In this document: piece after piece, positions 1 through 64,000 of the stretch
Position numbering within the stretch: the stretch's first letter is position 1
How the letters are laid out: every line of letters begins with the position of its first letter
DNA from: Haliotis rubra
Lineage: Eukaryota
DNA length: 64,000 nt
Direction of reading: 5' to 3'
Assembly (NCBI RefSeq): GCF_003918875.1
Contig: NW_025766447.1
Location: 3,472,001-3,536,000, forward strand
The notes under the pieces: generated by a model
Seen by the model: the letters and a program-made list of their open reading frames with translations, nothing else
Told to the model about the DNA's origin: nothing
Database searches by the model: none
Made by a program: the position numbers and the translations under genes

Positions 1-58
1 AATGAACTTGTGATATCGATATGATAGCTTACATCCAGATTATATTATGACTTTGTAG

Positions 59-3000
59 GAATCTGCAACAACATCCGGCACGACAATTCTGAAGATGGCT
101 GTGGATGCAGCTGTGAAAAAGACGATTGATGTCCCGATTGATAACACTATCCGAGAGTTGACTATCAAGATCATATCAAATGCTGGCACCACGGGTGAAC
201 CCGTCAACACCCTGTCTGACCCACACAGTGAGTTATAGGCCATAAATCTTATCCTGAGTGAATGGTGGGTATGGTTTTACGCCACTTTTATCAATATTCC
301 AGCAATATCACGTCCATGTTGGGAATCTAATCCGGGTTGTCAGCGTAACGAGCAAACGCTTTAACCACTAGGCTATCCAACCGCCCCATCTGATCCTGAT
401 GTCTGCATGGCTCCGGATCAACAATAGTTACTTACACATGCATCAATTTTCTGATGTTTCATCATAAACATACTTTTACAGATTAGGATAAAATGCAGCA
501 GAGAGTGGTCGGATGGTCCTGGCACAGTCAGGCTGTTAAGGCTCATCATCAGCTCAGGTACTGTTGACCCGACTACACGCAGCCCACACAGCAAATGGGA
601 CTTCTCCCAGGAAGCGCTGCCTAGTCGAACCCACCAAGATTTCCGTAGAATATGATGACTGCCCAACACTGCAGCCTTCTGCATTACCCAGACTGTCAGA
701 AGAGCTGTGCTACCGATGGAGAACCCGGGTACTCTCCTTATCTGCATACTCTATTATTTTGCTGTGTATTTTTGTGATAAGAATTGATAAATCCTTTCAG
801 AAACATCTGTCGCCATGACAACCTCAGGCAACGTCACCCTGAAGGATCTTGGCGGAGGAGTGAGACTGATCAAAATAAAGGTCTTTATTGCATACTTTAT
901 ACGATGCATCTTACACCATTCTATAATATATGGACCATGTTTTTATAATGATGAAATAACTTTAAAAAATGGTCTTGTGGAAAGTGACAAAGATTCCGCC
1001 AGAAAATGCTACACTTTTCACGAGGACCTGGAGTCATCAGTGATCCATAATGACCATTTTTATAATTTTCACGGCCATTTACTATAAACTGTAAAGGAGA
1101 AGCCTACTTTCGAACCATATATGCTTTTCCCAAAATATATTTCAAACCCAATAATGTCAATGCGGTATAGAACCTCTAACCATTATTTACCAGTAGAAAA
1201 TACCTAGACAGTTAAGAAAATGTCATTTATGTTATTTCCCTGCGATAGCTGACGAGTTATTTCCAAAATATCAGATGTAATTATATTAAAGACTTATTGT
1301 AAATGGCCAAATCTTATGGAATTTAAAAACCTTTTGTCCACCTGTAAGTACTCTATCATAAAATCTCTATCATAATACTGTAAAATGTTGTTCCTGTCCC
1401 ACCGATGGCGGTTTGTGGGAATAAAGAAACTGAATTGAATTCAATTGAATTGACAACGTTGAATCTGTTTCAGCGGATAAGAGAAACTCGTTAATCTCTG
1501 ATGTTGATGTTCTACATTGTATATTGCAGTCCCCCCTGCCCGGATTATGGCATCTGACGAAGAAGGACAGTTACCATTGGGACCTGGAGGTGACCGCCCA
1601 GAGCACCATCGACTTCAGCACCAAGTTTGTACAGACAAACCCCTTGAACGGATTCCAGTATGAGATTACAGGAAGACCTATTGCAGGTACGTGACTCGTT
1701 ATCATTAGACCCATTGCAAGTGAATCCTATATGCTATCCTTTGGAAGTTATGTGGTAATCCTCATGGAGTTGTAATGCATGTGGTTGTATTTGTTTACCT
1801 AACTTTGGTTACAAAGACTTAGGACGTTTGGAGTTCGTCATATCAGAAGTTGACTGGCATGGGAATACCATCTTGTCAACATCGTTTCAGGTGACAAGGC
1901 TACTGTTATTATAACCGTACCGTCGATAGACAAGATAGGGGGAATAGCCAAGGTTATTCTCACAGACAGTAAAGGTGCAGAACTAGAGTCATCTTCCTTG
2001 ACTCAGGGTAGAGGTCGGGCTTCATCTATATTCAAAGGAACATTCACCCTTCCAACAAAGGTAATTCATATGTACATATAGTCAAAAACTGTTTCCTAAT
2101 TGTTGCGCTCAATAAAATTATTCATATCAAAGAAAAATTCATAAAATGCATGTAACTCTATAATGTCTACTGGAGTTGCCTGGAAATCATTTTCCGTTGA
2201 TATTTACCATCACAATACAATTACCACATGATTCAATTCAATTTTCGATTATAGAATCCGTTCGCCATTCAATAAAACGTAATATAAGACATATTTATGT
2301 TAAGAACCATTCTTTAGCATCACTTCACTGATCTCTACTGCCTTTTTATCCTTAAGACTTAGGGTTGTGGAAGGTCATCCCCCAATCCTTTGTCCTTAGA
2401 TAATGTTGACGGACGTGTCCAATAGAGGCTCCTAAGTTGAAAGTGAAGATATAGTTCCAGTTTATGCAACACTGATTTCAGGCGTTCCAAGTGACTATTC
2501 GAGGTACTGACGAGCCGGGCAATATGCTACAGCGTCTGGAACCAACCAAGATAACGCCAATAGCTGTTAAGCTGAAGATAGGAACACTTACAGGTGAGGC
2601 TTTCCGTTAATGTATATGATTGGTGCTTTTCGTTCTGTAAACACGAGACAATCAACCAGACAAGCCAGTGAGTGATATCATCGGGGATACGATGACATGT
2701 GTCAACTAAGCCAGCGAGCCTGAACATCCAAACCTTTAAGTCGATTCTTTCGACAAGCATGGGTTGTTGAAGATGAGTTCTATCCGGATCTTCAAGGGTC
2801 GCCTCAAATCATAGTCCTGAGTACCCTATGTACATTTTTATCATAGGTAGGATAAAATTGCAAAACCTCAATCACTGATTCATTCATATAGGGTCTCTGT
2901 ACATCAACGAAGATCTGAAGATCCCCTACACGGTGACCAATACCGGGGACAGCAAGACCACCATAGCTGTTGACATCACAGACGATCAGGGCTTTGCTGT

Positions 3001-5601
3001 CAGCCCATTAAAGAAGTCGTTTACACTGGAAGGAAACAGCAGCGCCACTGGTAGTTTCACGTTGCATGCTGGGAGCACAGTTGGAGTAACCACGTGAGCA
3101 TATGAGTTCGAATTAAGAAGTAAANNNNNNNNNNNNNNNNNNNNNNNNNNNNNNNNNNNNNNNNNNNNNNNNNNNNNNNNNNNNNNNNNNNNNNNNNNNN
3201 NNNNNNNNNNNNNNNNNNNNNNNNNNNNNNNNNNNNNNNNNNNNNNNNNNNNNNNNNNNNNNNNNNNNNNNNNNNNNNNNNNNNNNNNNNNNNNNNNNNN
3301 NNNNNNNNNNNNNNNNNNNNNNNNNNNNNNNNNNNNNNNNNNNNNNNNNNNNNNNNNNNNNNNNNNNNNNNNNNNNNNNNNNNNNNNNNNNNNNNNNNNN
3401 NNNNNNNNNNNNNNNNNNNNNNNNNNNNNNNNNNNNNNNNNNNNNNNNNNNNNNNNNNNNNNNNNNNNNNNNNNNNNNNNNNNNNNNNNNNNNNNNNNNN
3501 NNNNNNNNNNNNNNNNNNNNNNNNNNNNNNNNNNAGATTCATAAATAGAAATGTTCAGAAGCATTTATGCCGTCATCGCTTGTCTTATTAGCGTCCCAGT
3601 TTTGCCCTTTGAAATGAAATATCATGTTGAATACTGGTGTCCAATAAGGGTGTGTATCTGTCCCATCAACGGCCGACATTCAGACATGCTGGGCCCTTCC
3701 TAGCGCTGTCAGCCTTATTGTGGTCTCCGAAGACTGTTAACTGTATCCCAGACGTAATCATAGTGAACTTCCATCTTTCCTCTTCCCTCCTCAGATAAGC
3801 TGTTACACGTCGCTGTCACACCATGCATTTTAAAAAGATCAGGAACATATTTGCTCCATGTAATCAATGGTTTCAGCACAGTGACAGTATCGGCACAGCC
3901 ATCGGGGGTATCAGGCCACAGTCCTCAGTTTGATACCCGCAGGATCACTGTGGAGGAACACATCGTCAGGGTGAGTTGATATCCATGTCACTGCACTATC
4001 CGGTTACCTAATACATGAGTTCATGTACAGACATGGAGGATACTGAGCATGTCTCCGGTACGGTTTCTGGTAGAAACCAGTAGGGATGTCTTAGGCTGAC
4101 TCGGTTGACACATGTCATCGTATCCCTCTTGTGAAGATCGATGCTCATGCTCAAGGTGGGTGGGGGTAATTGATTTCACTTACTTTGTACATAAATTTCC
4201 CCTAATGCAAGTCGTCTTCCTTGTCACACAGTCTTGTGCAGGGGGTTTGACTCTTACGTCTGTATGCAAAGATCTAAATATTTCACAGGTGAGGCGGTTT
4301 CACTGACCTCCTTTAGTTCCAGCTCAGGTAGACAAATACAGGCTAGTTGACAAATGTTGGACGATATCAGATCATAGATATACCTGAAGCTGAAGTTCCA
4401 CACATGCCCTTGTTTTCATTTTGCTAACATGTAAAGAAATACGACCATCAAATAGGAGAGCGCAACTGAAGATTTAAAACAACTATTTGCATATAAGTGT
4501 AATTAGAATGTTCATTTAGTTTCGTTGTTGAACTGTTTCAGAAAGTGGACAACACGACCCCTGAGTGTAACGTCACCTCCATGACCGGAAGTTGCAGTGT
4601 GGCTCAGATGGATCCGTGTAGTTGTCACATTCACACGTGGTCAGGGACGGCGGTGTTCGGGGATGTGGGTTTCGGGTTGTTCCAGATATCGTCCGGGACG
4701 TCGGGCAGCTTCACGTACGACAACTTCACCATGGGACATACCATTGACAAGGGGGGTCAAGACGGCCAGAATAGGGTAGGGAATAATTGAAATCGGTCAC
4801 TATATTTTAAAATATGATCTATCTCTAAGTAGTGAACGAGTATGTTACTTACAAAAAGATGCAATGCTAGCATTAGTTGGTTAGTAAGTTATTTAGTTGG
4901 TTGCAGTTGCAAAGACGTTATTGATATTAACCCCTGGACTATCTTGTCTATACCAAAATTTTTAGCTGTAATATTTTTTTAATGAGGCTTTAAACAATAG
5001 ACAAACAAACGACACTAAACACACATAAGCTCAGCCTCTAACAGAAATATCAAAATGTGGACTGTACAGGAGTGACTGCTGCCACCCGGTGTCTTACATC
5101 AACGTGGTCGACATGGCCAGCAACACTGCTCAGTGCACATTTGACTTGGCTCCCGGACTCCCCATACCCGTGTACGACTGTGCGAGCACACCAGCTACTG
5201 CAAGTACATCATTTAGCATGAACCCGGTACGTATAGTATCCATGCATGTACATTTACATATACAAGATGATATCACTGGCTCTGATGGTAGTGTACATTA
5301 CGTACGTATGTCAAATAGTTTGACCATACGTTTATATATACCTTTCATTATTGTGGATATGTTTATTAATGTCCTTTTCCTTAATGATTTCAATGAAAAT
5401 GACAAGGTTTGTTTAATTACACAGAGTGAAGAGACTAGTGGCTTGTCTACTGGCGCCATTGCGGGGATAGCAGTGGGTGCGGCAGCGGCGTTGGCAGCAA
5501 CGATTGTCACAGCTGTTCTTATTGGCAAGAAGGCCCTCTGCGTCTCCAAAACACACCCAAAAGTGGAGACGAGCCAACCCCCTTTGGGACATACACTGTG
5601 A
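59..5601 (+). CDS. VWA7-like paralogue A, 5'-partial, with C-terminal transmembrane helix
   Basis: GT-AG exons 59-227, 801-880, 1530-1686, 1891-2060, 2482-2593, 2892-3093, 3877-3970, 4542-4775, 5070-5226, 5425-5601. Peptides resemble the VWA7 C-terminal half (VPIDNTIRELTIKI, PLPGLWHL...QSTIDFS, IRGTDEPGNMLQR, SDCCHP). Hydrophobic GAIAGIAVGAAAALAATIVTAVLI followed by GKK. One frameshift in the G run at 4751-4756. Confidence 0.85.
3125..3534. other. Assembly gap (410 N) within an intron of paralogue A
   Basis: Run of N. The flanking exons are phase-compatible, so no exon need be missing. Confidence 0.99.
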
Positions 5602-6627
5602 CACCTTTTCAGCACTTACATTATAAATATCCTTACAGTTTTGTCACAACACTATCGTATGATTTAACACCTTCTTTCCAAACACTTGTGTTATCTTGAT
5701 GTTGTAGTAGCATTGTAACACAAAACAACTCTAAGTGTTCATACATAAACCTATTATCTGTGAGATTTCTTGTCATTTAAGCAGAGTTCGAACACAGGCA
5801 CTACAGTGTGTAGCTTTTAATTCCTTAAATCTATGGACGTTTGAATACACAACTGGTTCCATACATTCACTTCCTGGTTGAAGTTTATAACGTGTCAATC
5901 CCACTGTTTATTCTTTGCAGGATCCGTCCAAAGACTTATATTGTATTATTACCAATGCATCTGATATACATACCTCATTGCGAGTCATTACAATAATAAT
6001 AAGATTTTGTGTCCAGAAAATACAACATATATCATGTGTGTCTTAAGGTTTGTTGGTTGAATAAATAATTGATGTCAGATTATTAATCCTATTTGATCTT
6101 GTTTCCGAACTGTTTGCATGTAAATGGCTGCTACAGACTGCCCTAACCCACTATCACACCGAGGAATAGTCTAAAATACAGCGGCAAAATGCCTAATAGT
6201 ATATATCTAGACGTGAACTATAACAGATTGTGAGATTTCGATAAAGAATCAGTTAATATGAGTAGCTTAAGCAGTAAAAGAAAGTTCAAACAATTCAATT
6301 TTCAGTATTTCTCTGACTTAGTAAAAACGTTATAATAGTATTTTCTGCTACGAGAGATACCGATAACAGGATACTGATGCAGAGTACCAATGGCTTGTAG
6401 AATATTTTCCGGTCCAGTAGTAAAAGACAATGTCTTTTTGGAAAGGACTTTTCGATAAATATTGGTAATTATACGGGTAATCTCGCACCTATTTATACAC
6501 GTCTGAACGTATTCTGTGATCATAACCAGTTTATAACAAATGTACAGTAGCTGAAAACGAATCCTTTTATTGAATCCTGTTTGTATAGATACACATGTAG
6601 CACAGATTACAACCAGTCACTGACAAC

Positions 6628-9600
6628 CTATAGTGTGGACGAGTGCACGGTAAATGTTCTTGTGACATACTGGAAGTCCTCGGGGGCGTCTATAGCAGTC
6701 GCCATTATCGTCACAGTTCTGGAAAGACATTGAGCAAACATGAAGGGAACGACAGTAGTGTACTTCAGACCCAGACATAATTTTCATTATAATGGTAGAT
6801 CTATTATTAATGTGACAGTTTCAACTAGCCACATGATATATGATGGACAATATGATGGAGATAGTAAGTAGAACTTCCAGTTATATGGTGGGCCATCTTT
6901 CCTACGATGGTGTTGGAGATTCCGAGCTAGAACAGTTTCCCAGCAAGCTATGCTGGTCACGTGAGGCCAATCAGAAGTATGGGTGGTCAGGCTCGGCGAG
7001 TTTTTGATAGCATGCCATTGTATCCCAGATGATAATGATTGTCTAGTCTAGACTCGACTATGTAAAGGAATCCTTTACTGGAACTGTGATACGCTCGTCG
7101 TTCAATGAAAACAATGAAGGAAATGTTTCGGATGTTGTATGTCCAAACAAATTTGGTAATGACCTTGAGAAATATAAATCGTTTCTCGCGGCAAACAAAC
7201 AAAATGTTTTGGTCTCAATGGGGTTTTGTGTAGTTTTGTTCGCAACGACACCTCTAATGCTTACAAAACTATTTTCTCACAAAAGCAAGGTTTTAAAAGA
7301 AGGCTGATGATGATATATATAGACGATGCTTACGTTGACACATCGGGAGTCCTTCCTGCGGCAATTACAACTTTACGTCTCGTGTTTTCCCCCGGCTGAA
7401 GATTCAGTGTGATGCCTGAAGTAACTGCTAGCTTCAGACTGTCTGCTACATCCAGTTTCACTCTTTCAGAGTTGCGTCCCTTGTTGATGACCTTCACATG
7501 TATGTGTGTTTCACTTCCGACTTGAAGATCTCCTGGTATACATACATCCAAAGGAACAGATATATGATAATGAACGCTCCGTGCTGCTACAAATAACGTA
7601 CAACTCGAAATACACAGCTGGGCAAAAAGGGTATTCATTTGGAAATACCAAACCTTCAAAAGTTACTAGGCCGAAAATCATCACCCAAACACGGCAGAAT
7701 GCAGCTATGATGTCAAATACATCACTATCGAATGACTATTTCTTGTTTGTCAGACGTTGGTGTGTCTTATGCACGGCAGATTAGTTAAAATGTCATGTCA
7801 ATAACGGAAATCCCATGGACAACACGGATATAACGAAAGAGAATGCAAAGGAAATTATTTTTACGCATCTTCAAATAATGAACAATCCTATGATGTTCCT
7901 GACGCACTGACGTTAACGGAGGAACAGACTGAGACATAAACTGACCAACAACTCGTTCCACGCTGAGGGACAGGGTGCTAGGCTTAATTAGATCAGGCTT
8001 CTGTCGTTGAAACAGGTGCCCGTCGTTATCCCGCCCTTCAATAGCCATGCGATAAGGCTGGAAAAGAATACCATGATCAATTGCTTGCCTCATTGGAAAA
8101 CCGCATACTGGCATACAATATTGCTATTTGTTCACAGCCACTTGTAAGCTATAGTAACGGGATCGTAAGTAAATGATCGAGTGTGCTAGTAACAGACTAC
8201 ATGGTCTGTAGCATATACCTGATCGGGAACAGCGATACTGGCAACAAAGTTGTGGCCTCTCTTCTTTCTGTGTGTGAGGCTGCAGCGGTCGATCTCCTCA
8301 CCCACAGTGTTATAGAGGATCAGAGAGTCTATGGAGGATACAGCGTTAGCTGCCGTCACTGCCACAGCGTGGGTCACAGATTCACCTGAAGATGCATATT
8401 CAGAACAAGTTCATAAAATACCCAAAACAAACGACACACATTTAGTCACACTTGCAAACAGAATGAACACACTCGAGTTGCCGATGTTTGCCACCAGAGT
8501 GGCTTCTCTGTCTGTCCCAGTGGTTTGTCGAGCCGAGGCACATCCGTGGTTGACAGCACGATGACACGCCGCCAGTCATGGATCTCTCAATCTTCTTTAG
8601 CTGAACTAGCGTACACCATCAGAAACATAATTGCAGTAATAGTCATGAGCATGGGTATGAAAACTTGGTCCGAATATACCCGAGGTTGTCCGAAGATTCC
8701 CGAGAATGTGATCTATGACGACTATATCACTACGACTGCACTGTGACTATGGAGTGGAGTGGTCGTGATTTTTGTGATTAGTCCTGAATCTCGAATATTT
8801 CTGACATTGTTTGTCAACCATACGATTGACGACGAGACAATATAAATCAAACCTAGTTGAAGGACGAACTGATAATATTTGCCAACCATCAGATAAATGG
8901 ACGAAATAAGTTAGCAAGTAAGTACAATTTCAGCCTTACCTACTACCGGTTTCCCCTCGATGAACATACTGTGTCCGTTGTCATTTGTTTTGACCATGTT
9001 GTCTTTAATGTCTAACACCGAGTTGCCGTAGATGCTGACCTCAGCGACGTCACTGCCGTCGTTCTTTACAGCCCACTTGCCAGGCTTGGGGGCCTAGATT
9101 TGTAACAGAAAAGAAAAGAAGTACGGACAAAATATCTAAAAAGTAAAAGTATAACACATAACTAAACTATAAGCACGTTGGTTACGGGCAGATGACAATG
9201 TATGGAAGAACGGTGACTTTGTGTCTACCTCAACTATGAGTTCGCCTTCTTCGTGTTGGGTGACAGGAACCAGTTCACCTGCAAACACAATACATCGAGA
9301 ATATTTAACCACAACTGCTGAAAACAACAATAACTACTCTGTAATACTGAAACATCGAAAATGTTTTGAAAATATTACCATTTTGCGTAAATCATATTGC
9401 CCACTGTGATAAAGTCATTAGTTTAAGATATTCTAACGGGGGTTGAAGTATGTGTATAATACGCGTGGTTATACATTAAAGGCACCTACCGTACGGGTTA
9501 AACACTCTCACGCCCCCATTGTTGTTGCTTCCTATCAGTAGCGTCTTGACCGTGTTGTCCACGTGGAACATGTTTATTGAGAGGCCTCCGAGGGAGAATT

Positions 9601-12600
9601 CGCTCAAGAGAGGCAACTGCCTCTGAGGAATCTGAAAGGTATACGTCATAACATATACATGCGGGGCGGTGGGGTAACCTAGTGGTTAAAGCGGTCTCTC
9701 GTCACGCCAAAGACACGGGTTCGATTTGCTCAATGCGGCGTAAAACTAAACTCACTCACATATACATGCATCGTACACCCAGAAATATGTATCATTTCAT
9801 ACCGAACGAGGGTCTGAATACACAGTCTTTCACAGTGATGTGATATCACGAGACTCCGAGGTTCAATGCACTGTAACATAACTGGAGGCAGCGACACGTT
9901 ACACATTACCTTACCTTATTTGGTCTTGCTGAATATGACGAGGTTATGTGCTGTATGTCAAATCCAGGTGTCTTGGGGTTAAACTGGACAGTGCCACGAC
10001 CTATGCAGATTCACAAGCGTTTTTTCATCATAAGTAATTTTGTAATCAGTACTGTTATTTACCTACATTGTTTGATACCATAGTGCCTTATCAATGATAA
10101 TTACTTAATTAACTTTAAATTGAGAAAGGTGCCCTGAAAGGTAGATGTCATGTAGACACTTGCCACTGTTTCTCTTCCTCCGCGAGCAGTCTCCGGTGAG
10201 AATGAAGCTCACTGCGATCTTCTTTTCTGTTACCATGCTCGTGACGTAGTTGATCTTGGCCGCGTCTTTGGGCGAGGCGTCGGTAAAGACGTACACCTTT
10301 GAGTTAGGGTTGGCAACAGTAGCGGCTGTCGATGGATGAACTACGTTTCATATATTGCTTTCCGTAGTAGTTTTATGAATATGTCTACAAATACAGCAGT
10401 ATGTTGAGAAAAACGTTTAATTACCATCCATGCATTACCCGAAAACATGATGCTACATTATAAGTCATTAACCATCGCAAAAAGTATTTTCAACAGGTTC
10501 AGTCAATCTTACTAATTACAGACCAAGTCAGGAGTTTGTGTCATTTACGAACAAAGCGAAGAGAATCCAGGACTGTCTGCATGTACTGGACACATACCTG
10601 ACTATACCCTTGTCGGGGAAACTTCTGATCGGTGTTTATGGCGCACCTGCCTGTCGACCTGTGAGGGAGAACTGTGATCGGTGTATATGACGTACCTACC
10701 TGTTGACCTGTGAGGGAGAACTGTGATCGATGTATATGACGTACCTGCCTGTCGACCCGTGATCGGTGTATATTACGTACCTGCCTGTCGACCAGTGAGG
10801 GAGAAACTGTGATCGGTGTATATGACGTACCTTCCTGTCGACCCGTGATCGGTGTATATGACGTACCTACCTGTAGACCTGTGAGGGAGAACTGTAATCG
10901 GTGTATATGACGTACCTGCCTGTAGACCTGTGAGGGAGAACTGTAATCGGTGTATATGACGTACCTGCCTGTAGACCTGTGAGGGAGAACTGTAATCGGT
11001 GAATATGACGTACCTGCCTGTCGACCCGTGATCGGTGTATATGACGTACCTGCCTGTAGACCTGTGAGGGAGAACTGTAATCGGTGTATAAGACGTACCT
11101 GCCTGTCGACCTGTGAGGGAGAACTGTGATCGGTGTATATGACGTACCTACCAGTAGACCCGTGATCGGTGTATATGACGTACCTGCCTGTAGACCTGTG
11201 AGAGAGAACTGTGATCGGTGTATATGACGTACCTGCCAGTAGACCCGTGATCGGTGTATATGACGTACCTGCCTGTAGACCCGTGAGGGAGAACTGTGAT
11301 CGGTGTATATGACGTACCTACCAGTAGACCCGTGATCGGTGTATATGACGTACCTGCCTGTAGACCCGTGAGAGAGAACTGTGATCGGTGTATATGACGT
11401 ACCTGCCAGTAGACCCGTGATCGGTGTATATGACGTACCTGCCTGTATACCTGTGAGAGAGAACTGTGATCGGTGTATATGACGTAGCTGCCTGTAGACC
11501 TGTGAGAGAGAACTGTAGTCGGTGTATATGACGTACCTACCTGTAGACCTGTGAGGGAGAACTGTAATCGGCGTATATGACATACCTACCTGGAGACCTG
11601 TGAGATCTGTGAGGGAGAATTGTGATCGGTGTATATGACGTATCTACCAGTAGACCCGTGATCGGTGTATATGACGTACCTACCAGTAGACCCGTGATCG
11701 GTGTATATGACGTACCTGCCTGTAGACCTGTGAGGGAGAACTGCAATCGGTGTATATGACGTACCTGCCTGTAGACCTGTGAGGGAGAACTCTGGACAGT
11801 CACCTCCTCCATGGACTGAGAGACTAGAGAGATAATTCATCACAGCCGTTCCATTCTTGGATTTAAATATATCCGTCTTGTTACCTGAAACAAATTGGAT
11901 TCTGAATGATTTTGTGCTCATTCTGTTATCCATTTAATTCGGACTGTATGATTTGATATTTGTTTGTGATCAATTGTGAGTGAATGTGCGAGTGAGATGA
12001 CACGCCCCCATCCAGCAATGTAGCAGCAATGTCACCCCGGGGATACCAAAGTCGGACGCCACACCATTATCTATTCCCTCACCCCGGCCATGTTATCCTA
12101 TATAGTACCTGGATCGTTAAAGGTAACGACGATGTAATTATAGGGTTGGTTTATTGTGCCAAGTGTTTCCTTGATAATTTCCTGTGTCTTTTTTATGACG
12201 GCGGCAAGGTCGTCGCCCATGGAGCCGGTGGTGTCGATGACGAAGACCATGGAGTTTCCAGCCGTCAGTTGCAACAGTTCCTGAAAGTTCTCATCTCCAA
12301 TCAGGGAATGTAGACCATACGCTAGAAACAAAATACAACCAGAGAAATAGTTATAGGGAACATCTGCAGCATACTTGAACGATCCAATACTGCATTCAAG
12401 ACTAAAGACATAATTATAGTTCACTTTGAGCCAAACCCAACTGGAGAAATAATAATTACGGAAAATCTGTCGTCGGATTGGCAATCGGACTAAATTTGAT
12501 TAAGTTCATAATCAACTCCCGTGAATTATCTTGGTTAATGGTCTTTTGCTGAAGTTTATCACATGTGGCAGCTCATTCAAGGGAACTGTTGTAGTAAATA

Positions 12601-15600
12601 AACAATGGAAGAGTGAATGTGCTTCTACCTGTTACATAAAGGGTGGCGTGAATGAAGTGAACAAACTATATTTGACATGTAGGTCTCCGAGGTTCATAAT
12701 ATTTCAAGCGAACAAAACTTGAGTGAAAAGTAGACTGTTGAAAGAAATCTACAACTTGTGAATATGAGCCGAATAGGGACACACGAATTATAATCAGACA
12801 GTATCAACCCGAAATACAGAAGAAATGTTTACTTAAGTGAAGATCCGTTTACAAGTAGTCTTCAGCAACTCATGCTTGTCTTAAGAGGCGACTAACGGGA
12901 TCGTGTGACTCATGTCCTAGTATCCCAAATCAGTAGATATTTACAGCCCGCCGCCATATAGCTAGAATATTGCAGAGTGCGGCGTTAAACAACAAACAAG
13001 TAAGAATTATTTTCAATAAATGTGTCTGTGAATCGCTAAATGTGGGACACTTGCGTATTTACCAGGGTGTCCAAAGAGGAACCTAGTGTGCATGATCGCC
13101 CCCTGAGCGGCGGTGTCGTGAAGCGGGGCGTGGGGGGACATTTTGGCGTCGCTAGTGTCCTTGTTGATACCGCCGATAGCAGCAATGGTTTTACCAGACT
13201 GGTCATACGGGCCGCCGTGACTACATTTCCCCGTCTTGAACGTCGCTGGGTCCTCTGTAAGCAAAGTGTTTCAGTTCGTGAGTGAGTTGGGTTATACGCC
13301 GATTTTAGCAATCACGGCGGGAACAACAGAAAATACTTCACACATTGTACCCATGTATGAAATCAAAGCCGGGTCTTTAAACATTGGGTTACCCCTGTTT
13401 CCGTTAGGCAGAGTTCATTTAATGGCCAATGAATGTTGAGGGTACTATGTGAACAATCTGTTTCAGATGGATGAAGTAGATCGGTTGTCTAGTAAATGTC
13501 GATGTACATTTTACAACCTTTGGCGAGCATACATTAATTTACAGAAACATGGTTCTTTTAACCATGCAAACATCTCAGCTATACTATTGTCAACCAAACC
13601 CGCTCCCTCCCCAAAGTGACCCTCAGCTGCAGTTCGTTATATCCGAAGTTCGTTAGTCACTGGTTCGTTACTCCAGGGGTCAGCAACAGCATCTTGTATC
13701 CGGCAGCCGTGGTGCCATCCGGATTCAATGTACTCACTTGCCGGCTTGTGTCTGTCCTGTCCACTCCGGTATCCACTGGTCAGAAGGGGACCTTGGACTA
13801 TGATGTTGGCTGTGCAGGGTATCCCAGTAGAAGAGCTGAAAGGGGAGGGCGGTTCGCTGTAGCGGTTCACTGTTGTTAGAGCGTGTATCCAATGTACATT
13901 TCTGCATTGAAGGTTTAGTATTGGTCGGCAAACGGTATGCACATACTCTCCCATAAACATTAGATAGCATCATTCTTCCTCAGTTTCATACTTATTTGTA
14001 ACGCTGTAGGCTTATTTCATTGTATTCAGCAAATATACCTAGCAATATATTCATGAAGGGTGTCTGGACTGAAGGTCATGCATACATTACCAACACACTG
14101 CAGCCAACAGTTCATAACAGCTGAATATGCATACAGGTCATACAGAGTACAGCTGCACTCACCCACAGCTGCGACACGTGTCCATGGCGGATGGTGCCTG
14201 GGCCATGAGTGGTTTTCCCCGCATCCCTGTAGACAGACACGCGGTGATGTTGTTAGTCGGTACGTAGTGTTGCTATAGTCAGCAATGTTACAACTGTGTT
14301 ACAGTTGTTAGATACAACCAGTTGTTAAATGTAAGTCATAAACAACAGTCATCAGGAAGGTTGACAAACACTGCGCCAAGACACGTGGATTACTGAGGAT
14401 GCAGTGATAAGGGTGTAAGGGGTGTTATTAGTTCTTGTGTCTGGGGATGTAACGCTGTGCCTAGCAATATTCCAGTTGTATGAAGGTGGCCTGTAAATAA
14501 TGGATATTGTCAACAAAGACCAGGGCGTCATGGTACAACACGCTATCAACCTCGTCACCGAACCTGACCACCCAATCCACTATAGTTCACCTCTTATGAT
14601 CAGCATAAGTTGCTGGGATCCCACATCTGAATCCTCTCGTTGAGGACATGTGTGAACAAAGTTACAATTACTCGAGACTTATTCGACTATTCGAGGATAT
14701 TTTTACTTTTATCAACGAGTGCTGATATTTTCTATATCAGAAGACACGAGGGTGAGATTCTATTTATCATCAAAGATCACTCTTCATTGGTTTTGAAAAA
14801 TGTACATCTCTGAATACGGTACTGCCATTAGAATTGGAGTGCAGCGATGTCATAGCATTGTGACGTCATCAGATTTATGACGCCATACCATTGTGAGTCA
14901 TGTAATTGATGATGTCAAAGCATTGCGAGCTCATGTAATTTGATGAAGTCAGAGCATTGTACAAAATCTATTGTCAAAAACGATATCTCACACAAGCAAT
15001 ATCTCCATTGGAACACAGTTTTGGATAATAAAGACTTCTACATACACAGGATGCTATCAATATCGGCTGACTGTGCGAAATCTCACAGAACAAAATCCTG
15101 CTATGCAGAATGCATTTGTCGTGTGTATTGTTCATTCCGTAATTCATGTTTTGTTAACTTACTTACATATAAAAACGTCAATACATTAATACATGGTTTG
15201 AGCATACCTAGAGACTCATAGGCCGCCTTTCCACTGAGTTCCGGCCAGTTGGTGTTGCTGTAGAACATCTGGACAATGTGTAGAAACTGACCAATCAACT
15301 CTCGAGCAGCATCGAGGTTGGGATTGGTCTTGGTCTTGTTTAAAACATTGATGGCTGTTTCCCGTAGCAACGTGATCTTGTCGTTACCTGAAGTCGTCAT
15401 TATATTAATGAATTGCATTTCAATAAAACATTAAAATATTGAAATATTACTTTAAAATTCCATTACGTAGCATCACCCCATATTGATGGTGTTTCCAATT
15501 CATTTACGGATGATGAACTTCTGACAGCCGAGTGTATCAGTATACCACTTTAACATTAATTATCACATTCACAGCTAAAACAACACTTACATTTTCACCG

Positions 15601-17977
15601 ACCAATCTTATTTGAATAAGACGTCAAGTTCAAAGGTCAACTTTTATTTCTGACGTGACCTGAAATGGGATGTTGTCAGATCTTTGTGTAACGTAAGTGA
15701 GCACTGTAATCTAATCTGTCATGTTTAGTTAATATGCCAATGGCACCTTCTTTGATGGCCTCCCCGTTGACGTGCCAGGCAGACTCGGAGTAGTGGTCCT
15801 GGTCCACTCTGTTGTTGGCCTTCACGATGTCATCGATGGCCTCCTGGAACCGCTTCTCAGATACAGTTCCTGTCATCAAATTACATACAATAACACAACA
15901 ACCACAATCTACGAGGCATGATCTGTTTTGGAACATGGCAAAAAATGGCGGACATCACCACATGTTCCTTGTTCAAAACTCTATGCCGTTATGCAAAATG
16001 TTTTACGAAAACATTTACACAATATGATATATAGTTATGGTTAGTTTTATACGTTGTGCAAAAATGGGCATCTCCAGGGACCCTGAGAATATTATAGAAT
16101 GATCAGGAAAGCGTACCCAAAAATCTCTATTCTGTACTGTCATTTTGATACCTTTGTACGGAACTTGAATTAATTGTGAACAGAATATAATTGTTAATAA
16201 TAGCAAATTATTTTGCTGGAATCAACACGTTTCACGCCTAGTTCTTTTACGGATTGATTATTGATTAACGTTTCTGGTTTACCATGGAATCAACACGTGA
16301 CCATATTGACCTATCTATCTAATACTGACGATGTTATATTATCACTTCTGATACAAGAATAATGGATGACGTCATGTGGTTTTGTTAACAGGCTGCATTT
16401 TGCTTGAATTGACCAATCTCTGAGAGTCTGTAATTGGTAGTCTTTCTTCAGCCTTCACAACAGAGTATCACAAGAGCTAGCTAAATATCCTGCCATTCTG
16501 ACTGCGTTAATGTGCATATTACCCGCTTATATGTTGTTCTGGTGAGGTGTTATCTATAATGTGTCTACATTGCCTTGTATTCTCTCGGGTAAACTTCAAA
16601 TCCAAACAATGATAACGAATGCTGTGGTGACGTCGAATGAACGAAACCTCTCAAACACGTATCAAATTCATCCTACGACTGATTAAAGCATCTGGAACAA
16701 TGTCGTCGCATCATAGAAAGAAGAAAATCGTCGGCAAAGCAATGTCTCCTGAGCACCATCTCTGGACTTTAGTATCAGAACCAACATCATCGTACAACCC
16801 CATTTCACAACGATTTCACAGGACTACATCATGACACAGGTTCATTTGCAACAGCAGCAAATCCATGACTGCGAGAGATATCTGAACAAATGTGGAAAAC
16901 CTGTGGATGTTATTCTGGTACAACAACACCGTCTACTGGCAGATAACTGCATAACGATATGGGTGAAACTCCCACACAGGTATAGGAAATCTGGGGCAAG
17001 AACAGTCCTATGTTCTTGTGATGATGTACTACCTTTGTTCCCAAAGCAAATTCTTCTAACTTCATCTTTCAAACTGATGACCATGCATACCGCAAACTAA
17101 ATTGATTACAAATAAATTCATGACAGTGAAACATTCTGTAGTTTCGATCAGGTTACTTTGTGTGTTTATCTAGTTTAAGTTTCACTAGCCAATGAGAAAA
17201 TTACTCATTAAATAACAAGTTGCCGGAATAACTTGAAGGATATGAACAACCTTGTTCTGACAGGGTGTCATCATGTTGTAATGAAATGACATACTACTGT
17301 TTCAGGAAATGATTAATCAGTTACAGATAATCCTTAAACATCAAACCTCGTAAGCTATATTCAACGTATTCTTGGATCACTTCTATATCTGAAACAAACA
17401 TCTATAACCCAAATGACGGGAACATGGCAGTTCTTTCAGTTAATATAAACACATTCCAGCCAGATGGCAGCGGTTTGTAAATAATCGACAATCATATAAA
17501 ACAACCAATCCAGTGATTGTCATCACGAACATGGATCTGCCCCAATTGGGATACGATGACATGCAATAAATAAGTCAACCTGACTTCCCGATCCAGTTAA
17601 TCGCCTCTTACGACGAGTTTCGGTTCCTGAAGATCAATTATAACCTGGTTCTTCACGGGTTCGGACATTGGCATGAAATGCTCACAATTAAGTTTTCTTA
17701 GTTTCAATGGCTTGTTGGTTATACCTCCGTAATACTTGTCGAAGAGCTTCCTGGCTGTGATGTCCTTAATCCCGGTAAGCGCCCCAGGAGATATGGACTT
17801 GCCAGGCAAGGGGTTGTTTTCGAAGAACTCGGCGACAGCGTACAGGATGCCGATCTCCGTGATGTCCTGATGGGTGTAGTCGGAGCCTGAGGACAGGAGG
17901 GTGAACTGGTTGGGGAGGAACCCCCGGGCACAGGGCCATGATATCAGCGTTAACACTGTCAACAAGGTAAATAACAT
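6628..17977 (-). CDS. VWA7-like paralogue B, secreted, ~801 aa (signal peptide, Het-C-like domain, vWA, Ig-like C-terminal region)
   Basis: 17 phase-consistent exons: 17725-17977, 15747-15869, 15208-15387, 14163-14226, 13738-13835, 13063-13254, 12109-12321, 11765-11884, 10164-10325 (GC donor), 9915-10000, 9490-9631, 9229-9278, 8940-9093, 8219-8385, 7946-8057, 7334-7532, 6628-6718; total 2406 nt. Motifs: signal peptide then GFLPN, THQDIT, LLTSGY, KCSHGG, GGINKD..SPH..LH, vWA VFVIDTTGSM, GGGDCPE, VYVFTDA, furin-like RRKR. AATAAA (minus strand) near 6566-6571. Confidence 0.88.
10592..11790. repeat. Minisatellite of 49- and 36-bp units overlapping the exon 8 donor of paralogue B
   Basis: About 25 copies of GTACCTGCCTGTAGACC(TGTGAGGGAGAAC)TGTGATCGGTGTATATGAC. 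Confidence 0.95.
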
Positions 17978-18380
17978 GGTGTTCCCTATGGCAAATGTTC
18001 CTTATCTGCTTGGCACTTTTCACCATAACCCTGCTTCCGTTTAGAGCGCGTTCTGCGAATGATGTGACAGTAATTGCATTGGGCCGTTTCTAACCCGAAA
18101 ACACCATGTTTCCCCGTGATAACCTAAACGTAACACGGGTGTCACCCTCTGTCGTCACCGTTACTTCTAAAGACGGCGTTCTCACTTACATACTCTTGGT
18201 GAACACACGACACACCTCGTAATAATTATTTTTTTTACTCGGAAGTTTATGATTTCATTGGAAACTGTATTGTGATTCACAGGGTTACTCTTCAGATCAG
18301 TGTACATATATCACACTATCACAGTGAAACATATTCTGGACATGTTATTCAGTTATAGAGACGAAAGACAATTCCTTATA

Positions 18381-19253
18381 TACTGAAAGGCAAAAGAAAC
18401 GTCGCAATATTAGAAATGACATTTGAGTATCAATGGAGTATTTGAACCTATTTTTTTAAATATACACCAGAAGTCAAGTTTGAGGAAACATGAATCGTGG
18501 TCGTATAGCCTGCATTGCCCAATAAAGTATTGTTTGAGATTGAAGTTAGAATGTTTTTGTTTTTGGAGAGGGAAAAGTTCCCACAAACACAACATTGAAA
18601 TCGAGATGCACGTGCATCATAAATGCATTCAGGCATAAATTGCCGGCTTGAATGGCAATCGTTCACTTGTTTTCTGAACACAGCAGCTATGACTAGGTTA
18701 ACGAGAGATAAACCACAACAAGCTATTGGACGTCTGCACGCTGGTCAACATGCTCGAGTCATTGCTAATGACTTCAGTTGCAGCGTACGAACGATAGAAC
18801 GTCTTAGAGTGCGATACAACGCCACCAGCAGCACTGATGACCGTCCACGTAGTAGTCAACCCCGTGTAACAACACGTCGCCAGGACCGTCATATCGTCCA
18901 TCAACACGTGCAAGACCTATTCGCAAGGGCCAGAGAAACAGCTTGGGTGACCATAGGAAACCACCAGCGACCAGTCGGTGACCTACAATTCGGCGACGTC
19001 TCCAAGCCAGGAACCTGTTTTGTCGATGTCCTGCCAGGAGACCCATATTCACCCAACGTCACTGCCGGGAACGTATCCAAGTGGACACAACAGCGGCAAA
19101 ACTGTCGTGGGGGACAATGGAGAGGGGTTATCTTCTCTGATGAAAGTTGGTACTGCATTTCAGTGGCGTATTATTTTAAAAACATAGGTTCAAACGTCCA
19201 TTGATACTTAAATGTCATTTCCAATATTACGACATTTCTTTTGCCTTTCAGTA
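18381..19253 (+). mobile_element. Internally deleted Tc1/mariner DNA transposon
   Basis: Terminal inverted repeats TACTGAAAGGCAAAAGAAA.../...TTTCTTTTGCCTTTCAGTA. N-terminal transposase remnant (MTRLTRDK..AIGRL, DRPRS.QPRVTT.RQDR, WRGVIFSDES) truncated after the first catalytic D. Confidence 0.92.
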
Positions 19254-21179
19254 AACCAGCGAACCGAGAGAACAATGTCTATTCTTGATCGTCAATGCAT
19301 TCTGAAGGTATTTCGTACCTCAATAAACTAGTTCCGATTGGTATGAAGAAGGTATCGTTTTCGTCGTTTCAGGTACCGTTAGGTGATTCGTATTCTCCTT
19401 TGAGAAATTGAAACGTTGACAATCACTCGGAAGCGGATATGGTCTTGAAAGATGATTCGATAGTTGGACATGACACTGCAGTTGAATATGAGAGCACGAT
19501 TACTTGTGAGTGTGAGATCCCACCCGGGGAAAGCTGTATATAGTTGTCACGACTTTCAACTGTTTAGCGATATCTATGTACATTACCAGGATGTATACAG
19601 TGGCAGCTGTCAGTGTCCACGGCTATCTGACCGTAATCTCATGGTGACCTACTCACGTTGTTACCACTGAAACGTGTACCCATCATGCATCGTCTACTCT
19701 CGACAAGCTCTGACTGATTGACTGATTGATGTTTTATGCCGCACTCAGCTATATTCCAGCTATATGGCGGCGGGCTGTAAAAATCTAGTCTGCACCAGAC
19801 AATCCAATGATCAACTGCGTGAGCATCGATTTCTGTAATTGGGAACCGATGACATGTGTCAACCAAGTCAACGAGCCTGACCACCCAATCCCCTTAGTCG
19901 CCTCTTTCGACAAACATGGGTTGCTGAAGACCGATTCTAACCAGGATCTTCACGTATGATTGATATATCAAACGAGTGAATTAGTTTAGAACTTAATTCC
20001 ATGATGTCCCATGATCCCTCGCTGTCCTCGTCTCTATTCAACAACGAGACATTATCTGCGTACTATTTCCGTCGTTCATCAACAGCTATGACGTCGGGTT
20101 GAGTGATACAATAGGCGAAATGACGTCAACCCGTACCTGTGCAATGGACAGTCACAAACAGGAACATAATATGTATATATAGAGAGAGGATATTATATGA
20201 GTGCCCATGTCATATTATGTTTATGACACGAGTGCCTAAATGTTTGTATTTCCCGAGCGAGAGCATGAGTGTCGTAAACACAGCATGATATGGGCACGAA
20301 TATAATATTCTATTTATTACCGAAGTCGTCAAATTGAGGAAAATAAACCCAATACAAATCTACTTTCAAGCATAGGCTGGCTACCCGCCGTCGCCGCATG
20401 TAGAACGCAACGTCAGAGAAGAAACGTGACGTCATAACATTGTTCATGACGTCACGTCACCATGACAAAGTGATATTTTGCCCTAGGGCATCGTATGAAA
20501 TATATGAACCCCGATAGGTTCGCCCTCGTAGGTAATAAATTTTAATATGACGTTTACACGATTTATTCGGCTTTCCTTTGGACGAGAGGCTTTACCATTG
20601 GTCAGATGACGTGTTTAATTGACATGTACCAGTCTGTAGCAATTTATCAAAATATATATTGTACACATCTTTCTTATCACCTTGCATCTTTCCTGTCAGC
20701 CAAATGATCAAAGATGACTCACAATTGCGAGAGGCGCAGCATCATGAAAAACACAGGAAATCTCCCCCGACCCGTCTATCGTGTCGGTCATTATGACGTC
20801 CTGTATTTCAGGTAAACTGACCGACGTACTAAGGTAGTTCTGGTGGTCTTAGATTACGAATCTGTTTGTGGTAACCCACCAACAAAATGATGCACCTGTA
20901 GGAAAGGTTCACCATACGAACGCTCGTGTAACCGCGCCTTTTGATTAACTATTTTATTTAAGTTCAAAGTTTATATGTTAAAGTTCTATGGCTGCCCGTG
21001 TAAACACGTCAGAACTGCTACATGGAATTGTGTAATACATCCCTCAAACAGAGATATAAATATATACAAATTGACTGAAGTGAATGTGCCATGTCACTTG
21101 TAAACCCCTGATGTGTGTAAAACATTTGTTCAGAATATGTATTGTGTATCCTAATAGTATATAAATATATACCGATGTA

Positions 21180-21526
21180 ATGCTGAGTGGTGGTGTGTGG
21201 TCCTGTGCATAGAGTTCAGGTCACTCATCAGTTGAAGTTAAGCAACGTTGGGCACGGAGAGTCGCTGGGTGACCGTGTTTGGCAGCTTGACTATTGAGAG
21301 TGTCTAGGATTTCGGTCCTGCCCCACAACAAAGCAAATGAATTTGTCAAAAAATTGCCTATGTTCACCCAGCAGAAAATGGGTACCCGGTAGGATGTCAC
21401 GTGACTATTAACCTTCTAGCCAGCCCCGGGTTATCCGGGGTAATATTGTGCTGGGCTCTGATTGTTAACGCTGTGAGCATTCACCTAGTGAATGGAGTTT
21501 AGCGCATTATAAATGGACTTATTATT
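21180..21526 (+). mobile_element. SINE-like element with a 5S-rRNA-like segment
   Basis: GAAGTTAAGCAACGTTGGGC...GGGTGACCG resembles the 5S internal control region. Central CACCCAGCAGAAAATGGGTACC. Tail GCGCATTATAAATGGAC(TTA)n. Confidence 0.5.
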
Positions 21527-21528
21527 TA

Positions 21529-21953
21529 TACTACCCATCAAATGTTTAGACTCACTTAAAGCACTCACTATATGTTATGAATATATATATGGTTACATCG
21601 AAGATGAATTTCTCCACTAACTGGGTGGAACCAACTGCAAAATTTATGTTGATGATGGCACGAGTATCATGCATCAAATTTCTGTAAACCATGTGCAAAT
21701 ATCGCGCATGTGAACAGCTGCATTTTGGTGTAAAGTTTTGTTTAGAATTCGCTAATTTTCACTGAGTTTCATCATTTACTGAACTCATGACAATAATCTT
21801 TTGAACGTTACGAATTCGTTTTACAATACACCAGTTCATGTGTAAACAGCACCTTCAAACAGTATGGAATATTTTGCAAAATCCAATTAGAACAGTTGAC
21901 TGAAGTAAGTGGCTACATTTACACTAGTGAGTCTAAACTTTTGATGGGTAGTA
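21529..21953. mobile_element. MITE (Tc1/mariner-type ends)
   Basis: Terminal inverted repeat TACTACCCATCAAATGTTTAGACTCACT / AGTGAGTCTAAACTTTTGATGGGTAGTA flanked by TA; no ORF. Confidence 0.85.
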
Positions 21954-22171
21954 TATAGTGTGAAGGATGTCTTAGTTGCCTGAAATGTCGTCACGTCAGA
22001 TTCCTTGTTCCAACACTGATAATCAGTGTAACGAAATGAGATCTAATGAAGACAAAACTATTCTTTGTGACATAAATAGCCCTTTAATATATTCTTCGTA
22101 CTTTTGGTCATTGTATTAATAGCATGTGACCGTCTGAAGATGTCTCGTGTGCAGATTCCGCAATAGCGCCT

Positions 22172-25100
22172 TCATTGCTGAAATATACAGAAATACTAAA
22201 TACAGTTTCAATAGGTGTATTTCTTAATAAACTGACATACAAAACAAAGTACATGCCTGGCGCTTGGGGAATACTTCCCCCTAAAAGATCAAGTAAATAT
22301 TTTGACAAGTGTTTAATTGTGATGTACAAATCACATATCTTGTTTACATGTTGCCACGACACCACAGATTCCCTTCACAGGTATTCATTTGTTAAGTTAT
22401 AAGCATGTTATACGACAACAGTATCAAAACCATTGAGATTGTTAGTTGTATACCTGTAGAAGGCACACATCAAAATGCCAAGATTGGACATCCCACCTAC
22501 CTCTGACGCGTGCACTGTAAATGTCCTCATTACATATTGGTAATCGTCACTGGCATCAACAGGGGCAGCCTTGATCATAACGTTCCTGGAATATACACGT
22601 TGTGATGTCACACAGGTAAATGTTATATCCTTTAAATACACTTATACTCTATAACACATTTTGTGAGTGAAAATGAATTACTACATGTTGTTAATTGGAG
22701 AACTACATTCTCGAAACTCTGGATCAGTTTAGGATATGAATAGGGTTTATATATAAGGGATATTTTTATGTGCAACCTGTTCCGGTTTGAGATCGTCATA
22801 CTTGTATGACTTTGGTCATTTCTAAAAGAGTTAAAAACGTTCAGCATATATTGAAAAAAATAATTTTTGTTCGCTGGAATGTCAAACAGGTTACATAAAC
22901 AAACTTGATAAAATGACAGTCGCTAAACATGTAGTGCAAGATCAAGGAAAGTACGGCCACTCCCCAGGGTCAAACAGATAGACAGAAATCACTTACGAAG
23001 ACACCCCCGCATAGTGGCCGCCATTAAGTTCGAAGTATACAGTGACACTGACTCCTGTCCACAAGTACACTGTTTTGTTGGTGGGGGGCGAGACGAGGCC
23101 CTGGTCATCACTGATGCTCATTAACACCTTCTGATACGCGGACCCGCGATTGACCGCCTCCACGTGCAGGTACATATGCCCGTCCACCGCGAGCTCACCT
23201 GCAGAAAGTATACACAATATTTTGTACCTGCACAGTGTGTACGTGTAGCTGATATATACAATACTGTGTACCTGTTGATCACCTGTATAGCATATAAATA
23301 ACATTGTTTTCTTGTGGGGAATAAAGACGATAGCGTTTACCATTAAACCACATGCATTGCCTTTACACAATAGCGTGTACATGTAGAAAAATAATCAATA
23401 TTGTTTACCTACAGAGAGTGAGTGGGTGAGTTTAATTTTATGCAGCCTTTAGTACCAGAAATGGGCTTCACACACTGAATCCATGTGGGAAATCGAACCG
23501 GTTTATGGGCGTGACGAACGAACGCTCTAAACACATGGCTACCCTACCGCCCTTATCTCCAGAGAGTAAACGAACAATGTTGCTATTCTGCAAATCACCT
23601 TTGGATGGTTCAACTAATGTTGGAACAAATCGATACAAACAGTAGACATGAAGGTTCACCTTCAAACAAGTTATGAATATTAGTTTAAATACAGCGACCC
23701 AACTTCCATGTGAAAAAACAACCATAACTACAAGCAGTGATGTTTTGTGGATGTTTCAAGCACGTTCGTTGAACAATAAGTTTTCTATGAGACAATGCAC
23801 AATAATCAGGTATACACCTATCCTACCTTTAATATCCTGTATTTTCAGGTCCAAGGCACTGGGTTTTACAAGCGACATCTTGGCTCTCTTGAACGTATTT
23901 CCAAGCTTGTCTTTCCCTCGACCCCTACTCGGAATGGCTGCAATTGAGAACACAGTCGGCATTATACAATACACCCATTGTTTTTTGCACTTTTAAAAAA
24001 AAGCCAAACACATGCAGGAATAGTTTTCACCTTTTTGACTTTGAAAAAGTGCTACTATTCATCAATGTGTTATTTTATGTACAGAACAAAGGTTTATGTC
24101 TTCGGCAAACTCTTTATCTCAAACATATTACTTTTGCACTACCGGCGAAAGAGAAGCTGACTCACGACAGAGGGTATAGTACCCTGCGCCCCGTAGCTGT
24201 CACCCCTGTGACCTTGGGGGAGCAGTGGGGCGCGGTACAAGACGACGCCCTTCTCATCAATAAACACAACGTCATCAACCGAGCCCTCCTCATCGGCCCC
24301 TGAAACCTGGATCACGACAGGCGTGGTTGTACCTGAGTAGTAGAAGAACAGAGAATGAATGTTGTATAACGCCATGTTATGGTGGTCTGTAAAAAGACGA
24401 AACAAGTTGATAGTTCTTGAGTAAAGATCACCGATGAGTATTGAACGTTGACAAGGGCACCCAATGTTAGCAACCAGCTCTTGTTGCCGTCGGTTCACAC
24501 TATTGGACAGTAAGGACCTATTCAGAGCTGGAAGTCTCTCGGAGCCGGACTCGTTGGGTGGATTTGTGCCAGGATTCGCTGTTTGGGAGTTCGAATCGCC
24601 GATTCATTTCAAGACATCTACTACATTCACATCAAAGTTGATAATAAGTTTATTCTGCGATACTCAATACTAGTATTATTTCAAACAGATATCCACGTAG
24701 GGCTATGTTTCGTTCACAAATCCAAACACTAAAACGACAACGCCAGAGAATAGGCAGCGTCAATTGTCCTCTATTAGGCGTTAAAGTGAAAATAGTGATG
24801 AAAATCCTAAGAATGGATCACTGAAAATTAGAGACGATAGCATGTGTTCGCGAAAAGAGTAACTCACGCTTTATTTCTCTTTCGTGATGACCAAAACTAA
24901 ATCTTGAAAAGGTTTTCGTTTCTTCCCAAACTTAAACCTTCTTAGATTAACAATAAATAGTATTTCCCTGCGACTAGTCATATGTACACATGTTAATGTT
25001 ACCGACCCATGATAGGTCTTCCCTCCATCTGCATGCTGTAGCCTGTCACCGCATGTGTAGCTATGAACGTGATGGAGAAGTCCACGATGGTCTCGCCGTA

Positions 25101-28096
25101 CACGCTGACGTCCCAGTCGTAAGTGTCCAGCTTCTGAAGCCTCCACTCGCCATACTGCGATGCCTGGGGTTAGAGGTAAAGATGCAATATGACGACGTCA
25201 TCAAGACAAGACGCCTTGAGCATGCACTAGTTGCCTGGATATATGCGCTATATAAATATCCTATCATCATAATAATGAAAAAATAATAATAAGTTGTCGA
25301 TTGGAACCAGCGTTGCAGCCTTACAACTCACAATAATGGCGGTACTGTACAATTCTATTACAATAAATGAAGGTACTCACATTTGAAGGTACCGCATTAC
25401 CCATAATAATGGTAGGTAAACTATGATTTATAATGGAAGGTGAACAATACAGTAACTTATACCAATGGAAAATGCACTACGCACAATATCGGCACGGCAC
25501 GGCTCACATCAATAGAAGGTACGGCATTACTTATAAAGATGGACTGTACACTGTTACTCACGCCAATAGAAGGTACGGCATTACTTATAACAATGGACTG
25601 TACACTGTTACTCACGCCAATAGAAGGTACGGATTACTTATAAACAATGGATTACTGTTATAACAATAGAAGGACGGCATTACTTATAACAATGGACTGT
25701 TACTCACGCCAATAGAAGGTACGGCATTACTTATAAATATGTACACTGTTACTCACACCAATAGAAGGTACGGCATTACTTATAACAATGGACTGTACAC
25801 TGTTACTCACGCCAATAGAAGGTACGGATTAAAGAAATTTTTTAAAACACCCAACATAACAAAATAGGTAAATCTAAAACATACGGTCAGGGGGCGAAAA
25901 TACAATGGAGAAACATTTCAAAAGATTTCACAAAATATGTCGGTCGGTGAAAAAAGTAAACTCAGTCAAAGAGTTACTCATTCCGAAAGTGCCCAACGTG
26001 AACTAGGTTTTATAACTGGATTTAGATAATGGCCACAGGGGAAGTTACAATGAGATTGTTCTAAACCGTATTTTAGTTTTTCACTTGTGCAACAATGGTT
26101 CGGCAGATTCGACAGATACTATGATTACAATATAGTGAAACAATCGATGTCAGAATGTAGTCGAGTCTTCATCTTACCGGAATCACTATTTCGAGGGCTC
26201 CATTCCCCAGATAATCCTCCGACACAATTATTGGGGTGCCTGTAAACGTGAAAACACCGTGAAAGTTATCTTTACAACAACTACCGTACGATGTGTATCG
26301 ACCGTGTTGGTGGCTGTGCATTTATAAGTGTGAGTTTGAGAGTGAATAGTGTGTTATTATTATTATTCTGTTTTCAATATTTCATCCTTGATATAAATAT
26401 TTGTCCTCTGAACGGTGACTTCACAGTTTCAAAGATTGTGCCCTAACTGGAATTCAGCGTCGTGAGCACGCTTTATCCACGAGGCTACTACACTGCTTTC
26501 TCCACAAGATGACGTGCACACCTTTCTTAAGTCCGTAGATTACAGGATCTTACAGCAAACGATGCCTTCATTCAAAGGCACAGTGTATTCCACTCAAACA
26601 TCTTTTCTTCAATGTTTTTCAGTGGTACAGCACAACACTAGCAATGCATTATTACGTAATGCCCTTATACACCAGCTTTACCTTGTGGGTAATGCAGTTT
26701 GACGACTGGTTTGGCTTGTTTGGTTGTCTCCATGATACGTAGCTTGACGTGGCTGAGTGTGTTGTCCACTGGTATGTTCCGGTAAGGGTCACTGGGAGAC
26801 ATGTGGAAGGAGGCAAGCAGGACGTACGCGTGGGCAGAATCCTGCAGCAAAACATTTACTCTGAAAGATTTTACTCCAAAATTTCCAAGTTTTAATCCAG
26901 ATAAGGTGCCGAATCTTACCACGTATAGCTTGGTCACTTGACCAGGTATCGATGGAATCCGGGTTTCGCTGCGTCTATGAACCTTGTTTGTCAGTACGAC
27001 ACCTGTATCCGGTTTGCACCATAACCTGCACCACTCCTGCTTGTCTTCCCACATTAAGTCGTCATGAAACTCATTCACTCAAAAATATTAATTCACCAGA
27101 TGATATGTACTATTGTCCATCATTAGGCGATACCCTCTCCCTTCATCCCCGGTGTTTATGGTTCACCAGTTGTCCCGTACACACGAGCCTGCTCTTTCTA
27201 GCAAGATTTCAAAGAGCGTCATACAACCCTTGCTAATTAAGAAGTTGGTTGATAAAGGTTTCAAGGTCTCAATAACGTTTCGAGAATACCTTATGGTAGA
27301 CTTTTAGGTAACACTTCCAAATTTGATTCATCAGTGACAATTATGTCCGGTGCAATTCCCTATTTCGACATGTTCCGTGGATGTTTTGTCAGGTGAGCAT
27401 TTGACTTGCCTGTGCATGTGTGCGTGATGGGTGCTACAGATGGGGAGGGGTATGCTCACCCTTCCCCAAACCACCCGGATATCATCACCGTTTAGTTGGA
27501 GATGATTCTGGAACACATGCTCATGTTTCGTTTGCAAATGCAGTAGCCTCTCTGTTTGGCAAGGATTTATTTATGAACATGGGAAGGATTTTGAAGCTTT
27601 ATATTTTTAGATACGAACGCAGACGACAGTTACCTTGATGATTCCCGCCACCTGTGAGACGTTGGTCTTGTCTGTGTTGAAGACATTTCCGCCTGATGAT
27701 TGGGCGATCTGCTGGTACACTGAATCTGGTGGGTGAAATAAATAACAGTTATACTGTTCAGATCCATCCATTATGATTTTAACATCACAGTAAATGTAAA
27801 ATGAAAAATAATGACATGTTTTCAAAAAAGAAATTTTGAATTAACGTAGTTTTGGCAACATGTACCACTCCTAATGACCTCTTTGAATGTAGCAGAATAT
27901 CTATTAGTTCTTGAAATGTTCAAAGCTAAATAGAAATGTTTCAGATGTATCCAATTGTCCAAAAATATAAATTTGATAAACATCCATAACTTCTACCTGC
28001 GCTTCTTTTCTTCTTCTGGATTGGCAAAAAACCCTCCACGCAGAGCACACTTATGGACACAACAAACAAAATGGCGGTAAGTCGACAGGCCATCAT
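22172..28096 (-). CDS. VWA7-like paralogue C, N-terminally deleted (signal peptide + KKKR + C-terminal half only), ~380 aa
   Basis: Exons 27997-28096 (MMACRLTAILFVVSISVLCVEGFLPIQKKKRSA), 27634-27725 (DSVYQQIAQSSGGNVFNTDKTNVSQVAGIIK), 26682-26841, 26178-26239, 25007-25163, 24166-24332, 23827-23937 (1 nt short), 22997-23198, 22501-22585, and an uncertain last exon (CAA TGA at 22172-22177). Exon sizes of 157, 167 and 202 nt match the homologous exons of A or B. Confidence 0.8.
25503..25830. repeat. ~54-bp minisatellite in intron 4 of paralogue C
   Basis: About 6 copies of CTCACGCCAATAGAAGGTACGGCATTACTTATAACAATGGACTGTACACTGTTA. Confidence 0.9.
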
Positions 28097-29906
28097 TTCG
28101 TTTTCACAATTATGCACTGTTTAACACAACCCGCTTCAGCCTGAATATAGCTTCCTATTGCACATCCAGCCAAAAGGTGTTTTCGTGTATGCAGAACTCC
28201 GCTATTGTTACAACTTGTCCTCTGTAAGACTTTTAATGACAGAACCTTGTTTTAAAGCTATTATATAGACACTGACGCCCATCCTTTATCGGAACATCTT
28301 CATTACCGATCAAACAAATTGTAGAAGGATTATAAGGTTTGGGGAGTAACATCAGTTTGAAATCAAGTTTTTCTCTTGTAATCACGTATGTCCGCCCAGG
28401 TCACGTCATTGTTGACCTTCTTTAAGTGGCTGTCCGCGCCCAAGAAAACACGATATGTACATACACATCAACACCATTGACCGTTTTACAGGACAGGCTG
28501 GGGGACACGGGGAGACAGCGGCTTCGGGGTGACGCTGTTCGCTTTGCAGAGTTGTACAGAGCTGCAGAGATGCCGAAGTGGGGACAAAATCCGCTGATTG
28601 TCGATTCGATTTCGGTATGAAAATTCCTTATTCTTCCAGCAACACACTCATGTCGATTTCCATAAAGGGGTACACAACCTTGACCTTGGACATTTGTCCC
28701 ATGTAAGCTGACGTGTCTCCATGTTGATTAAAGTGATTTTAAACCCAAATCACCCACTCATTCACGTGTCCATTTCAGCACAGTTACATCTGCGGGATTA
28801 CACGTTTCCAACTCTGGTTATCCATGGCCCTCTTATGAAAGAAATCATGAACATCAATATGCCACCGAAGAGACGTTAAAGAACACGGTATTAATTCTTA
28901 TTACTACAGATTATCTGCCATGCCCAATCAACAGTTGTAACATGAAAGAATCAGGCGATTAATAAGTTCCTTCAGCAGTATACAAATTGTTAAGCCTAAG
29001 CTGTCTGTCATATGTATGTGAAAGAGGTGAATAAACCATTAAATCTACCAACTGTAAATGGATGTACATATGATGAAAATTGTACACAATGATATAAAAA
29101 GATGAAAATGTCAACAAATTAGTAAATGTACAAGGTAGTGTCAAACTGACAGTGTGTGGGAAATTCAAGTAAAGACGAAGCCTGTCGCATCGAGCTCCTA
29201 GAGTAGATGTTATATCTCGGAAGTGTTTTATCTAGGAATGTGGCGCATGGAACCAGATTGACATTCTAGGGATATATAGCTGCTGCTGGTATATCGATGA
29301 CAATAGAGACACATTGTGTACGCATTATAAATACTACAAACTTAATAAATGGGATGTTATTTCTAAGCAAAACCTTTGTCATGGAATGTCAATCCGACAT
29401 TAAACGTTTAATCTATTTGCAAACAAACCTTTTAATCATGGAAATCCCTAGATAAGCAGATGGACCTAACCCTCGGTCGTGGGCCGCATAATGGTGTTGT
29501 TTATACCAACAGACTAATTCAATTTGAGTCTGACATTTTGTGTGTAGGTAAAACAACCTCTCACGCACACTGTCCTCTAAACACCAACATTAGCGACTTC
29601 CACGCTACATCTTCACAAGCTAAGTGTACGTGTGTGATGGATGTCTATAGCAGAATATACACACTTACGTTCATAGGTAGCGTGACTCTCTGACACCAGT
29701 GATGTCTGCGGTCAAAGTTTAATGTTTTGGACAAATATTGGTTCAGTGGCCTTCGACCTTACCTATACAAAGATACACAAGTATCTGTCACGATTTACGT
29801 CAAATGGTATAGCTGGGATCACATGCACAAAGCGATTGCAGATTTACATCAGACTTACAGTTAACACTGCCTGGTCTCCTGGAACTAGTCAAGACACTGC
29901 CCCACT

Positions 29907-30015
29907 GAGTGAGTGAGTGAGTGAGTGAGTGAGAGTGAGTGAGTGCGGTGTGTGTGTGTCTGTGTGTATATGTGTGAGACTGTGAGTGGTGTATACGAGA
30001 GATGTGTGTGTATGT
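29907..30015. repeat. (GAGT)n/(GT)n microsatellite
   Basis: Direct inspection. Confidence 0.85.
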
Positions 30016-30869
30016 ATGAGCACGGGTATGGTACTGTCATACAGACAGACCCAAAAACATGCCTGCCTGTCTAGAACCTCGCCACTGTTGGAGAACGTGT
30101 CCGGATAAAAGAGTTTACGGACATCTGATTCCCTTGAATGGTACCATGCCCTTCGCCCCCCTAACGAGCAACGCAAGCGCACCAGGGCGGGAAAACTGAA
30201 TCCCTTATTAGTTACCTCACCTACCAAGATCCTGGGAGGCAAAACCCACACCCAGTATTACAAAATGCATATTAAGATTATTCGAGTGTTATGCTCAGTC
30301 ATAAACTAAATCGTGTACCTTGAGAGAATTCAGATGACGGAATAGGCGGTTACAAACATGGAAATAAACATTGTGCGAAAAAACATCACTAGGCATAAAT
30401 ATGTTACATTTAGATTGTATTTCAGGTTTATTCAAGGTTTTATATGGATAAAGTAAGATCAACTTTTGTACTTTCTCGTTAACTTAGCAGGAAATAGCAA
30501 ACACATGTACACACGTTTTCTCACGATCCACCGGTGATTAACTTAAAAATACCTAATGAAATATCTTTGTGCATTCTTGTTGCCGATAATCTATATCTGA
30601 AAAATTGTTATATCAGAAATAATGGATTCCAAAAATATGCTTTAGGTGCAGATTTTACTATGCATAAAATAACAATAACCATACACGTAGCAGCTTGCAA
30701 CCACTGATTACTATTGCCGGAATTGTAGAACGTATGGAACGGTTCATCGGTCCTCCTTGGATAATACTTCTTTCACAAAACCGTTATGTTCGCATTAAAA
30801 TTGCTCAACTACAAGAAATATGACTTATGAACGAGTCGATGAATGTCATTTAATATACATATATATATA

Positions 30870-32377
30870 TACTGAACATCATTGAAAACGCGCCAGTCAA
30901 AAATTGTCCATATTTTCATCAAGATGGATTTCAGCATGACAATGATCAATGAATATAATTAACATGAAGTTGAAGGGCATGACCAGTTGAAAAAAACGCT
31001 TTAGAAACAAATTCCTGTCTACAGTATGACTCTTAATTCCAAAATGCATCAACATGCAGCCACGTCATGAAAAAAGCGCGAATTTCATTCTGAAATCATA
31101 CTGACTGTGACATTAATAGCAGGTGTATGAGAACCGATGCTCATTGCTTCACTAACGATTGTGAAACGAGGACAGAGATGCCGAGGTTAAGACCTCACGA
31201 AAGAGAACGTGCACTAGGCATGATTCAGGTTGGCACCAGCAGCAGGGATGTTGCTCGACAACTTGGACTTGGCCACTCCACCATCGTTAGGCTTTATAGA
31301 TGACATCAGTAGACAGGCAGCACCCGTGACCTTCAATGACCTTGGGATCAACGTGTTACGACGCTCCATCAGGATCGCCATATTGACCTCGTCCATATCA
31401 GTGATTGAACACTGCCGACTGCCAGGACTGCTGCACTAGTTCAAGGTTGACGTGGGGGTCATCAGACTCCATGCGACGCCGTCTACACGCTACAGGGCTC
31501 CATGCTCGACGTCCTTACGTTGGACCAATTCTGACTGACAGACACTGTAATGAGCGTATACAATGGGCTAGCAGGCATTTTCAGTAAAGGTTACAACAAT
31601 TGCATGGTGTGGTAGTCACTGACGAGTCACGTCTTCATCTACGTAATGCTGACAGCCGATTACGTGTTTGGCGTAGACGTGGTGAACGTTATGCTGATGA
31701 GTGTGTGGTTCAGACAGACCTTTGGGGGATGGGAGTGTCATGGGCTGGAGTGGAATAAATTACAATCACAGGACTGCCTTCATGTCTTTCAAGGAAGATT
31801 TAATGCCCTTTATTACCGTGAGCAGATTCTTCAGAATCACATCGTATCTGTCTTCAATCACCACCAAGATGTCCATACTTTTCAACAGGACAACGCACGG
31901 GCACACACAAAAAGATTTCCATGCAGTATCTGACCCAGCAACACGTCCAGGTTATTCATTGGCCAGCACAGTCGCCAGATGTATCCCCCATAGAGCACTT
32001 GTAGGACGAAATTGGTCAAAGTCTTTTGCGGCGACAACAGATGCGAAACATCCGGGACCTTGAGGCTGCACTACTGCAGAAGTGGAATGCCATCCTCAAG
32101 AACTCTGTTCGGACTCTTATTGACTTAATGAGGAGACGTTGAACTGCATGTGTCAATGCAAATTGCGGTCAAACGCGATATTGTCTTTTCGATTTGACCC
32201 CACGTGTGTTTGATCCTTTCTGACTGTGGAACATTTCAATGAATGAGCGTCTTTTCTGTGTTGTTATTTTTGTCAGTCAACAATCTGTTATTATTCACTA
32301 AAAAAATATCAATTCCTTGCACATGCTTTTAATAATCTGAACTTTTATAAGTGGTGCGTTTTCAATGATGTTCAGTA
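30870..32377 (+). mobile_element. Full-length but inactivated Tc1 transposon
   Basis: Terminal inverted repeats TACTGAACATCATTGAAAACGC / GCGTTTTCAATGATGTTCAGTA within TA runs. Transposase from 31178 (MPRLRPHERERALGM) with VTDES, FQQDNARAH and SPDVSPIEHL motifs, broken by stops and frameshifts. Confidence 0.93.
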
Positions 32378-33379
32378 TATATTCTCTATCAACTTTTGTA
32401 GGCATCAATCGCGGTTATCTGCTGTTGGTGTAAATACCCGTGAGTTCATGCGATCACTCACGATTTCGCCAAAACTGATGTAAAATTAATGATGACGAAC
32501 ATTGTCAAGCATGGTCGCCGTCCGTTAAGTGGGACACAGTAGTGAACAACTGCCACTGTTTGAAGCTGAAATTCACTGTCCCGATTAGGAAACAGGATTT
32601 CCAGATAAAGGGGGTGTTCTTGCTGCGTATATTTCGTTCCGTGTAAATATCGTCGTAAACTCGTCCACTATAAGCGAGATTTCTGGACATCCAGGAATAC
32701 AACCACTTGTTAAAGCCATTGTCATATTCGATATATTACGAGCGCTTCACACATTATGTCAAAGAATAACCATGACCATACTTTTCAAAGCACAACAAAC
32801 ATTTGAACTTCTTTCAACTGCACTCCGCTTCATATTGCAGTCTTAATAATATTGTCAAAATATAATTACAAAAAGGTTTAATATTGTTTGGACAGTATTG
32901 AAAGAGGATATAGCAATGTTAGTCAGGGTAACACTTGCCACTTCATCTTTGTAACTTAGTTTTTGAAAGTTGAAATCTAATCATCTTCATGTCAAAACAT
33001 ATCACGCATAATTGTTCAAATAAGCCCACTGTATTTTCACAACATCCCGAAATCTGTTGAAAATTCTAGGAATTGTAAAAAGGCAAATTTCGCTACATAT
33101 GGTCGTAAATTGCGTAATCCTATTTCAGATATTAGGTACGATTAACTTTCGTTAAAATCGCTTATATTTTCATAAATAAAATATAAATAAGACATCGAAA
33201 CAAGTATATAAAATTCTAATCAATATGTTATATGTCGTCATAATATACTGTATTGCGCTCATGGTAGAAGAACTGACACAACCCTGTCATAAATGCCACG
33301 CCACTGTCGGATTTTTCAACGATATTGACAAAACTAATCAATCTCAGCTTTGTGAAAGCTTTGTTGTATTAGTGCTGTG

Positions 33380-33772
33380 AAGAACCAAAAATACAGAAGG
33401 TCATTACTTCTATTTAGAACAAATTTTAATCGTTTAAGAGTACAAAATGTTAGAAAAGATTTTTGAAATACTGGAAATGATGATGCTAAATGTCCCCTGC
33501 GTTATGTATTAGAAGATGAGAAACATATATTTGATCAATGTCCAATATATAATAGCCTCCGTATGGAATCAACTGTCTCTTTACAATGTAACATACGTAA
33601 ACATTTACTTAATTCAAATGACACAAATACTTTGTATATATTAGGTAAATACTTATATAATATCTTTAAGATACATCTACAACAATGGTAACGCTCATAT
33701 GCATGTCTTTCTGTATATATTTGTATGAATAATGGGTCATTTGGCCTTGAAAACAATAAAGATGATGATGAA
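33380..33772 (+). mobile_element. 3' remnant of a non-LTR retrotransposon
   Basis: Translates to EDEKHIFDQCPIYNSLR, a LINE C-terminal zinc-knuckle-like motif, and ends in AATAAA(GAT)n. Confidence 0.55.
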
Positions 33773-34166
33773 AGCTTTGATGACACTGGCGCAGACAGCC
33801 GCATGTCTGTTGGATAATTTCGAAAGTGAAAAGTTGAGCGCGGTTAAGAGTTTTCAAAAACTCAGTTTCAAAGATGAGTTGTCAGGTGTTGCCCTGACCA
33901 TTTAGTTTAATTGTAGGTCAAGTTATTTTACATGAATTGCATTAAACTGCTAACTTTAAGATTAAACACATGGCATCTATCTATTTGCACACAAGATTAA
34001 TTACAATTTCATTAACATTTAATAGCGGCCAGTAATATAGGCATAAATTCTAGAGTGGCCTCCCTTCGAAAGATGTCTGCGCCCATGACAGCATGATCTG
34101 AATCCGGTTCTATATAGAATATCGGATTTTAAAACAGAATACGTTTCCTGAAATAATCGAATCTAG

Positions 34167-36048
34167 ATGTCAGAAGCAATAGAAAATGCTTTAGAACAAT
34201 CACCGAAAACTAAACGAACTCTTACGAAGACAGGAGCTGTGATACTCGGTGTTTCTGGTGCATGTTTTGTCGGTATTTATGCTGTGGCGGCACCATTTCT
34301 CACACCTGCATTACGGAAGGTGTGTTTACCTTTTGTTCCAGCGACAACAGACCAAGTCAAGAATGTTTTCACAGTTTTGAAAGGACGATCTGGCACACTA
34401 ATTGATATAGGCAGTGGCGATGGGAGAATAGTAAGTAAAGGTTCAGAAATGTGTGTTGAGCAGTGGTGTTTCAGTGCCGAGCTTCCAGTGAGTGAGTGGA
34501 TCGGGTTTCAAATTTCAGTTAGGTCACAATATGCCGAGAATGGCGTATGTTGTAAAACATCACCCACTTTGTTTATTTTTTATACCAACGAACCAGAGCG
34601 ATACATTACGACTCATAGTAAAGAGTCATAATATTTATCTCGATTGTTGATCAGCACATCATTTTTGTCGTTTTGTCACCCTGTATGTATACTGGTGTAT
34701 TGTTGCCTCATGATGTTGTGCATGTTTCTCAGGTGATCGAGGCAGCTAAGCAAGGTTTCAATGCTTATGGAGTCGAACTCAACTACTGGCTAGTTCTGTA
34801 TTCTCGATGGACAGCATGGAGACATGGGGTCAGTGGCACAGCACACTTCTTCAGGAAGGACCTCTGGAAGGTGAACTCATATTTCCACCAACTCCAACTT
34901 ATGCCTATCACCATGATCACTTCAGACTCATCAACTATAATGTCCCAATAGAAGCATTATTGGGTCTCTTGCAGGGTCTGGTTGAATATTGGAAATCCTT
35001 TTTTCAGGAATATTAGATGTCCTCAGTATCTCTTGTTTATATGAATCAATTTGACACCTAATCTAAAATGCTACATTAATATCTATCTATGTGTGTGTGT
35101 GTGTGTGTGTGGATGTACTTAACATATTTGTAATAAATATGAATACGGGAAAAAAAACATCTTTTATTGATGGAATAAATGAAAGTGAACACATGTAAAT
35201 CTTGAATCTTGAAAGCTACCTGTGCTATTTATCATGTTCAGAAAGATTTCCTGTTGAATTAATTTAGTATTAATATGGAATATTCATGCTTTAAACACAA
35301 CTTGATTTTCAGACTGATCTGTCAAAGTACAACAATGTGGTTGTGTTCGGTGTGGAGAAGATGGTAAGCATGCATACACTACTTGCAAAAACATTATGTT
35401 CATGAGCTAATGTCAAGACTACCTTAATGTACTCCCTGTGAGGGCAAGTGTTATAAAATGAGCCCTGTACTCTACTGACTGTTGTTAGAGAACATGGAAA
35501 AAGTGACTTTCATCGGAGAGCTTTGAGCCAGTGTTTTTATCATCAGCCAGCTGTTCTAGCTTGGATACTGCCAACTGGTGTCAGACAACAGTACATCTTC
35601 ACGATTATGTCGAGACTTGCAATGTTGTAAGATCACTACTTATCTAGTTTGCATATCATATTATTCAAAGGAACATAACATCAAACAGTCATAAAAAATA
35701 TATTTTGTTAACATGCATTAAAACTGATTTGAAACCAGTTAATAATAAATTGGGTCCTGTTTGAAACTTCTGACAATTTGGGACTTAAGGCTATCAGCAG
35801 AGATATGCAAATTTTGTTACAGGTGTTTTGCTACCATAATGAATTAAAGTTCTTATTGGATAATAAGGGTGAAGCATTAATGAGAAAACTAACTGTATTT
35901 CTGCCAGATGCCCCCACTAGAGGCGAAGCTAAAGACGGACCTGTGTAAAGATGGACATATTGTGGCATGCCGGTTTCCGTTCCACACATGGGAGGCCAGC
36001 AGAACAGAGGGTACAGGTGTGGATACAGTGTGGATGTACAAGCACTAA
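34167..36048 (+). CDS. ATPSCKMT: ATP synthase c subunit lysine N-methyltransferase (FAM173B-like), 197 aa
   Basis: Exons 34167-34430, 34733-34870, 35313-35363, 35908-36048. Motifs [59 protein letters not shown]. The CLPFVPAT motif favours FAM173B over FAM173A. Confidence 0.9.
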
Positions 36049-37496
36049 GACCTGTCTGACTACATGTACACCTTCTACCTGCACTTCAGCATGTCTGGAC
36101 CTACGTGGGGCATCTAATGGGTGTGTGAATATATCAGCACCAGAGTGAATGAGTTAGTTAGGATTTACGCCGTTTTATGTAATATTCCATCACAGCAGGG
36201 AACACCAGAAACGTGCCTCAAACATTGTAGCCATTTGGGGAAGTTCAACCCAGGCTTTTGACGTGACGAGCATACGCCTTAACCACTCAGCTACCCCACT
36301 GTCCCTTTAACCACTGGAACCCGTCTGATTGGACAATTGCCAATTGAACATTAAAGTCTCAGAATTTTTTTCAACTAAGGATAAAAGTTGTTTAACAAAC
36401 GATCATTGGTTTGTATTACTGGGAGTATGCACTTTAATGAAACCCCGTGAACAAGAAGGGTTGGTTTCTACAGTAGTCTAAGTTAACGCTCATCATGCAC
36501 CGCACATGCATTTGGGAATCGAACCCAGGTCTTCAGCATGACAAGCGAATACTTTAACCACTAGTCTACCCAACCGCCCCTCTGAATATGTAGAAAAACA
36601 TCACTAAAACCATGATAACAGTCTACCGTACATACACATTTACACATACACAAACCCATAATTACATGAATGTTGATCTATGAGAAGATAAAGGAGCTAC
36701 TGGCACATGGTTTTCTTTTTTCTATCATTATATCTCTCTACACACATCACTACACTGATGATCAAGGATGGCTTTCCACTCAATCAAGTAACAATGAACA
36801 TCATAAAAAATATTTTATTTGATTAATATCAGTTATGGATTTACATTTTTCAAATTAATGCATGTTATTAAAAGAAGATGCAAAAGCTCTGAAGTAGACC
36901 ATGAATAAATGATATCCAAGTATTTCAAGTGAAAAAAACATAATACAATCACAAAGAACATAAATATTGCAACAAATACTGTAACACATGGGCAAGGAAA
37001 TGAGATTCTTCCAGTCACTGAGGATGTATGACAAAATGTTTTGTCACTTTAAACCTCTCAAAAGGATTGAACTTCTGATTCTAAATGCTCAGCAAATTCT
37101 GGCCCAAACGCTTTTAAACTCTTAACAGAATAACATGAAACCTGCTGACAATTCAGCTCAACACAACAACGCTAACCATGTTGTTTGTCTTTGACCTAAC
37201 ATAGCTTCAGAATCTATTAAAGAAAGCATTTTTGAGCAGAAGAAGATTATCTTGATGCATCCTTCCAACAAGTCAAGCACAGAAGCACATGTTGTGTAAT
37301 CGACACTACAACGCGGAAGGTGAAAATAGAGGCACCATTTCTTCTTAAGCTGCAACAGTTAGTAGTGGAATGAATAAACAGAATACAATTTTGATTAACA
37401 AGACAGATTTGAGCCACTTCAAGAAAGCAGTGGCAATGCCATCTCTGACGTAGGAAGCTCTGTCACAGCCGGAGATATGGTGAATATAGCTAAGCT

Positions 37497-52978
<15,482 letters not shown>

Positions 52979-52979
52979 A

Positions 52980-53110
52980 GTGAGATGAAAACGAAGAGCT
53001 AGTGGATCAACCCTAACACACAGCGATCACTCAGCAAACACGTGTGACCACGTGCGCCTACTTTCAGACAAGTTTAGAGTTACCCGCCTTGGATAAACAT
53101 CCACCAATCA
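52980..53110 (-). promoter_or_regulatory. Putative ATIC proximal promoter: tandem CACGTG E-boxes, CCAAT, pyrimidine-rich leader
   Basis: CACGTG at 53039-53044 and 53049-53054, CCAAT at ~53104, and CTCTTCGTTTTCATCTC just upstream of the ATG. Confidence 0.5.
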
Positions 53111-56100
53111 AATTCGATATCTGCATTCAGCTGGCATGTTATACAATAGAGTTATTCCCCTTTTACCATCATACCGATATTGTGTTTTTATTGATCAGAT
53201 CTGAGTAAAATGTTAACTGAAAATTACATAACCTGCAAAAACAACCGATGTTCTCAGTGTATTGATTTTTCAGTTTATAAAAGATCAATGGAATCACAGG
53301 CATGAACAGTCAATTGATATTATTTTTCTTTAAATATTACAAAACACAAACAATAATTCAATTAATTTTGACTTGATACTCTGTATTGTTAATCGTTGAA
53401 ATTACTGATGCCTTACTTTCCTTATGTCAAGAAAATATCTATAAATAGTTGTGTGTTTTGTTTATGTGTGGCTATGCGTTGTAAGATATGACACCGGAAA
53501 GGCACGTGTTTATATTGGACACCCACGTGGGTACTCTCTAAACCTCCTTGTTGTTTTGGCCTACTTTTCAAAATAAACATATCAGTTTTTGCGTGGGACA
53601 CTGACGCAATTCCATAATCAATCAAACATCGCGATAATTGACTTATGATGCCGCGAGTGCCGCTGGGGAATGTGGAGCTTGTGGCAACAAAATGTTCAAA
53701 GTCAGTCGAAGTAATAAATCATGTATTTCATTCACACAGGATATTGAAGTTCGTGACGTGGTGGTATATCGTCCAAACACAAACACGAGGAATCTACCGA
53801 GGGACATGCATGTCTGTAACTCAGTCCCTGCGGTCCAGTTTGTCCACCCGAGAGCCTGATTTGGACATCCCAAAGACCCTTTCAACCGTGCATATATTGC
53901 TGAAATTCAATTTTCACAACATGTTTTCACGTATCGCGATGAAATCATCCCTGTAGTATTTGCGATGTAGCTACAGTATGTACTTTACCCTCATATCTTT
54001 ATACGTTGTAAAACCCGCGTGTCTCGTGGGTATTGGTGAACTCAGTATCTGGACATTTAAGAAACAAATAAAAACCCAAAACAAAGAAACAAACAAACAA
54101 AAAAGCCTTAGAAGAATGCCGTATTGTGTATTGAATATTGCTTATATTCATTTTGCCAGTATGTATACATTATGTGACTAAATAGTTAAATAACATCGTA
54201 TATTTTTAAATATCTAACTCCGCTATATAGCTGGAATATTGCTGAGTGCGGCGTAAAACTAAACTCGCTCACTCACTAAATGTCTAACTGTAAACTTGAT
54301 ACATGTGTGTCATATTGTCTTCCCATGAAGAGGGATGTTTAACATCTGCACGACAACAGATATTGTTGTCTCTGTGTTGTTATGGTATTTGGGTATATTG
54401 CCCTTTCAACTGATTTACCCAGGATTAGCTGACGAACTTTAATACTAAAACGGTATTAGTCTTGTTAGTTTCATATCATCAGACAGTTTTGGGCTGCGTT
54501 TCATCTAAGATTATTTTAGGCGATTAATTTTGTAATATGAATAAGCGCTACATCTTGTACAGGTAGGCACATCCTTATGAAAAACAACATTTGCTCTCCT
54601 TCATAACTATACAATTACCACTACGTGACTAGTTTCGGCACGAGTTGACGCTTACGTTTACAGTACTTGTCCGCATACTGTTTAAACTTCGAACACCTGG
54701 CACAGTGACAAACTACATCCTGTTATTTTTCTTAACCGATATATGTGGTTTTCTGGGTCATGCTAGAACATCCTATCTACAGTTTCAATTTATACGCAAA
54801 AATATTCTAATGGTATTAATATGCCACTGTTAATTCCTTATTTTGACCCCTGCAGGGTAGGTCACCTGACAGCAGGAAGACTCCGTGCTGAGGGTGTAAT
54901 CTTATTTGAATCCCGCTGAGCAGATGTTAAATTTTTGACACTGATTTCGGTGCACAGATGAATAATTCAAAACACGCGACTGACAAAACCCCATGCAACT
55001 GATAAATATCATCCCGACTACAATGATACCATTGTCAAACTGTCCCCGTTTCTCTGTGGCCAAGTCTACCGCAGGGGAGGCAAAGGATTCAGACACTTCA
55101 TCTATTCATCTTTTAAACCATGACTTCTTTGTTTTTGTCCATGCATTAATTAACTGAAGTGCTGTTTGAACACACCTGGCAATGGTGGAACTGCCTTTCT
55201 TCCATGCAATATACCTTTGTGATGGAAGAATTTCAGGAAAAAATCAATGCAGCCTACGGGATTCGAACCCGCGAGGTCTGTACTGTAGGCTAACGAACGA
55301 TGGGTTCTGATGTGTAATTAACAACGGCATGGGGGCGGTGAGGTAGCCTTGTAGTTAAAGCGCTCTCTTGTCACGTCGCAGATCTGGGTTCGATTCCCCT
55401 CGTGGGTACAATGTCAAGCTCATTTCTGGTGTCCCCAGCCGTGAAATATCATGGGGTAAAAGCGTCATGAAACTATACTCAAACACACGACATATTTGCA
55501 GGCACCAACACTAACAGTTAAACAGTTTATCAACAGAACTATTTGTGATGTAGTTTTCTCCACCAGAGCTATGCGTTCTACAGTAATCTCATCAATATGT
55601 TAAAGATATTAATGTGATTGATCAAAGTGCTTGAGCTGGTCTAATTTGGAGACACACCTACTGTTTTTTTGTAAATTTGAAATAGACCGAGTTTAGATTC
55701 AATACCTTGTATTTGAATTTGGAACCGAGTGATTTAGCGAATATTAATAATGACCATTAACAAATTACCTTTTTTAATTGTTATCAGTGGTAACATTTGA
55801 AGGTCGTACGAACGCAACTGTATTGAAAAAGCAACAAACTCCGATGTGTTGTGAAGCAAGCCGTCTGTACTCGTATCAGATTATTCGACACTTATATTTT
55901 TTCTGTTAACATAATGGGTGTTTGCCGAGGAAAGATAACCTCTTATCAAAGATGATATCTGTCGGGAATGAATATGAAAGATAAAAACTAAATGAAACAT
56001 TATCCAGGCTCTGCCAGGCGTCAGCGCAGAGAAGGAGTGTGACCTGCCTGGGGATGGGATTTTACGGCGCTTCAAAGTGTCCACACGCCGCACAGACTTA

Positions 56101-56495
56101 AATAAACAGTGATCCTCCAAACTACAGTCAGTACAGTTTGTTTGTTGTTTATCACCGCATTCAACATCATCCCAGCTATATGATACAGTAGTGTCTTAAT
56201 ACGCCAGTGATTGGCATCATGCGCATTGATCTACGCATCTGTGATACGACGACATGGGTCAACCAAATCAGAGAGACTGACCACCCGATCGCGATATGTC
56301 GCCATTTACGACAAGCATGGGTTGCTGAAGATCAATTGTAACCTACATCTTCACGGGTAACATCCAGTCAGGACTAGTATATGTGCCAGTTAATATCGAA
56401 TCGGTTCAAAAGGAAATGCCATTAAATGTTGTGGTTTAATTATTGTCAATGAAAGCATCACCATCGTGCGTCATCCTTTCAAGTTTTATCTACCT

Positions 56496-56601
56496 GGGTC
56501 CCGATCCACAGAACGTTCGTATACGTAGAGCTCCGACATTCGTAAGCCTATGATGAACTATAGGATTCGTAACGTTACGAACGCTTTGTGGTTCGGGATC
56601 C
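56496..56601. mobile_element. Short hairpin MITE
   Basis: Imperfect inverted repeat GGGTCCCGATCCACAGAACGTTCGTA / TACGAACGCTTTGTGGTTCGGGATCC. Confidence 0.65.
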
Positions 56602-57039
56602 ATATCCTCCATACAGGCAGTTCAGAGTAAATCAATGCATTCTTGTAGAAACATTCACACCGCAAACTAAACTTTGACAACACACGTTTTTAAAATTTTA
56701 AAAGTTGTCAAACTCTGAACAACACGAGTTTCACAACACTTCACCCGTCAAACTCGACTTTGACAACACCGAAAGTTTGATGGAATAGTTGGTGAGAATA
56801 TAGACCGATCCTATTTCTCGACAACCGTTTGACAACTCTGAAATTGGTGTTGGTGCGAGTTGTTTGAATGTTCACCCTCTCAAACTCGAGTTTGACAACA
56901 TGTGTTGTCGTGTGAAGGCCGCTTTACAGGCTAACTTTGAAACAAAATACTGTGCAAAATTTAATATGCATACGTTTATAAATTTGACTGATACATTGAT
57001 GAAACTCTGCATTGTGTTATTTCCATATTCTGTACAGAG

Positions 57040-57900
57040 TGCTGTTTGCCATGTCACAAGACACGTACGTCCACATGGGGAGGCTTCGTTCGGTACTTGG
57101 TGTGACGGCTGCTTGTTGTTATCACTGTTATACACCTAATTGGAACAAAGTGAGCAAGTCTACGGATTCTTCACTACTTAGTCTTCAAGAAACCCGTTGG
57201 TCAGTTGTGCAGGTGTCTGTGGAATGTGTTGTAGCTGACGTACAATATATCGAGTTCATCCCACAGATGCCCTATTCAGGTCCTGGAAGACCGTGGCAGG
57301 ACATTGACGTTTGAAGGAAGGACAGCTGGGTGTGATGCAGCGTTGTCACGTTGAAACAACGCTCTCTGACGTTGATAAGCAGAAGAAGGTGACGTTAAAG
57401 AATTTGGTCAATGGACCGATTTGATATCAGATTCACCTTAACCACCAAGTGTAGGATATGCCTTCCCTGACCTTCCCACACAAGTTCACACACACACCTT
57501 CACACGTCTGCCACCGAATCTGTCGAGCTGCCGAATGCAGATAGGTGCAACACATTCATTCCGACGTCGGTCGAGTCGCTGTCTTACATCCCGGCGTTCG
57601 GGAAAATCTTTGAACTCTGACTCGCCGCCAATCTCTCAGAGTCCATGTTTGTACGGTGCTGCTCCAGGTGATATCTGATCGCTTGGTCCTATACAATCTC
57701 CAAACGAAATATATGACCCGCAGACTCGATGATACCTAGCGTTCGGTGAGGCAGATGACAGCCCCGGATGTAGCGATTTTGTGCTGATTGGTGACACTTG
57801 GTCTTCCACTTGTCGGACGATCTTCAGTGGAACTGACGCAGACCGACAGGTGTTTAACGATTTGCAGGTGCATTTTACTTTTGTTTGGCCTTCCATGACA
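57040..57900 (-). mobile_element. Decayed Tc1 transposase remnant
   Basis: Minus-strand fragments FQRDNA (~57340-57357) and HLWDEL (~57255-57272); many indels. Confidence 0.65.
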
Positions 57901-59661
57901 TTCCAGTCTTATGAAAATTGTTGTATTAAGCTACAAACGGTTGCGTTTGTGCGCCAAAATTATTGCTTTTGTAGTAAAAAAAGCAAATTCAATATCATTT
58001 TTATCTCCTATCGTTTCTTTTTTAAAGAGAGTACATAAATAATTGTGCGGAGTGGGATGAAAAGTGTGAAAGGACCCAGATCGTTGCAAAACGTTCATTC
58101 CACGTCCTTTCACACTTTAAGTTTTTATTCCACTCCGCACAATTTCCATTCACCTCCACTGTCACTTGCCAATTGTGTGAACATGTAATTAGATGCTCAT
58201 GGTTGCAGAACCCTTCAGCTTAACGAACCCGTGGTATTTAAGACAGTATTTGATTTGCTGCTCTATGAAATAAATGGTTGGACACTTTCACCAAATCCTG
58301 TTCATCTGGAGGTATGTCCTACTCCTAGATATTATGTTCAGTGACTGCTTAATGCCTGCCTGTACCTTATTATGTGGCGTTCCCCTGTACCAAGCATACT
58401 TACGATAATGCGGCCTACAGGCAGTGATAAAATAATGACACCATATTTTTATTTATTTAAAATCTGTCACCTTTTACATAGCGTATGATATTGATGCTCG
58501 ACGTTGTTTTGTGTTCACTTCTTCAGCATTACGCATTGACACAAACGTTCTACCCACACTTCACACTGACCCTGACTAAGTAGCTCATATAGACACTATC
58601 ATACTATTTAATGACATGATGACCGTGGGCAACACTCTGTCAGATTTATTAAATGTCTGCTACTGTTGTGCGGGATTACCTCCCCCTGAGGCTGAAGTCG
58701 TGAGAAAGTCAAACCAACGACCCCCAGTGCACACCTTCATTCAGCCCGCACGGAGAGTAATACATATTTTAACTAGCACAGCAAAACATATGTATATTTA
58801 TAAGTATACTGGCGGGGGAGCTTTGGGGTCAACGCATTTCAAAAGGGAAAGGTGTCGACATTATCACGTGACGCCTTTAGCAATTTTTATGAATGGATTG
58901 TACATTTGCATTACGAGGCCATCTGTCATGGGGAGTTGTAATAACAATAAATAAACACGGTCGATTTTTTTCAAGGTAATTTCGTAGCCAGTAGAACGTG
59001 TGAAAGATGACAATATATCAGGGTCATCGCATACGTTTTATAGTCCTACACTGAAGGCGCTTTTACTTGGATTGTAAAGCCGTAATGTGTTCCTTTTCTG
59101 AGATATATCGACGTTAAAATCTATAGTTAGTTTAAGTAGGGCTGTGGTATTATTTACATAGCATGGATAATAGACACCTCTCCTTTATTACACATCTTGT
59201 TTAATAAAGAACTATGAAAGTTTTGATACTGACCCCAACCGCGGCCCCACGAGTCAGAGCGGTGTTGTGTAATGTGGGTCACTATCTTGTCTCCGTGTAA
59301 CTTTACACCGCACAGAAAGTTGTGACACGGTGCCCCGAGAAATTTTCTCATTAAATTTCATACAATGAAGCACTGTCGATGTTCTTAAATAAATTCTAAC
59401 CTATGAAATTACCTTGTACTGGCAAGGACCACTCGGATCCACTCGGGTACCCTCGACTTATTCCGCTACCTACACAACTCTCCCGGCCGAGTGGTGATAT
59501 TACGTAATTTCATTGAAATCCTTGTACCACAATATAAGGTTCATATTCAGTTTTTCCCAGTTTAGAATTTGCGTTACTGTATGTTACAGAAATATCGTGA
59601 TGTTGTGGACAGGGGTCTGTCCGGAAGGTGAAACGGTTCGAACCCTGACCTACGCATACCA

Positions 59662-59832
59662 GTGAGTGAGTGAGTGAGTTTGGTTTTACGCCGCTTTTAG
59701 CAATATTCCAGCAATATCACGGCGGGGGAACACCAGAAATGGGCTTAACACATTGTACCCATGTGGGGAATCGAACCCGGGTGTTCGGCATGACGAGCGT
59801 ACGCCTTAACCACTAGGCTACCCCACCGCCCC
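59662..59832 (-). mobile_element. tRNA-derived SINE family 1 copy
   Basis: Full length; TSD CCTACGCATACCA. Confidence 0.9.
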
Positions 59833-60106
59833 CCTACGCATACCAAAAGATGGTACTTGTAATTGGCCTTTCTGGCGTTGCCAGTAATTAACAATGACTG
59901 GACTGCTGAGAGTATACTGTGTCTGAGTGGGGCATGCCATCTCAGTGGGCTAGCACTCTACCATCGGCACAAGTCCGGACTTGTTGAAGCAGAAATATAC
60001 GCACACGCACATGCACACATGTACACGGTATCTGCTTTCACCATTATCAGAAATATGGTTCACATTTTGATTTTGAAAACTGAAACTCATTAAGCATTTA
60101 CATACC

Positions 60107-60352
60107 AGTGACGGTCCGGGTTAGAATGAACCTTCAGTAACCCATGCTTGTCGTAAGAGGCGACTAACGGGATCGGGTGGTCAGGCTCGCTGGCATGGTT
60201 GACACATGATGTCATCGGTTCCCAATTGCGTAGGTCGATGTTCATGCTGTTGATCACTGGATTGTCTGGTCCAGACTCGATTATTTACAGACCGCTGCCA
60301 TATAGCTGGAATATTGCTGAGTGCGGCGTAAAACTAAACTCACTCACTCACT
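60107..60352 (+). mobile_element. SINE family 2 (representative copy)
   Basis: Core CCCATGCTTGTCGTAAGAGGCGACTAA, tail GGAATATTGCTGAGTGCGGCGTAAAACTAAA(CTCA)n. Other copies near 2645-2800, 12835-13000, 14460-14625, 17450-17660, 19710-19955, 47840-48070, 49280-49522, 52257-52480, 56140-56358. Confidence 0.88.
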
Positions 60353-61749
60353 CAACATTTACATCGTGGTCATTGCTGCAGTTGAGAAAGGTTTCTTAAG
60401 GTCACGTGATTAGAAATAGTTCCAACATGGATTTCTTCCATTGCTGTCCGAGCTGACTTATGTGACTGAGGTGCGCCGAATGTAGTGCAAGTTCCAGTAG
60501 TCCAACGTTATCTCCCGAACATGATGCAACAACGTGTATGATCGTCTTGTTTGATGCGCAGTTTATCAATTATAACAAGAATGCCCGCTGTGGGAAGCTA
60601 AAATCGCCCTCATCTCTTTCAGGCTACGTGTATCTCCCTTTATATTTTACACATATTAAGTATCAACAGTATGCACAAAAGTCAATTGAACATGCATGGG
60701 ATCTACATGAAGAGAATTACATGATGACAAGGAATGTCTATCCCGTCAGTACAGACTGATCACCCTACATACAGCGAGTGCAGAGAGTGTATCATGTTGA
60801 AAGACCAGGAAGGGGGACAATGTACGCATGTGTCCTTTTGTGTGGATCATTGTAATTACATACATTGTTGCTCGGGTTTAACTGGATGTTATAGAAAAGT
60901 ATGTAATGCTGTGCGTACACTCACGGTTAAATGTGTTGATGGTAGGCGTCAATGTAATATATGGTATGTCTGTCAATACATCCATGCTCCTCCTAGTGAG
61001 AGGGTTGCGGCCTGTCTTTTCAGAACTGCAGAACAAATGGCTGTATTTAATCGTCAAACCTCGGACGTATTATGGTTGTCGCTACATGAATAGATGAATC
61101 TTAACAAAATAGATGTATTCATTGCGAGTAATTTAGTTGGGTTTAAGGTCCTTTCAGCTAATATTTCAGTTCTATCACGTCAGTTTAATGTGGGAGGAAG
61201 TGATACAGATCTGGACCTGAGACGTTCACCACTTTGGTGAAACCTACGTGAACAAACCGAGAATCACCTGGGATCAGGACCCATGTAATGAAGGCACTGC
61301 TAGAACACTAGAATCATCAACTGTTACAACTCCATGTTATAGCAAACTCATAGGTTTATGCTGCAGTATATTATCATAATTATTAGAGAAAATTCTAAAG
61401 AATCGCACCTAAAATTAAACTATATATCCAGTGAAAGAGCTAGATTCGCTCAACAAAGGACGTAAAGAGGAACTTTAACTTTAAGAGAAACACAGAAGAC
61501 ATTGTACGTTAAAGAGCATCGAAATATACAGAAACAATGAAATAGATTATCAAAGATTTTATTTACACAGAAGATATAGTTCATTAAATATTTTATTTAT
61601 ACAGTCGAATATAAAATTATGATAACACATTTAGATTAACTATTATGAAGTTTGAAAGTCATTATGAAACACTTTCGTTCGTATTGATACGTGGGTCCAT
61701 ATTTGGAGATCTTGAAGACACTTTTCATATTTTCAGCAGTTTGCCGACA

Positions 61750-62470
61750 GCATCAAGGTACTGCATGTGATTTTTTGTTCCATCGGCGAGTTGATCTTTG
61801 AGTCTACCGATTGTCTATCCCACTATACACGCGCTTCCCAGGTCGAGGGGTGCATCCCAGGTCGAGTTGGCACAGCGTGGTCTTCTCTGCCCTGATGATT
61901 TCCATAAACCTGAACATGTTTGGATGGCTGATTGAAGCATTCAGTCTACTGTGAAAGCCCTCATTGTTGTTGTTGGTCCTGGAAGCGAATGTGTCGTGGT
62001 GGTTCCACATGGGCAAGGGAAAGCGGGCGTCGTCGTCCACAAAAGGTTGCAGTGGTGTAGTCGTTGAATGTCTGGGAGCCGGGGACGACAGGGGAGGAGT
62101 CGTTGGTGTCAAGCCAAGCGTCCTGAACTGGGGGAAGGGGCAGAAGTGGGAGAGTAGCCGCTCGTCGTACCCAACGTTCTACACGTCTTCCTCCAGATGG
62201 CCTACGTATAGTGGACAAGCATTCCTTGACCTCAGCAGCTGGAAACTCAAGCTCAACAGCTCGGATAGTAGCCATCTCAAAGTCCATTTGAAGTCTTGTC
62301 GTCTTCACCATCGCTGAACAGCAGAAATCTGTCGCCGTCGCTTGTGTCCGTCCATGGAGCAGCCAGGTCGACATCGGTTCTGGTCTGGGGAAGCTTGGGG
62401 ATGGTGTGGCGTCTACGCCGATAGCGAGCAATCTCGACAGAAGTGAAGAGTTCCAACAGCAGCTGCATCA
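61750..62470 (-). mobile_element. MULE (Mutator-like) transposase fragment
   Basis: Frameshifted peptides MDFEMATIRAVELEFP...KEC and FPLPMWNHHD...RTNNNNEGFHSRLN...HPNMFRF, typical of MULE transposases. Confidence 0.85.
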
Positions 62471-64000
62471 AGTTGTGTCACCTCGATCTCTTTGTGTTTT
62501 GCTTGTTTTTGCTTCTTTTTGTGTTGTGTTATCAGTACTCCACCTTATATGTCGGCGAGGTGATATAACCGAGCCTAAACCAGACAATCTAGTGTTTGAC
62601 ATCGCTCTAGGGGTAAAAGGATATGCAGTCAAGTTCCCGTTCACGACCACCCGATCCATTTAGTTCTTACAAGCATGGGTTGGTAGGCATAAATGTTCCA
62701 GTGTGAAAGAGTAGGATTTTACCCCACTGTTAGCAATATTCCAGCAATTTCACGCCGAAGGACACCAAAAATGGGCTTCACACATTGTACCCACGTCCGG
62801 AATCGAACCCTGGTCTTCTTCATGGCGACTACCGACATTTTCTTGCCCGGAATCGGTATGGGTTTAAAGATTAAATGTTACAAATCGTTGTCGAACACGA
62901 GTGAATGACTGAGTGTGGCAATATTCCAGCAATATCAAAGTGCAGAGTACCACAAAATGAGCTTCACGAAACGTACCTACATGGGGAATCGAACCCGGGC
63001 CTTCGACCTAGCGAGCGAACACTTTAGTCATCACACTGCTACACCACCCTTGTCGTACCAGGAATCCTTACGGTTTCAAGACTACAAGGTCATATATTGT
63101 TGTGTAACAGGAGTCACTGAGTGAGTTAGTGAGTGGATGGCAATATTCCAAAACGATCTCTGCAGGGGACGGGGTGGTACCATTAAGGACCTGTGATCAG
63201 TATTGTGGGTCACATTCTTCAGGTCATTGAACCTAACAGGAACAAAGTAAACTAGCTCTTAAACGTGGTGAAAGTGGGTATCGTGCATCTCCAGTGTCTC
63301 AGTACGTGGTGTGTCACAGCCATATCTCCTCGTGTGATCCGCGTCAGATGTTACTACCACGCTCTTCTAACCCGCAGATACTCACCAGAACAACAACTTT
63401 CCTAACTTACATTTCTCTCAGTGTTACAGTTTCTTGGACAAAGGATTTGCTTGACCCCCTCAAAGATGTCTCTTACCCCACGGAGACTGTGATCGTCACA
63501 CATGGTGCCCGCTACAGGCGGCGAGTTAATCAACCGCTATGTTCAATGTTTGAAGCATGGGACTTGTACAATACTCGTTCACAGCACTCTCGATAAACAG
63601 CTTTCAATTTACACTGTATCTGTTGCGAGATCAGCTGATAGAGTAGCCAGGCTTTCAGCAAAAGACAATGTTGAAGTGGCGTCTCCCGCCAACACAGTCA
63701 GACATTGAATACAGGAGCGCTATATTCATAGACAAAGTTCAGCGGAATACATATCTAGTTTATGGATAGAACATATCTCTCATTTGGGATGGGTTGGCCC
63801 ATTATCAGATAGCAATAGCCATTTTAATCTGAGAGACATTCGTTTGTCTGTAGAAGTTGTGATATCAACAGTGGTTACGAAATAATCATGACAGATAGCT
63901 ATGGGTTGTGTACTCCCCAGGGAGTTGAGCATGAAATATGAGTGCACACTGATCCACTGACAGGAGGAATATTAAAGTAACAAGCATCACTGTATGTGAG

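What the first reader, a model, noticed from the sequence alone, without database searches (positions are those of the whole stretch)
9490..27725. Possible split-vWA complementation system between neighbouring paralogues B and C
Seen: after its RRKR site, B has an exon with the same phases (1 to 0) and similar size (86 vs 92 nt) as C exon 2. It reads GRGTVQFNPKTPGFDIQHITSSYSARPNK and has lost the YxxIAxxSGG motif. C keeps that motif but lacks everything B has before the cleavage site. The genes are tandem, co-oriented and share a C-terminal end (QYV.RTFTVH.S). Inference (speculative): after cleavage, B's N-half could be completed in trans by C's product, or C could swap with the membrane-anchored C-half of A. 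That would give combinatorial secreted and tethered complexes.
Basis: inference. Interest (0 to 1): 0.75.

Follow-up and report, generated by a model that had tools for sequence, protein, structure and literature searches.

The report
One vWA domain, two abalone genes
In abalone, two neighbouring copies of a secreted VWA7-like gene have decayed in opposite ways: one keeps the front five-sixths of a vWA domain and the other keeps only its last piece plus the tail domains. This looks like a gene splitting in two at a protease cut site, but whether the two proteins re-join is untested.

Summary
The window is Haliotis rubra.

**Gene B** (minus strand, 17977-6628; RefSeq protein P0001, 801 aa):
- It has VWA7_N plus VWA_4 profile positions 1-140 of 169, ending at RRKR.
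- A conserved GC-AG intron leads to an 86-nt exon (10000-9915) with no vWA match.

**Gene C** (28096-22501):
- It encodes a signal peptide, then KKKR, then VWA_4 positions about 141-169 (Y..IA..SGG), then beta-sandwich domains.
- It has no N-half anywhere in the window.

**New here:**
- The C-B-A arrangement is seen in H. asinina and H. cracherodii, and the C-B tandem also in H. rufescens.
- C's apparent frameshift in exon 7 is an assembly error, because all four DNA read sets carry one more base. C is intact.
- B's and C's C-halves are sister lineages.
- Selection is mirror-image. For B, dN/dS is 0.09-0.10 in the N-half, about 1.45 in the junction exon and 0.3-0.6 in the C-half. For C, it is 0.04 in the junction exon and 0.13-0.16 elsewhere.
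- The polybasic site inside the vWA domain occurs in most metazoan relatives examined and is absent from all the bacterial ones.

**Best reading:** gene fission in progress by tandem duplication and complementary decay.

**Physical re-joining of B's N-chain with C** is plausible, at about 0.3, but unproven. AlphaFold is ambiguous, bivalve N-half-only relatives exist without a nearby partner gene, and no RNA data were available.

An earlier first-stage note (s1-335050) had already flagged C.

The parts
6628..17977 (-). Gene B, a VWA7-like gene (RefSeq protein P0001, 801 aa, 17 coding exons): signal peptide, VWA7_N, VWA_4 positions 1-140, then a fast-evolving C-half
   Evidence: P0001 is encoded here in GCA_003918875.1; exon map; Pfam
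10164..10326 (-). B exon 9: the FTDASPKD and FILTGDC strands of the vWA domain, ending in RRKR (10171-10182) and NSG; the last base is in phase 1
10001..10163 (-). B intron 9, a GC-AG intron (donor GCAAGT); the donor is conserved in H. asinina and H. cracherodii
9915..10000 (-). B exon 10 (86 nt, phase 1 to 0). It has no vWA similarity, dN/dS about 1.45, and pLDDT 42-55 in the model
9490..9631 (-). B exon 11, the start of B's first beta-sandwich domain, under relaxed constraint
6631..6717 (-). B last coding exon, with the shared end QYVTRTFTVHSS
27997..28096 (-). C exon 1: signal peptide, GFLPIQ (matching the start of mature B and A), then KKKRSA; the donor is in phase 1
   Evidence: same structure in H. 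rufescens
27634..27725 (-). C exon 2 (92 nt, phase 1 to 0): the last helix-strand-helix of the vWA domain (Y..IA..SGG). 29 of 30 residues are identical to H. rufescens, dN/dS 0.04
22501..26841 (-). C exons 3-9 (26841-26682, 26239-26178, 25163-25007, 24332-24166, 23937-23827, 23198-22997, 22585-22501): three beta-sandwich domains, ending in QYVMRTFTVHAS. A short terminal exon was not located
23914..23915 (-). One base is missing from the assembly in C exon 7 (GGG where the reads have GGGG). It creates a false frameshift; RefSeq therefore calls only a 142-aa product here
59..5601 (+). Gene A, 3' part only (RefSeq P0156 ends at 4787; the transmembrane tail exon 5113-5601 is called as a separate 96-aa gene). 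A is convergent with B. Its RRRR site and Y..LA..SGG exon lie left of the window

Best explanation
B and C are the two products of an old tandem duplication of one VWA7-like gene, and they have decayed in complementary ways. This is a gene fission in progress. The break falls inside the vWA domain, at the polybasic (proprotein-convertase type) site that most metazoan relatives examined carry between the fifth strand (LTGxC) and the last helix-strand-helix (Y..LA..GG).

Shown:
- B keeps the N-module (VWA7_N plus vWA up to RRKR, with MIDAS residues intact) under strong purifying selection. Its junction exon drifts neutrally and its C-half is relaxed.
- C has lost everything between the first residues after the signal peptide and the polybasic site. 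It keeps the last vWA piece plus the beta-sandwich domains under purifying selection.

Inferred:
- Both proteins are secreted.
- A furin-like enzyme cuts B after RRKR and releases an N-chain whose vWA domain lacks a proper last helix-strand-helix.
- The same kind of enzyme trims C after KKKR. C then starts where the C-chain of a canonical family member starts.
- The two genes now share out the work of the ancestral two-chain protein.

Whether C's free helix-strand-helix actually docks into B's N-chain is the most speculative step. I put it at about 0.3.
For: - Family and domain coverage.
- B's model is identical in three species and uses a conserved GC-AG intron.
- C is intact: the assembly frameshift is contradicted by all four read sets and by two other species.
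- C orthologues and the tandem arrangement: H. rufescens, H. asinina and H. cracherodii.
- No N-half exons for C in the window.
- B's and C's C-halves are sisters, with support 100/96 and 96/94. The AU test rejects C+A (p 0.0009) and B+A (p 0.0008).
- Selection. B: N-half 0.09-0.10, exon 10 about 1.45, exons 11-12 0.55-0.61, exons 13-17 0.31-0.47. C: exon 2 0.04, exons 3-9 0.13-0.16.
- Three-species identity in B drops from 0.87-1.0 to 0.33-0.55 exactly at the site.
- The polybasic insertion is present in most metazoan relatives and absent from all bacterial relatives.
- The cysteine before the site has its likely partner inside the N-chain, and mature C has no cysteine.
- AlphaFold. In B, residues 462-501 have pLDDT 42-55 with no helices. 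In C, the two helices have pLDDT 58-72 and the strand between them is unpaired, while the rest is above 90.
Against: - No expression, cleavage or binding data exist. No RNA runs were served, and the literature holds nothing on this.
- B's C-half is still an open frame with dN/dS below 1, so B is not yet an N-only gene.
- The AlphaFold model of B has pTM 0.85 and threads B's own exon through the last-strand position. B may therefore complete itself. However, the alignment given to AlphaFold places that exon in those columns, which biases the model.
- Bivalve N-half-only proteins form a separate clade and have no C-half gene within 10 kb. This suggests the N-module can stand alone.
- The junction-exon dN/dS values rest on only 25 and 30 codons.
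- The N-half tree puts B next to A, while the C-half tree puts B+C outside A plus other paralogues. Long branches may distort one of the two trees.
Confidence: 0.6

Rival explanations
1. There is no partition. B is simply a full-length VWA7-like protein with a divergent, shortened loop, and its own exon 10 supplies a minimal last strand. C is an independent truncated paralogue that has taken on a function of its own as a small secreted beta-sandwich protein. Its vWA remnant is kept for reasons internal to C, such as propeptide processing, secretion, or capping its first domain.
For: - AlphaFold places a strand at B residues 482-486, and residues 323-501 superpose on complete vWA domains (Z about 16, rmsd 2.5-3.0).
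- B's model has pTM 0.85, so its halves are predicted to pack together.
- B's C-half has dN/dS below 1.
- Truncated N-only relatives exist in bivalves without a neighbouring partner.
Against: - B's junction has pLDDT 42-55 and dN/dS about 1.45, which is not how a core strand behaves.
- C's remnant is among its most conserved exons (29/30 identical, dN/dS 0.04). Yet in C's own model it is the least confident ordered part, and its strand is unpaired. A purely internal role is therefore not supported.
- B's C-half evolves two to three times faster than C's.
Confidence: 0.27
2. C is an exchangeable or decoy C-chain for canonical paralogues such as membrane-anchored A. It displaces or replaces their own C-chains after cleavage and so gives mixed secreted and tethered complexes.
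For: - A keeps a complete VWA_4 domain and an RRRR site.
- No disulfide links the chains in any family member examined.
- C's N-terminal stretch after KKKR resembles A's after RRRR.
Against: - A's own last helix-strand-helix is intact, so its site would already be occupied in cis.
- C is sister to B, not to A.
- A's MIDAS residues are degenerate, so A is itself a divergent member.
- No data on binding exist.
Confidence: 0.08
3. It is an artefact: C is a pseudogene or a mis-joined model, or B's odd exon is a gene-prediction error.
For: - The assembly carries a frameshift in C exon 7, and RefSeq calls only 142 aa there.
- No RNA evidence could be examined.
Against: - The frameshift is absent from all four read sets and from two other species.
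- C has dN/dS 0.13-0.16 over about 290 codons against three species.
- H. rufescens has two annotated isoforms of C with the same exon structure.
- B's exon 10, with its splice sites and open frame, is conserved in H. asinina. Its GC donor is also conserved in H. cracherodii, whose RefSeq protein carries the equivalent segment.
Confidence: 0.04

Closest known systems
Canonical VWA7 / VWA7-like proteins (Pfam VWA7_N, VWA_4, GBD_Hemicentin, VWA7_4, Ig_VWA7), including neighbour A
   Same: B has VWA7_N and VWA_4 with MIDAS residues. C has the family's last vWA piece and its beta-sandwich tail. Both carry the polybasic site at the family's usual position.
   Different: Canonical members have all 169 VWA_4 positions on one chain. 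B stops at 140 and C starts at about 141. B and C also lack A's extra C-terminal cysteine-rich domains and transmembrane tail.
Gene fission by duplication and complementary partial degeneration (for example the Drosophila monkey-king family; from my own knowledge, not checked here)
   Same: Tandem duplicates, each losing the part that the other keeps. Sister relationship and opposite selection are shown.
   Different: Described fissions usually fall between domains. Here the break is inside a single fold, at a protease nick site, and B still drags a decaying C-half.
Two-chain proteins nicked inside a domain whose pieces stay together non-covalently (GAIN/GPS in adhesion GPCRs, SEA domains of mucins; from my own knowledge)
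   Same: A cut inside a folded domain leaves a terminal strand or helix of one chain embedded in the other chain's fold. No disulfide is needed.
   Different: Those are autoproteolytic and both pieces come from one gene. Here the cut would be made by a convertase, and the two pieces may come from two genes.
Donor-strand complementation in chaperone-usher pili (from my own knowledge)
   Same: An incomplete fold is completed by a strand supplied by another polypeptide.
   Different: That is an Ig-like fold in bacterial pilins, with a dedicated chaperone. Here it would be a Rossmann-like vWA fold in secreted animal proteins. No complex has been shown.

Membership tests
VWA7 family | VWA7_N domain | tested here: met
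   B: E 5.8e-44. C has none, and no such exon lies near it, so C is a fragment-type member only.
VWA7 family | Complete VWA_4 domain (169 profile positions) | tested here: not met
   B covers 1-140. C covers 126-169 at E 0.042, below the cut-off. A covers 1-169.
VWA7 family | MIDAS residues (DxSxS or DxTxS, GGGDCPE, FTDA) | tested here: met
   B has DTTGS, GGGDCPE and FTDA. A has lost them. Metal binding itself was not tested.
VWA7 family | C-terminal beta-sandwich domains (GBD, VWA7_4, Ig_VWA7) | tested here: inconclusive
   Pfam hits in C and in B's C-half are below the cut-off (E 0.002-0.05). Homology to family C-halves is nevertheless clear, and the models are all-beta with pLDDT above 90.
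Proprotein-convertase (furin-type) substrates | R-x-K/R-R motif in an exposed loop of a secreted protein | tested here: met
   B has RRKR (RRRR in H. cracherodii), with pLDDT below 50 at residues 465-473. C has KKKR in H. rubra and RKKR in H. rufescens.
Proprotein-convertase (furin-type) substrates | Actual cleavage | not testable with these tools
   Needs protein work or N-terminal proteomics.
Gene fission by duplication and complementary degeneration | The two genes descend from one duplicated gene | tested here: met
   B's and C's C-halves are sisters (100/96 and 96/94), and the AU test rejects the alternatives. Long branches are a caveat.
Gene fission by duplication and complementary degeneration | Each copy keeps under selection the part that the other has lost or relaxed | tested here: met
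   The fission is incomplete: B's C-half is relaxed, not lost.
Gene fission by duplication and complementary degeneration | Both copies are expressed | not testable with these tools
   No RNA runs were served. The RefSeq isoforms of C in H. rufescens are only indirect evidence.
Fold completion in trans | The acceptor lacks a structural element of its fold | tested here: inconclusive
   The Pfam profile ends at 140/169 and the junction drifts neutrally. Against that, AlphaFold threads B's own exon into that position at pLDDT 42-55.
Fold completion in trans | The donor carries the missing element, free and conserved | tested here: met
   C residues 34-67 form two helices at pLDDT 58-72 with an unpaired strand between them. 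Conservation is 29/30 residues and dN/dS 0.04.
Fold completion in trans | A physical complex of the two chains | not testable with these tools
   No multimer prediction is available here, and no experiments exist.

The most novel reading that the evidence does not exclude
After convertase cleavage, B's N-chain and mature C assemble non-covalently. C's conserved helix-strand-helix inserts next to B's LTGDC strand and completes the vWA domain. That would be a natural two-gene split of a single Rossmann-like fold in secreted animal proteins. It would have been made possible because most members of the metazoan VWA7 family are already nicked inside that domain. It may also allow chains to be exchanged among paralogues.
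Probability: 0.3. Interest if true: 0.8.

Novelty: new variant of a known kind. Interest (0 to 1): 0.6.

Why it matters
Gene fissions are normally seen between domains. This one cuts through a fold, and it does so exactly where most metazoan members of the family carry a protease site. That suggests a simple rule: a protein already processed into two non-covalently held chains can be split into two genes without redesigning the fold.

It also gives a concrete handle on VWA7, a conserved family with no known mechanism.
- The polybasic site inside the vWA domain occurs across metazoan phyla and is absent from bacterial relatives. I found nothing on it in the searchable literature.
- The abalone pair offers a natural experiment in which the two chains are encoded separately.

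If docking is real, it would be a natural protein-fragment complementation system in an extracellular adhesion-type domain.

Tried and rejected
- **Hidden Y..IA..GG exon in B.** A strict pattern, a relaxed pattern and a tblastn with C's exon 2 over the whole window found none. Weak repeated hits (E 0.18-2.4) fall in the intron 8 minisatellite, and I take them for chance.
- **Residual DNA homology between B exon 10 and C exon 2.** Not significant: local score 20 against 16.2 +/- 3.0 in shuffles, with a fraction of 0.13 reaching it. Only position, phase and size link the two exons.
- **Frameshift origin of B exon 10.** The other two frames contain stops (read by eye). Dropped.
- **Read-through of B's exon 9 donor.** It gives ...HDIYLSG..., which recalls A's ...DLYSG.... 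The residues are not conserved in H. asinina, and C has an intron at the same phase. Dropped as coincidence.
- **C as a pseudogene.** Rejected by the reads and by the other species.
- **Bivalve N-half-only proteins as orthologues of B.** The N-half tree puts them in a separate clade that also holds a full-length Mytilus protein. The truncations are therefore independent events.
- **A C-type gene next to bivalve N-only genes.** None lies within 10 kb in Mercenaria or Mactra.
- **C-type proteins outside Haliotis.** Two word-index searches returned only Haliotis proteins.
- **RNA evidence.** None was served. All runs laid were DNA contigs.
- **Solved structures.** There are no sequence relatives in the PDB.
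- **Limits on structure prediction.** No canonical control fold and no complex prediction were possible, because only two structure jobs are allowed and they take single chains only.


Full report
**What the window is**

B's protein (P0001, 801 aa, named VWA7-like by NCBI) is encoded at window 17977-6628 on the minus strand of Haliotis rubra contig QXJH01000024.1. There are three VWA7-family genes:
- A lies on the plus strand from the left edge to about 5601. Its N-terminal part and its own cleavage site are outside the window.
- B lies on the minus strand, convergent with A.
- C lies on the minus strand, 28096-22501, upstream of B.

An ATIC gene fills about 38-52 kb (read by eye).

**Checking the observation**

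RRKR is at 10171-10182, at the end of an exon that matches Pfam VWA_4 positions 87-142. It has no Pfam match. It is joined through a GC-AG intron whose donor, G|GCAAGT, is conserved in H. asinina and H. cracherodii.

C exon 1 (28096-27997) encodes a signal peptide, then GFLPIQ (the same start as mature B and A), then KKKRSA. C exon 2 (27725-27634, 92 nt, same phases) carries Y..IA..SGG and matches VWA_4 positions 152-169.

On whole proteins, B covers VWA_4 1-140/169, A covers 1-169, a bivalve N-only relative covers 1-139, and C covers only the tail end. No second Y..IA..GG exon exists in B, and no N-half exon exists for C anywhere in the window.

**Is C real?**

My exon model reads open through exon 6 and then hits a frameshift in exon 7. 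RefSeq accordingly calls only a 142-aa product there. H. asinina and H. cracherodii have one more base at that spot. All four DNA read sets laid on the stretch, including the likely source sample, insert one base after plus-strand position 23914. This restores the frame, so the frameshift is an assembly error and C is intact at about 380 aa.

H. rufescens has annotated orthologues of 376 and 382 aa with the same exon structure and an RKKR site. A 380-aa gene and a 539-aa gene sit upstream of B in H. asinina and H. cracherodii. In H. rufescens, C is followed by an 805-aa VWA7_N plus VWA_4 gene. The C-B tandem is therefore seen in four species and the C-B-A arrangement in three.

**Family context**

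In an alignment of 112 relatives, most metazoan members carry a polybasic insertion between LTGxC and Y..LA..GG. This holds for lizards, fishes, lancelet, echinoderms, hemichordates, a coral and molluscs. Bacterial members have a short neutral loop instead.

The cysteine before the site has its likely partner within the N-chain (positions 404/461 in B, 403/460 in A, 401/458 in Mactra). Mature C has no cysteine at all. Any association of the two chains after cleavage would therefore be non-covalent. I found nothing about this site in the literature. That cleavage happens is inference from the motif.

**History**

Trees of the C-half put B and C together (100/96). The grouping holds at 96/94 when the junction exon and long-branched rows are left out. 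The AU test rejects C+A (p 0.0009) and B+A (p 0.0008). B's stem branch is about twice as long as C's in the first tree and about 1.5 times as long in the second.

The N-half tree puts B beside the A clade. It puts the bivalve N-only proteins in a separate clade that also contains a full-length Mytilus protein. The bivalve truncations at the polybasic site are therefore independent events. Both B and C are long branches, which is a caveat for all of these trees.

**Selection**

Identity among three species is 0.87-1.0 across B's N-half. It falls to 0.33-0.55 exactly at the site and recovers only to 0.7-0.8. The dN/dS values are:

| Gene region | dN/dS |
|---|---|
| B N-half | 0.09-0.10 |
| B exon 10 | about 1.45 (25 codons) |
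| B exons 11-12 | 0.55-0.61 |
| B exons 13-17 | 0.31-0.47 |
| C exon 2 | 0.04 (30 codons; six synonymous changes, one replacement) |
| C exons 3-9 | 0.13-0.16 |

C exon 2 is 29/30 identical between H. rubra and H. rufescens, against 83% for C overall. The last vWA piece is therefore kept where it has no domain to belong to, and is lost where the domain is.

**Structure**

- B as a whole folds confidently (pLDDT 86, pTM 0.85). Residues 462-501 are at pLDDT 42-55, with only a short strand at 482-486 and none of the two expected helices.
- That stretch is nevertheless threaded through the usual C-terminal position of the vWA fold. Residues 323-501 superpose on whole vWA domains at Z about 16. The alignment I supplied puts the exon in those columns, so this result is biased and I count it as inconclusive.
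- In C, residues 1-33 are disordered. Residues 34-45 and 54-67 are helices at pLDDT 58-72 with an unpaired stretch between them. The three beta-sandwich domains are above 90.

**Reading**

What is shown is a duplicated gene whose copies keep complementary parts under selection. The break falls inside the vWA fold at a protease-type site. That fits fission by duplication and complementary decay, still incomplete in B.

What is inferred is secretion, cleavage, and that the two products still work together. Docking of C's helix-strand-helix into B's N-chain is attractive for three reasons: coverage is complementary, C's orphan piece is conserved, and no disulfide ties the chains. It is weakened by the bivalve N-only proteins, which have no C-half gene within 10 kb, by B's own threaded exon, and by the lack of any expression or binding data. 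I give the partition 0.6 and the docking about 0.3.

**Limits**

- No RNA runs were served.
- Searches for C-type proteins outside Haliotis were blank, but the tool's word index and length filter make that uninformative.
- Only two single-chain folds were possible.
- The N run at 3125-3534 was left untouched, and the reads call stayed under 6,000 letters.

Noticed in passing
window 23914-23915 (C exon 7): The assembly lacks one base in a G run. All four DNA read sets and two other species have it. RefSeq therefore annotates only a 142-aa fragment (window 22172-23962) instead of the C gene of about 380 aa.
   Followed up: yes
window 10626-11791 (B intron 8): A minisatellite (periods 36, 49, 85 and 134 nt) starts right at the end of exon 8. 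Its unit repeats the exon's last codons plus the splice donor (FSLTGLQAG|GTACGT), so the intron carries a dozen or more decoy donor sites.
   Followed up: partly
L003:6428-7211 and L004 about 18580-18670: The same phenomenon occurs at C's exon 9 in other species. The exon's 3' end plus donor is repeated about 12 times in H. cracherodii and at least twice in H. rufescens. This may explain the 539-aa model in H. cracherodii.
   Followed up: no
window 5113-5601 (+): A's transmembrane tail exon is annotated as a separate 96-aa gene, and A's RefSeq model (914 aa) stops at 4787. The H. cracherodii orthologue (1035 aa) runs through the equivalent tail.
   Followed up: partly
gene A (P0156; mostly left of the window): A has lost the MIDAS residues (DSSGFS, no GGGDCPE, LTNA instead of FTDA) but keeps a complete VWA_4 outline. 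B keeps all MIDAS residues.
   Followed up: partly
alignment A3 (112 relatives): A polybasic insertion inside the vWA domain, between LTGxC and Y..LA..GG, is present in VWA7 relatives across metazoan phyla and absent from bacterial ones. I found no paper that mentions it.
   Followed up: partly
window 15745-15870 (B exon 2): This exon's peptide is 97.6% identical to A's, while the other exons are 37-74% identical. It is also 77-80% identical to bivalve relatives. This reflects either extreme constraint or gene conversion between the neighbours.
   Followed up: no
proteins P0009, P0154, P0157, P0159, P0166, P0169, P0173, P0082: Several bivalve lineages have VWA7-like proteins that end at or just after the polybasic site (456-572 aa). 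Three of them share a short tail ending F-x-[RK]-[IL]-x-[VIA].
   Followed up: partly
window 18623-19204 (+): A 193-aa open frame lies between C and B with only a weak DUF7368 hit (E 0.0004). By eye it looks like a transposase remnant.
   Followed up: partly

What the first reader, a model, noticed from the sequence alone, without database searches (positions are those of the whole stretch)
22172..28096. A 'C-half-only' VWA7 paralogue: signal peptide fused straight to the furin site
Seen: exon 1 encodes a signal peptide ending VEG|FLP, the same mature start as paralogue B (ARG|FLPN). It is followed at once by IQKKKRSA, which splices in phase into DSVYQQIAQSSGGNVFNTDK... In B the RRKR site comes only after ~440 aa of Het-C-like and vWA sequence, and no such exons are visible upstream of C (28.1-34 kb). 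Known: YxxIAxxSGG is the C-terminal helix/strand segment of VWA7/hemicentin-type vWA domains. Inference: C separately encodes the fragment that convertase cleavage would release from a full-length protein, and the two retained junction motifs suggest a precise, maintained deletion.
Basis: partly seen in the sequence, partly recalled or inferred. Interest (0 to 1): 0.85.

Follow-up and report, generated by a model that had tools for sequence, protein, structure and literature searches.

The report
Abalone VWA7 paralogue lacking its front half
This abalone gene encodes only a signal peptide, a short basic cleavage motif and the back half of a VWA7-like protein; four abalone species keep it and it is under strong selection, but the copy in this blacklip abalone assembly has a one-base frameshift.

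Summary
The window is Haliotis rubra (100% identical to GCA_003918875.1). The sequence-level observation holds. A minus-strand 10-exon gene (28096-22172) starts with a family-type signal peptide ending CVEG|FLP. Then come IQ-KKKR-SA and a phase-1 GT-AG intron into DSVYQQIAQSSGG. That segment is the last helix-strand-helix (alpha5-beta6-alpha6) of the vWA domain.

No VWA7_N or vWA exons lie upstream. NCBI models of the orthologues are 380 aa (H. asinina), 382 aa (H. rufescens) and 539 aa (H. cracherodii, extended at the 3' end by a repeat). None has room for the ~440-aa front half.

dN/dS is 0.09-0.15. C is sister to neighbour B and equals a B-type protein lacking residues 25-462.

Caveats:
The exon 7 A-run is A3 (23912-23914) where two other species have A4. 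Under conserved splicing this gives a premature stop.
- NCBI calls only 142 aa here, and the H. rubra branch shows relaxed constraint (p=0.009).
- No RNA data were available.
- Exons 1-2 of the orthologues could not be fetched.
- KKKR is a weaker convertase site than RRKR.

The scan also noted the linked B/C split-vWA idea (s1-335104). My data fit it but do not prove it.

The parts
28031..28096 (-). Exon 1, signal peptide (22 codons, MMACRLTAILFVVSISVLCVEG)
   Evidence: and 4 translations. The hydrophobic core ILFVVSISVLC has a Kyte-Doolittle mean of 2.99, with V at -3 and G at -1. It is homologous to VWA7-like signal peptides.
28016..28030 (-). Exon 1, FLPIQ: the first five residues of the mature VWA7_N domain, kept
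   Evidence: B has FLPNQ, and the family consensus is FxPN at the mature start.
27997..28015 (-). Exon 1, KKKR-SA plus the first base of the Asp codon. A polybasic motif sits directly before a phase-1 GT donor.
   Evidence: B ends its exon 9 with RRKR-NS plus g before a phase-1 intron. A has a phase-1 intron in the same loop.
27726..27996 (-). Intron 1 (271 nt, GTAGAA...CAG)
   Evidence: No RNA support was available.
27634..27725 (-). Exon 2: the vWA alpha5-beta6-alpha6 remnant (DSVYQQIAQSSGGNVFNTDKTNVSQVAGIIK)
   Evidence: Pfam VWA_4 profile positions 152-169 of 169 (E 0.028). The homologous A segment folds as H479-490, E494-498 and H500-514. It is the best-conserved exon of C against the family, at 39-48% identity.
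26682..26841 (-). Exon 3 (start of the galactose-binding-like domain)
   Evidence: Splice sites are conserved in three species.
26178..26239 (-). Exon 4
25007..25163 (-). Exon 5
24166..24332 (-). Exon 6, using the GTGAGT donor at 24166 that is conserved in all three species
   Evidence: An alternative donor G|GTACTA at 24183 would restore the frame in H. rubra, but it is absent in H. cracherodii.
23827..23937 (-). Exon 7. It carries a 1-nt deletion: the A-run is A3 at 23912-23914 where H. asinina and H. cracherodii have A4. Under canonical splicing this gives a stop at 23866-23868.
   Evidence: The NCBI H. rubra model starts at the ATG at 23962 in intron 6 and gives 142 aa.
22997..23198 (-). 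Exon 8 (Ig_VWA7-like domain)
22501..22585 (-). Exon 9 (end of the Ig_VWA7-like domain, ...FTVHASE)
   Evidence: It is 55% identical to the last exon of B.
22172..22177 (-). Exon 10 coding part: CAA TGA (Gln, stop)
   Evidence: It is the same end as the NCBI models in H. rubra and H. asinina.
6631..17977 (-). Paralogue B (P0013, 801 aa, 17 exons), the full-length sister gene. RRKR is at 10171-10182. Its exon 10 (9915-10000) is the degenerate counterpart of C exon 2.

Best explanation
C is a genuine, old Haliotis gene. It arose from a tandem duplicate of a B-type VWA7-like gene by an in-frame loss of about 438 codons. In B numbering the loss runs from F25, just after FLPNQ, to S462, just before RRKR.

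What remains is:
- the family signal peptide;
- five residues of the old mature N-terminus;
- the polybasic motif with its phase-1 intron;
- the last helix-strand-helix of the vWA domain;
- the three beta-sandwich domains (galactose-binding-like, VWA7 beta-sandwich, Ig_VWA7).

The product is secreted. The signal peptide is cut after Gly22, and a proprotein convertase may then trim FLPIQKKKR. The result is the same kind of C-chain that cleavage in the conserved polybasic loop would make from a full-length family member.

Shown here: the gene structure, the homology of both junctions, the absence of front-half exons, synteny and product lengths in three other species, purifying selection, and sisterhood with B. 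Inferred: secretion, convertase trimming, and what the protein binds.

In the H. rubra reference the gene is broken by a 1-nt deletion in exon 7. This is either an assembly or allele artefact, or a very recent loss in this lineage.
For: - Structure and phase.
- The window equals H. rubra GCA_003918875.1.
- Exon 1 is homologous to family signal peptides.
- C residues 28-376 align to family residues ~470-835 at E 1e-46 to 1e-33.
- Exon 2 matches VWA_4 profile 152-169 of 169, while B covers 1-140 and A covers 1-169.
- No front-half remnants lie upstream. A long plus-strand ORF starts at 34167.
- Orthologues sit upstream of B with products of 380, 382 and 539 aa. The extra 158 aa in H. cracherodii come from a 3' microsatellite ORF.
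- All splice sites of exons 3-9 are conserved, and the ORFs are open in H. asinina and H. cracherodii.
- dN/dS is 0.09-0.15.
- B and C are sister clades with 99/97 support, each with the species tree inside.
- B and C exon sizes match: 167, 112 and 199-202 nt.
Against: - No transcript evidence for the exon 1-exon 2 junction in any species was reachable.
- Exons 1-2 of the orthologues lie outside all fetched loci. Conservation of the signal peptide, KKKR and exon 2 rests only on product lengths.
- The H. rubra copy is frameshifted, and NCBI models only 142 aa there.
- The H. rubra branch has 15 nonsynonymous to 10 synonymous changes, against 11 to 31 on the H. asinina branch (Fisher p=0.009).
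- KKKR has Lys, not Arg, at P4. Cleavage by furin itself is doubtful (my own knowledge of convertase specificity).
- The B/C join in the tree is between long branches.
Confidence: 0.72

Rival explanations
1. In H. rubra itself C is a young unitary pseudogene. The 1-nt deletion in exon 7 is real and fixed, canonical splicing gives a premature stop at 23866-23868 with three junctions downstream, and the transcript is degraded. The back-half-only architecture is then functional only in other abalone species.
For: - The deletion is seen against two species.
- The NCBI H. rubra annotation calls only a 142-aa ORF starting in intron 6.
- The nonsynonymous to synonymous ratio is raised on the H. rubra branch of C (15:10 against 11:31, p=0.009). 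It is not raised in the N-half of B (8:21 against 13:43).
Against: - There is no other defect. All splice sites are intact, and exons 8-9 stay open and conserved in the downstream frame (dN/dS 0.09-0.11 against the other species).
- A3 versus A4 in a homopolymer is a typical assembly or polishing error.
- One contig of the ~97%-identical relative covering exon 7 has an unlisted 1-letter indel that could lie at this site.
- The counts are small.
Confidence: 0.35
2. The junction motifs are passive relics of the deletion. The mature protein starts at FLPIQKKKRSAD..., no convertase acts on it, and the vWA remnant is just a linker.
For: - KKKR is a weaker site than the family's R-x-K/R-R.
- A single deletion event needs no selection on its end points beyond keeping the frame and the signal peptide.
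Against: - Exon 2 is the best-conserved exon of C against distant family members. Identity is 39-48% even to amphioxus and starfish proteins, against 20-37% for the other exons. That is not expected of a linker.
- The H. asinina product keeps exactly the same upstream length.
Confidence: 0.3
3. The gene is mis-modelled. Exons 2-10 are the 3' part of a longer transcript whose front-half exons lie elsewhere, and exon 1 is not used.
For: - No RNA data were available to exclude it.
- The exon 1 donor GTAGAA is not strong.
Against: - No VWA7_N or vWA coding potential lies within 36 kb upstream.
- An ORF on the opposite strand starts 6 kb upstream.
- Three independent NCBI orthologue models of 380-382 aa (539 with a 3' repeat) leave no room for 440 extra residues.
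- Exon 1 is clearly a family signal-peptide exon.
Confidence: 0.04

Closest known systems
VWA7 / VWA7-like proteins (Pfam VWA7_N PF25107, VWA_4 PF25106, GBD_Hemicentin PF23560, VWA7_4 PF23610, Ig_VWA7 PF23619)
   Same: The signal peptide plus FLP start, the polybasic loop, the vWA alpha5-beta6-alpha6 segment and the three following beta-sandwich domains are homologous. Identity is 27-34% over about 350 aa. Exon structure is shared with B.
   Different: C lacks VWA7_N and vWA profile positions 1 to about 150. Like B, it lacks the Cys-rich repeats and membrane anchor of A-type proteins.
Neighbouring paralogue B (XP_046570368.1, H. rubra; P0013)
   Same: B is the sister gene. It lies on the same strand 4 kb downstream, has the same C-terminal end (...FTVH.S), the same exon sizes, and the same phase-1 intron right after a single polybasic site.
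   Different: B keeps the front half under strong constraint (dN/dS 0.08). Its alpha5-beta6-alpha6 segment is degenerate: AF2 predicts no helices there and pLDDT is 38-56. Its back half evolves three to four times faster than C (dN/dS 0.32-0.48 against 0.09-0.15).
Gene fission / domain-loss paralogues after tandem duplication (general evolutionary class)
   Same: This is a duplicate that keeps only part of the parental domain set, next to a full-length copy, with complementary patterns of constraint.
   Different: The break point coincides with a conserved proteolytic processing loop inside a single fold. I found no description of this for this family.

Membership tests
VWA7-like family | VWA7_N domain (PF25107) | tested here: not met
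   Only FLPIQ remains. No VWA7_N coding potential exists in or upstream of C. B and A hit PF25107 at E 1e-44 to 1e-49.
VWA7-like family | Complete hemicentin-type vWA domain (PF25106, 169 positions, MIDAS DxTGS) | tested here: not met
   Only profile positions 152-169 are matched, by exon 2, at 14.4 bits against a cut-off of 27. There is no MIDAS motif.
VWA7-like family | C-terminal half: galactose-binding-like, VWA7 beta-sandwich and Ig_VWA7 domains | tested here: met
   C residues 28-376 align to P0007 482-833, which carries PF23560 (521-619), PF23610 (639-723) and PF23619 (742-832). Single exons of C do not reach Pfam thresholds on their own. The spliced protein could not be submitted to the Pfam tool.
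VWA7-like family | Polybasic loop between vWA beta5 and alpha5 | tested here: met
   84 of 105 family members have R-x-K/R-R there. C has KKKR at the homologous place, directly before alpha5.
Proprotein-convertase substrates | Cleavage after R-x-K/R-R in the secretory pathway | not testable with these tools
   The motif is KKKR, with Lys at P4. There is no proteomic or biochemical data, and orthologue sequences of this exon were not retrievable.
Secreted proteins | N-terminal signal peptide | tested here: met
   The n-region has Arg, the 11-residue hydrophobic core has a KD mean of 2.99, and V and G sit at -3 and -1. It is homologous to family signal peptides. No dedicated predictor was available.
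Processed or unitary pseudogene | Disabling mutations and neutral evolution | tested here: inconclusive
   There is one frameshift in the H. rubra assembly and raised branch-specific constraint loss. Overall dN/dS is 0.09-0.15 and the ORFs are intact in H. asinina and H. cracherodii.

The most novel reading that the evidence does not exclude
B and C together are a gene fission across one protein fold. B supplies VWA7_N plus a vWA core that has lost its own alpha5 and alpha6 helices. C supplies a well-kept alpha5-beta6-alpha6 that docks into that core in trans, mimicking the two-chain state that convertase cleavage makes in ordinary VWA7 proteins. After cleavage at RRKR, B's own fast-evolving back half would be displaced or exchanged.

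Points that fit this reading:
- Exon 2 is C's best-conserved exon against distant relatives.
- B's counterpart is degenerate and predicted disordered.
- Constraint is complementary: B front half 0.08, B back half 0.32-0.48, C 0.09-0.15.
- The two genes stay adjacent in four species.
Probability: 0.25. Interest if true: 0.8.

Novelty: new variant of a known kind. Interest (0 to 1): 0.52.

Why it matters
VWA7 is a conserved metazoan protein of unknown function. Two points come out of this locus.

First, a polybasic processing loop inside the vWA fold is family-wide, from molluscs to vertebrates. I found no report of it in the searchable literature.

Second, abalone have kept, under strong selection, a gene that encodes only the part downstream of that loop. 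This suggests the back half is a functional unit on its own. It also suggests that the terminal helix-strand-helix of the vWA domain acts as a docking element between two chains.

If B and C really pair, this would be a natural case of a single fold split across two genes at a protease site. That is directly testable by co-expression.

For genome annotation, the H. rubra model of this gene (142 aa) is wrong or reflects a null allele.

Tried and rejected
- **Alternative exon 6 donor at 24183 (G|GTACTA).** It gives an intact 374-aa ORF in H. rubra. I rejected it as the ancestral structure because H. cracherodii lacks that GT, all three species keep GTGAGT at 24166, and the real difference is a 1-nt deletion in exon 7.
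- **RNA evidence.** No RNA run holds the stretch. The three runs offered were genomic contigs of a ~97%-identical relative. Their indel list was truncated, so the A-run could not be read.
- **Exhaustive profile search with exon 5.** It gave only two hits, one of them spurious. It did lead to the Haliotis proteins.
- **Word-based search for 217-691-aa relatives with an A-type fragment.** It did not find the C orthologues.
- **Reaching orthologue exons 1-2.** Loci around the B orthologues of H. cracherodii, H. asinina and H. rufescens stop in exon 3 or exon 8. The spliced C protein has no reference, so it could not be used in the Pfam, structure or exact look-up tools.
- **Weak exon 1-like hit at 18530-18610 (E 0.037).** It has no ATG in frame, lies in B's upstream region, and is treated as chance.
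- **Pfam on single C exons and on the 34167 ORF.** Nothing was found.
- **Literature on VWA7 with furin or Haliotis.** Nothing relevant was found.
Full report
**Identity of the window.** The stretch 22000-27977 is 100% identical over 5978 bases to Haliotis rubra GCA_003918875.1, contig QXJH01000024.1 (locus L001). The window holds three VWA7-like genes.
- A lies on the plus strand at 59-5600. It is cut by the window start and corresponds to P0008.
- B lies on the minus strand at 17977-6631. It is P0013, 801 aa in 17 exons.
- C, the finding, lies on the minus strand at 28096-22172.

**The observation.** Reading the minus strand and translating gives the following.
- Exon 1 is 28096-27997. An in-frame stop lies nine codons upstream of the ATG.
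- It encodes a 22-residue signal peptide with a hydrophobic core ILFVVSISVLC, and V and G at -3 and -1. FLPIQ and KKKRSA follow.
- It ends in phase 1 at a GT donor.
- After a 271-nt intron with a pyrimidine-rich acceptor, exon 2 (27725-27634) continues in frame with DSVYQQIAQSSGGNVFNTDKTNVSQVAGIIK.

B starts with a signal peptide ending CARG|FLPNQ and reaches RRKR only at residues 463-466.

**Is exon 1 a family exon?** The 33-residue exon 1 peptide aligns to the N-termini of the local VWA7-like proteins. One example is TAILFVVSISVLCVEGFLP against TAITYLLCVTVVCVNGFLP of P0004. At most 1 of 2000 composition-preserving shuffles reaches the observed scores for six of the local proteins. More distant Haliotis paralogues do not stand out. 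The signal peptide and FLP are therefore inherited, not convergent.

**The 3' junction.** Three genes can be compared.
- B ends exon 9 with RRKR-NS plus one base, followed by a phase-1 intron with a GC donor.
- C ends exon 1 with KKKR-SA plus one base, followed by a phase-1 intron.
- A has a phase-1 intron in the same loop, between RHG and ETRRRRSAG.

The simplest reading is one homologous intron in the loop. B and C have both lost the second basic site that A-type and other paralogues carry. In B numbering, C equals a B-type protein without residues 25-462.

**What the retained pieces are.**
- Pfam places B's vWA on profile positions 1-140 of 169 of VWA_4 and A-type proteins on 1-169.
- It places C's exon 2 on positions 152-169. 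That match is weak (14.4 bits, E 0.028), as expected for 18 residues.
- In an AlphaFold2 model of A (pLDDT 84.6), the homologous segment forms helix 479-490, strand 494-498 and helix 500-514. These follow a disordered polybasic loop at 458-478.
- The rest of C (residues 65-379) aligns to the galactose-binding-like, VWA7 beta-sandwich and Ig_VWA7 domains of family members.

**No hidden front half.** The first 480 residues of ten family members were searched by tblastn against 27.6-41.6 kb at E<=10. Only the signal-peptide hit in exon 1 and noise came back. At E<=1e-3 nothing was found up to 64 kb. A long plus-strand ORF starts at 34167 and a Tc1/mariner-like remnant lies at 31.6-32.1 kb.

**Orthologues.** B has orthologues in H. 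cracherodii, H. asinina and H. rufescens. In each genome a gene is called directly upstream on the same strand.

| Species | Called product | Locus |
|---|---|---|
| H. cracherodii | 539 aa | L002 |
| H. asinina | 380 aa | L003 |
| H. rufescens | 382 aa | L004 |

These come, and the genes are C orthologues.
- Exons 3-9 have conserved splice sites and open frames in H. cracherodii and H. asinina.
- The in-locus part of the H. asinina gene encodes 300 residues. Its 380-aa product therefore has exactly 80 residues upstream of the point where L003 begins. This is the same as H. rubra exon 1, exon 2 and the first 48 nt of exon 3.
- The extra length in H. cracherodii comes from a 158-codon microsatellite ORF at the 3' end.

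No orthologue has room for a ~440-aa front half. I could not see their exons 1-2, because the loci end too early and no protein search was left.

**Selection.**
- Over 900 aligned coding positions, dN/dS for C is 0.13 (rubra-cracherodii), 0.15 (rubra-asinina) and 0.09 (cracherodii-asinina).
- For B the front half gives 0.08-0.09, but the back half gives 0.32-0.48.
- C is therefore much more constrained than the homologous part of its full-length sister.
- In a maximum-likelihood tree of the back halves, B and C are sisters (99/97). Each contains the same species branching, so the split predates the sampled Haliotis radiation. The tool warns that the B and C stems are long.

**The frameshift.** In exon 7, H. 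rubra has GGGAAAGAC where both H. asinina and H. cracherodii have GGGAAAAGAC.
- With the conserved GTGAGT donor of exon 6 this shifts the frame and gives a stop at 23866-23868.
- NCBI's H. rubra annotation reflects this. It calls only a 142-aa ORF from an ATG at 23962 in intron 6 to the same stop at 22172.
- My first model used a donor at 24183 that restores the frame. That donor is not conserved, so I do not rely on it.
- By parsimony the H. rubra branch of C has 15 nonsynonymous and 10 synonymous changes, against 11 and 31 on the H. asinina branch (p=0.009). The front half of B shows no such excess. This hints at relaxed constraint in H. rubra.
- Against this, nothing else is broken, and the downstream exons remain conserved in the correct frame.
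- The genomic contigs of a ~97%-identical relative show three synonymous changes and one amino-acid change in exons 8-9. The indel table was truncated, so the A-run could not be read. One contig over exon 7 has one unlisted gap letter.
- Whether H. rubra has a working copy stays open.

**The cleavage site.** R-x-K/R-R in the loop between LTGxC (beta5) and Y..LA..TGG (alpha5) occurs in 84 of 105 aligned family members. Forty of them have two sites. They include reptile, lungfish, bowfin, frog, amphioxus, starfish, acorn-worm, bivalve and cephalopod proteins. Processing there is thus probably ancestral to the family. I found no paper on it. C keeps a basic tetrad at the homologous place, but as KKKR. 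From my own knowledge of convertase specificity this is a poorer furin substrate. Cleavage of C is therefore an inference.

**How it probably works.** C is made as a secreted protein. After signal-peptide removal, and perhaps trimming of FLPIQKKKR, it equals the C-chain of a processed VWA7-like protein: a vWA helix-strand-helix followed by three beta-sandwich domains.

Exon 2 is the best-conserved exon of C when compared with distant relatives. Identity is 39-48%, even to amphioxus and starfish, against 20-37% for the other exons and 3 of 27 residues to B. In the AlphaFold2 model of B (pLDDT 87.4), the counterpart segment at 460-500 has pLDDT 38-56 and no helices.

This pattern fits the idea, also raised in note s1-335104, that C's remnant docks onto a vWA core in trans, with B the obvious candidate. 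I rate that at about 25%. It needs pairing experiments or multimer modelling, which the tools here could not do because the spliced C protein cannot be submitted.

**Verdict.** The back-half-only architecture and its selective maintenance in Haliotis are well supported. Convertase processing, transcript structure in H. rubra and integrity of the H. rubra copy are not established. It is a new variant of a known kind, namely a domain-loss paralogue whose break point coincides with a conserved processing loop inside one fold.

Noticed in passing
window 10626-11791 (B intron 8, minus strand): A minisatellite with 36/49/85-nt units. Each unit repeats the last ~22 nt of B exon 8 together with its GT donor, creating more than a dozen decoy donor sites just downstream of the real one.
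   Followed up: partly
L002 6529-7194 and L004 4069-6856: Downstream of C exon 9, H. cracherodii has about 11 copies and H. rufescens about 45 copies of a 58-nt unit. The unit is the last 13 codons of exon 9 (QYVMRTFTVHASQ) plus the GTAGGT donor. It is absent in H. rubra and H. asinina. This is the same kind of exon-end-plus-donor repeat as in B.
   Followed up: partly
alignment A1, columns around P0013 458-500: A polybasic loop, often with two R-x-K/R-R sites, sits between vWA beta5 and alpha5 in 84 of 105 VWA7-like proteins from molluscs to vertebrates. AF2 models it as disordered. No literature was found.
   Followed up: partly
window 6631-10000 (B exons 10-17): B's back half evolves at dN/dS 0.32-0.48 while its front half is at 0.08. 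B's exon 10 product has lost the alpha5 and alpha6 helices.
   Followed up: partly
L002 7976-8449: The H. cracherodii C model (539 aa) ends in a 158-codon ORF made of an 18-nt microsatellite. This is probably an annotation artefact or a lineage-specific low-complexity tail.
   Followed up: partly
window 25503-25831 (C intron 4): A tandem repeat of a 54-nt unit, 6.5 copies.
   Followed up: no
window 31646-32063 (+) and 34167-34631 (+): Overlapping ORFs at 31646-32063 contain a ...QQDNARAHT... motif that I recall from Tc1/mariner transposases. The 154-aa ORF starting at 34167 contains a GSGDGRIV motif that I recall from SAM-dependent methyltransferases. Neither hit Pfam.
   Followed up: partly
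P0001 and P0003 (H. rubra, same 3.9-Mb contig): Other H. rubra VWA7-like records of 736 and 582 aa start in the middle of the vWA or later domains. They look like truncated gene models of A-type paralogues, so short products in this annotation need care.
   Followed up: no
window 28261-28267 (minus strand): A TATATAA motif lies about 165 nt upstream of the C start codon. It may be the core promoter. It was not tested.
   Followed up: no
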